DNA of 61,833 nt, filler included, from Nemertoderma westbladi (taxonomy: Eukaryota; Animalia; Xenacoelomorpha): assembly GCA_032718475.1 (NCBI GenBank). It is 3 parts of 3 records of this genome, joined end to end, with 100 filler letters (N's around TTAATTAATTAA, not from the genome) between each part and the next. Parts side by side here need not be neighbours in the genome. Positions count along the whole stretch, not along the records: positions 1 to 18,414 come from JAUCBJ010006700.1; 2 more parts are not named here. One strand, 5' to 3'. Under the pieces are notes generated by a model. That model did no database searches, had not been told where the DNA came from, and was given only the letters and a program-made list of their open reading frames with translations. Positions 1 to 61,833 of this stretch are shown piece after piece. The first letter of the stretch is position 1. Each line of letters begins with the position of its first letter. A program made the translations under genes and the position numbers.

Positions 1-69
1 TCTTCACCATCAGAGACTGATGAGTATATAACAGTAGATAATATATCAGACAATTCAAATGAAACTGAA

Positions 70-913
70 ATGGATCCTACTTACTCATACAGCATAAAGG
101 AAAAGAAAGGTGAATCCCTACAAGGAAGTCAGGTACCAACAAACATAAGAAAAGACTCTGTAATAATCACAAACCCATCAGTGAAATGTCCCTCTACTCT
201 AGAACAAGTCCTCAAAAACAATGAGACCTGGCAAGAACCAAAAAGATCTGCCAAACCAACCTTCAAATCAAAGATCCAGATGCAGCACAACATTAAGACT
301 GAAAACAAATATAGTGAACTAGATAATGATACCAAAATTACCATACTTCCACAACAACTGACTGATTTCTTGGTGAATCTAAATAATGTTTCCAAAGAAA
401 CTGTCAATCTAAGAAAATCACAAGGTAGTAGCAAGAATGAACACAACAACTTTAAGCAACATCAAACGAGATACGAACAAGAAACCCAACGAAGCACCCC
501 TTCCAACAAACGGAAGCAGTAGAAGCAGCACAGATATGAAGCGGAATAATAAAGGGTTTGATCTACACTACAAAACCTCTAGGGATTCATACTGGCACAA
601 TAACAATCAAGCCAACTATAATGGTAATCAATATAAATCTATCCTGCAAGATAATAATAGGCATACGGAGTATGTGAGGAACTCTTGGAGACATGCCCCA
701 GAATCATCTCGACACCAAAGTCAAACATACCAGCAGTATCAGAAGAACAGAGTGAGTAGACATGATTATCCACATCAACACTTCCCAAACCCTCATCTAA
801 GAGACCAATCTGAACATACCTCGTACCCCAGTAATGACCAATGTGACATAACCTATGACAACAGGTATTACAACCGATCCAACAGAAGTCATATGGCTAG
901 GAATCGTTTTTAA
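70..913 (+). other. Two overlapping low-complexity ORFs (Asn/Gln/Ser/His-rich), possibly a decayed retroelement ORF1 tail; function unknown
   Basis: ORFs 70-522 and 437-913 overlap in different frames. No recognisable domain. Confidence 0.2.
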
Positions 914-1816
914 GCTGGCTCCGAGTATCACAACTGGAGACCTAAATTTCAAAAATGCTGGAAATACGAGTAATATTTTGCAGAGAAGTGAAATCAGTCT
1001 TACTCAGTTTTTAAGACTTGCATTTTAATTTTCACATTTTTTACTCAAAATAGATAGATAGACAATTTGTTGTCAAAGAATAGTTAAGGAATGTCTCGCA
1101 AAGTTTATTCATGGGATTTTTCAGTGAATCTAATTTCGCAATAAAAAAATGTCAAATTAATAGTGCTAAAACCCAGCATCACTCTGTAGAACCAATATAT
1201 TATAAAAAATGTAATATACTATATTAACACTGACACATTGACTTACCTATACATAGTTGCAACACTACAGTGTATACATGAGACATTGTTTCATAATGTT
1301 ACATATCGAATAACACTATTACTGCTATATCTAGCACATACTCACAACAATCAATACCCTACATCTAAACATTAATTATCATTCCATCTTATATTCAAAC
1401 GTAATTAACCTGTCAATATTGTACTGATAATGTATGTAGAACAAGTAAATTATTATTATTAGTTAGATGTATTTCGTATTAATTAATATGCATTTTATGC
1501 TATCGAAATCATTAGAATAATTGGATCTCGTTGGTAACATATGCTATAGTATAGAATTCAATGAACAATAATTTATAATTGATACTACCACAAGCTATTT
1601 GTAAACATCTGCGACCAGTTATGATGAATAAATCGATATTGAATAATTATTACTTGGCATTCAACAGCTATAACTCGGATATTTATCGCCTTTTTCTCTC
1701 GAGGTTGGGTGGAAGAGTGGGTGACGAGTTGTGAGGAGTTATAACAGTCCCGAGTTCGAACCCGGTTGAATATTTTGTTATCTGAAAAATTGCGAAATTA
1801 AATTTAGTTACTGGTG

Positions 1817-2065
1817 AAAAATAGTAGAAGTTACCTGTAGACACCTCTAGCGTCTGTAAAATAAAGGTTGGTAAATATGAAAATACTGGTTGCTGAAAAA
1901 TAGCGATTTGAAAAATAGTAGACGTTACCTGTAGACACTCGTAGCACCTGTAAAATAAAGGTTGGTAAATATGAAAATACTGGTTGCTGAAAAATTGCGA
2001 TTTGAAAAATAGTAGAAGTTACCTGATGCTAAGTGTAGACACTCGAACACCTGTAAAATAAAGGC
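1817..2065. repeat. ~94 bp tandem repeat, about 2.5 copies
   Basis: AAAATAGTAGA(A/C)GTTACCTG...CTGTAAAATAAAGG recurs at ~1817, ~1912 and ~2006. Confidence 0.8.
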
Positions 2066-2663
2066 TTATGATTGGATGCAGTACTAGAGTTGGGTGACTA
2101 ATAACGCCTCTAGCGGAATAAGCGGGAACTTGAGAAGTTACCATGGTTACGGATGAAATGCTGACATCTGATTGGTTGAAATAATAACGACCACCGCAAA
2201 AGGTTGAAATGGTGGCTTCTGATTGGCTGCAGTACCAGAAATGGATGGTAATGATGGGCTACGGGTGACCATGTGCCCGTGTCATAGCATTGTATACTAC
2301 TAATGTGTTTGGAGCAATTTAATTTCATCGCTGTTTAATGTTTACACGTGGCAACTTTACCAGCAACTTCACCAGCAAAGTGGCCGGAAACTTTTATAGC
2401 AACTTGGCTATTTTGACTGTAAAATAGTGGGTACTGGTTCAGTATGCATACACCTCTCACCAAATTAAATATTTACTAGCTAGTTTTTGATAATTTATTT
2501 TTTTTGAAATTTAGCCATTTTATTTTGAAAAAATTAATGTTCTTTTTTTAGACAAAGGCCTGGTTAGTATTTAAAAAGAACGGGATGGATATAATACGTA
2601 TATAAAATGAATAAAATAACTTTTTAGGCCGCGTTCACACTACCGAGTCAAAGTCAAAGTTAA

Positions 2664-4169
2664 CCCTATTAAACCTGGGGGGGGAGGGGGCCAATATGAC
2701 CCCTCCCCCGTGGTTTTTTTATTATAATTCTGAAACAAACGCAGTTGGGAATCTGAAATTTTATGACTTTTCCTAAAAATCTATTGTATTCCTAGTAGTG
2801 AAAACCGTTTTCAAAAATATTGGGTAGTTTTCGAGTTATAGCACCATTTTTTGACCCTACTTTTAGCACTTTTTTTGAGACGTTTTTTGAAAATTACATT
2901 TCATCAAATATGAATTGTAACATCTCTATTTTTTATTTACACCGGTTTTTGGTCTTAGCAATTGGATTGAATTCATATAAATTGATTTAGAAATTTCAAA
3001 CTTGTTTTTTTCGGCGGGTGTCAAATTTTGGTGCCAGCACCAAATTTTGAAATATGTCAATTTTGTAAATTGATTGTTTGAAACTTATTTTTTACGCAAT
3101 TGGGGTTTTTTGGGGTTCTGGTTTCGATGAAATATATACGAGTTGCACCAAGCGTATCAAACTTGTATTTTTCGGTGCTGTGTGCAAATGTTGATGCTAG
3201 CACGAAATTTTGAAAATCCATTCAATAGATAAAACTGCTTGTGACAATTTATTTCTTGCATTTTAGAGGTTTATGGCTGTTCTGAATTCAATGGAATATA
3301 TAATTATTGAACTAGACATCTCAAACATGTATTTTTCGGAAGTGGGTGCAAAATGTGGTGCTAGCACCAAATTTTGAAAACCATCAAATATATCAATTGA
3401 TTGTGCCATCTTGTTTCTTGCGTTATACGGGTTTGTTAGGGTTCTGAATTCAATAGAAACAGTAAAAATTTCATAAGAGTTTTCAAACTTGTATTTTTCG
3501 CCGGTGGGTGAAAATTGCTGTGGCAGCACCAAATTTTGGAAAATGAGTAAATTGATCAGTAGATAGTATCATCTTGTTTCTTGCGTTATACGGGTTTATG
3601 AGGGTCCTGAATCCGATGGAATCAATAAAAACAGCACTGGACATCGCAAACTTGTACTTTTTGGTGATGGGTACGAAATTTGGTGCTAGCACCAAAATCT
3701 GTCAAATTACGCCGAAAATACAAGTAGCAATGATCTGGCATATTTGAAATGTATTCCATTAGAATCAGCGCCCTAGAAAACCGGAAAATGTGAATTTATA
3801 GCATCATATAAGTGAATTAAACATTTTGTGTTCTAACTGAAAAGTACTGGTTACTTGTTTTTTCATTTTTTTCCTACGCAGAGAGGACTAAACAGCCATT
3901 TATGGTAATCATATCATTTTTAAATATTTTCCAATGTATTTTGCGCCCAAGAAAACCTATATTGAAAAACAATTAGCCGAAAAAGGTAACTTTCAAATTT
4001 TGTGAAAATTGTGCACTACTTGTAATTTTGGTGCTGCAATATTACCACCCCAGTAAATTCAGACGTTTTCGTTAATATTTGTAGATTTTAGAGGGATGGG
4101 TCAATATGACCCCCCCCCCCCCCCCCCCGTGGTATTTGTACAGCATTTTATAGCCCGGTACTAATAGGG
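2664..4169. mobile_element. Non-autonomous piggyBac-like element
   Basis: TTAA|CCCTATTA ... TAATAGGG|TTTTAA termini. The subterminal motif CAATATGACCCC..CCCGTGGT occurs near both ends. No transposase ORF. Confidence 0.7.
2996..3700. repeat. Diverged ~162 bp tandem repeat (~4.5 copies) inside the piggyBac-like element
   Basis: CAAACTTGTATTTTTCGG...GGTGCTAGCACCAAATTTTG recurs at ~2996, 3157, 3321, 3483 and 3645. Confidence 0.8.
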
Positions 4170-4699
4170 TTTTAAAAGACAAAATGCGTAAAACATATCA
4201 CATGAAATTAATTTTTTCTAGAATGCCCTTATGTATTATATTAGGCCTATATAATGTATTATTATTTATTATTGCTAGCTAGCTATATTTATTTTCTTTT
4301 GAATTTGACCTTGACTTTGACTCGGTAGTGTAAACGTGGTCTTAAAATTTTTGAAATTTTTCAATTAAATTATCATGATATCTAGTAAAATTTATGGTAG
4401 CTAATAAATAATAAAAGCAATGATTAAAGTAATTTCAACAAGAAATTTTTTTTTTTAATTTTATATTTTTATTGTTTCTCTAGCTAATAAAAAGTACTAG
4501 CTAACACAAAATCAAAATTTCTAGCTACAATCTTACTGTCAAAATGTCAAATGTTCTAGAATAAAAACCTCATGATAAAAGCTATTTTTCAACAGAAAAA
4601 ATTGGACTTCTGGATTTCTCTCACAAAAAAACCGCTTTATCTAATACTGTTTAATTTAATTTGAATATATTTATAAAAACCTTTAAAAAGGATTGTCCC

Positions 4700-5075
4700 A
4701 TACAATACAATATTCCATTGGAGCCACTAAAATTCAAAATGACCTCTATTGGACACTGTTCATAAAGGGCCACCAAAATATGAAATGGCTCTTACAAGAC
4801 ATTGTCCATTAGAGCCACTTAAATATGAAATATATTTCATATATATTAGGCAATTTTCCCTTAAAGCCATTCAAATCTGAAATGGCCCATATTGGATAGT
4901 GTCGCTTGGAGCCACTCAACTATAATGTGGCCCGATATTAGCCAATTTTTATCAAACGCCTTTGAAAAGGCAATGGCCCATGCAAGACCATGTTCCATTT
5001 GAGCCAAAAGTTCAAAATGGCCTTAATTAGTCACTGTTCATAAAGGGCCACTAAAAAATATAATGGTTCTTCCAA
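4700..5075. repeat. Degenerate ~45 bp tandem repeat
   Basis: (G/A)(A/G)GCCACT..AAA....AAATGGCC motif at roughly 45 bp spacing. Confidence 0.55.
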
Positions 5076-5267
5076 GCAGGAGATAACTTCCAATAAACTT
5101 TAATTAGATTTAAAAATGTATAATTAATACTGTGTACCAGTGTACCTGTTAATAAATTTCACTTATATTCGATATAGTACATGATTGAAATGTATAAATG
5201 AGCAACCATAAAATCCTTTCTTCACAAACCGAACGCTGATAAGTTGACATAATGTAACAAAATTACA

Positions 5268-5408
5268 TACATCATTGCTTGCAAAGGTCACTTTTCAGCG
5301 TTAAATACCCCTGTTTATTTATGTAAACTTCCCTCGCTGCGCTCGCTCGGTACATAAATAAACTCGGGTCATAACGCTGCAAAGTGCTACTTTGCACACA
5401 ATGATGTA
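5268..5408. mobile_element. Imperfect palindromic non-autonomous element (hairpin MITE)
   Basis: TACATCATTG...GTTTATTTATGTA and TACATAAATAAAC...CAATGATGTA arms surround a central CCCTCGCTGCGCTCGCTCGG. Confidence 0.6.
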
Positions 5409-6610
5409 AATAGTTATTCGATTTAATTAATACGGGATAAAATTCACATTATATTTAATAGGCCTATACTGTAGATAATTGTTACATTAGGGTAAGAGGC
5501 AAAACGTCTACATTTATGTCTCCAATATATGAATTACTGGTGGGGGATGGAATTCGTAGGGGTCGTAAGATGTATTTAGGCTAGTCTATAAACTAATCCC
5601 CCACCAATGACAAAATGTTAATAATGAAGTGTATAGTACGCGAAATAGTCATAAGTTATCCTTCCTAGAAGTACCGAACGGTCATACATTATTTCTTAAA
5701 AAAGCACAAATTTTAATCGCTTGTCAGTGAGAATTTATTAAAACCTGTTGTTATTTGCAGTATTGTTATTTACAATTTAACATATTTTGTTTGCACAAGT
5801 TTCGATCTTCAAACGGCTGAGACATCCAAATAGTGGCGCAAATTGACCATTAGTGAAAAGGTATTGTTTATTGTTTTGGGTAGAAAACACCGCCACTAAT
5901 GTTTGAAATTTAAATAAATTAATTTTTTAAATCATCTAAAAAACACATATTTTGTGTTTCCGGTCACTTTGCGCCATTAGCTCGAGAAATCACATCCGCG
6001 TTTTTGACTGTCGGTCATAAGTGATAATAATTATCTATAACGAAAGACTTAAAATCGTCTAAAAACTACTTATTGTACAACTCATAATCATAAATTACAC
6101 AAAAGTAAATTGTATGCGTTATTGTAGATATATATATTTTTTAAAATATCTGCAAAGGCATTTTTGGCTGTAGAATTAAATTGATAATAAATACTATTGT
6201 TTACCGCTAGGGGTGCAAGTTAAATTCATAAGAACTAAAGGCAATTTCCTTGTAATTGTTTATTTTGGGCCATTATGCCTAGATTGGGCCATTTTGTTCT
6301 AGGTGGGCCATATTTGCCCTAAGAGGACGTGTACCTTTTGGGCCATCGTAGTAGGATTAGGGCCATTGCTCCAAGCCCAAGGCCATTTAAGGGCCATTGG
6401 ACCTTTAAAAGGTGGCCCTAATAGTGGGAAAGCTTATATATATATATATAAACTTGTCAGTCTACTGACTTACAATCATTGAAAGCATACTACTAAGCTT
6501 CAGTAATTAACTTATTCAGTACTGCAGTAGGTGTTAAGCACCAAATCTTAAAAACTAAAAAAAACATTCTCTTTACCGGTATCAAACTGTCCATACACTA
6601 ATGTGTATCT

Positions 6611-6630
6611 CTTACACTACCCCCCCACCA
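6611..6630 (-). promoter_or_regulatory. Polypurine tract and start of the 3' LTR of the Gypsy element
   Basis: The minus strand reads TGGTGGGGGGGTAG|TGTAAG. The LTR begins with TG at 6616; its distal end could not be fixed. Confidence 0.7.
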
Positions 6631-7477
6631 GTAGCGGAGCGTCTTGTAGGTTATATGACTTTATTTTAGGACGAAGGTTAAACTTAACAGTTTTCTTTTT
6701 TCGTTTCTTATAATCGTTTAGTGCTAAATCAAATGCCTTTTTGTATCCCTGAGTTGTTCGGTTATCAATATTTTGTTCAATTGGATTGAAGAGTTTTATG
6801 TTGTTCTCTGGAACAAATCCAATGCGATTAGACCCGTAATAGTGGACAGGAATCTTAGGTATAGATGAGCATTGTTTGTTTTGTAAAGATGGTATTACTA
6901 ATCCAGGCCACGTTGGATATCCATCTTCTTTAGCCATTACAACAAGTCCTGGTTTGAACGTATTTTCGCCGTATTTTCTTGTTGTCATTACAGGTTCTTT
7001 GTTGTTTTTCATAGGTTTGATTTGTATATGTGAGTTATTTGTAGTTGATTTCTCATCATTGTTTGATTTCTCATCATTGTTTTGGATGAAAGCTGGTTTG
7101 GTTCGGTCTATCGAAATCTTTTGAGTCCTTCCTTTAATTTCAACTGTTACAGTTTTTTCATCGCGTTCTAGAACAACATATGGACCAGTATATCGATCAC
7201 TGAGTGAAGATTTGACGCGTTCATTTCTAATCCAAATGTTATTTGCAGTTTCAAGTGATTTTGGGATATATGTTTTTTTATTGAATTGTCTCTCTGGGGC
7301 TCTATAGGAATCCATAGTTTTAAATAAATTATTCATATAGTCAGGAAGACTCTTTTGTTCATTTGTTTCGGTTGGCGCAAAAAATTGCTGGGGTAGATCG
7401 ATTGTACCACCATATACCATTTGTGTTGCAGTATATCCATCAGGAGCAATACTATTGCGTAATCCAAGTAATACCAT
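6617..7477 (-). mobile_element. Ty3/Gypsy pol 3' fragment: integrase C-terminal region with GPY/F module fused in frame to a PWWP domain
   Basis: MVLLGLR...MVYGGTIDLPQQFF (end of integrase core) and IWIRNERVKSSLSDRYTGPYVVL...ISIDRTKPAF (GPY/F module). Then FKPGLVVMAKEDGYPTWPG...KIPVHYYGSNRIGFV (PWWP, ~6715-6958). The ORF runs into the polypurine tract. Confidence 0.85.
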
Positions 7478-7650
7478 CGCAACTCCTTTAACAGATTTGA
7501 CTCGTTTTGTAGATAAAACAAACAAACTTAAACCTTTAGAATGGAATGATACAGCTGAGAAAGCCTTCTTTGATTTGAAAGAAATGTTAAAAAACTCAGT
7601 TACACTGGCATTTCCTGATTCAACTGCAAAATTAGAACTAACAACTGATT
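7476..7650 (+). pseudogene. Gypsy RT connection / RNase H-start fragment, inverted relative to the adjacent integrase
   Basis: IATPLTDLTR...LEWNDTAEKAFFDLKEMLKNSVTLAFPDSTAKLELTTD matches the typical Gypsy pattern just before TDAS. Confidence 0.8.
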
Positions 7651-7694
7651 TTATTTACCGAGCGTAGCGCTGCCAATAAAGATTTGAGAGCATA

Positions 7695-7816
7695 AGTAGT
7701 AGAGGAAGAGGGCTCCCCCACGTAGCCCTCCCTAGCTTGGTCTATAGTCCTCCGAGATATCTCCCATAGACCAAGCTAGGGAGGGCTACGTGGGGGAGGC
7801 CTCTTCCTCTACTACT
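7695..7816. mobile_element. Short palindromic MITE / hairpin
   Basis: AGTAGTAGAGGAAGAGGGCTCCCCCACGTAGCCCTCCCTAGCTTGGTCTAT and its near-perfect reverse complement flank a ~20 nt loop. Confidence 0.8.
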
Positions 7817-8350
7817 AGCATAGTGAGTGAGTAAAGTCCTACGTTTGTTTCCTTTGCAATACGTGATTTTTTTTTATTAAATTGTTGTTTTTTTCCACGA
7901 TATGAGATATCTGGCATATATTTTCATATATTTATGAAATAGAAAGTACAGAGTCTCGATGGAATCCGAGTTTGTTTCAAACTGTTTCAGACATTTAATA
8001 ATTAGCTAATTAATAAATAAATTAATAATTAGCTAACAACTGCCAGATAATTAACATTTTGAAAATATTTATAAAAAATCTTGTTAGTATAAAAATTGAC
8101 GGTGTGTTGAGAAGAAACTGGCACTTGCAGATTAGGGGGTCCCCTATTAGCCACTAGTGTAGTGCGGGAAAACTGGCTAGTAGTATAGTGTAAAACAAGG
8201 TTTAACGGGCATTTAAAAAGAAGTTGATTTATTAATGGGTTTTATATGAAAGGAGTGGAAAATAAGTACAATTTAATAAAACAAATATTTATTTTTTATA
8301 ATTAATTACTATAGCTAGCTGGCAGATATAAAAAAATAATAAAAACTGCG

Positions 8351-9209
8351 ACCCAAAGGTACGTAATGTACTGCACTCACCCAAAGGTACGTAAGGTACT
8401 GCACTCACCCAAAGGTGCGTAATGTACTGCACTCACCCAAATGTACATAAGGTACTGCACTCACCCAAAGGTACGTAAGGTACTGCACTCACCCAAATGT
8501 ACGTAAGGTACTGCACTCACCCAAAGGTACGTAAGGTACTGCACTCACCCAAAGGTACGTAAGGTACTACACTCACCCAAATGTACATAAGGTACTGCAC
8601 TCACCCAAAGGTACGTAAGGTACTGCACTCACCCAAAGGTACGTGAGGTACTACACTCACCCAAATGTACGTAAGGTACTGCACTCACCCAAAGGTACGT
8701 AAGGTACTGCACTCACCCAAATGTACGTAAGGTACTGCACTCACCCAAAGGTACGTAAGGTACTGCACTCACCCAAAGGTACGTAATGTACTGCTCTCAC
8801 CCAAAGGTACGTAATGTACTGCACTCACCCAAAGGTGCGTAATGTACTGCACTCAACCAAATGTACATAAGGTACTGCACTCACCCAAAGGTACGTAAGG
8901 TACTGCACTCACCCAAAGGTACGTAAGGTACTGCACTCACACAAAGGTACGTAATGTACTGCACTCACCCAAAGGTGCGAAATGTACTACACTCACCCAA
9001 AGGTACGTAAGGTACTGCACTCACCCAAAGGTACGTAAGGTACTGCACTCACCCAAAGGTACGTAAGGTACTGCACTCACCCAAAGGTACGTAAGGTACT
9101 GCACTCACCCAAAGGTCATAAGGTACTGCACTCACCCAAAGGTACGTAAGGTACTGCACTCACCCAAATGTACGTAAGGTACTGCACTCACCCAAAGGTA
9201 CGTAATGTA
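8351..9209. repeat. 28 bp minisatellite, ~30 copies
   Basis: Unit ACCCAAAGGTACGTAAGGTACTGCACTC. Confidence 0.95.
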
Positions 9210-9740
9210 CTCCCTTTTGTACTTGGGTGATGGGGGGGGGGGTCTCCCTTTTGTACTTGGGGTGGGTGGGTCTCCCTTTTGTACTTGGGGGTCACCCTTT
9301 TGTACTTGGGGGGGGGGGGGGGTCTCCCTTTTGTACTTGGGGGTCACCCTTTTGTACTTTGGGGGTCTCCCTTTTGTACTTGGGGGGTCTCCCTTTTGTA
9401 CTTGTGGGGTCTCCCTTTTGTACTTGGGGTGTCTCCCTTTTGTACGTGGGGGGTCTCCCTTTTGTACTTAGAGGGTCTCCCTTTTGTACTTGGGGGGTCT
9501 CCCTTATGTACTTGGGGGGTCTCCCTTTTGTACTTGGGAGTGGGGGGTATCCCTTTTGTACTTGGGGTGGATCTCCCTTTTGTACTTGGGGGTCACTCAT
9601 TTGTACTTGGGGGGGTCTCCCTTTTGTACTTGGGGGGGTCTCCCTTTTGTACTTGGGGGGGTCTCCCTTTTGTACTTGAAGGGGTTTCCCCTTTGTACTT
9701 GGGGGGGTTTCCCTTTTGTACTTGGGGGGTCTCCCTTTTG
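9205..9740. repeat. ~24-26 bp minisatellite with variable G-run, ~21 copies
   Basis: Unit GGGGGTCTCCCTTTTGTACTTG(G)n. Confidence 0.95.
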
Positions 9741-9977
9741 AACTGGTCTCCCATAACCGGGTCTCCCATCTCCGGTCTCCGTTGTGTACTCACCCTTAGA
9801 GAACACACTTATACATATCGTTTAGTAATATAAAACTATATTGCTGTTATTAAAGAAAATTGTGAATAAATATAAAACCAGTTTATATAATTGTAAAGTA
9901 ATCATCTAAAGCTGTAAAAATAATATTATAATATAATCACTTAAAATTTAAAAATATATATCAAGAGTTTTAACATC

Positions 9978-10700
9978 AAATTTATTGGCACAAACTTACA
10001 GTAGCGTTAGTACAAATTTATTGGCACAAACTTACAGTAGCGTTAGTACAAATTTATTGGCACAAACTTACAGTAGCGTTAGTACAAATTTATCGGCACA
10101 AACTTACAGTAGCGTTAGTACAAATTTATTGGCACAAACTTACAGTAGCGTTAGTACAAATTTATTGGCACAAACTTACAGTAGCGTTAGTACGAATTTA
10201 TTGGCACAAACTTACAGTAGCGTTAGTACAAATTTATTGGCACAAACTTACAGTAGCGTTAGTACAAATTTATCGGCACAAACTTACAGTAGCGTTAGTA
10301 CAAATTTATCGGCACAAACTTACAGTAGCGTTAGTACAAATTTATTGGCACAAACTTACAGTAGCGTTAGTACGAATTTATTGGCACAAACTTACAGTAG
10401 CGTTAGTACAAATTTATCGGCACAAACTTACAGTAGCGTTAGTACAAATTTATCGGCACAAACTTACAGTAGCGTTAGTACAAATTTATTGGCACAAACT
10501 TACAGTAGCGTTAGTACGAATTTATTGGCACAAACTTACAGTAGCGTTAGTACAAATTTATCGGCACAAACTTACAGTAGCGTTAGTACAAATTTATCGG
10601 CACAAACTTACAGTAGCGTTAGTACAAATTTATTGGCACAAACTTACAGTAGCGTTAGTACGAATTTATTGGCACAAACTTACAGTAGCGTTAGTACAAA
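9978..10700. repeat. 36 bp minisatellite, ~20 copies
   Basis: Unit AAATTTAT(T/C)GGCACAAACTTACAGTAGCGTTAGTAC. Confidence 0.95.
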
Positions 10701-10779
10701 ATTATAATATTCATTATCCAGATAATAAAACTCACAAATGTATATAAAGGATGATGGATATATCTTAATGGGTCGTAGC

Positions 10780-10914
10780 ATGTAACAAAAAAGCGTTATT
10801 AGTAACCTGATATGTAACAAAAAAGCGTTATTAGTAACCTGATATGTAACAAAAAAGCGTTATTAGTAACCTGATATGTAACAAAAAAGCGTTATTAGTA
10901 TCCTGATATGTAAC
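10780..10914. repeat. 32 bp tandem repeat, ~4 copies
   Basis: Unit ATGTAACAAAAAAGCGTTATTAGTAACCTGAT. Confidence 0.9.
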
Positions 10915-10987
10915 TATATTAATTGGATAGGGCCATACAACACAAACCACCACTAAATCACATAATAATCATTATTTACGAAATGAT

Positions 10988-11621
10988 TTATCTCTGGTTT
11001 TTGAGGTCATCTAATATCTGGTCCCGAAGTACAAACTTCTTTACCTTACCGGTAATTGTCATTGGCATTTCCTTAACAAATATAATATGTTCTGGAACGG
11101 AGAACTTTTCCAATCGTTCCAATAGGAATTCCTTGAGTTCTTCAACCGAACAGGATTCTCCATCCTTCAGTTTCACGGCGGCTGCTACCTTCTCGCCTAA
11201 CCGTTCGTCCGGTATCCCCACCACCTGGGCGTCCTGCACCTTGGGATGCGAGTAGAATAGATTCTCGACGTCCGTTGCGTGTATATTCTGCCCTCCACGA
11301 ATAATCACGTCTTTGATTCGGCCGGTTGCGATAACGTAACCGTTACTGTCCATAGAACCGGTATCTCCGGTTGACAACCACCCCGATGGATTTATCGCCT
11401 CCTTTGTCTTGACTTCCTCGCCCCAGTAGCCCAACATTATATAGGGCGATCGCACACATATCTCGCCCACTTCATTAATCCTGAGTATTTTGTCTTCCCG
11501 ATCAATTATTTTTAGTTCCGTACCAGGGAACGGTGTTCCGTCGTTACTTAGTCGCATTAGTTCCGTGTCCTCCAACGATCCTACTGTTATACCTATTGAT
11601 GTTTCCGTCATTCCGAATCCC
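10988..11621 (-). CDS. ACSF2: Terminal exon of an acyl-CoA synthetase (ACSF2-like, AMP-binding C-terminal region)
   Basis: GFGMTET, GEICVRSPYIMLGYW, GWLSTGD, GRIKDVIIRGGQNI and PMTITGKVKKF motifs. Splice acceptor TTTTTGCAG immediately 5' of 11621 on the minus strand. Upstream exons not located. Confidence 0.8.
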
Positions 11622-12059
11622 CTGCAAAAAATATTAATAAAAATATATTGGAATAATTTACATCATTGTTTGAAAATCATCATCATGGTGGCACTTTTCA
11701 GATTTCAGCGTTTCTGGGGGCGTCCATATATTGATAACAAAATGTATTTTCGTTGTAATTGGTAATTAGTTGATGCAATTTATTGTATTTATATATTTTT
11801 CAGATCGAGTAGGACTACAAGTACCCTACCTTACATGCAACGGGATGATCCAGATAAAACAGGATCCCGGCGAAAAATATGACCCTGATCCCGACTTTTT
11901 GGCCCCGTAATTCGAAGTATATGAATGGAGTAAATTTTGTTGAATAATATGCCACTTAGAAATAGAGTTGATTGACTATTTTGAATGCAGCAAACCAACA
12001 TGTAATAAACTGTAAATTAATTTTCATATCATTTTTTGTTACTAATCTAAACCACTTCA

Positions 12060-12365
12060 TACGCCCACGCCAACCGATCCACCGAGTCGTTGCTTGAGGA
12101 GCGCTGCCGCTACAAGAAGAGGCATTACCGCACCGTCTGTGAGGATAGAAGGATGTCCTTCACTCCCCTAGTAGGAACAGTCGATGGTGTCTGGTACCCA
12201 GATCCTCATCAAGCACATCGCAGAGGCCGTTGTTGGAAAGCACCAAGGGATGCGAGGGAGAGGCCTCGCATGTGTGCTAGGTGGAGTGAGGAGGCGTCTA
12301 CAATTAGCGCTCCTCCGGGCGAGTTCCCTCTGTCTCCGTGGCGGCAGGCGTTCGTGGTGCTCGCT
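12060..12365 (+). pseudogene. Frameshifted C-terminal fragment of a CRE-like non-LTR retrotransposon (restriction-like endonuclease tail)
   Basis: KKRHY...SFTPLVGTVDG in one frame continues as LIKHIAE...VRRRLQLALLRASSLCLRGGR in another. Confidence 0.6.
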
Positions 12366-12369
12366 TGAG

Positions 12370-12620
12370 GACTTAGTTCACTTAATTCCAATTGAAACGA
12401 ATTTAGTTCCAAAATAAATTTTATAAAGCGAACTTAGTTCCAATCGAGGCGAACTTAGTTCCAATCCCAGAATATCAAAACGAACTTAGTTCCAATGGAT
12501 GCGAATTTAAACGTAGTCTTAAACAAACTACGCGTGGCTCGCCCCACACCTGAAACATTGGAACTAAATTCGCTTCCATTGGAACTAAATTCGCTTGCGT
12601 TGGAACTAAGTTCGCATCCC
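12370..12620. repeat. Direct and inverted copies of a GCGAA(C/T)TTAGTTCCAAT motif, probable DNA-transposon subterminal repeats
   Basis: About five forward copies (12370-12500) and three reverse copies (12557-12620). Confidence 0.6.
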
Positions 12621-13922
12621 ATAAGGCTAACATTATAGTTTGAAATATAAAAATCTGTTATAATGCTGATATTATTATTAATCAATTAACACCTCGACTC
12701 CCCTCCGACTACTCTGAGAAGAACAAGATAGAACCGATAGAACAAGATAATAATTTGGCTAACCGCTCTCTATCTTCTACTAGAAAGCCAGCAAGCTGGC
12801 TTTAAACGAACCTGCCCCTCAAACCAGTAGCATGAGTGAGCGAAAATGAAAACACGATAATTGCCATCAACTCAATGATAGAAACACCAGCTGCTGGGCC
12901 TAGTAAGCTACTACTATTTATTGAATGGATAGCCCAAACTGCAGAGAAGTATATTATTGCCAAATTTATTACTATCTCACTCTAACCCAGACAGTAATCA
13001 AACATCAACTGTACGTTTGTATAATGTATTACCCCACCAGATGAATAGCTCTTCCCAGTGAATCATATGACAATAATCTATAAGGTTACTCACTGCTATG
13101 TTAGGTGGGAGGGAGTTGATGATAATGAATGAGGAGGGACCCAACTAACACTACGTTTGTCTATGAAGGGTCTCCTTACAGCCAGATGCTGGCTTTTCTA
13201 GTTGAATCATATTATTCCGCAACTAAATAATTTACTCTTTTAGACGAATTTGTGCGTTTTTTTGCCGGACTAACAAATTTTGGCGACGTTCTGTGCGAGA
13301 TTGGCGATATTTGAAAAGATTCTGAGGCTCAAATATGTTGCTCAGATGACTGAATATCTCAAATAAAAAAGTTGGTGCCTACTCGACGAGTTGAAATCGG
13401 TGAAATTCGACTTTAAATTTGCAAAACCGCTATTTTTCAGTGACCCCTTGATCGAAACGCCACAAAAAATATACAGTCTTGTGCGCAACCAAAATTTATG
13501 GAGAGTTTGTTATTAAAAGTTTTGCGTACCTGCTTGAGTTTTTAAGATATTATACATTATTATATATACACACACACACACAACCACATCGTGTTTTTGA
13601 ACGGCTCAACTCTTGACAAGAACTACCCTGGCCTATTAATAGGCAGGTTCGTTATAATTACAACAGCTTTTATAATTCATTAGATGATTACAACCATGGC
13701 CTGTTACAACATAATAATTATAGTTTGAAGTTGTCTAGAAAATGTCTCGTACACCACCGGGACTCGCTCAGACTAATATATGTGATCACACTGTCACTCA
13801 CACTAATTTATCAGTTTTCTAATATTACGGAATGACGCCCGGCGTGGTGTGGTTGCCATATAAGTTTTTGAAAGGACGTAGGGCTTAAGGGGTCTTAACA
13901 CCACGAGTTAAAATAAATAGAG

Positions 13923-13966
13923 TTTGCCGACAGCCGTTTCACCCTCACGGGCTTCTTCAGGGCTAA
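13923..13966 (-). ncRNA. Minimal type I hammerhead ribozyme
   Basis: Minus strand: GCC-CTGAAGA-AGCCCGTGAGGGT-GAAA-CGGCTG-TC-GGC. This gives stem I GCC/GGC, the CUGANGA core, a stem II hairpin, GAAA and a short near-palindromic stem III. Predicted cleavage after GUC, between 13929 and 13928. Confidence 0.88.
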
Positions 13967-14619
13967 TATATAAAATGTTAAAGCAATACAATTATTTTTA
14001 AAAAGATACATACCAATTTAGAACCTACGGAATTGAGGATGGCACTTAATAGTAAAGTATTAATACAGAAATCGAACGAAGTAAGTAGTGACAGGCAGGT
14101 CTGAAATTTAAAATTAAATACTAATTTAAAATCTTGAAAAGCAATTAAAACTTTCAAACGGGTGGTGACTGCAGTAGGTAGACTGTCGGAATATTAAGAG
14201 ACGGTAAGATAACGTAATGCAAATGCACGTGTAGGATAGGTACTACTGAAGTGCTGTAATTAGGTCTCATAGTAATTAATGCGCAACTACATATAACAGC
14301 AGCACTATGACCGCGGTACAACTGTAGTACGTCCGCAGTACAGCAGTAATATGACTGCCGGTACGCCTGTGGTACCCAATGAATGACAAAAATAAAAATA
14401 CACATACTGTAGGACAGGTACTGTAAGTAGGCCGTACAATAAGGTTAGTGGGGCACCAATACAGTACATTCTGTATAACGTCATAAGGCAGACACAAAAT
14501 GGTTCGTACTGAATCGTGCAATAAACATAAACTGGTGGTTTAATATGCACATACAGTACTTTCAATGTACTAATGTACTGTATGACAAAAATGTAGCGAG
14601 GTAGTTGAATTTGGACCAA

Positions 14620-15085
14620 AGAAAATAAGTGACTGTAAAATTAAAGCAATGTAACGGGGAGTTCAATATGCACGGGGTGGTTCCAAAAAAACAATGTAAC
14701 GGGGTGGTTCAATGTGCACCTAAAATAAGTAGGTGACTGTAAAATAAAAACAATTTAACGGGGTAGTTCAAAAATAAGTAGGTGACTGTAAAATAAAAAC
14801 AATTTCACGGGGTAGTTCAAAAATAAGTAGGTGACTGTAAAATAAAAACAATTTAACGGGGTAGTTCAAAAATAAGTAGGTGACTGTAAAATAAAAACAA
14901 TTTCACGGGGTAGTTCAAAAATAAGTAGGTGACTGTAAAATAAAAACAATTTCACGGGGTAGTTCAAAAATAAGTAGGTTACTGTAAAATAAAAACAATT
15001 TCACGGGGTAGTTCAATATGCAACTAAAATAAGTAAGTGACTTTAAAATAAAAACAATTTAACGGGGTAGTTCAATATGCAACTA
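14620..15085. repeat. 49 bp tandem repeat in the Penelope 3' UTR
   Basis: AAATAAGTAGGTGACTGTAAAATAAAAACAATTT(C/A)ACGGGGTAGTTCAA with period 49 in 14775-14971 and diverged outer copies. Confidence 0.9.
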
Positions 15086-15160
15086 ATAAAACTTGGATAT
15101 ATGTATTTTGAATTAAATAAGTGAAATAAATTTGAAAGATGTGAACGAAGGGTCGTGGAA

Positions 15161-18100
15161 TTAAGTCTGTGGACGCTGCTTGTTCAAAGGAGGGTTGTAC
15201 AAGTGTATGTAGAGCGCTTCAGCACTGAGACGGTCCCAATCGCGCCTGTACTGCTTGAAGGCTGTGACAGTGTACTGTGGGCATTGCGCAAAGTGTTCAA
15301 GTAGATGGTCCTCCTGGCCAGTGCTAGGAGCGCCCTGGCGGTGCTGTCGCACATTGAATCGGTGGCCATTGAGGCGATTGTGCAGTTTCTGCTCGGTTTC
15401 GCCAATGTAGTATTGGTCCGGGTGTTGGGTGCAGGATAGGTAATATAAAATATTGTGAGACTTGCAGGTGAACGCTCCACCTACACGTTCACCCCAGGGA
15501 GTGGTTGTATTGTTCGCGATTTCTTTACACGTGCAGCACGAGCTCACATTGCAAGGGACGTTTCCACTGTGTGTCGGTTTTTCACGTTTCCTGATGAGCT
15601 TGTTTCCGAGTGTTGGAAGGTTGCGAGTCGTTAGTTTAAGGTCGATGCCGTAGGAGTCTAGGAGCCGCCTATACCGCAAAAGTAGCTGCTTAATGGAGGG
15701 TTGAAAGTGTAGTAATATAGGGAGATAGATTGGGTGTTTCTGATGGGGCGGTGGTGTGAGCTTGGTTGTATGGGTAGGTGGGTCCCAGAAGTGCAACGGG
15801 AGTAAAAAGTCCAGGGGGTAGCCTCTATCCGCGCATTGTTCAAGGTATTTAATGCACTGGTGTTGGTACGCCTGTAACGTGGAGGATAAACGACGGAACC
15901 GAGTGAGTTGGGCTTTAACGATAGACTGGAGTGTTTGTTTGTTGTGAAAACTGGTATAGTGGATGGGGAGTTTATTGGAAGTTGGTTTGGTGTAAACGGC
16001 GGTTTGTATAGCGTTGTTCCTATGTGCGATGGTGAGGTCGAGGTAATTAATTGAGGTGTTCGATGATTCCATGGTAAACTGGATGGCCGGGTCGTTGTAT
16101 AATTCTAGGGATGCGCGGTTGTAACGGTCTAGTAGGGTAGATAGTTGGTCCTGATCTACAATGCGGTCGCAGAGCAAGTAATGGTCGTCTACAAAGAAGG
16201 TAAAGAACACACAACTAATGAGGGTAACGCCAAGAACGTGACTATGTATTCGAGCTATACTAAGGATCGAATAGGAAACGCCATAGTTACTCCCCATCGC
16301 AGACCCTATCTTTTGAACGTAATAAGAATTTCGATAGCGGAAGTAATTGTGAGTTAGTAGGTATCGAAGTATGATCTCAAAGTGCTGTATGGTGAATGGG
16401 GAACGCACAGGCAGTGTTGAATCTTCCTTGAGGCATTGGAGTGTAGCTTGGATCCCCAAGTCATGAGGTATCGAGGTGAACATGTCCACCACATCCAGAG
16501 CAATGAATGTTACACCCGTCGAGCCAGTTCGTGTTGGGTGAGCCCTAGCAAAGTGCATGGAGCTCTCAATGTAGTTCGCTGACTGTTGTACGAGTGGTTG
16601 TAAATACCGGTTAAGTAGTTTACCTAAAGGTGTGAAAAATGCATTGGTGTTCGATATTATAGGACGGGCTTTTGGTATTAGGCCACCATTGAGTGAAGGA
16701 AGCCATTGTTCACGCGGTTTGTGGTCCTTTAGTGTGATAAAAGGATAGCCAATGTCAAATGTTGGGGGGAATAGGTGGGCTTTAATGTCATTATTAGAGC
16801 CGAGATCGAGTTTTGCGATAACTTTTCGGAGCTCAGCTCGAAATCGTGACGACGGATCCCTCTCCAATTTGCAATAAACGGCAGAGTCATCAAGAATGCG
16901 CTGTATAGCATGATGCTTATCAGCTTGGTCGACGATAATAATGTTGCCACTTTTGTCACCTTGTAAAAACGCTATCGAAGGGTTCTTGCTAAGTGTAACT
17001 AGCGCCGATCTCTGTGATCTGTTGAGATTGGGCTTGACCCTAGAGTTTAGCTGTTTAAGATTAGTGCAACTGACTGTGACATGTAGGTCCTCAATCAGCT
17101 GCTCGACCACAGCGTTCTCAGACCTGGGAGGAAGATAACGAGGGCGTCGGTAGAATGGAATATCATTAGGTGGGACACGAGGTGTGTCGCGTACGATGTG
17201 GGTTAAATCATGGTTAGGGATGTGGTTTAATCTGGATGAACGGCGAGTTTTCCTAAGCGAGCTTGCCGATGTTGAACGCGTGACAATGCATTGTGAAACC
17301 TCCACGATCTCCTCCACTTTATCAGCTTCCTCTTGTATCGTTTCGGCCGCGTTGGTGGGACTGGCAGTGAATAATCTTCGGCGTGATTTTCTCTGGCCCG
17401 GTGCAGTTGTTGGCGGCGGCACCGTTATAATTGTACGCGTCGGAAGTTCCGGCTGGGGGGGTAGGAACGAACGGTCCAGGTATGAGCACCCTAACCGGGG
17501 TTCGGGAGTTGCAGGTCCCGGTGCATTCCGACCACTCGGTACCGTATTATCCGAGTTTACATCGGTAATCTCGAATAGCTCCTTCTTAAGTTTGTTCCGG
17601 ATCTTTGCTGCTGCTGTGGTAATAGCAATATGCGCTTCCATTTGGTCTCTCACTGTAGCTGGTTTGCTTGGAATAAAATTGTAACCCAAGCCGAGGAGCT
17701 CAGTTTGCGTTTCCGTCAACTGCACAGTTGAAATGTTCACAACTGGAATAACTGAAGTTGTCTTCCGGAGCATTGCAGTTGTCGTACTTGTAGCAGTTGC
17801 CAAATCATTCTGAGTGGATATTTGATCACCGTTCTGTGATGCTCCAGTCGAGTCGGAATAGCGAAGTGGGAAAGGAACGCGTGGGATAGGGTGCGGGATA
17901 ACCGACATGGCCCGGTACCCCTGTTGGAAATCAAACTTGTAGCGGTGACGTTGGACAGTAACACTAAGCTCGCGTTGTTGCACCCGTGCGATATGGAATT
18001 CCAAGTAGTGTAGGGATATGAAGTTGTTGGTGTCGATGGAGTGTTGCTGGAGGCGACGTACGTGGTTAAAACATAAGTTCTCGGTTCGACATAACCTCCT

Positions 18101-18370
18101 GTACAAATTATCGATTTCTACTGATAGGATCCGCTTAACTAGCATCCTGTGGAGTAGTGGATAGTGTTCGAGAATGGCGGCAGTGCGTTGCATGATATAA
18201 AAGGGTGCCATAGTTCCTCTTTTGTATTCCTTAAGGTTGAAAATTTGGGCCTGAATTTTAACTTTGTCGATAGACAGTTTTAATGATTTGCGGACGTCAA
18301 TAGATGCCCCTGGATTTAAGTTCAGTTTTCTAATATTACGGAATGACGCCCGGCGTGGTGTGGTTGCCAT
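15161..18370 (-). CDS. Penelope-like polyprotein: RT, Cys-rich linker and GIY-YIG endonuclease
   Basis: GDKSG, RPIIS, ALDVVDMFTSIPH, GSAMGS, FFVDD and INYLDL (RT). CNVSSCCTC is the Neptune-type Cys motif. LYYLSC...YYIGET...RLNGHR is the GIY-YIG domain. Likely ATG at 18370 (MATTPRR). Confidence 0.93.
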   Translation of the reverse strand: MATTPRRASFRNIRKLNLNPGASIDVRKSLKLSIDKVKIQAQIFNLKEYKRGTMAPFYIMQRTAAILEHYPLLHRMLVKRILSVEIDNLYRRLCRTENLCFNHVRRLQQHSIDTNNFISLHYLEFHIARVQQRELSVTVQRHRYKFDFQQGYRAMSVIPHPIPRVPFPLRYSDSTGASQNGDQISTQNDLATATSTTTAMLRKTTSVIPVVNISTVQLTETQTELLGLGYNFIPSKPATVRDQMEAHIAITTAAAKIRNKLKKELFEITDVNSDNTVPSGRNAPGPATPEPRLGCSYLDRSFLPPQPELPTRTIITVPPPTTAPGQRKSRRRLFTASPTNAAETIQEEADKVEEIVEVSQCIVTRSTSASSLRKTRRSSRLNHIPNHDLTHIVRDTPRVPPNDIPFYRRPRYLPPRSENAVVEQLIEDLHVTVSCTNLKQLNSRVKPNLNRSQRSALVTLSKNPSIAFLQGDKSGNIIIVDQADKHHAIQRILDDSAVYCKLERDPSSRFRAELRKVIAKLDLGSNNDIKAHLFPPTFDIGYPFITLKDHKPREQWLPSLNGGLIPKARPIISNTNAFFTPLGKLLNRYLQPLVQQSANYIESSMHFARAHPTRTGSTGVTFIALDVVDMFTSIPHDLGIQATLQCLKEDSTLPVRSPFTIQHFEIILRYLLTHNYFRYRNSYYVQKIGSAMGSNYGVSYSILSIARIHSHVLGVTLISCVFFTFFVDDHYLLCDRIVDQDQLSTLLDRYNRASLELYNDPAIQFTMESSNTSINYLDLTIAHRNNAIQTAVYTKPTSNKLPIHYTSFHNKQTLQSIVKAQLTRFRRLSSTLQAYQHQCIKYLEQCADRGYPLDFLLPLHFWDPPTHTTKLTPPPHQKHPIYLPILLHFQPSIKQLLLRYRRLLDSYGIDLKLTTRNLPTLGNKLIRKREKPTHSGNVPCNVSSCCTCKEIANNTTTPWGERVGGAFTCKSHNILYYLSCTQHPDQYYIGETEQKLHNRLNGHRFNVRQHRQGAPSTGQEDHLLEHFAQCPQYTVTAFKQYRRDWDRLSAEALYIHLYNPPLNKQRPQT

Positions 18371-18414
18371 ATAAGTTTTTGAAAGGACGTAGGGCTTAAG
18401 GGGTCTTAACACCA

Positions 18415-18514
18415 NNNNNNNNNNNNNNNNNNNNNNNNNNNNNNNNNNNNNNNNNNNNTTAATTAATTAANNNNNNNNNNNNNNNNNNNNNNNNNNNNNN
18501 NNNNNNNNNNNNNN
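18415..18514. other. Artificial contig-joining linker
   Basis: N-run, TTAATTAATTAA (stops in all six frames), N-run; 100 bp in total. Confidence 0.97.
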
Positions 18515-18691
18515 AAATTAAACCGTCGAACCCAATCTCCCGGGAATATCCAGCGGGTGAATGGTCGCGCACGGATTGGTTTCGACTAGTGTAGTGAATC
18601 AAATACTTGTCATAGGCTAAAAAGCGATTTAATATCTAGAAGACATCTTAATTTGGCGGGTAAAACTGCCAAAGGTCTGAAAGCGCGAACA
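18515..18691 (+). repeat. LTR-like 3' portion, homologous to 31613-31787
   Basis: Shared TCTCCCGGG..TATCCA.CGGGTGAATGGTCGCGCA...CAAATACTTGTCATAGGCTAAA...AAAGCGCGAACA. Homology stops exactly at AACA. Confidence 0.7.
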
Positions 18692-19929
18692 TACTCAGTT
18701 AGAACGCATACTAACTAACCATTTCGGAGTCTGCATATACCGTAGTTTGTTTAGGCTTGATAGTAGTCTGTCAGTATTTGGTCTGCATTTTGTTTGAGTA
18801 GTCTGTACGCGTAGCGTAATATCATCAGGGCTGCTTGGCGTAGGTAAAGACTGGTGATTTTGTGCCCCGGTCACTCCAGCAGATACCGTGGTTCTTTTAG
18901 CTGTTCAAGTATTTTAACTACTGATTATTGGTTGTATAAGTACTTGTACCTAATTAGGGGTTTAGTGTACAGTGCTTTCCGAAGGTAATTAGTGTGTAGG
19001 CAGTATATTTGTGTTGTAAAGTGGTTAATAGGCACGTTGGTTCTGGTAGACCGCGGTAATTAACTTCTAGGTAGGAACACTCCGTGATACATAACGTAGT
19101 ACTTATAGCGATACGGCTATAAGTCGTCAGACGGTGGTATTTTTTCTATCTGGACAACGCAATATATTTACTACTGCTTGTTATTTTCAAATACCGTAGT
19201 ACCCTGTCCGTTGTAATAACCAGATATTCTAACCCTTTGTTAGGCTGGTTTGTAGACTTCTTGTAAAATTACCCTAAAAATTCGTACGTGTAATTTTTTG
19301 TGTTTATTTAGAGATTATAATCTCACCCCGAATTGTACGTAATTTGTAGTATTAAGTAACTTAGGTAAATTATAATTATTTGTTTTAGTGTCCAACAAGT
19401 AGCACTTCACTGAGAGCGCACAGCTTCTGTGTAGTGACTCCCCCCAAAAATAATAAAATTTATTTCAAATATTGACAAAACCCATTAAACGGGTATATAT
19501 ATTATAAATCAACTCAAACGATTTATAAATAGTAGGCCTGCCATACAACAATTAGGTCTAAATATCAGTTGGACTACTGCTTAAATAACGGTAATCAAGT
19601 AAAGCAAAGTAACCAAGTAACCCCTAAAATTTCAGAAATTTCAATTATTCTAAAATAATTGACATACCGGTATTTACCATAGGCTTATTATATTTATTTC
19701 TATAAATTTAGGCTAAAATATCATACCGGTATTCTGTGATTAATTCTAGTCTGTAATAATACTTATATATATACTATAAGCATACCGGTATTCTAAGATA
19801 TTATATATATATCACGCTACACTGAGTAGCAGTATCAGTAATTAATTACTAGGCTAACAGGTGATACTGAATTACTAGACTTGCTTTAACTGTAATATAG
19901 CAGTAGGCAATTCAACTGTACAAACAAAC

Positions 19930-22900
19930 ATGTCTGATACAAAGCAAAACCTGTCAGACAGTCTCCTAGATACAACCATCTGTGACCCAGACAGGAGTGT
20001 GGAACGTGTGAGACCGAAGTTCAACTCACCTCCTACTGTAAGAAAGATCATCCCTCCGGTAGTAATATCAGACCCTAGGCTGGTCCAACACCGTAGGTCT
20101 ATCATAGGCACTCGAGCTCAAGTCAAGCGAGACCAAGAAGCAGCGGAACAGCAGCAACATTCGAGCCGAGAACTTATTTCTCAGCGGTCCGACAGCTCCA
20201 ATAGTGCAGATACTGTAGAGCTGACACCCGAGTGCGGAGCAAAGATGGCGGATGCGGTTTATTCGGATTCCCTTCTCATCCATCCTGCAGCCGTACTCAC
20301 TAGGGTATTAATTGCGGTGGAGGAACACCAGATTGATTGGGCAAGAAGTAAGCGATCGACCAAGGATAGTTATGCGGGATATACGAGGGAAGAACTGAAG
20401 TCTATTGTCGAGTCGCAATGGAACTTCCCCGGACCCGGACTCCCGTTTGACTTATCAGAAGCTGCCTGGGAAGACATATACAGGATGGGAGTAACAAAAG
20501 AAACCATCGATCCAGCTGTATGGAAGAGGTCAGCAGCCGGATACATACAGGGATTCTTCAGCTCCATGGAGCGATTAGAGGAACAATTGTTTAGACAACC
20601 ACAAGGACCTTAAGAGCAGGGAGAGCTGCTTTATCAAGTTAGAGAAAGAATTCTAAGAATCAGACTAATCTTATCTGCCTTTGAGGAGGCTTCGAAAAGA
20701 AGACAAGACACGTCGTTGCAAGTTGCCGTAAAGACTTGGTTACAGCGGGTGAGCCTCCAAGTTCAAAGAACTGCCCCGTGGAAATCTCAGTTGGATGAGC
20801 GCTCAACCCTTGGAGAATCAACAGACGCTACCTTTTCCCAAGTGGAAAGTGAAGCGACAGCAGAGAAACCGCATAAGAGGGATGCTATTGACATCTATCT
20901 GTCAGACTATCAACGCTTTGTAGGTGATGAAGAGTTGAGGAGAAGGCTGGAGGGGCTTAGCCCTAATAGTGAAGGAGCCAAGCTCGTGTTGGACGCAATC
21001 GATGCGGATATGAGAGCTGCGAACCAAGCTAAATTTGATGAACGCCTCCGCATCGCTAGAGTCCAAGAAGAACAAGTAAAGAAAAAACGTATAGAAGACA
21101 GAAAGATAGCAGCAGCGGCAGCAGCAGAGGCAGAAGCAGAAAGAAAAGTGGCAGAAGTGGAAAGAAAAGCGGCAGAGGCAGCGGCAGAGGCAAAAGTGGC
21201 AGCGGCAGAGGCAAAAGTGGCAGCGGCAGAATCAGAAAGAAAAGCGGCAGCGGCAGCGGCAGCAGTAGAAGCGGAAAGAAAGCGAGCAGTGGCAGAAGCA
21301 GAACGAAGAGCATCTGAAGAGACCACCCAACTAGAGTTGGAAAATATTCAAGAGAATCAAGACTGCATAAATAAACAGTTAACAGCTAGTCAAATGCAGA
21401 TGATGAGTCGATCTACTCCCAAAAGACAGGGATATACATCATCTGAGGAAGGCGATACCACCGATACTGAAGGCGGAGGAAATAGATCTCGTCTAAGCAG
21501 ACGTAGAAGAATATCCCACTGTCAGAAATTGCCTGATTTGCCCCCAGCTGTTAGAAGGCAACTAACTAACACAAACTTAGGTAGTACAGAACCCACAGAC
21601 CAAATAATTAAAATAGAAAGACTCCCTACTATAGTAGATGAGCCTGAAATAATTAGGCCTGTTCTCGAAGCCACCCCTTCGGTGATAGAGACACCTGTAC
21701 TCCCTGAACCTGCCTCTAGATTCCATCTGCACAGCACTAAGCTACCTGTGCCTCACAGAACCACCCTTGAAAATGTTCATGTCCTGGACTCCGAGCGAAA
21801 TATTAATGATTTGTCACCCATTGTCCCTCGTCCGCCCGCTACAACGTTGGCGCCTCCCGCTTCGGCGGTCGAGTGGGTAGATGAGGGACGACGGGAAATG
21901 GGTCTCCTGCTCGGGCAGCTGAGGGAACACCGTTCCCGCTCCTCTCAGCAAGTCCAGGAGATGGAGGGGACTGTGCAGCAGTTAAAGGGAACAATTAGAG
22001 AGAGTAGGTTAGAGTTGCAAGAAGTGCAGCAAAGTATCGCGTTAGAACGCGATAAATTAGTAAATACACAAAAGGGTATACCACCACCCCCTGTAACAAT
22101 GTGTCAACCTGTTAGGTCTGAAGTATTTCATGCGCAAGGTGGGGAGCCTACACGCATCTATACTGCTAGCGAAGTGGAAACTCCTATAGTAAACCCTATT
22201 AAGGGTAATTATAAACCTGTTGACAATGATATCCCATATAGACTTGATAATAATCCGAGAAATTTATATACCGATAACTCGATATTAAATAACACGATGG
22301 CCCAAGAAAGTTTTACGCGTCAAATGGCTAGAACCGAAGCCCGTCAAGCAGTAAAGGTGGGAGAGATCGTCAAGTTCAATGGAGATGAGATGAAATGGTT
22401 ACCTTTTAATGAATATTATAAAGATAACATACAGAACTCTGTGCTATCTAACAGAGAGAAACTTAGATTCCTCATCGAGTGTTTGGAAGGATCTCCCAAG
22501 TTAATGGCGTTAAAGTTTATTGGACATCCAGATGGATTAAGACAAGTTTGGGATACACTAAACATCAGGTATGGTAATAGGAATAACATAGCTAGGTATT
22601 TGTATGCGAAATTAATGGCGCCCCGAAAGTTTCTTAGCAGCGGGATTATAGAGTTTTCCGACGAGATTCAGGAGATCTGTAGACAACTAGATTGGTTAGG
22701 TAAGTCTCATGAATACCAGAATTCTATGGTTGTAGAAGCCTTAGCATCTACTTTGCCCAAGGGTGGAGTGGGTACACGCTGGGACAAGAAAGTGTTATAT
22801 ATGATGGAACAACAACGAAGAGACCCTACCATGGCTGATCTCATGTCATTTTTAGATGTAGAGGTAAAATTACAGCTCCTAAAGCAGTCCAGAGAGAAGA

Positions 22901-24945
22901 CACTGGAAAATAAGGTAAGTGAGAAACCCGTTTCTAGGAGAAAGGTAATACCAGTATGTTATGCAGACGACGGCGAAAGCCAGGCTTCTCAAGAGGAAGA
23001 CAGCGGGAAAGACACTGAAAGATCTTACTATGACAACAAAGCGACTAAGGACGTAAGTAAATTCAAGTCTCGAACCAATTACAGGAGAGAACAGGTAAGA
23101 AAAACTCCTCCTACGTCTCCTAAGAGAATTCATGTAAGAAAGCCCGAGGAAAGAACGAGTGTGCACAATGTTACCCAAAGTAAGGTAAGTAACATCAAAC
23201 CAAAATGTGTGCTGTGTGACGGGCCCCACCGTTTAAATGCGTGCGATGAATTCCTGAGGAAATCACTAAAGGACAGACGTGAGGTCATGTGGGATAAGCG
23301 GTTGTGTTATAATTGCCTCAGACGAGGACACCAACGGCGAACCTGTTATTCCGACGCAAGGTGTGCAAAGTGCGGCGTAAAACATCATATCTTGTTGCAC
23401 ACTGAATTCGATCGAAACAGCCCGAGTCAGGTAAGTGAGTCCGAACTACATGTCCAATTCAGTGATGTGAACGACACTGACCAAAGTTCTGAGATGGAAG
23501 GATTCTATACGGACGAATTCTCCGACGAAAACGAATCCTGTTACCTGATAAATACTGCAGTGTATCGAGCACTTACGTATGAAAAGGACACCGACAGTGA
23601 GCTCCCCCTAACTACTTCTGACCGACAACCATCTTGGAAAGCACCAACTTCCAATGTAGGAATCCGAGAATTTCCTGTAGTACAGTTGAGGGTCCACGGA
23701 CCTAAAAGGAGTTATATAGTGAATGCCCTCCATGACTCCGGTAGCACAGGAACATTTATCGACAAAGAACTAGCCGAAGACATCTTTGCTGGACAACCCA
23801 AGTTCCGAACTAAGTTAAACATGTCAGGAATTATGCAGGTTTGGAAATCTACAGTAATAACGGATTATTATGTAGGTGCGTTGTCCACCCCCCAGGATGA
23901 ACTAGGAGAACACAGCATAAGGTCAGTAAAAATGGTGGCGATAAAGAACTTCGCTACCAGCCAAGTAGAACCGTATAACTGGGATGAGGACGATTCCACC
24001 CAGCAGCTTAATATACCTAGATTCAACACAGATTACCCTGGAGTGCAAATACTCATCGGTCAAAATGCGCATGAGGCGCTGGAGACATTGGAGAAACGGC
24101 CTGCTCAACCGCAACCACTACAAGCCTATGCGGGAAGAACTAGAGTGGGTTGGTACTTTACTGGCCCTTCCCGTAGAACTCTCATGGAAAGATTACCAAA
24201 AGATCAGGTATATCAAGTAAGTGAATGGGAAGCGGAGAGCAGTGAGGTAGACGACCCAACTGAGAGAACACCATACTCCTCAGATAATGATGATATTAAC
24301 TCCAATGTAGATCAATGGAGACATTGCCCCGAGACGATTAATCTAGCCGACATCGCCTCCAGAGGAGCAACTTCTCAAGAACTGACAGATACTCCAGACT
24401 GGTTAGGTGGACCCGACTTCCTAAGTAAAGAAGATGAATGGTCTCCCCATCTTACCACGGCTGAGATTAGACAAGCCAAGGGAGCGGAGAAAGTCAAACC
24501 TAAAACCCGGACGAGTAAATCAAGGTTATTTAAACCCGTGATAGATCTGTCTGTATTACACATTGCCAGGGAAGACGCTGTGGATCTAAACTCCCCCACC
24601 GCGAACCGATCTGTTGTGGAGATCAGAGAGAGAGACTGGAGATCTGGAACACCAGACGTCTCGCCGGGACTCTCACCTCTCCTGCCGGGAGCGATGGACC
24701 ACTATAGATCCTGGAATCGGCTTTGTAAGGCCGTCGTGTATTTGAAGCGATGTTTCTATCGTCACTATTCCAGGACGAAGAGGAAACCTGGAATTGTCTT
24801 CGAGACACAGCAGCTCAATCGCCCAGTTGGTCGTTTATGTTTACTGGAACGAGACCGAGAACTGTCCGGAAACTATGGAAGGCAAGATACTCTTCCCACG
24901 ACCACCTCCCTAATCCAACAAACATCTAGGGACTCCCCAGCTTAG
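19930..24945 (+). mobile_element. BEL/Pao LTR retrotransposon gag-protease reading frame lacking RT and integrase; one in-frame stop at 20611-20613
   Basis: DUF1759-type capsid region (KFNGDEMKWLPF...LSNREKLRFL). Three Zn knuckles (CVLCDGPHRLNAC, CYNCLRRGHQRRTC, CAKCGVKHHILLH). Protease ALHDSGSTGTFI. Pao RNase H tail QWRHCPETINLADIASRG...WLGGPDFL. No YVDD and no integrase core. Confidence 0.9.
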
Positions 24946-26089
24946 TAGCGTATGGAGTGGGTGTGTGACCATATTATTTTATATTCTTATTATTTTATAT
25001 TTATGTATGTATTATTATGTAATTTTATTATAATCGTTTTCTTTAATTTTATTTAGTAGGATGTTATTTTAGCGATTATTTAGTAGATTAGTGCAATATA
25101 TTAGTGTTTATTACTTAATTACTTATATATTATATATTTAGTGCGACGGCGAGAAATAATTCTTTTTCTCCTTCCTTACTGTCCGTATTACATTACAAAT
25201 ACGTAACTACAGTAAGATGAAATGTCCGTACTTATTAAAGTACAATAAAGCTCCTACTATATTCAAGTATTATTGGTAAGTAGAGTATTAGGAATGCAAA
25301 ATTCAGATCCTCGTGTCTCGGCTAAACCAAGCTCTGGGTAGACCTTGGAAACGACTTGCCTCTTCTCACTGACATTGCTTCGTGCGATATTGCTCTCATA
25401 CCGTATATTAAATAATACATATAGTAGCGTGATGTCTCTTTAACAGTAGCGTATAACGCAAAATAAATCTGTTAAACCCTTTGACCATCTGCAATTCTAG
25501 TCGATTAAGATATCGCGGCACCCACCGATATACTTGAAAGACAAAATTCTAGAATCAGTGGTTAACGTCCCCAGACAAGTTCTGGAATAAACTGGTGCCC
25601 ATCCTAAATGTTAATTATTAATATTTATAAAATCTGTCAAATTTCAGATCCTTTAAAATTCTAGTCGATTAAGATATCGTAGCACTTACCGATATTCTTA
25701 AAAAGACCAATTTCCTAGAATCAAGGATCCTAGTCCCCAGACATGTTCTGGAATAAAATTGTGTCTATTTAATATTAAATAATAAAATTTACGGGAATAA
25801 ATTTAAATTCATGTTTTAATGAATTTGATAAATTGTTATTTTTATACAATTTATAACATTCCCAAAATTCCATTAATTAATAGATCATGGGAGCGGAGAT
25901 TCACCCTATTAAGTGTATTAGTGTGCGAGAATCTCCAATATATAGTCAATAGCTGATAAAATTCATAAAATCATGTATAAAGAGGAATATTGACAATTAA
26001 AAAATTACTATTAAATAGCGAGTCGCAATTGTGAAAGTAGCCCTAACTCTCCAGTAAGAACCTGAAGTAAATCTAAAATTTTCATTACT

Positions 26090-28753
26090 ACATGTATGGA
26101 ATGTTTTCCCAATCAATTATACATACATGTTTATGACTGACGGTATAATTCGTCGCTCGACGATAGATCATTTTTTGGTTAGCTTTAACATTATGAATGC
26201 GTGCGTAGAGGCAGATGTTATACATCATGGTGCTAATCTGTCATGTCATAGCCCAGTTTATTTTAAATTTCATGTTGATGATTTAAATTTAAATGCGGTA
26301 CCGGATGTTACGCCACTGAAATGCTGTTATGATAAGGCGAGTCCGGATCAGAAGCTTAATTTCCAGAGTGAGTTATCTGATCGCCTTAGCAATATTGAGT
26401 TAGATTCACAGTGCTTAAATTGTAATAATATATTATGCTCCGTGCCGGAACATCGCCTTTTCATTGAAAAATATACATTAACAATTTTAGAGGCTATTAA
26501 CGATGCTGCACAAAGTTTACCGCACACAGGTGGCGGGAGTAGTTCCTCTTCGAAACGTTCTCCACCAGTTCCTGGATGGAACGAACAGGTTAAACAATTC
26601 AGGATAGACGCGATGTTCTGGCACGATGTTTGGAAAGCTGCTGGTAGTCCCACCGGCAGTAGTAGTTATCTTTTTCACATGCGACGTACGAGCCGCGCAC
26701 AGTATCAGTACGCAGTTCGTAGGCTTAAAAGGTCACAGGACTCGATTAAGCGGGATAAACTGTTACACGCTTGTTTGAGTGGTAATATTAATATTTTTAA
26801 TGAAATTAAACAATTTAGAGGTAACCAGCGTTTCCAATCAAATTCTATTAATGGTGTAACTAATCCTACTGAAATTTCAAATATTTTTGCAAATATTTAT
26901 TCGACTTTATATAATCAACATTATATTGTGGATATTTCTATTGGTGATATCGAAAATAAATTACTAGACACATTGCGCAATCTGAATGATAATAATGATT
27001 TTAGCACTAATTATAGCAACTGTGCAGGTTTACGTGAAATGTTATCACCTCGTATTTTACACGAAGCCTTGTTAAGATTAAAAAATAACAAGTCCGATGT
27101 GAGTTACAGTTTTGATTCAGGCGCTTTAATTCACGGTGGTATTTTACTTGAGCAACATTTGTCAACTTTATTTAATGCTTTTCTATCACACGGTATTGTT
27201 TCTAAATGTCTACTGTACATTTCCTTTATTCCGATTGTAAAAAGTAAATTGGGTGACCTATCGGCAGACAGTAATTATAGAGCGATAGCTATATCGTCGC
27301 TAATCTTAAAGGTGTTTGAATGGGTAATGATAATTAGTGAAGGTGATAAGTTGAAGTTTGATGATTTACAATTCGGTTTTCGTACTAATTCTAGTACGGT
27401 CATGTGCACATGGTCTGCGTCTGAAGTAATTAATTATTATCTGAAGCACTCAACTCCTGTTTATGGCTGCCTTTTAGATTTTACTAAAGCTTTTGACCTT
27501 ATCGAATGGCCTAAACTATTTCTAGAATTACTGAAAAAAGGTTTTTCTGTTCTCTATTTAAGGTGTCTTATTTTTATTTACCGTAATCAGTTATGTGCAG
27601 TGAAATGGTTAGGGTGTCTCTCATCACAATTTTTGATTTCAAACGGCGTCCGACAAGGGTCTGTTTGCTCGCCAATACTCTTCTGTATTGTTTTGAATAT
27701 ACTTATTAAATCCTTACGTAATTGTAAAGTAGGATGTTATATTGGTAGCCAGTATTTTGGGGTTCTAGCCTACGCTGATGATGTGCTTTTGCTTTGCCCT
27801 TCTGTGATAGGTTTACAATATATGATAGACATTTGTAAAAAATTTTGTAGTGCATTTAATTTACGTCTGAGTACCAATGCTGATGTAGCTAAATGTAAGT
27901 GCAAATGCATCCCTTTTGGTTTTTCATGGAATCCCCCACAGCGGAAACTTTTTATTAATAATATTTTGCTGCCTTGGGTAAAAGATGCAATTCATCTAGG
28001 AATTACTCTAGATTTCAAGTGCACTCTAAATGTCGATATTCTACGTAAAAGAGGTCAGTTTGTTGGAAAGCTGAATAATATCAGACAAGAATTCGGTTTT
28101 GCACATCCAAGTAATGTTACGAAATTACAGAAATTATATGCTATGTCGTTCTACGGTAGCTGTACTTGGAACCTTTGGTCAGACGAATGTCGTCGAATTT
28201 TAACTAGTTGGAATACGAATGTACGAATTTTATGTCGCCTTCCTTTTAACGCGCACAGATTTATTGTTCAGGATGTTGTGGGTTTTTTGCACCCTTGGGT
28301 GATACTCTGTAAAAATTTTGTATCTTTTTGTAACTCAATTTGTAAATCAGATAGGCTTTGCGTCAGATTTCTTGCGAATTTATTTACTACTGATTGTCGA
28401 AGTATTAGCGGTAATAATCTTAGATGTATTGCGAATGATTGTAGGGTAGTAGATATTAAGGAATTGACACCATCTGTAGTAGTGAATAAATTAAAGTATG
28501 TTCATACACCTGCAGGAGAAAATTGGAAAATTGAAACCTGCAGGGATTTAATAGATTCGTTAGTTGGATATTCGGAAATACCTGGTTTTTCAAGTTCGGA
28601 AATTAAGGATTTATTAGACTTTATTTCTTCGTCGTAGTTGATTTCTCGTCTGTGTATGCATTATGTGTATCTATGTACGTACCACTGTATTAATTTGTGC
28701 TAAAGTGTACCATATAATTGTAACTATGTGTACGAATAAAAGAAATAATAATA
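26090..28753 (+). mobile_element. 5'-truncated LINE (APE end plus RT, probably RTE-X-like); ORF 26127-28637
   Basis: STIDHF...SCHSPV (end of APE), QFGFR, LLDFTKAFD, GVRQGSVCSPILF and LAYADD. The 3' end has AATAAA followed by (AAT)n. Clade assignment is tentative. Confidence 0.88.
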
Positions 28754-28953
28754 AGCCTTTGGGACGGACGGTGGAGTGACTCGCGCTGGTTGTTGTGGTC
28801 GTTGTGCAGCTACGACGTTGGCGATAGGCACATCGGCGAAAGTACACCAGCGCTGAGGATCTTGCGCTGTCCGGGGGCCGAGAGGGGTAGGCAGCGACGC
28901 TCGCTAGCCTAAATATAAACTCATTATAATATTGATAAACTCATTTAGCAGCT

Positions 28954-29577
28954 ATGACTCAGTTGATAGAAGATGATCTTGGTATCAGGGAGAAATATAC
29001 TCTACCGTTGCAAGCGTTTGTTGACAGCTTGATACGCAGCGACGCTAGTCCAACTACTACGGAGGACGATGGTCGTTATATCGAACCGCCGATGTCCCAG
29101 GAGCAACTTACGCGTGAATTGGACTATCGAAAATTCACCGCTCGCTATACGCATCGTAATGGTACGTATATGGACTTCTTAACTACCGGCCATCCTATCG
29201 ATTTACACGATACGGACGATGTAGACACCGAAAGGGAAATGGTTTTATTTAAATATCCTACCCAGCGGAGGCGGAACGATAAACCGAGAATGGAACACGA
29301 GAATTCTATTCGAAACAGACTCGAAAGAGAAGACGTTGAAGAGCCGGATAAACGCAGCGACTTCAACGATTATCTGGAATTCCTGAGAGAAACATATCTC
29401 AATATTGCCAGTCAACAAAATCTAGAAACTCGATATCCTCAAGATATACATCATGATCCTATGATAGAACTCAAACGACTCTATTTCACTATGATGTATC
29501 TTACCGCCGATCGACCGCTACCTGTCATCCCAGACAGCTTCGAACAGATGGAGGAGGAATATTGTAAAACCGAATAA
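28954..29577 (+). CDS. Orphan ORF, 207 aa, acidic; probably retroelement cargo
   Basis: Open ATG-initiated frame with protein-like composition, upstream of a PPT-LTR junction. No recognised domain. Confidence 0.4.
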   Translation: MTQLIEDDLGIREKYTLPLQAFVDSLIRSDASPTTTEDDGRYIEPPMSQEQLTRELDYRKFTARYTHRNGTYMDFLTTGHPIDLHDTDDVDTEREMVLFKYPTQRRRNDKPRMEHENSIRNRLEREDVEEPDKRSDFNDYLEFLRETYLNIASQQNLETRYPQDIHHDPMIELKRLYFTMMYLTADRPLPVIPDSFEQMEEEYCKTE

Positions 29578-29630
29578 ATATCACCCGCGTTTCCCCTACA
29601 AGACGTGCGTCTTTGGTATTATTGCGATGA

Positions 29631-30026
29631 ATGCCCAAGACCCAACCAACAAACGAAAGACACATCCGTAGAGACGTTGCTTTAAACACGGTTACTCGCT
29701 ATATTTACGGGAGTTTCGAGCGAAACTTGTTCGATGTATCACCTACGCTCGCTCGATTCAAACGATCCTTAAATAAACCTATGATCAGAGTTCCGGAATA
29801 CTCGGTCAGACCTCCTCATTCCCTAGTTAGACCTCAGACTCTTGATCCTAATAGTATCACGGATCCTCCCGAACTGTACTCACTGTTCAAAGATCTAGTG
29901 TTACCCGAACAGTTAGTCGGTGGCACTCCGGTTGTGGGCTCCCTAAATATTCACCCATCTTACTTAGTCGGATTGGGACGCGGACAGCTAATATTGCCAT
30001 TCAACCGTATCATCGTTCCTGTTTAA
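29631..30026 (+). CDS. Orphan ORF, 131 aa; probably retroelement cargo
   Basis: Starts 54 bp after the previous ORF on the same strand. No recognised domain. Confidence 0.3.
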   Translation: MPKTQPTNERHIRRDVALNTVTRYIYGSFERNLFDVSPTLARFKRSLNKPMIRVPEYSVRPPHSLVRPQTLDPNSITDPPELYSLFKDLVLPEQLVGGTPVVGSLNIHPSYLVGLGRGQLILPFNRIIVPV

Positions 30027-30550
30027 CCCGATACAACCTGTCACCGAAGCGGAGGAAAGAGTTGTACGAAACGCGTTGGACACTATTCGTCAAAAGATCG
30101 GAAAATGAACCTACAATTGTTTAGAGAAACGTAAATTGCAGCAGCAAGTCCAAGCGGTAAACGAATTAATTTTATCTCAGTTCAATCAGGAAATTCAGAA
30201 TCTCTAAGAAGATATCGAACTTGGACGACCCTATTCTCTGCAAGAGTTTTGGACGAACGCATCCAACGATAAGCGGAGGAAAATCAGCTCGAGGAGAAGC
30301 ATATCGAAATGGACGAGACATCGACCGTAACCCTAAACCTTCTGATGCAATTGTATTGCACCCTTCACCCAGGAGTTACAGCCCTCCTAGTAAAGTGGCT
30401 CGCCCCAAAGAGAAAAGGACTCTTGCTAGCCTCAAAAAACTGCGTAAACGCCGTCCGCGCAAGAAAGACTAGCTGTTTAGAGTATTTTTATATTTTAGAA
30501 ACTGTGATTTTTTATATTTTATAGAATTAAATCCCATTTTCTGGGAGCGG

Positions 30551-31239
30551 TGTAAAAGCTTTTGCGGGATATAACTGGCCCTTTTCTCCGCAATGTACTG
30601 TGTAAAGTGTTTTTAGAGGACATAACTAGCGATTTATCCGCTGTGTCTGCATGTGTGCTTTAGCGGACATAAAAAGCCAGTTTTCCCACAATGCGCTCAA
30701 ATACTCTAAACTACCTAACTCAAATGACGCAATCTACCAACCGATTTGCTGTACGCCTATAGGCTCTTTGTTCTGTTCGATCAACCAATCAGAACAATGA
30801 TCCACCAATCAGAGCGATTTCGCCTTGTGTTGAATATGGGCTGCAAAAACCCGAATAGTTCGGCATTTAGACATTCGTGGAACCTACAGAATCTGGAACT
30901 CGGCCAATGAGAGCTGTTTCTCTTTGTGTTGAAAGATACCTACAACAGCCCAGAGGGATCAGTTGTGTTGGTTTTCCAGAGCCTAGAAGACCGGCTTTGG
31001 AATCTCTGTGTTTTCAGGCTTTAGCCCTACATTAGTAGGCTTAATTATAGAACGTATATCTGTTATCTTAACTTATCATACCAATTCATAACCATTCATA
31101 CCTTAACATTTGTACTGCTATTTACTGTCGGTTATTCATTATATCGGTTGATGGAATATTATTATATTTGGAATACCGATAAATAATTACAAAACCCTCA
31201 ATCTTCTTGATATACTGAAGGTAAGAGAGACCGGTTACA
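30551..31239 (+). mobile_element. Probable 3' LTR (689 bp)
   Basis: TGTAA...TTACA termini, preceded by the purine-rich GGGAGCGG (PPT-like). Several CCAAT boxes inside. Confidence 0.6.
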
Positions 31240-31552
31240 TACGTATAACGATTGCGACTTACATTAAAGTGGTTTTGAAGTGAATCTAATGCTATTTCAT
31301 AGGCACTATATGTATTGGTTGTTGTTCTCTTTATATGTGACTAAAATTAGTGAAGGTCGGCAGATCGGTGTGCAGCATTGTGCAGTATTGTGTATGATTG
31401 TGACTGATAACAAAGCATCTCCTAAAGAATGCGCTTTATACGTGAATCAATAGCCATCCCGTTGTGTCTAGTTTAAGTCATAACTCTGTTTACATATTTA
31501 GAGCGCCACTTCCTAAAGGAACTACAAATGACAAATGACAAATAATAATATT

Positions 31553-31787
31553 TGTCAGAGATTATATATATTACGATCAGTCGAATAATGCAGTAGGCCT
31601 ACATCGCAATAAGATTAAGCTTCCGAATCCAGTCTCCCGGGTATATCCAACGGGTGAATGGTCGCGCATAGACTGGCTTCGGCTAATGTAGTGTATCAAA
31701 TACTTGTCATAGGCTAAAGACGATTTATTATCTAGAAGACATCCAAATTTGGCAGGTTAAACTGCTAAAGGTCTAAAAGCGCGAACA
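31553..31787 (+). mobile_element. Probable solo LTR
   Basis: TGT...AACA ends. Flanks ATATT / ATAAT resemble a 5 bp TSD with one mismatch. Homologous to 18515-18691. Confidence 0.55.
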
Positions 31788-32109
31788 ATAATAGTAATTA
31801 ATAATAATAATAATTGTTAATTATTTATCGTCTTTAGTTTATGTTATGTAAACCCCCAATGTGGGGCGAGCCACTATTGGGTAACTTACCTCGTAGGTAA
31901 TTCTTTGTCGTCTTTAGTTGGATATGTTTTGGCAGACGGGTACGAAAAGTTTCGGTAGCCATGACGAGGTCTTTCCTCGTTTGTTACCTTGGTGACGATA
32001 GGACGTGTGTGTTTGAGTTTTCCCTCAAGATTTGAGACAGCGCAATTGCTGTCGTGTTTAACAGCTGAAATGTAAAGAGAAATCTTTTATAGGATTTGAT
32101 ATTAGGTTT

Positions 32110-32355
32110 TCGATATTTATAGTAACACTGTTTAGTTTGGCCTTATATAGCAAAAATATTGGAACTTTTTCTCTAGTATGCCAATACAAAATTTGGTTGA
32201 AAATGGTTAAAATCATCAAAAGTTATTTACGAATGAATTTTTCATTACGGACATACAGACAGACAGACAGACGAACTTGACATTTTTGCCTATTTACTAA
32301 TTATAATTGTGCGCTAAGGCTCGTCTTTACTGCGTGGCTCGCCTCACATCTGGTG
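32110..32355. mobile_element. Helentron-associated (DINE-1/HINE-like) non-autonomous element remnant
   Basis: CAAAATTTGGTTGAAA core, (CAGA)n microsatellite and terminal GTGGCTCGCC.CACA motif shared with other dispersed copies. Confidence 0.5.
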
Positions 32356-32379
32356 ATTAAGAACATTCGATTATGTCAT

Positions 32380-32565
32380 AATCATGCGACTAGTTCTAGG
32401 TCATGCAACGTATGTGAAGTTCATGCGACTAGGTAAAGATCATGCGACTGGTAAAGATTAGGCGACAAGGTCTAGATCGGGACTATGCCTATGTTAAGAT
32501 CACACATCTATGTCAAGATCAAGCAATTAGTTGAAGATCATGCGACTAGGTCAAGATCATGTAAT
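32380..32565. repeat. Degenerate ~20 bp tandem repeat
   Basis: Unit close to GATCATGCGACTAGGTCAA. Confidence 0.7.
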
Positions 32566-32629
32566 AATGGTCACAAAGATTGCTACATACATTGATTGGT
32601 ACATTCTTGTTAGATGCAACATGCACTGA

Positions 32630-33379
32630 TTAATCAAGATAAATCCTACCGTATAAGGCACGTCGTCTCCTTGCAGACTCAACCCGTCTGGCGGCAGACC
32701 TCATTGTGTCTCGGGCATAACGGTACCTGAGTTGTGACGGACTACTATAGGTGGGCTGAACTATCACGCCATCTCGCGTCTCTCTCCAGAATTGCTCGCA
32801 GTCCCAATGGCACGGTGTCTGAATTTCTCTGTCTATTCTACGCACATCCTTCTGGTTGGATTTTTGTAGATTTTTAATTTCATGAGAAGGGTTTAACTCA
32901 GTAGTTCTGGCAATATAATCTCTTTCAGATTCCGAATCAGAACTATTTGTAAACAATAAGTTATCTAATTTATTATCCTTACCATTGCCTGTTGGGTGTT
33001 TAACTAAGTCTCTGTGGGGTTCAATAAATGGTTCCGCCAGCGGTTCTCTGCGACGTACGGGTGCCGGAAATGGTTCCGCCTTTACTGGTCTGCTAATCCT
33101 ATGGCGATGTGGCGCCCTCCTATGTGGTTTCTCTATATTGTGCATCACTTGGTTCCTGTGTCGCCCGTTAGGGGGCGCCGTTTGTTGATCCTCTTCTGAA
33201 GAAGAATCACTCTCCTGGGCCCATTGCCAGCCCTCCTGTTCCCATGGGAACGGTATGTGCGTTGCCTCCAACTGGCGTCTGTATTTATTGTAATCTATTT
33301 TTTCATGGAAATGAACCGCGTAACTTCCCCACTGAGGGTTCCGATATTTCTTTCTATATTCGCTGCGTTTGTTAACCAT
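32630..33379 (-). CDS. CCSAP: Centriole, cilia and spindle-associated protein homolog, single coding exon
   Basis: N-terminus RSEYRKKYRNPQW..Y...F...IDY...RRQLEATHIPFPW resembles the conserved CCSAP N-terminus (KSEYMKRY.EPRW..Y..CY..LL.YR..RRLLEQAH.PWLW). ATG at 33379. Confidence 0.75.
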   Translation of the reverse strand: MVNKRSEYRKKYRNPQWGSYAVHFHEKIDYNKYRRQLEATHIPFPWEQEGWQWAQESDSSSEEDQQTAPPNGRHRNQVMHNIEKPHRRAPHRHRISRPVKAEPFPAPVRRREPLAEPFIEPHRDLVKHPTGNGKDNKLDNLLFTNSSDSESERDYIARTTELNPSHEIKNLQKSNQKDVRRIDREIQTPCHWDCEQFWRETRDGVIVQPTYSSPSQLRYRYARDTMRSAARRVESARRRRALYGRIYLD

Positions 33380-34845
33380 TTTACAAAGTATAAATTGAGA
33401 AAATTTACGATAAGCTAAAAATATTTCCAAAATGTGTTGTTCCAACTTGACAAATTTTACGACTACACAATAGGCATAGTAATAATGTTTATGTATATTC
33501 AATAATATATTGCAATAATATATTCTGCAAAGAACTAACAGGTAGAACCCTATGGAATATTAATTACGACTGAACTGTTGACATTATTCCAAAATCATCA
33601 ACCCATCTCAATCAGATAATAATTAATAATAATGCTGTGAATAATTTAGGTTGGGTTTAATTGGAATTCCTTTTACAGCCTTATGGATAGATGTTCAAAC
33701 AATTGTACACAAACTTATTATTTAATCACTGCCAGTATTAAATATGTGGATAAACGTAATAAATATGACTGATTTTCCGTGTAGCCAATAACTCCATGTA
33801 TCTATCTATTTATCTATCACATTTCACACAGTTTCAACTGGTTGAACTACCCAAACCGCCTGCTGCTGTTTAAAGTATTATTTATCAGGGAAGCACATTG
33901 GTTGCCCATGGCTACCACCGTAATCAAACATATTGTGGGGGTGTGGTGCGAGCCACGTAGTAGAGTAAGCCGTAGTGGACTGGGAGTGAGTGGGTTGGGT
34001 AAATAATTTAAAATAGTTTTTGTTTTCGTCGTTGTGGTTTTGTCGTCGTTACGTTTATGTCATGCCATTAACTTCGCCAGATTTTAAGGTGTCGAGTTGA
34101 AAATTTACATTAACCAATAGGAAGAGCTGGAAAGATTTTTTTAATTGAAACTTGCAGATATTTGCTACTGTAGGCCTAGAACATAAATATGGATATCTGT
34201 ACATGAACGATCGCTTATATATTGCGTGGTGTTAATAGACACAAAAATAGATCGACAAATATTATTTGTTATATTATAAAATAAGCAAGGCGTTCGAAAT
34301 ATTATGAATAATATTACAATAAATCTATAAATTGTAAATTGAATTACCTTTAAAGTAACTAAGGCCAACGATGAGTTTGTAAAATTGAATATAACAATAT
34401 GTCTATAATATATATATTACAGACATACTGTAATATTATATATCTCAAGACTTTTGGCAAATCAAAAATAATATAGTCCTATTTTAGAAAGTAATTTACA
34501 GTTAGACTACCGGTATATGTATCGGTTGTTCTACGATATTCCCCCCCCCCCCCCCCCCCCCCCCCCCCACCCCCATCAAGCTAAACTCCATTGGACATGT
34601 TATTTAATAGAATAAGATAATATTAATATAAAAAACATTGAACCAACCTGGAACGAATCCACAATATTGTTTACATTAATTTAGAATTAGTGGCTATTTA
34701 AACTAGGATCAATTTACCAATAATCCAAATCTGTGGGAATCATTCCGCAAGAGAAAAACTGCGTCTTGGATGATGAGAGGATGTTTTGGTTGATGCTGGT
34801 AAATTTGAATAGTGGCGGAGCCATTACAGATTTAAAACTTTTTGA

Positions 34846-34945
34846 NNNNNNNNNNNNNNNNNNNNNNNNNNNNNNNNNNNNNNNNNNNNTTAATTAATTA
34901 ANNNNNNNNNNNNNNNNNNNNNNNNNNNNNNNNNNNNNNNNNNNN
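34846..34945. other. Artificial contig-joining linker
   Basis: Same N-TTAATTAATTAA-N structure as 18415-18514. Confidence 0.97.
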
Positions 34946-35578
34946 ATGCGGCCGCCCATGGTGGGCGGCTCGGTGGGCGGGGGCGGCTACCGCCCGAGGG
35001 GCGCCGCCCCAATGCGCCCCCCCGTCGGGATGCCGCCCGCCGCGATGCAGCGGGGCGGCGTTGGCGCGCCCCTTCAGCCGCCGCAGATGATGCAGCGGAT
35101 GCCGATGGGCGCGGCGATGAACCAGCGGATGATGTCCGGCGGAATGCCGGTATCACAGCAACCGCAACGCGCCGCCACCTATAAGTACACCTCCACGGTG
35201 CGCAACCCGCCCTCCGGCGCCGCGCCGGCTGGCGCGCCCATCGCGCAGCAGTACATGCAGCAACCGGGTGGCGGGTTCGCCCAACAGCCGGTGTCCGGGC
35301 ACCAGGGCGTCCAGGTGCCCGGCCAGGATCCGTTGACCACGGCGGTTCTCGCGGCCGCTTCGCCCCCGGAGCAGAAACAGATGTTGGGCGAGCGGCTGTA
35401 CCCGCTGATCTACACGATGAATCAGGATCTCGCGGGTAAGATCACCGGGATGCTGTTGGAGATCGACAACGCCGAGTTGTTACACATGTTGGAGAGTCAG
35501 GAGTCACTGAAGGCCAAGGTTGATGAGGCGGTTACGGTGCTGCGAGCGCATCAGGCCAAGGAGAATATAGCCGCGTAA
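34946..35578 (+). CDS. PABPC1: Cytoplasmic poly(A)-binding protein, 3' part (Pro/Gln/Met linker plus MLLE domain); 5' end lost at the contig break
   Basis: [10 protein letters not shown] and [21 protein letters not shown]...[34 protein letters not shown]. Confidence 0.95.
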
Positions 35579-38170
35579 ACTTATGGAACTCCTGTTTATT
35601 AATTTGCTTCCTTTGCATATTCAATTGAGCGTTGTTATGGTAATTGGGATTCTTTCGTGTTTTTTTTATTTGCTATGGGGATTTATTCTAATTTGTTTGA
35701 ACTTTTTTTGGTTTGGTTTGCTGTTTTGGTTGCGGCAACAACTGTACTGAGTTACTGCACCACGTGCCAACGAGTGTTTTGTTGTTAATTTACTGACACC
35801 AGTTAGTTTAATTCGAATTTCCGTAGAGTTTTTATTTCTGCAGCCGCTTTGTTTACTGTTTTGATTATGGTGGGTGGTGTTTCTTTATTTGATTTTTGTT
35901 TTTGAGGTTCGTATTGATTATTTAATTGATTATTATAGATTAGCTATTGTGTTGGGTGTATTTTCAGTTTGCGTGTATGTTTTTTTTTATATAGACTTTA
36001 TCTTTAATTATTAACTGTAACGAATTGATTTCAAGTAACTTCGAGAAGCGCAATCCAAAAAAATTAAATAATTTTAATTTAAAAATATTTATAAAAATTT
36101 TAAATATATGATTAAAATATATTTTATAAAAATGAAAAAATATAAAACTAAAAAAACAGGGAGTTTCTTTATTTATAAAGAACAAAGATAATTGTTAGTT
36201 TTTGCTTGTTAGATTAGGGAAAATTGATGTTTCCCCGGGAATAATTTGGGAATCAAGCAACTGATTCAGAAAAAGTAACCGAAGATTATTATTTTTGTAT
36301 AATTATTAGCAACACGTTCTTCCCCTAATAATAATATGACACATTTATAATAAAACAACTATTTTTGTGTACCAATTTAATGTACCAAAATAGAATATCA
36401 TCACCACGAAAATGTTAACAGCCGCTTGTAAGGCCGTTGAAAGAAGATTTAATGTTTATTGTTTGTTTGCTCTTAAGTTTTTATGGTGATTTAATTTATG
36501 TTTTGTATTTTCTGGTGTTATTATATGATTCTTTAATTAGTAAGTAGTCATTAATAATAATAATAATAATAATACTTAACTGTTATTATCACGTTTTTGT
36601 TTTTCTAGGGGGGGGGGGGGGGGTGTAAAATACCTATTATCGGTGGTTTTCTGTGGTTAGCTTAATATATTCAAATACATTTTATAACATAGGCCGATTG
36701 TTTGGCTTTTCATCAACTTTAACAAAGAACCTTTCGTCTGCCTAACAAGTTTTCACCAATGTATGGAAATCTTTTCAAATTGACTCAAATTCAAATGTTC
36801 TTTCATTTAAAGCTTTACTAACTAGATCCAAGACTGAAATCTCCTCTCTTCATTAATCTCTCTTCTTAATTTATTGTCGTGGCAAAATAACGTGTTATGG
36901 GTTCAGACTGGATCCCGAAAACGAAATCAAATTCCGGTCCTGAAACTGACATTTTTGGAACGGGATCCTAAAATATCAATAATGAAGTTAATTTGCGGAA
37001 TATCCACTGAAAAATAGTCGCAGTAGAAGATAAAAATGTATTGATATTGATTGTTTTAATTACCATAAATGTAAAATTACAACAAATAAACATTTGTGTC
37101 AGGTTAAAAGCACATGAGAGTTTAAATTGTGATGACAATAGGATAGCTTCTTGAGGCAAATCCTTAGTGAAGTAACAACCGATTAATTAAAGTTATAAAA
37201 TGTTATGTTAAAAAAATTAATTGTAATGTTAATAAATTGTCCGCGTTTGTTTTCGGTAAGGTAGGCAAAGATGCTCTTTCAGTTTGTGTTTAGGGTAGAG
37301 GTGGATTCACAATAATATTGCGGGGAAGGCCGTCCTAGTGACTTGGTCCAGTGCTCATCGTTGAATAAATAGTCCCCTTTTCCCACAAGGTGTCGTAATT
37401 TTGTTTATCGGCTTTCTGAATGCTTAATTATAATTATTATTAGCTTAAATATTTTATAATGCATATCCCGTGCTGTTGCTGTAACAACTGTAAATAAGAT
37501 AATCTTACATTTATCCTACAATGGCTATGATCAATGGAGAATACTCAAGACGTGTTCTAGAAGTTTATTGTTACTAAGTTAGTGATTATTTGTAGCGTTA
37601 CGAGGATATCAACAGAACGCTGATAAGTTGAAATAATATAACAAAATTTATAACTCAGTAACCCATTAATTAATAAAATAAGAGCGAAAAGATTACACAA
37701 AAGCATAACTTTATTAGGACCATACTACACTGGAAACTAAGGAATCACTGGTATATTTCACTTTGTTAATTAAATAAGTGTGAAATATTTCGAATATATA
37801 AAAATAAGTTTATTTATACCTAAACTTTTATACATAATTACAGACAAGCGGTAAACATTATATATACACCGACCGACATATGTCTGCCCTCCTACCCCAA
37901 TCGTCGTGGCTCGGTGGGAAAATGTTAAGCACATACAATATATTAAAAGCAGTTTCACTAAGTCAGCACCGGATAAGTTTACTAAGTAAATACCGCGATT
38001 AAAAATGATATTTACACCTCAATATTATTCTAAAAACCAAAACAACCTTATAATATTATGCTCGCCGCACCATTATCTGAAATAAGTAGAATGAATCACA
38101 TACGGTTAAGGAATATAAATACTTCGAATCCAATATTGGCTCTTTCTATTTTCTACCTGATGAAGCTAAA

Positions 38171-38764
38171 TTAAAATCCTATTTCTTTCTGCAGAATATT
38201 AATAACTTCCCTATACGCATCTTCAAAGACATCGTTTAAAATAACGTAATCGAAGTTACCGGGGGTCGTACCGTATTCGATTTCCTTAGTAGCGAACTGC
38301 AACCTCGTCTGAACGGCCACGTTGCTCTCTGACTTTCTACCTTCCAGACGCTCTTGAAGTATCTGGAGATTAGGGGGGCGAATGAATATAAATAGAGACA
38401 AAGGTAAAACGTCAGCATGTTGAACATTCCTAACCCCCTGTGTATCTAAGTCCAAAAGGCAGGACTTTCCAGTTTTATGGACTTCTCTAATCGCCAGTTT
38501 ACTAGTTCCATACAAATTCCCGGAGTATTCTGCGTATTCGAGAAACTCATTTTCAGCGATAAGCGACAACATTTTCTCCCTCCCGACGAAGTGGTATTCC
38601 CTTCCGTTAATTTCGTTCTGTCGGGGAGAACGAGTTGTATGGGAAACACAAAACCCAAAGAGTTCGCCGTGCTCCGCCAGTAGTTTACGTATCAGCGTCG
38701 ACTTTCCCGAGCCACTGGGCCCGCAAAATATTACGTTATTCTTCTTTGGCATTGAGGAGTTCAT
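38171..38764 (-). CDS. GUK1: Guanylate kinase, single coding exon
   Basis: P-loop GPSGSGKST, VSHTTRSPR..E.NGREYHFV, FLEYAEYSGNLYGTS and FIFIRPP. Start is ATG 38764 or 38752. Confidence 0.95.
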   Translation of the reverse strand: MNSSMPKKNNVIFCGPSGSGKSTLIRKLLAEHGELFGFCVSHTTRSPRQNEINGREYHFVGREKMLSLIAENEFLEYAEYSGNLYGTSKLAIREVHKTGKSCLLDLDTQGVRNVQHADVLPLSLFIFIRPPNLQILQERLEGRKSESNVAVQTRLQFATKEIEYGTTPGNFDYVILNDVFEDAYREVINILQKEIGF

Positions 38765-40517
38765 CGCATGAAGCGGCAGTTTTGTATTAAAACCTCTTGG
38801 CGTAATACACCCTGAGATTAATCTGTTTAGTATAATATACATTACATCGAAATTGTGCAATACCGGTAGTTAGTGCTCTAGTACAAGTTAAATAGGCCTA
38901 CCGGTACTTGCTATTTCAGTATTTAAAACAGTTAGCGTTGTATTGACGTACCGGAGCCGGTAGGCGGAAGCCTATTTATTTATTATTATATAGGCCTACT
39001 GTGCAATGGAAACGCTAATGGAGTAGATGTACATTGTCTGATTGTACGCGAGTGGCGAGTGTAACAGGCTGACAGTAGTATTAGTGGACCGGATCACTCT
39101 CACTCTTACAGCGGCCGACTTATGAACTATAGAAGTTTTGACTTGCAGTCAATGTGCGCAACTATCTTACTTTAAGGTCACGTGGATTGCAACGCCGTGA
39201 CACTGCGTAGTCACGCAGTGTCGTGAAACTTCGCATAGGCCTACAGTCAGTCAGTATGTCCGTCCGCGGTCCGGTAGGCTCAAATGTTTCAAAAGTAATA
39301 CTATTTAGTATAGATAGATACTCACCCAAGCGGGGTACCATGACTTCCATATGACGTCATATATTATGTCTAGACGGATACACTTTTTAGCCGACCTCAC
39401 TTCACTGCATAAGATATTTTGGTGCCATGTCACTTTTTGGTCGACCAACACCAAAAAGTCGACGTTGTGATCGACAAAAAAGTCGCTTTAAAAATTAAAG
39501 AAATACGAAGTAATAAGTGGCACAATTCAGCCACAGTAAATTGGATATTGAGTTCTCTTTTGGACATTGGAGTACGCCAGACAGACACTAAAGTTGTAAT
39601 AACTTTTGAGTGTGTGAATGGATTTTGCTCAAATGACTTTGCAAAGCTTTTCCACAGTACTTCGACGCTCTTTCACCACATGTAATACAATTTAATAAAT
39701 TCCCCTGAAAATATTTTATTTTACTTTTTTAGCCGAGGAAAAGTAAAATCAATGAAATCCCATGGGTCAGTGGGTTACGTTTTCCCTGGGGAAAAAAGTA
39801 CTACTTTTTCTCGCAATTTTGTGGTATTGTAGAACGAAAAAAGTAACAATTTAAGAATAAAATGGTTTTTATATTTATAGCAAATTGTACCGTCAGTAAT
39901 AATAATACGTAACTCATTTAGTACAGTATAAACAGATGTGATTGTAAAAATGTAATTTGTACTGTTTTGTAATAGGACAATCGGTAAAAAGTGAAACATT
40001 TCTAAATAAAGAATCGATTGCATCAGATACAGACACCGATATATTCGCATCATACTGTATTATAGCTATATGCAATACCAACGGCAGTATGGAAATCGGT
40101 AAAGTGAAACATTTTCTGAAGATAGTCTGATAGTGTGTCTGATTGGTACATTACATACTGTAGGTACAGCTACAACTACAGCAGTAAATGTAATGCTACT
40201 TGCTTAGCTTGATTCTGCAATTATACTTTACAGTACATTGCAGTAGGTCTAGTTCTTGGGGTTAGGTGTGTGTGGTCATACTGTATGTAGGGAATGTTGC
40301 ATTAATACACATTAATTAAGATAACATTAGGGTTACCGTCGCAGTGGCGGTGGGTAGACGTAGAAGCCCATTATGCCTTAAGTAGCCCTTAAATTGTAAT
40401 TAAATTTTGATATTGTAGTTTTTAGAAGAATGCGAACCTAATCTAAAGTATCGCCCGTTTGGGCAAAAAATAAATAAAACTTCTTATAATTAATTATATT
40501 ACTGTAGGCCTATTATA

Positions 40518-41450
40518 CACCATGTCCTGGAATGTAGTGTCGTTATTCAGGTACCCCCCCCCCCCCCCCCCCCCCTCCCCCCCCCAAAAAAATTTTTTTT
40601 TCTACAAATGAGATTGCATGAAATTTGAAACAGAGATAGTTTCATCTCCCTCCTCCTTACTGGGTGAGCCAGAATTTTTATTTTTGCTTTCATTCTTTAG
40701 CTACAAGCGTTTGAAAAAGGTGTCTCCGTCGATATTGCACCAGTTACACCGCAGTTATTCTTCAAACATTTAGTGATTTGTTGGTACTAGTGGAAAGCTG
40801 ACCGGGCAAGGATTCCAAATATGTAAAAATATGTGAATTTGGTTGGGAAATAGCTGATATATGGGCATTCGAATTTTGCATGTATTTGATTCTGCTGCAG
40901 GCCCATTTATTCTATTAATAAATACACAATGTTCTAGAACATTTTGTTTATCTCATAAGTAGCTTGGAAACAATGCAATGCCTACATGATAATACTAGTA
41001 CATGGATATACGTAATCAAAATGTTCTAGAACATTGTGTATTAATTTAATAGAATAAATGGCCTGCAGCGGAAGCTACATGCAAAATTCGAATGCCCATA
41101 TCTCATCTATTTCCCAACCAAATTCATATATTTTTACATATTTGGAATCCTTGTACGGTCAGCTTTTCACTAGTACCAACAAATCACTAAATGTTTGAAG
41201 AATAACTGCGGTGTTGTAACTGGTGCAATATCGACGGGGACACCCGTTTCAAACGCTTGTAGCTAAAGAATGAAAGTGAAAATAAAAATTCTGGCTCACC
41301 CAGCAAGGAGGACTGGAGGAGGGAGGTGAAACTATCTCTGTTTCAAATTTCATGCAATCTCATTAAGATTTGTAGAAAAATTTGGGGGTGGGGGGGGGGG
41401 GGGGGGGGGGCAGGTACATGAATAACGACACTATATTCCAGGACATGGAT
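40518..41450. mobile_element. ~930 bp fold-back (almost wholly palindromic) MITE, Tc1/mariner-like ends
   Basis: TA|CACCATGTCCTGGAAT.TAGTGTCGTTATTCA... and its reverse complement at 41418-41448. Arms pair over more than 400 bp around a centre near 40980. Confidence 0.88.
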
Positions 41451-41792
41451 ATAAGTGATTACATTAAGAAGTTTTTCGTCTAAAAGTTGTAATACGAAGC
41501 TCTTAATCAGGACTTGTGCTGTGATTGGCTTTTAGCTTTTACACTAATTGGTTTACAAAATAAATCTTTGCGGTTTAATTCTCATATCATTAACATGTTT
41601 ATGCTGTTGCAGTTTGTGAACACATGGTGTGTTGTATGATGACCTTGCGTTGCGTTTCTTATGGTGTTGTCAATAATCAATAATTATTATTAATCTTTCT
41701 AGATAGATTAACAACAGTGTAACGGTCCGGTACCTAAATACAGTAGCTACTGGGGACTGGGCTATACTAGTAGACCGTTAGCCTAAATAATA

Positions 41793-44702
41793 ATGAGATT
41801 ACTTCGTTTTGTTACTCAAACTCCACCCCGTTTATTACCGGTACCTCGGGGGCAGTGCGGGACCCTGAGACTTCCATGGCGGTTAGTACCTGTACAAAAA
41901 GTCTCTTTAACATCCAAATATTCTACCGCAATTAATGGCCTGGTGCCTTCGACAATCGTTCTGTATAAGAAACTCATTTCCAATCCTTTAACGGCGATAA
42001 ACCTTAGCAACAGATACCCATATAGACTTTACTCAGATGACGGGAAAAGCAATAACAATAGCGATCCATTTGAAGGGGGTGAAGATGGTGACGACGGTGA
42101 GGCCAATGATGATGGGGATGATGAAGGATTTAGCGACGATCTACCTCCCCCTAGTAACGGAGCAAATAATCCCCCTAACTCCCGGATGCCAGTTGAATTA
42201 GACGAGGGATCCCGACTGCTGACTCCCCTCTCAATCCCCGAGAACTTCCCCAACGTGCCTCTCATCCCGATCTCCAGACACCCCCTGTTCCCGCACTTTA
42301 ACAAACAGATCGAGGTGACCGATAAGACCCTATGCGAGCTGTTGCGACGTAAGGTCCGTCTGCGACAACCGTACGCCGCGCTCTTCCTTCGCACTGACGA
42401 CGGCGTGGGGGAGTTGGTTACCGAGTTGGACGAGGTACACCCGGTAGGAACCTTCGTACACATACAGACGATGCAGGACTTGGGCGATCGATTGCGTATG
42501 ATAGTTACGGGGCACCGTAGAATCCGTATTAACTCACCACTGGAAGCCGCTGATGTAGATAAAATGACCTTCGATCCAGGGCATGAAGACGAACTTCCCA
42601 TCTCTCTAATATGGAAGGAAATCGAAACTGAAAGTTCTTTTCCAGTAGTTATGGTTAACACTACCAATGTCAAACACGAGGCTTTCGAACACACTGATTT
42701 AGAATTAAAGGCTTTAACAGCGGAGGTTATTAAAACTATCAGGGATATAATATCTTTGAACCCATTATACCGCGACTCTCTTGTCTATATGATGGACCCC
42801 AACCTCAGGGTGGGCGACAACCCGGTATATCTGGGCGATCTGGGCGCCGCCCTCACATCGGCGTCGTCGGCTGAGCAGCAGGAAGTTCTGGAGGAGTTGG
42901 ATATTAAGAGTCGTCTTCGGTTGAGTTTACATCTATTAAAGAAAGAGTATGAGTTAGGTAAGTTGCAGAAACATCTTGGCAAAGAAGTGGAGGAGAAAGT
43001 TAAACAGGCGCATCGTAAGTACATGTTGCAGGAGCAGTTGAGGATAATAAAACGTGAGTTAGGTCTAGAGAAGGATGATAAAGATGCCATACACGATAAG
43101 TTTAAGGATAGGTTGAAGGAGTTGGTTGTTCCTGAGTACGTTATGGAGGTTATTGATGAGGAGTTGAGTAAGTTAGGTTACCTAGATAACCATTCTTCGG
43201 AGTTCAATGTGACTCGTAACTATCTGGATTGGTTGACTCAGTTGCCATGGGGTAAGTACTCGCCGGACAACCTGGACATCGGGCGGGCTCGTAGGATTCT
43301 AGAGGAGGATCACTACGGGATGGACGATGTTAAAGAGCGAGTTTTAGAGTTTATAGCTGTTAGTCAGTTGAGGGGGTCCACCCAGGGGAAGATACTGTGT
43401 TTCTACGGCGCCCCGGGGGTCGGTAAGACTTCTATAGCGCGGTCTATAGCGCGCGCTTTGAGTCGGGAGTATTTTAGGTTCTCTGTCGGAGGGATGACTG
43501 ATGTAGCCGAGATTAAGGGACATAGACGCACTTACGTAGGGGCGATGCCCGGAAAGATAATACAGTGTTTAAAGAAGTTGAAAACCTCCAATCCGTTGGT
43601 TTTGATAGACGAAGTTGATAAGATCGGGAAGGGTTACCAAGGCGATCCGGCTTCAGCTCTTCTAGAATTACTGGATCCAGAACAGAACGCCAACTTCCTC
43701 GACCATTACCTGGACGTCGCTGTCGATGTCTCTAAGGTCTTGTTTATCTGTACGGCTAACGTAACGGAGACGATACCGGAGCCGTTACGAGACCGAATGG
43801 AGATGATTGACGTTTCCGGGTACGTGGCAGAGGAGAAGCTGGCTATAGCCGAGCGGTACCTCGTACCGCAGGCGCGGTTGGACTGCGGTATAGCCGAGGG
43901 CCGAGTCCAGCTGTCCAACGCGGCCGTAAGTCGGTTGATCAAACAGTATTGCAGAGAGAGCGGCGTGCGAAACCTCCAGAAACACATCGAGAAAGTTCTA
44001 AGGAAAGCCGCGTTTAAGTTGGTTGATAACCCCGATTTGGAATCACTTGTAGTAGACGAAGATAACCTGGTGGAGTTGGTTGGGAAACCTTTGTTTACTA
44101 GTGAGCGGATGTACGCGGACACGCCTCCAGGGGTCGTTATGGGGTTGGCTTGGACTGCGATGGGCGGGTCGACTCTATACGTTGAGTCGACGTTGAAACA
44201 CTCGGCGTCGTCTACCGAGACTACCGGCTCGTTGGAGTTGACCGGTCGTCTGGGCGACGTTATGAAGGAGTCCGCGCACATCGCCTACACGTACGCTCGC
44301 TCTTTCCTCGCGGGGGTCCAACCGGACAACGCGACGCTAAGGGGCGCCCCCATCCACGTTCACGTACCGGAAGGGGCGACCCCCAAGGACGGGCCCAGCG
44401 CCGGGGTCACCATAGTGACGGCGCTGTTGTCGTTGGCTACGGGGGTCGCGGTCCCCGGCGACTTGGCTATGACCGGTGAAGTCTCCCTCACCGGGAAGGT
44501 GCTACCGGTGGGCGGGATTAAAGAGAAGGTAATCGCGGCTAAACGCGCCGGTGTAACGCGGATTATAATTCCCGCGGAGAACCGCAAGGATTACGGTGAT
44601 CTAGCTGAGTTCATCACCAGCGGTGTTCAGGTACATTTCTGTTCTCATTATTCCGAATTCTTCCCGGTTATCTTTCCATCGCTTTTTACGACCTCATCTT
44701 AA
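41793..44702 (+). CDS. LONP1: Mitochondrial Lon protease, single coding exon
   Basis: Basic N-terminal presequence, Lon N-domain, Walker A GAPGVGKT, Walker B VLIDEVD, catalytic Ser in PKDGPSAG and Lys in GGIKEK. AATAAA at ~44828. Confidence 0.97.
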
Positions 44703-45529
44703 TATTATATTATCTGCAGTCGATTATGTGTAGCTATTAATGTTATATGGATTCGTTCGTTTTTTTTTGTATTACACAAACTTATGGTAAAGATGATGCG
44801 CCTTTTATTTAGTAAAATTAAAGTTTAAATAAAATATAAATTGAAATGAGTGTCTTTTCTATAATTGTGGTTTAGCTGGTTGATAATTTAAAGTTACGGC
44901 GACATTTTAATTTGGAAACATTTATTAACCTAGTCTCTATTATATTTCTGCTGAAATTATTATAACTATCTTTTCATATACAAGATCGGCCGCTCTATGG
45001 TGCAATGCGGTAGACCCAGAAACAATGCCGCCAAAATGTATAATGAGTGCCTTCAAATTGGCTGGTAAAAAAATAAAGTAAAAAGTATAATTATTTATTT
45101 CTTGGTAAAAATGTATAACTTTATTTCATTATTATCGTGGATTCTATTTACCGAACGCCAGCGAGGTTAATAAAGGGTCGAGCGAGAGAATATTGAAGAA
45201 ATATATTCTACGGTTTTTCCCCTATCCTTAATACATAAATAACCTTAAATTGGTACTTTTTTGTTGCTCAATTCTTTAATAAAAGATAGAACGATATAGT
45301 GTTACAAAATAAATGGAACTGTCGGTGGTATTTTACTATATTGCTTCCATAGTTACTGCAATTCAAATTACTGAACTCTTCAACTCCCGATGCTGCCTTA
45401 CTCAATGTTAAATAATTTAGTGTTCTAGAATATTTATTACTTGAATTATTTATTTTTTGGTCAGTGACAGTGTTTCTAAGCAAAACTATAAACTAATTTT
45501 CATTTGCTCTCTCTCGTGAATACCCCTCA

Positions 45530-45672
45530 TCCCCCCCCCCCCCACCCCACCCCACCCCACCCCACCCCACCCCACCCCACCCCACCCCACCCCACCCCAC
45601 CCCACCCCACCCCACCCCACCCCACCCCACCCCACCCCACCCACCCCACCCCACCCCACCCTCCCCCTCCCC
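45530..45672. repeat. (CCCCA)n microsatellite; G-quadruplex-prone on the minus strand
   Basis: More than 20 tandem CCCCA units. Confidence 0.95.
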
Positions 45673-45775
45673 GTTGCTATGTTTAAGACCCCCTAAAGTA
45701 CAAGCGCAACCATTTGGTGAAATCTGCCCAAATTGTTAATAATGTCCCATATATGTACTAAACATCTATGTAGGG

Positions 45776-45856
45776 TAGCTGAGTCATATATAAAATTCCT
45801 ACGGGGTCATAGGTCCAGCCTATGACCCCGTAGGAATTTTATATATGACTCAGCTA
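45776..45856. repeat. Perfect 38 bp inverted repeat with 5 nt loop
   Basis: TAGCTGAGTCATATATAAAATTCCTACGGGGTCATAGG-TCCAG-exact reverse complement. Confidence 0.92.
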
Positions 45857-46846
45857 TTATAGATATTATTAGTAGTATGATATTATTATATAGTATTATA
45901 GTGTATATTACCCCGAAAAACCAGGTTTATACGGATATAATAATACTGGTTTGTTGCCCCAGCAAGGTGTAAACAAAAAGCGAAAATTAACAATAAGCTG
46001 TAGTATTTAATTAATGATAGGAATTGCTTATGTACTCCTACCTAGCAGTCAGAAAACAATTACAATTGATTAACGAGTTGTCTGACGTCGTAAATTTTTG
46101 ATCACTTATAACTCTGTCATTCCTCAATGAATTTAAACCAAACTTGGTACGTATATAGTCCCGTCAAAAGTTTAGAAAGAATCTCACAAAATAGCGATTT
46201 GGTCAAAAACAAAGGTTTGCTCAAAAGCGAACGAACGCAACAAGTTTTGCAGTGGATACGAGTATCCATCTGAAATAAATCACCAGTTACTCCCACAGTT
46301 ACGAGGCTTCGCATAGTCATAAAGGTCATCAGTCTGCGTTTAGGAAAAATATTACGAGCACAACGAGGCTAATGAAGGAAGCTAGCATATTGGACAATTT
46401 TGTTTAGTACTGATAATGGAATAGGTATATATCTGGTGATCAGGTTTTGCAGGACGAACGCAACGAGTTTAACAGTGGATACTAGTATCACCTGCCATAA
46501 ATTAGCAGTTGCTCGCTCGCACAGTTTCAGGACTCTGCATAGTTAGAAAGGTCGTCGGTCTGCGTTTAGGAAACATTTTTTGAGACAAAACAGGACGAGC
46601 GCAACGAGACTAATGAAGGAGATTGTAAAACTAAAAATGTCATACTTAACTTAAATCTCCCTAGGTAGTAGCTTTACAAACAGTTAAAGCGTGTAAGGGC
46701 AAACTGAAATGGATCTCTGTTTTTACAACCAGTTTAACGGAAACTGAAAGCATCACTCATTGATATTTTGGGAAAGACGGTTTTCGTATATCTAATAGAG
46801 ATTAGTACACTTTCTTATATAGGCTCTCGTGCTGCTTATAGAACCA

Positions 46847-47167
46847 CAGGGTTGCCACTCACCTGGAATAGTCATAGAATTTCATTTTTTCTTGAAATGT
46901 CGGAATTCTTATAAAAATTGGATAAATCAGGGTAAAGTCCGGGAATGTGATATGAAATGTGTCATAAGCGAAAATGTGTAAAAAAATTTGCTCGCTTCAC
47001 TCGCTGTTCAATTTCCTCACTCTCACATCACTAAATATAGATATATAAAGGTCAAAATTGTTAAAGTAAGTTTATTCAAGTAAGTAATTGTTCATATATA
47101 AACTTCAGTCAGGAAATCTTTTCAAAAAGTCATGGAAAATTTAAACTGAAATTGAGTGGCAACCCTG
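46847..47167. mobile_element. hAT-like MITE with 5 bp TSD
   Basis: Perfect 15 bp TIRs CAGGGTTGCCACTCA / TGAGTGGCAACCCTG, flanked by AACCA on both sides. Confidence 0.85.
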
Positions 47168-47388
47168 AACCAACTGTCATATTCATCCGAAAAGAGTGAT
47201 CCACGTTACGTGCTTAATAGTTTAATTAATTAATTAGTATAATTAGCTTAATTAGAAAGGATACATACAGTCAGACTTTTATAGTTCCTCTATCTGCCGC
47301 TAGGAGGCGAATTGTAAGAAACGTAGAAGTAGCTGTAATTATAGTACCAACCATCAGATCTGTTACTTCGTATGAGTGTAGTGTCCTA

Positions 47389-50300
47389 TAGTGTTACAAC
47401 GGGATGGAATCCACAATTTTCGGGATTCGGGATTGCAACTATCGGGAAAGGATCGGGATTTTTATTTTATTGCGGCTATATTCATTCAAAACTTAATATA
47501 TCTATCTGCCCTGCCCTCTTTAAAGGCCTAAAAAAACTTTCCAGAAATCGTATCATAATGCTTACATATATAAAAATGTCCACTACTTTTTTCCAAATAG
47601 TTCACAGACGTAGTTTATTCCCACGTTCGTATTTAATTTTGCTTATGTTTTTAATATAATTTTTGCAACTTTTTTTAATATATCTACGGCAGTCTGACTG
47701 AATCGCTGCCACATAAATATGTTTACCATATTCAATGAAAAGTAACAAAACAAGTGTTTGTTCCTATTATTTATAATAAAGATAGATATTCATGTATATA
47801 TTTAATATATTTAATGAATGACATTCAGATATTAATTTAGATTCAGGAATCAGTTATAAATCATGTACTGTAGACCTAATTCAATCAATCCTTCATCAAT
47901 CATATTATCAATCATCCAATGAAAATCCCTTAAAATTTTACATTTTAAGGTAAAATTTTACCCATGTATTAATTGTAGGGTAACCGGTATGCACATACTA
48001 GGATCGGCATGATGCATTGCAGCTGCATTTTTAAGAATGCTGTGCCGGCTTATCGACAAAATTGCACCACCACAACTCCCTATCACCCATGACATTTGCT
48101 AGATCATCCGCATCTTCAAGGCCAGTGTCCTTTAAGATGCGTCTCAAGAAAGTCATGGGCTGTCCACCATGCTTATTCACTCCATGAGGCTGCCAAAGTA
48201 CAAGATTATGCTGGTCCTCACGGCGAAAGCAATGTCCTGCAAAGCGGAGGCGATTTTGTTCTAGTGTCAAGCTTGGGGGAACCAATGAGACACCTCCAAT
48301 GTATATAGTGTCTGGTTGGAGATGTGTGCATTGAACTTGACACAATGAACCCGGCGTAGCATTCTTGTGAATGTGCCATCTAGAGATTTGGTGTCCTCAG
48401 CAGTTAGAGCCCAGCATGGACTCCCATAGAGGAGTACTGGAACTACTGCTGCTCTAAATAACCGGACCTTAAGTTTCCGATTAATTCTCGGTGACTTCCA
48501 AATCCTGGAAAGCCTATTCAAGGCTGCCCATGCCTTTCCCTTACGTATTCGAAGGTCCTCACCTGACTTCCGGATCCATGATCCCAGGTAACAGAAGTCA
48601 TCCACATGCTCAAGCATACCATCTTTTGTGCTTATGCTAATCCGATCAGAGACTTGCTGAGGACTTTCAAAGTTAACTGTCAAAATTTTGGTCTTTCTGG
48701 AGTTAATAAAAAGACCAACACTAGAAGCAGCATGTTCTAATGAGCTGAGGAGCCGTTGGGCTCCCTCTAGTGATTCTGAGAGTACTCCTAAGTCATCAGC
48801 AAAGTCTAGATCAGTTAGGCTAGAACAGCCAGATGCCTGTCTTTCTTTTTTGATAACTCTTCAATTATTCTTCTAAGTGCCAAAATGGGCTCCATGGTCC
48901 CACGACCTTTACGGAACCCATTCTGAATTCCACGGAGCAGTCTCTCAATGGGATCCCTGATGCGATTTAATAGAATTCTATTGTATAGCTTTGCAGCAAT
49001 CGAGATCAATGAGATTACCCGAAAAGAACTATAGAGTGTTAGGTTGCCCTTCTTGGGAACTGGCACCAACTTATTTGTTTTCATTTCTTGTGGGACTCTT
49101 GTTGTACGGTACATGTCTACTAAAGTATGATGGGATAGATGAGCTTTAAACACTCAGGTATTTTAAAGACCTCAGGGGGAACACCATCTACTCCACTGGC
49201 ACGATTGGTCTTAATGCTCTTTGCAGCAGCCTTCACTTCTGCAAAGGAGATATCACCAATGGGAATATCTGGGAGTACAGACTCAGACACTTTTACTTCT
49301 ATAAAGTTATCAGGCAATACCCTGTCATTATTGAGGAGCTTTTCAAAGTGGGCCTTCCAACCATTGAGGCGATCGGCTGGTGATTCAGCCTTAACCTTGG
49401 TGGTTGGTTGGCTTTTTCGACCAGCAAGCAAGTTGATCGATCTCCATGCCTGGGATGATTGCCTGCTGTCGTCAGCATCATTGATGGCACCAACCTGTTG
49501 GTTTATTAGCTCCTGTAAATTAACAGAGTACTGCCTGTTCAGGGACCTAGATGCAGCCTTAACTGCATTCTTGGCCGCTGTAGTCTGTTTGAGTCGGGAC
49601 TCTTTCTGCGCCTTGTAGAGGTCATTTCGGCACTTCTGAATTTTGTTGTCAGTCCAGGGGGCCCGTTTCCTGTTTCGAGGGTATACAGGAACTGTTTCTG
49701 CAGCTGCTAACTTAACTGCCTCTGTGAAGGCAGTATAGCCCTCACAGTGATCTGCCGCCTCAGAGGCAAGGGCCTCATACCTGTTGCTCAGCTGTAGTGT
49801 GAAGCTGGATCTCACACTTGGCTGTTGCAACAGAGAGGTCCAGTCATGCCGCGGCAAGGCAGATTTCGTTGTTCTGCTAGCACGCAGACTAAGTCTTACC
49901 TTGACCACAATAAGGCGGTGATCACTGGAGAAGGGTCGTAGTGTAAATGCATTACAGTCTTGTATAGAGCTCCTGTATTTCCTACGAAACAGGATATGGT
50001 CTATCTGGGACTTGTGACCACTGGGTCCACTATGAGTCCATAGCTTTCCAGTTCGCTTCTTGAACTGGGTTCCAGCCGAAAACAATCCATTTCCAGAGAT
50101 AAAATCCTCAAGATGGACGGAATTTCGGTTAACACTATTGCTATAGACCCAGGGCGATGTAGGTGATTGATGCAGACTTGCATTAAAGTCTCCCAGGAAT
50201 GTTAAGAATGCATGCTGATCCACTCCATCAGTAACTGCTTGTAGATTCTGGTAGAAATTTTCCACCTCCTCTACAGGGGCAACATTAGTTGGAAAGTAGC

Positions 50301-51612
50301 ACACAATCAGAACCACCTTAGGAAACTTCTTAGCCAGTCTTCCAGAACATGAGAAGTGGCAACGGATGATGCGGTTAGAGATTTGGTCTATTTTGTCCAA
50401 TGCTGCATGTGCAGTTGGATTCATCAATAGACCGATTCCACCATTGCCACTATCATCTGCTGAAGCGAGGGCGAGTCGCCAACCGCCCCCCATGTCCTTA
50501 ATCAGAACCTCATCAGTCTGTCCAGTCTGCATTCGGTGCTCTTGAACACCCACTGCATTAAGAGAAAGCTTATCTGCCAAGGCAGTCAGCTCACCTTGTC
50601 GCATTGGCCATTGGGGACCCGAGTGTTAGGGTGTTTACTGAGGCTAGTCTAGTGACTTGCCTCAGATTCACCAATGGCTTTGTTGGTCGGGGTGGAACAT
50701 GAGAGTAGACTCCAACTCCAGAATCCCTCTCCCCCTCACAATCTGGCCTCCCTGGTGACCCAGGGTTTGGGCCAGAAAGGTCATCAGGAAAGGGACTCAA
50801 AGAATTGTTTGCCGCTCTCTCTCCAGTAGGGGGTGAGACAGGCAGCCGGTCAGGAGATAACTGACGCCTGTGAGGCCGATTGTGTCCAGTCATTCCACTG
50901 GCCTCTAGTGGCTGAACCTCCGCATTGCTAATGTAATCCATAGTGGGGGTTGGGGGGTGCTTTTTTTCCGTGTCAGCTCTCGGGGCAAATACCACACCCT
51001 GGTTTGCCATTCCACAGGGTGGGTGTCGCAGTGGAGTCAGATATGAGGCCCATCACCCATATCTACTCTCGCGCACATGACCCACCATTGGCTGTGCAGC
51101 TCATCTGCTGGGTCATGAACACTCTACTCCTGACCAGTCATTGGTAGATCACAATCTGCCTGGCCAGGCCATATACCCCTGCAGCCAAGTATATGGGTCC
51201 TTAATCCAGGACCAAGGGCGTCCTTATTCCAGAACGAAGGGGGTCCTAGTTACATGACCAGATTTGCCCTAGTAAGAGGGTCTATGCAGCTACAGGTGGC
51301 ACCTCCTTTATGCTGCATGGAGGTGGCAAGTTTTCTTGATCAATGACCTAGAATACCTGACCTGACCTGTGGTATGCACATGATAAGGTACTGTAGGCTA
51401 CTGCAGGTAGTGGTAATTTTAAGCAAAACCTTGATACCTATGTATTATTTTATTTTAATATTCATTTTATTTGTTTTTGACAAAATTGGTACAAATACAA
51501 TTTTACAAATTTTAAGCTGTTGGGCATATAAATTCAGATATCGCAAATCCCGAAAAAACCCGATATTTTTCCATCGGGATCGGGATGGGATCGGGTTCCC
51601 GTTGCAACACTA
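47389..51612. mobile_element. hAT-like non-autonomous element hosting an RTE insertion
   Basis: TIRs TAGTGTTACAACGGGA / TCCCGTTGCAACACTA with clustered CGGGAT subterminal motifs at both ends. No clean 8 bp TSD. Confidence 0.7.
47997..51370 (-). mobile_element. RTE-clade LINE, defective (frameshifts and internal RT deletion), with 11 bp TSD
   Basis: APE motifs (VGVQEHR, GDFNA, SQIDHIL, SDH), PVPKKGNL, QNGFRKGRGT, LDFADD, FCYLGS, LLYGS..W and LRFAGHCFR. The DF.KAFD and GV.QG blocks are missing. GGTATGCACAT at 47986-47996 and 51371-51381. Confidence 0.92.
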
Positions 51613-51647
51613 CTGCAGTGTCCGTCAGTGCTGCATTGCTTAAATAG

Positions 51648-52472
51648 AACAAGTAGGCAAGCTTACGAAGTAATAGAGCAAACAATTAGGCAAGCTAACG
51701 AATAATAGAGCAAACAAGTAGGCAAGCTAACGAAGTAATAGAGCAAACAATTAGGCAAGCTAACGAAGTAATAGAGCAAACAAGTGGGCAAGCTTACGAA
51801 GTAATAGAGCAAACAAGTGGGCAAGCTTACGAAGTAATAGAGCAAACAATTAGGCAAGCTAACGAAGTAATAGAGCAAACAAGTAGGCAAGCTAACGAAG
51901 TAATAGAGCAAACAAGTAGGCAAGCTAACGAAGTAATAGAGCAAACAAGTGGGCAAGCTTACGAAGTAATAGAGCAAACAAGTGGGCAAGCTTACGAAGT
52001 AATAGAGCAAACAAGTAGGCAAGCTAACGAAGTAATAGAGCAAACAAGTAGGCAAGCTAACGAAGTAATAGAGCAAACAAGTAGGCAAGCTAACGAAGTA
52101 ATAGAGCAAACAAGTAGGCAAGCTAACGAAGTAATAGAGCAAACAAGTAGGCAAGCTAACGATGTAATAGAGCAAACAAGTGGGCAAGCTAACGAAGTAA
52201 TAGAGCAAACAAGTAGGCAAGCTAACGAAGTAATAGAGCAAACAAGTAGGCAAGCTAACGAAGTAATAGAGCAAACAAGTAGGCAAGCTAACGATGTAAT
52301 AGAGCAAACAAGTGGGCAAGCTAACGAAGTAATAGAGCAAACAAGTAGGCAAGCTAACGAAGTAATAGAGCAAACAAGTGGGCAAGCTTACGAAGTAATA
52401 GAGCAAACAAGTAGGCAAGCTAACGAAGTAATAGAGCAAACAAGTAGGCAAGCTAACGAAGTAATAGAGCAA
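51648..52472. repeat. 33 bp minisatellite, ~25 copies
   Basis: Unit AACAAGTAGGCAAGCTAACGAAGTAATAGAGCA. Confidence 0.95.
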
Positions 52473-52749
52473 AGAAGTACTCGGATTACAGCTTTCTCGG
52501 GTTAACCGTTCTCGGGTTAGCCGAGTTTGAGTCTCGTGCTGCGCGATGGCCCCACGAACGTAACGTGTAGTATTGGATACTGAAATATTATTAAATTAAT
52601 TTACCATGTCAATGCCTCAACAAAATTATTTAGCTAATTATAAACAATCAAATCACCATCCAATTCAGGAACTCAAGCCAATCATTTTGCGAAATAAAGA
52701 ATAAGCAAGCTGTCTTATTAGTCTGGCTCCTTACTCTGCCTGTCCTATA

Positions 52750-53060
52750 GATGTGGGGCGAGCCACGAAGTGAGCGATGCCTTAGCATATGGTTACCATT
52801 AACGGATTGTCTATCGTCGTCCAATTTTTGATCGCTAATAACCCAGTCATTCCTGGATGTAATTCAACCAAACCGTAGTCCGTCAAAAGTTTAGAAATAA
52901 TCTTAAGTTTGGTCAAAAGTCACACAGTCTGTCTATCGTTACCGGTAGTTTCAAACCTTTGATAAAAACCGAAATAAGTCGGTCAATCATTGATGAAATT
53001 AAACCAAATTTGGTACGTATGCAGTCTGTCAAAGGTTTAGAAAGATTCTGAAGTTCCATG
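52750..53060. mobile_element. Dispersed repeat, probable HINE/Helentron-type remnant; related to 46125-46200
   Basis: Starts TGTGGGGCGAGCCACGAAGTGAGCG. Shares AAACCAAA.TTGGTACGTAT..AGTC.GTCAAA.GTTTAGAAAGA with ~46135. Confidence 0.5.
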
Positions 53061-55083
53061 GCGGCGTATTGTAAATACAAACAAGTAATCGGCTCGGATT
53101 ACAGCTTCCCGGTTAACTGAATCTCATTAGTAAGTTAATAATGTTTACAACAATTAAAGAAACATTTCTTAATCTTAAAGTAAATCACTTGAACTAATTA
53201 AAAACCATAATGGAATGGGTGTATGATGGGGATTCCAGCTGTAGAAAATAATTAATGAAAGGACAGGCAGAAAATGCTGTTTTTTTTATTACCATAATCA
53301 ACTTAATTAACTAATTATAACTGCTTTTATCTTAGCTTCTTGAAGGCCACACGCAAATTCTATTTGGAAAAGTAGAGCACCTCCTGCTTTGGTCCCCCCG
53401 GGCACCACTTTAACTCTGCACGCCACTGCCTTTATATCAATATAGTTAAATTGATTGGATTTCCTGGAAACGTATTAATTGTTTTGTTATTCACAACGCA
53501 TGAAAGAAAAATAAAGAAACATCAGAAATAGAAATGTAAAGTGGTGTAATACGCCAACAACCAAAGACGACATCCTTATTAAAACTAATTTACTAATTGA
53601 CAACAGAGGGGAATTGAATTTTGAATGAATTTTGACTGCCCCCCCCCCCCCCCCCCCCCCTTTTTTTTATCTCCTTTATCTGGTCTGGTCCAGCTTGGCT
53701 ACATTAAATTGGATTTGCTCTTGACAGATACTCAAGCATCCTAATAACAGCGTAGTAAGGCGGGTGTGTAACATTGTGTATACTCTTTGTTACCCATTGT
53801 ATGTATGTACACAATGTAATAGTGGTACCAAAAGGCTATACAATACAAGGGGGCCCTTCTGGAAAATCCCTTATGTAACAATGAATTGATTCTCAATCAC
53901 ATAGGAGCCTCAGATAGCCATAGGAGATTAAATACAAAGCCGTAATACATGGAGATGTTCCAGTCAATATTAGGATTGTTTAAAGGCACCATACAACGCC
54001 AATTTCCTCTTACATTGTATATAGTTTGGCACAGACTCGGTAATGTTCAATTATATAACTGTAAACTTTCATTGGTACGTGGTATTTAGTTACCTTGACT
54101 TCAGTTAATCTCCTACAGTGTGTTTTTAGTGCATTAAGGATTCTATTGTGTTGATAACTAAATGGTTTTACTGCTCTTCCTATTTACGAGGTCAATATCA
54201 TAGGAAAACCGGCGCCAGAATTTTACTTCCAAGTTTATTAGTTAAGGTATCAATTACCTTATTTATTAATTACTACAGTTGAGTACCCTTTTCTATTATT
54301 TCTAGTCTTATTGTGTATTTCTGTAAATTAATATAAATTTGTAGAAGTCGATTCTTGACTTTTTACCAATTATTAAAATAACGGATTGGGGTGTGGTTTT
54401 TATATCGCCCCGGCGTCTTGTTATAAATAAATTACAAATTATTTAATAATATAAAGAGTAACATCAAGTGTAAATATCTGTGGAGACTGTTTTTTATACG
54501 CTTGTAGCTAAAGAATGAAAGCGAAAATAAAAATTCTGACTCACCCAGTAAGAATATCGCCGAAATCATATTCTATACCTTGCAATAATATGAATGTTTA
54601 CAATTTTAGTCAGAGAGCACAAAGGCTAAAGTACATGCCAACTCGTGCAAAACTCAATAACTCTGCCAGAAAAGTTGAATTTCCGTCAATTGATATTAGT
54701 GACAAAAGTGCTTCTTTCCGATACTTTTGTCTTAACATAGGATGGTAGGAAGTGAAACAAGATGCGAATTGGTTCGAGTTCAATAATAAAAATAAATCGT
54801 TTTCAAAATATATACCTGTAAGTAAGAAGTATATACTAAGTACAGTACAGTATATCGGATATTTAGAATTAATAAACTTATCTATGAATCTATTTATGAT
54901 TATGAACCTCTTTTGTAAATTCTTAAGTACCCAATAGGCGTTGAGGCACATAGGGGCCCACTTATAAATTATTTTGATTTCATCTGTTTATTAATTGCCT
55001 GAAATTTTATTTTTCATTCACTTTGATATAATAATATCTAGAACTTCATGGTATTATAATAATATCTTTGAAAATCAATTGTA

Positions 55084-58000
55084 ATGGATGTATTAAAACC
55101 AACAATATCCTATTGGTTATTCGCATATTCGATTGTGGCGTTAACTGTTTCTGTGGGAACACAACAAACAGACTCATTTAAACGCGAGCGCGTCCAATGT
55201 TACAACAAAGTGACGGGCCTCGCTCAAAAGTGCCAACCCTCCTTGGTAAACGTCGTGAGCGGTAGATACCTGGATGTTACGAACACCTGCGGAGGGAGGG
55301 GGGATGTTGGCACCAAATACTGCCTCCAAGTGCAAAGCAATCCGCTTCCACTCAGAAACCCCGGGCGTGCATGTCATCAGTGTTACAGAAGGGAGCACGG
55401 ACGGCAGTTTATGACTGATATTGATAGCGATTCGGCCCCTACTTGGTGGCAGTCCGAAACCATGGCCGAGAGAATTCAATCCATACCCTTGAATATAACC
55501 ATTGACCTTGGTCGCACTTACTACATTGTTTACGTGAGCATCAAGTTTCACACGAGCAGACCCGAGAGTATGACCATTCTACGGATGAAAAACTCGGATT
55601 CTGATTGGACGCCGTATCAATACTTCAGTCAATCTTGTAGGGAAACTTTCAGAGTGCCGCCGAATCAAAAGATCACTAAATACAATATAGACCAGGTTGT
55701 CTGCACTGACAACGAGTACAGCTTGATGAACCCGCTTTCAGGAGGGGTGGTTTTGTTCAACCCATTGACTCGGGCCCGTAGTATGCACGAAGACTTCGAT
55801 AAGAGTGATGTGTTGCATGAGTGGGTGCGAGCGAGGCAGTTGCGATTCAGTTTCAATCGACTCCACACCTATGGGGATGAAGTCTACGGAGACGATGATG
55901 TGTTGCGAACTTACTTTTATGGAGTGCGAAGTCTTATGGTGAGCGCGATCTGTAGTTGCAACGGTCATGCATCGCGCTGCGAGAGAGCAGGCCCTGACGC
56001 CCTCCACCGGTGCGTCTGCGAACACCACACGGAGGGTGACGAGTGTTCGGCGTGTCAGGAGGGCTACCGGGACCAGCCGTGGGCGCGGGCCACCGACACC
56101 GATGCACACGAGTGTCTGCCTTGCCGATGTAATGGGTTCTCGCGACGATGCGAGTTCGATGCTCAGTTGCACGAGCTGCGTGGACATGGAAGTCGGTGCG
56201 TGGACTGCGAAGGGAATCGGGATGGGGAGCAATGCGAGTATTGCAAACACGGGTTCTACAACTCGTCGGATGTGTGTCTCCCATGCGAGTGCGACCCATA
56301 CGGCAGTCGTGGGCTGCAATGCGCGTCGACCACAGGTGCCTGCGACTGTCTCCCTGGGGCTACCGGGAGGCGTTGCGACCGCTGCCAGGATGGCTATTAT
56401 GGGCAGAATGAGGACGCGAACGGGTTGCGTGTTGGGGGTTGTCGCAGCTGTGAGTGCGACAATCGCGGGGCTGAGACGGACGAGTGCGACAAGGGTTTCG
56501 GACAGTGCCGGTGTAAGCGGCTCACCAGCGGGTTGAGATGCGATAGCTGCGCCGACGGCACTCACGATCTGCACCCTGATAATCCGTACGGCTGTGTGAA
56601 CTGCTTCTGTTACGGACACACAGATTCGTGCACCGACAACAACGCCTATGTAAGCGCGAAATTAAACTTGGAAGCGGGCGGAGTTGATAGTTTAGAGGTT
56701 TTCGAAGTAACAGAGATTAACGGGGAATTCACCGGTACTTTTATTGGATTTGAAAGCAATACTTTTACTGCGCCGACTGGAAACAGTAAGGCATTCTACT
56801 TCAGCGCCCCCTCGCGTTACCTAGGCGACAAGCGACTCAGTTACGGGCAGAAGTTAACGTTTCAGGTAACCCTTAACAACGGGGACTTTTTCGGTGTTCA
56901 TTGGGACGTGATTCTATCGGATGGGTCGCGGGGTCTAGTCTACCGTGTAGAGGCGCCCCCAAGCGAGGATATGAGAAATCGAGAGGCCTCGGTTCTGCTT
57001 TACCCGGAGTTCTGGAGTCCCCGAGTCTCACCGCTGGAATTCCAGACGATGTTGTCACGTCTCCAGCGGCTGTGGATACGCGCGAGTTATGGGGAACAGG
57101 CCACGGCTACTCTCAGTGTACTGGAGTTGGGTACAGCGACCCCCGGTGCGCCATCTAGCGGCGAGGGAGCGCATTGGGTGGAGTTGTGCGACTGCCCGCC
57201 GGCGTACACTGGGGCCTTCTGCGAGCGGTGTTCAACCAATCACTACCGCGAGTCTGAAGGAGGCCCGGCCACCGAGTGTCTACGCTGCGAGTGTTACGGG
57301 CACGCGGAGACCTGCGACCCGACCAACGGACGCTGCGAGTGCGCTCACAACACCGCCGGCGCGCATTGCGACGTCTGCGCTAAGGGTTTCTATGGCGATG
57401 CGACTGGGGGCAGTGCGGACGATTGCCAACCATGTCGGTGTCCTAACAACGGGGAGTGTGTGGTCGGCAGTCACGGTGGGATGGTCTGCACAGACTGTCC
57501 GGACGGTACTACTGGGGACCTCTGTCAGTCCTGTAAAGATGGTTACTACCGCCCTATTGGTTCCAGCACAGACAGACCCTGTCTAAAATGTAGTTGCTAT
57601 GGTAACATTGATGAAAATGCTGTTGGTAATTGCGACAGAAACACTGGTTATTGTACGGGAAAATGTATTTACAACACAGATGGTAATCACTGCGAGAATT
57701 GTTTGCCCGGTTACTATGGTGACGCTACGGCTTACCCCAAGGGGGAGCAGTGCCAGCCATGTGGGTGTTACCCCCCAGGGACGCGCGAGAATTACTACCC
57801 AATAGGAAGTGGGTCTTTAGGACAGGAATGTGAGCGCTTTAATGGTGAGTGCGTATGTCACGATAATGTGGTAGGTCGGGATTGTAGTGCCTGCGCCGAG
57901 GGTTACTTTGGGATCGATAAAGGATCTGGTTGTACAAAATGCGACTGCGACACTCTCGGTTCGAATAAAACATGCGACATTAACACTGGGGATTGTTTCT

Positions 58001-59985
58001 GTAAGCCGGGCGTTGGGCAGTCCAACTGCGGGCGATGCGAGGATGGTTACTTCAACCTAACCGCGGACGGGTGCACCCAATGCGGGTGTCACCCAGTCGG
58101 GTCGGTGGACCAGCAGTGCCACGCTGACGGTGTCTGTCGCTGTAAGACGAACGTGTTGGGCGACAAGTGCGACGCATGTCGGGAGAATCGTTACGATTTG
58201 GCGAACGGCTGCGATAAGCAATGCGATGTTTGTTACGATGTGGTTAAGGCGGCTTTCGATAAGCACGAAGACCTACTGGATGCGTTCAAGGCTTATTTCG
58301 ACAATATCGATCCAAACGTTAAAGATAACTTCACTGACATTGAGTTTGAAAAGGAAATCGCCAAGATTAATAAGACTTTGCTGGAGTTACAACTCGATTC
58401 TTTAGTGTTGGATGTAGACAGGGTTGAGCACGATAATCTTACAAAATACTGGTTGGACACTCTGGAGGAATTAAAAGAGAAAGAAGCTAATATCAATATA
58501 TCTGTTGAAAACATTAAGAATTACACTTTGAGTACGAAAAAGTTAGTTTCTATCGCAACGGACGAAGTTGTTACTATTTCTAAACTTGTTGATACCATTG
58601 AAGATAAACTGGACGGTGAAGGTGCTGAGTCATTGGACGAGGCTCACCTAGCCGCCCAGACCCTCGGAGTACAAGCTTCAGAACTCAGTAATAAAAGTAT
58701 ATACGCTAAGACGCAGGCCCTTGCGGTAATGGACAGCGCAGACGATATACTGAAAACCGCAAACCAATCAGTAGAGAAGGCAGATGAAGCCCTTAATTAT
58801 GTTAGAGGATTAGTGGCCGTCGATGTTGGTAGTGTTATTGATAACATGGATGACAACTTCTCCGATCTACAAATTCTAGCTAATGCCACTCGAAAAAACG
58901 CAACCTTGTTATTAGTTGAAGCCAAAGATATAATGGATAAGGCGACAGAATTCTTAGATAGAGTTAAAGGTGATCTGCCTAAGGCCAACCTTACTAATCA
59001 GTTGATAGATGCTGAGGAGATGGAGCGCGATGCCAATGAGATAATTGAACAGGCCAAAGCACTGAATGAATCGTTTTACAATAAATCTGGTGAAAGAATA
59101 GATATTGAATTAATCTACAACATGTTACAAGTTGAATTCGAAAAAGTTCAGGCAAATTTGAGCCGATGGATTGCCATCGCTGATGCGGCGAACGATTCCA
59201 CTGCCAACTCGGTTCGTGAGGCCAACGCTTCCTACAACGAGGCCATCGAGATGTTGAAAATACTTCGCGGATTCGACGACGACGTGAGTAAGAGTGAGAC
59301 CGACGCGGTTAAAGCGATGGAGAAGATCGACAAAATATCCTCGTTGTTGGATGAGATTGAAGATAATTTTCTTGGTATTAAATCTGAATTGGATTACGCG
59401 GGTTCTAACGCTTCTGTTGCCCTCAATTCGAGTCGCGAGGCTTTCAACATCTCAATTAACATGAATTATACTTTAACTATTATTTCGGGTAACTATACCC
59501 GCATATCCGATGACATTACCGTAGCTATTGACATGGCGAATGATTTATTAAAGAATGTTTCGGTGCTTGAGGACGAGACTAATGAACTATTACTCAATGC
59601 TGACGAGGACGGACAGGCAGCTAATGATAGTCTCACTACCGCCATAGAAGCGAATAAGCAAGCATCTGCATTCAATGCCTCGGTTAATGCATTTGATGCA
59701 ACCGTGAAGGACATAGAAAGGACATTGAAAGAACTCCCAGATGTTAACATGGACGAGTTGAACGATCTACAAAAAACGTTAGATGATTTCACCGATAAAT
59801 TACAAAATAGCGGTATTTCCGACGACATTAAACGAATGAAGGACGATATTGAACTGTACGATAAGAAATACATAGACTATAGCAAAGCCATTGAACAAAT
59901 AAAGAAAGACATTGCAAACATTCGTGATATTAAGGAAACTCTTCCAGACCAATGTTATAATCGGTTACAAATAGAACAAGAATAG
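55084..59985 (+). CDS. LAMC1: Laminin gamma chain (gamma-1/LanB2 type), full length, single coding exon
   Basis: Signal peptide, LN domain (TWWQSETM, KFHTSRPES), LE repeats, L4/IV domain (YLGDKRLSYGQ), nidogen-binding loop NIDENAVGNC, long coiled coil and C-terminal CYNRLQIEQE. Confidence 0.96.
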   Translation: MDVLKPTISYWLFAYSIVALTVSVGTQQTDSFKRERVQCYNKVTGLAQKCQPSLVNVVSGRYLDVTNTCGGRGDVGTKYCLQVQSNPLPLRNPGRACHQCYRREHGRQFMTDIDSDSAPTWWQSETMAERIQSIPLNITIDLGRTYYIVYVSIKFHTSRPESMTILRMKNSDSDWTPYQYFSQSCRETFRVPPNQKITKYNIDQVVCTDNEYSLMNPLSGGVVLFNPLTRARSMHEDFDKSDVLHEWVRARQLRFSFNRLHTYGDEVYGDDDVLRTYFYGVRSLMVSAICSCNGHASRCERAGPDALHRCVCEHHTEGDECSACQEGYRDQPWARATDTDAHECLPCRCNGFSRRCEFDAQLHELRGHGSRCVDCEGNRDGEQCEYCKHGFYNSSDVCLPCECDPYGSRGLQCASTTGACDCLPGATGRRCDRCQDGYYGQNEDANGLRVGGCRSCECDNRGAETDECDKGFGQCRCKRLTSGLRCDSCADGTHDLHPDNPYGCVNCFCYGHTDSCTDNNAYVSAKLNLEAGGVDSLEVFEVTEINGEFTGTFIGFESNTFTAPTGNSKAFYFSAPSRYLGDKRLSYGQKLTFQVTLNNGDFFGVHWDVILSDGSRGLVYRVEAPPSEDMRNREASVLLYPEFWSPRVSPLEFQTMLSRLQRLWIRASYGEQATATLSVLELGTATPGAPSSGEGAHWVELCDCPPAYTGAFCERCSTNHYRESEGGPATECLRCECYGHAETCDPTNGRCECAHNTAGAHCDVCAKGFYGDATGGSADDCQPCRCPNNGECVVGSHGGMVCTDCPDGTTGDLCQSCKDGYYRPIGSSTDRPCLKCSCYGNIDENAVGNCDRNTGYCTGKCIYNTDGNHCENCLPGYYGDATAYPKGEQCQPCGCYPPGTRENYYPIGSGSLGQECERFNGECVCHDNVVGRDCSACAEGYFGIDKGSGCTKCDCDTLGSNKTCDINTGDCFCKPGVGQSNCGRCEDGYFNLTADGCTQCGCHPVGSVDQQCHADGVCRCKTNVLGDKCDACRENRYDLANGCDKQCDVCYDVVKAAFDKHEDLLDAFKAYFDNIDPNVKDNFTDIEFEKEIAKINKTLLELQLDSLVLDVDRVEHDNLTKYWLDTLEELKEKEANINISVENIKNYTLSTKKLVSIATDEVVTISKLVDTIEDKLDGEGAESLDEAHLAAQTLGVQASELSNKSIYAKTQALAVMDSADDILKTANQSVEKADEALNYVRGLVAVDVGSVIDNMDDNFSDLQILANATRKNATLLLVEAKDIMDKATEFLDRVKGDLPKANLTNQLIDAEEMERDANEIIEQAKALNESFYNKSGERIDIELIYNMLQVEFEKVQANLSRWIAIADAANDSTANSVREANASYNEAIEMLKILRGFDDDVSKSETDAVKAMEKIDKISSLLDEIEDNFLGIKSELDYAGSNASVALNSSREAFNISINMNYTLTIISGNYTRISDDITVAIDMANDLLKNVSVLEDETNELLLNADEDGQAANDSLTTAIEANKQASAFNASVNAFDATVKDIERTLKELPDVNMDELNDLQKTLDDFTDKLQNSGISDDIKRMKDDIELYDKKYIDYSKAIEQIKKDIANIRDIKETLPDQCYNRLQIEQE

Positions 59986-61833
59986 CTTATTTATTGTGCA
60001 TCTAGTACTTAAGATTTGAGTGCATGTATTTTGTAATAGTTGAAATGGAATCATGACAGTTTCTTGGATTTCACAAGTTACTGATTGATTTATTTTAGTA
60101 AAGAATCTCCAGTTTTTAGTTGTACTAATTATTTTATATGTTTCTGATGATTAAATGTAATTATTTTTTCAAGGCCACTGTATCTAAATATTATACAGTG
60201 TTTTTATTTATATTATTATGTTATGTTTTCCTAAATCTAAAGTTATATAAATCAATTCTTTCTCTAAAACACCTTTCTCAAAAAAGTATTACTAATTGAC
60301 AATTTTCTATTATCAATGACAACGGCGCAGTTCTACACATTTAGAATGTAATCGCTTTCTACTTTTATCGCTGTATCTATAACATAATTAGCACGTAACT
60401 AATTTATATTATGCTACACTCAATTTACATTATATACAAACGCTGAATTGGCTACAGAACAGACACCATGTCCTATAATACTGTGTAGTCTGTAAGTTAA
60501 TTAAAGCCCCCCCCCCCCCCCCCAAATCTCTAAGATAAATTAAAGCCCCCCCCCCCCCCCAAATCTGTAAGATAGTTTTGTGCTTAAATTTTACATCAGT
60601 CGCACCACAGTCCTTTACATTTAAATCTTTTAAATTATTTGTTACGTTTAAATATATATATCTTTTCGTTATTTATTTCTGGAGGTGTGAAGGAGACATC
60701 GCAAAACTCTTACAACTCTATCTCACTTTCTTGAAATGATTCTTAAGGACAGGATTTACATGGTATAAGCTGTTAATTTTACCTGTAAATCTATTTATTG
60801 TGCTTACTTTGTTTAAAATACCGATTGAGCTCTAGTTGGTTGATTTCTGAGTTTAAATTTAATATTTTTATCTTAATAAATTTGTAAGCATAAATGTTTA
60901 AAGACGTGAGTATAATGTGTGCAGATACAAATAAGACATAAACAACCAATAGTGACAGTGCGGTCTTGTCATATTATTTTATAGCGTATTTTATTGTGTT
61001 AGATTGCACGAAGGTAAATTATTTTATCTGCGTGATATAAAACTAAGATTTGTTCCAATCAATAAATAACTCACCAAAATGATAAAGTCGACCAAATACA
61101 GTCATACAGTATGTTATGTTGCACTTTACAGAGTGCTGATTCGAGTGGTTTGTTATTGTTACACGAACGAACGTAGTGAGTGGATACAAATATAGACACG
61201 AGGATCACACACGATGTCAGAAATTATTGGAAATTTTAGCGCTAGGAGATGCATTCCTCATTCCTGTATAGATTACTGAGGTTGCCGTGACAACGCATAG
61301 CATTTAAAGTTTCAGTTTCATTTTAAGTTGCGAGTACTTAAATTTACAGCTTAACCCCTAATGTGTTGTTCTGATTTTGTAATGTGCTACATAACAACTC
61401 TGTTAATACTAGCGGTTTAAGTAAAATGTTGGAATTATAGCATGGTGGGTTGGGCTACCGGTTACATAAGCACTGAATTTTCAATATCTTTAGCTAATCT
61501 TAATGATTTTTACTATCATTTCGCGCAAACGTTTTCCAAATATAGTCGAAATTGACGACCAAAATTGACGGAATTCACAATTACAGTATTAATAGAGTCT
61601 TATGGATCTACAATTTTGGTTGTGCATAATTCGGTGATACGAAATCAATGTTACCCTAAAAGGTTAATATAATTCAATGAAATGGTGGGCTATTTATTTA
61701 GGTCTATCATCTAGTTGATTCGTTGTAATACATTGTTAAACTTTATTTATCATTGTATAGATAGGCGTTCTTGATTACTTGCTTTGTATAACATACCTAT
61801 TTCTAGGTCATATGGCCACAATGAATTATGCCT

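Follow-up and report, generated by a model that had tools for sequence, protein, structure and literature searches.

A lineage of Ty3/Gypsy integrases with a PWWP domain in the C-terminal tail, a possible chromatin tether encoded in cis

Introduction

How animal LTR retrotransposons choose their integration sites is an open question, and a stretch of 61,833 nucleotides of Nemertoderma westbladi DNA (hereafter the window) raises it in a specific form: does a Gypsy integrase encoded there carry a PWWP chromatin reader of its own, and for what might such a domain be used? Chromoviruses are Ty3/Gypsy elements with a chromodomain at the integrase C-terminus, for example MAGGY (Gao et al. 2008, via PMC6673714, 10.1101/2021.11.30.470311), and the retrotransposon readers on record in the main texts of these two sources include chromodomains, PHD fingers and an MBD. 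The main text of the second, a survey, counts 823 fusions, mostly PHD and Chromo "and others" (10.1101/2021.11.30.470311). The LEDGF model of lentiviral integration is supported in the available text of PMC13582839, and for fly LTR elements, which favour active genes, a LEDGF-like route has been proposed without data, according to the available text of PMC10018349. The first-pass annotation of the window had read one of its frames as a Gypsy integrase fused to a LEDGF/HDGF-like PWWP domain, and had proposed that integration is thereby directed in cis to H3K36-methylated chromatin.

Results

Structure and state of the window copy

The element is encoded on the minus strand, where positions 7477-6617 form a single open frame (P0001, 286 amino acids counted from the first Met; Table 1). 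Every checkable detail of the first-pass annotation was found, namely the GPY/F module, the linker, the PWWP domain, the KKTVKF tail and a stop within the polypurine tract before the TG of the LTR, and all of its quoted motifs could be located (GPY 7186-7178, FKPG 6958-6947, YPTW 6919-6908, YYGS 6841-6830 and KKTVKF 6697-6680). Residues 1-138 are 33-36% identical to the C-termini of the Gypsy integrases P0002-P0005, through the GPY/F module, and the 151 codons 3' of the integrase were open in none of 20,000 base shuffles. The polypurine tract (6629-6617) ends with the stop codon (6619-6617), and the TG of the LTR follows directly at 6616; a GPY/F module, a polypurine tract and a TG-starting 3' LTR, by which we recognise a Ty3/Gypsy element, are therefore all present. 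The far end of the LTR at position 6251 is only a candidate, because the evidence for it is a 5-bp inverted repeat and an AATAAA close by; in relatives, the LTR measures 169-528 bp.

The window copy is a dead fragment, truncated at its 5' end and rearranged with an inverted scrap of RT/RNase H. This scrap lies head-to-head with the integrase piece, has the same base composition, and finds the sister element P0021 as its second-best match. Gag, RT, the integrase catalytic core and the 5' LTR of this copy are absent from the window, as are a second copy of the LTR and any further Gypsy piece besides the RT/RNase H scrap. The copy lies downstream of the nearest recognised gene, which is acyl-CoA synthetase-like, about 3.4 kb from its stop codon. 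The copy is thus not visibly inside a gene body, and a single insertion is uninformative on targeting either way.

Other parts of the window were also annotated. Just past the inverted RT piece lies a near-perfect hairpin of 122 nt (7695-7816; DNA folding z -15.8), probably a small foldback element, and a GGGCCA-rich stretch at about 4600-5150 (4729-5076) weakly resembles the distal half of the candidate LTR, a similarity that is not significant (4 of 200 shuffles scored as high). A laminin (55072-59985, 1637 codons) and a Lon protease (41787-44702, 971 codons) are single uninterrupted frames, and the host genes in the window look unusually intron-poor, amid many repeats, so that targeting of gene bodies would probably be costly, which speaks against such a bias.

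Table 1. Features of the window copy and of other repeats in the window.
Feature	Position	Strand	Basis
Integrase C-terminal region, aa 1-135, ending in a GPY/F SH3-like module	7073-7477	-	Identity of 33-36% with Gypsy Pol P0002-P0005 and of 39-45% with five relatives that bear a PWWP; beta-barrel in model
Asn/Lys-rich flexible linker, 42 residues, with in-frame 18-nt duplication	6965-7072	-	Sequence; pLDDT <50 for aa 132-171
PWWP domain, aa 172-259; cage Y187, W190, Y213; R218 at LEDGF E49 place	6701-6964	-	Pfam 39.7 bits, PDB matches, predicted fold
Basic C-terminal tail with xVxF motif native to these integrases	6620-6700	-	Strict motif in tails of PWWP-less relatives; P0018 tail
Polypurine tract, stop codon as last three bases	6617-6629	-	Sequence; ORF end likewise overlaps the tract in relatives L018 and L036
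3' LTR, 366 bp; start certain, far end (6251) candidate	6251-6616	-	TG after tract; 5-bp inverted ends, TATA-like run, AATAAA near end
Inverted 58-codon piece of RT/RNase H junction	7476-7649	+	Pfam RT_RNaseH_2 E 5.8e-6; tblastn
Tandem array, 28-base unit	8323-9126		
Tandem array, 36-base unit	9941-10744		
Tandem array, 49-base unit	14673-15064		
Penelope-like frame	15161-18466		By eye; no Pfam match
BEL/Pao-type gag	20614-24945		DUF1759
LINE RT	26058-28637		
LINE endonuclease	49120-50625		
Tandem array, 33-base unit	51670-52530		

Identity of the captured domain

The identification as a PWWP domain held under both a profile and a structural comparison. With Pfam PF00855, P0001 scored 39.7 bits (E 7e-10) against a curated cut-off of 25.6, and the top PDB sequence matches of its PWWP were the PWWP domains of LEDGF/PSIP1 and HRP2 (E 2.5e-5), with 21 identities to LEDGF across 77 residues. 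An AlphaFold model built on a 7-row alignment predicts a five-stranded barrel and a closing C-terminal helix for residues 171-260 (block-mean pLDDT 65-89), and the matches listed by Foldseek for this model were PWWP-containing structures (best E 3e-4, TM by target at most 0.74); a model from the single sequence reached a pLDDT of 39, and its fold search was not significant. The Chromo family was absent from Pfam scans of P0001 (E up to 1) and of the relatives scanned.

The resemblance to LEDGF/HDGF PWWP domains noted at first pass was borne out by the best single-domain matches of a six-member profile against the PDB, which were LEDGF (46.6 bits), HRP2/HRP3 (45-46 bits) and HDGF (42 bits), with NSD3 at 34 bits. 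NSD2 was top-scoring, but an NSD-type donor was set aside because two domains add up to this score (22.7 + 25.3 bits, versus 46.6 for LEDGF alone). As the term rests on profile scores, "LEDGF/HDGF-like" seems a fair description of the nearest match, not of orthology.

The domain lies within the native integrase tail

The PWWP domain lies inside the element and not in flanking host DNA, as the first-pass annotation had stated: it is located between the GPY/F module and the native tail, its GC3 is element-like, and relatives have the same insertion point. The C-terminus of related integrases is a short, variable tail whose basic xVxF-type motif is encoded immediately ahead of the polypurine tract. 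After exclusion of three loci (two lack the anchor motif and one is open-ended), the strict form [KR]x(0-1)VxF/W was present in 15 of 41 non-redundant PWWP-less tails from the 45 metagenome loci (L001-L045) and P0002-P0005, compared with a shuffle mean of 0.67 and a maximum of 5 in 1000 shuffles. For the window copy by itself, an xVxF-type motif arose in 2.2% of the shuffles of its tail, and the tail of the PWWP-less relative P0018 ends in a stretch near-identical to that of the window copy. Since the native tail motif follows the PWWP domain, the domain sits within the native tail.

Base composition was examined at third codon positions. GC3 is 23 of 85 codons in the PWWP and 42 of 185 in the remaining coding sequence of the element (Fisher p 0.45); in five host genes of the window it ranges from 0.48 to 0.86, which is different from the PWWP value (p 0.001 or less). 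On this basis we rejected a recent origin of the domain from host genes of the kind present in the window; an AT-rich donor is conceivable.

The tail motif also bears on a reading in which the PWWP has a role outside target choice, acting after or apart from integration, for instance by drawing element proteins to the element's own chromatin against silencing. RVxF is a phosphatase docking motif, and we take the [KR]x(0-1)VxF/W motif of the tail to resemble the RVxF motif by which PP1 is docked. We nevertheless consider such a role very doubtful, since the fusion site coincides exactly with that of known targeting domains and an effector domain is absent, even though the same alternative is proposed for CopiaMBD in the main text of PMC6673714.

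A lineage of integrase-PWWP elements

An HMMER search of 1.84 billion representative proteins gave 3255 matches, of which the best 150 were inspected. Among these are six further integrase-PWWP proteins, and the integrase-PWWP architecture is accordingly a feature of a lineage and not a one-off chimera. Five of them (P0006, P0009, P0010, P0012 and P0025) pass the PF00855 cut-off with 38-50 bits; the PWWP of the sixth, P0013, is degenerate and scores 16.5 bits with Pfam and 39.8 bits with a leave-one-out profile of the other six members. P0012 (1128 aa) contains protease-like, YIDD, DAS, HHCC, DDE and GPY motifs followed by the PWWP in one frame, and is an intact protease-RT-RNase H-integrase-PWWP Pol in Ty3/Gypsy order. 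Pfam was run on 20 of the best 150 proteins, and the family profile on all 150, on P0002-P0005 and on the 45 metagenome loci in six frames; no further PWWP member was found with this profile.

Across the seven members, identity is 32-54% in the integrase C-terminus and 15-45% in the PWWP (15-32% between the window PWWP and the other six). The linker varies from 27 to 69 residues while frame and domain persist, an xVxF/I-type motif follows the PWWP in all seven, and the frames are still open at an integrase divergence of more than one substitution per site. Two invariant alanines in the last PWWP helix, a basic residue where LEDGF has E49 and the insertion point are common features of the members. 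When 154 proteins were scored by integrase only, the five best matches of the window copy were all PWWP-bearing. We also note a natural series in the clade: P0056 lacks the domain and keeps the tail motif, and the cage is eroded in P0013 and P0025.

Other collections yielded no PWWP-bearing copy. Word-indexed protein searches returned four integrase-only matches, but no protein of similar length and no match for the PWWP alone. Scans of viral contigs contained no PWWP-bearing locus, nor did those of genome contigs, where one weak RT match of 43 residues was seen; one metagenome-contig scan was empty and another gave the 45 related loci, with a PWWP in none. From the ESM Atlas, the only matches were integrase-tail clusters at 0.80-0.81, with nothing beyond them, and the 50 matches listed from a viral fold library included no integrase-PWWP protein.

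These data bear on whether the PWWP is a functionless passenger or a one-off chimera with host DNA. The domain is missing in 144 of the best 150 relatives and in all 45 metagenome loci, it is lost or eroded in three clade members, and the window copy itself is rearranged, all of which would fit a passenger. Against this, in seven divergent elements it occupies the same place, after GPY/F and ahead of the native tail, its base composition matches the element, and the frames have remained open over the divergence given above. We regard this reading as largely refuted by the six further proteins and give it hardly any weight.

Phylogenetic placement

An integrase-only tree was calculated from 134 columns, with the PWWP excluded, and 63 rows comprising the window copy, 12 CHCC-bearing loci, and 50 proteins taken from 152 usable ones for their integrase score or because they belong to the family (102 were left out). 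The PWWP label requires 2 changes on this tree, versus 6.8 in shuffles, of which 0 of 500 were as low. The six other members and the PWWP-less P0056 form a supported group (99/82), which the window copy joins with weak support (87/26), and a PWWP-less group of P0021, P0047, P0018 and P0105 (98/86) is placed within the same 20-row branch. In an alignment of 548 RNase H-integrase columns, P0012 falls together with P0021 and P0105 (SH-aLRT 98). The simplest reading is a single gain and a single loss. It is conceivable that an ancestor of the window copy captured the domain a second time, since the PWWP of this copy is about as far from those of the other members as from LEDGF; the basic E49 place, the two invariant alanines and the same insertion point would favour one origin.

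CHCC Gag was found in 18 of the 45 related PWWP-less loci, CCHC Gag in none, and a tRNA-Trp primer site in 13. CHCC-bearing elements stand on both sides of the PWWP lineage at supported branches. In the available text of PMC2582038, CHCC Gag and a tRNA-Trp primer site are hallmarks of the CsRn1 clade (CsRn1, PwRn1, AgCR), which is described as being without a chromodomain. Because our tree contains neither a named reference nor an outgroup, we refer to the lineage as CsRn1-like rather than CsRn1. Two of the loci, L019 (34-180) and L027 (1047-1194), each have two CHCC motifs in Gag.

The methyl-lysine pocket is predicted to be kept but changed

The seven PWWP domains were mapped residue by residue onto LEDGF. 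The first-pass observation that the cage positions keep aromatic residues was confirmed: Y18, W21 and F44 of LEDGF correspond to Y187, W190 and Y213 in the window copy, five of the seven members have the full triad, with an aromatic residue also at the exposed Y18 position, and W21 is present in all seven; the cage is broken in P0013 and P0025. M15, H48 and E49 correspond to E184, N217 and R218. The M15 place holds a different residue in 7 of 7 members, and the E49 place an Arg or Lys in all five cage-intact members. With these aromatics retained and the M15 and E49 places altered, the methyl-lysine pocket is, judged by its residues, kept but changed. As for DNA binding, K14 is kept in 4 of 7 members, K16, K39 and K56 are mostly changed, and the K75 place, near which the alignment is less sure, is basic in five members and not in the window copy. 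In the latter, K14 and K39 are the only LEDGF DNA-binding places that are basic, and the K73-K75 patch is absent; net charge is basic in most members.

In LEDGF, methyl specificity requires M15, H48 and E49, and loss of M15 abolishes specificity and genomic enrichment, as reported in the available text of PMC3663649. These residues are central to a reading in which the PWWP and the basic tail hold the complex on nucleosomal or linker DNA without choosing a mark, which would give more efficiency or nuclear retention. Loss of the M15 and E49 equivalents predicts, on the same source (PMC3663649, available text), that specificity is gone and binding kept; in addition, most members are net basic, and the two members without the cage aromatics retain the fold. 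However, the cage aromatics, with the exposed Y18, are retained in five of seven very divergent members, and several of the DNA-contact lysines of LEDGF are changed, and we find such a mark-blind tether somewhat unlikely.

The same changes might also mean that the reader has been retuned to another mark or methyl state, such as H4K20 methylation or a repeat-associated mark, and, like chromoviruses, directs insertions to safe regions poor in genes. H4K20 methylation is read by some PWWP domains, and all five cage-intact members conserve the charge reversal at the E49 place. Elements are also rarely fused with readers of active chromatin, according to the main text of 10.1101/2021.11.30.470311. 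On the other hand, the nearest solved domains are H3K36me readers of the LEDGF/HDGF family and nothing points to a specific other mark, which makes a retuning of this kind improbable in our opinion.

Discussion

We propose that the PWWP domain is likely to act as a built-in chromatin tether, which would bias integration to methylated nucleosomes. Because the E49 place is Arg or Lys in the five cage-intact members, H3K36me2/3 is only the likeliest mark, and we put the probability of an H3K36me2/3-directed integration bias through the integrase PWWP at about 0.5. According to this model, a CsRn1-like element would have acquired a host PWWP exon of HDGF/LEDGF type in its variable integrase tail, in a single capture, and selection would then have maintained it. 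A flexible linker would attach a reader to every integrase subunit; the cage would contact the methyl-lysine, and the basic tail would contact DNA. A single LEDGF PWWP binds its peptide weakly (17 mM; PMC3663649, available text); since there are several integrase subunits per complex, avidity would offset the weak affinity of one PWWP, so that the multimeric intasome might achieve avid nucleosome binding. The fuller picture, that of an old and undescribed animal Gypsy lineage, which uses an HDGF/LEDGF-type PWWP to aim integration in cis at H3K36-methylated chromatin with a pocket retuned through a basic residue in place of E49, we hold tentatively, as possible at somewhat less than even odds. 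The domain is dispensable for the element, because the cage is broken in P0013 and P0025 and P0056, within the clade, is without a PWWP.

The first-pass annotation had known of no Gypsy clade with this architecture, and a full-text literature search, with Repbase, GyDB, InterPro and most subscription journals outside its scope, likewise found no paper on a PWWP-bearing retrotransposon. No fusion of a PWWP with an element is reported in the main texts of PMC6673714 and 10.1101/2021.11.30.470311, of which the supplementary tables of the latter may hold one; the supplements of PMC13524379 contain no PWWP, and PMC11244446, PMC10414810, PMC3978060, PMC6338049 and PMC3248453 are, in their available text, irrelevant or without a PWWP. 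The PWWP-bearing Gypsy integrases, a variant of reader-bearing integrases, therefore apparently form an undescribed lineage.

The lineage extends the readers captured by integrases (chromodomain, PHD, MBD) to a domain that lentiviruses hijack from the host. If the proposed bias is true, the lineage would be a natural, self-contained counterpart of the lentivirus-LEDGF pair and the first retrotransposon reader aimed at transcription-linked and not silent chromatin. The changed pocket may in addition reveal a new PWWP specificity, and a natural test is offered by the insertion sites, within the same genomes, of sister elements whose PWWP is intact, eroded or absent.

Compared with known systems, the lineage is most readily set beside the chromoviruses, in which a Royal-family reader likewise follows GPY/F in frame just before the polypurine tract; it differs in having a PWWP and not a chromodomain, in belonging to another Gypsy branch, and in a predicted mark other than H3K9 methylation. 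With the CsRn1 clade it shares GPY/F and the same tail motif, whereas CHCC Gag and the tRNA-Trp site are known from PWWP-less neighbours, and the PWWP of about 85 residues inserted in the integrase tail sets it apart. CopiaMBD and PHD-bearing retrotransposons have also captured a host reader of chromatin or DNA methylation into their polyprotein, as described in the main texts of PMC6673714 and 10.1101/2021.11.30.470311, but belong to another superfamily or carry another domain than the Gypsy integrase-PWWP elements. The lentiviral integrase tethers LEDGF/p75 (PSIP1) and HRP2 provide the best single-domain PWWP matches and are alike in their cage aromatics and in the proposed job; here, however, the element encodes the PWWP in cis, without an integrase-binding domain, and M15, H48, E49 and several DNA-binding lysines are changed. 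Tethering in cis and in trans would thus converge in these elements, which are built like chromoviruses and carry the domain recruited in trans by lentiviruses.
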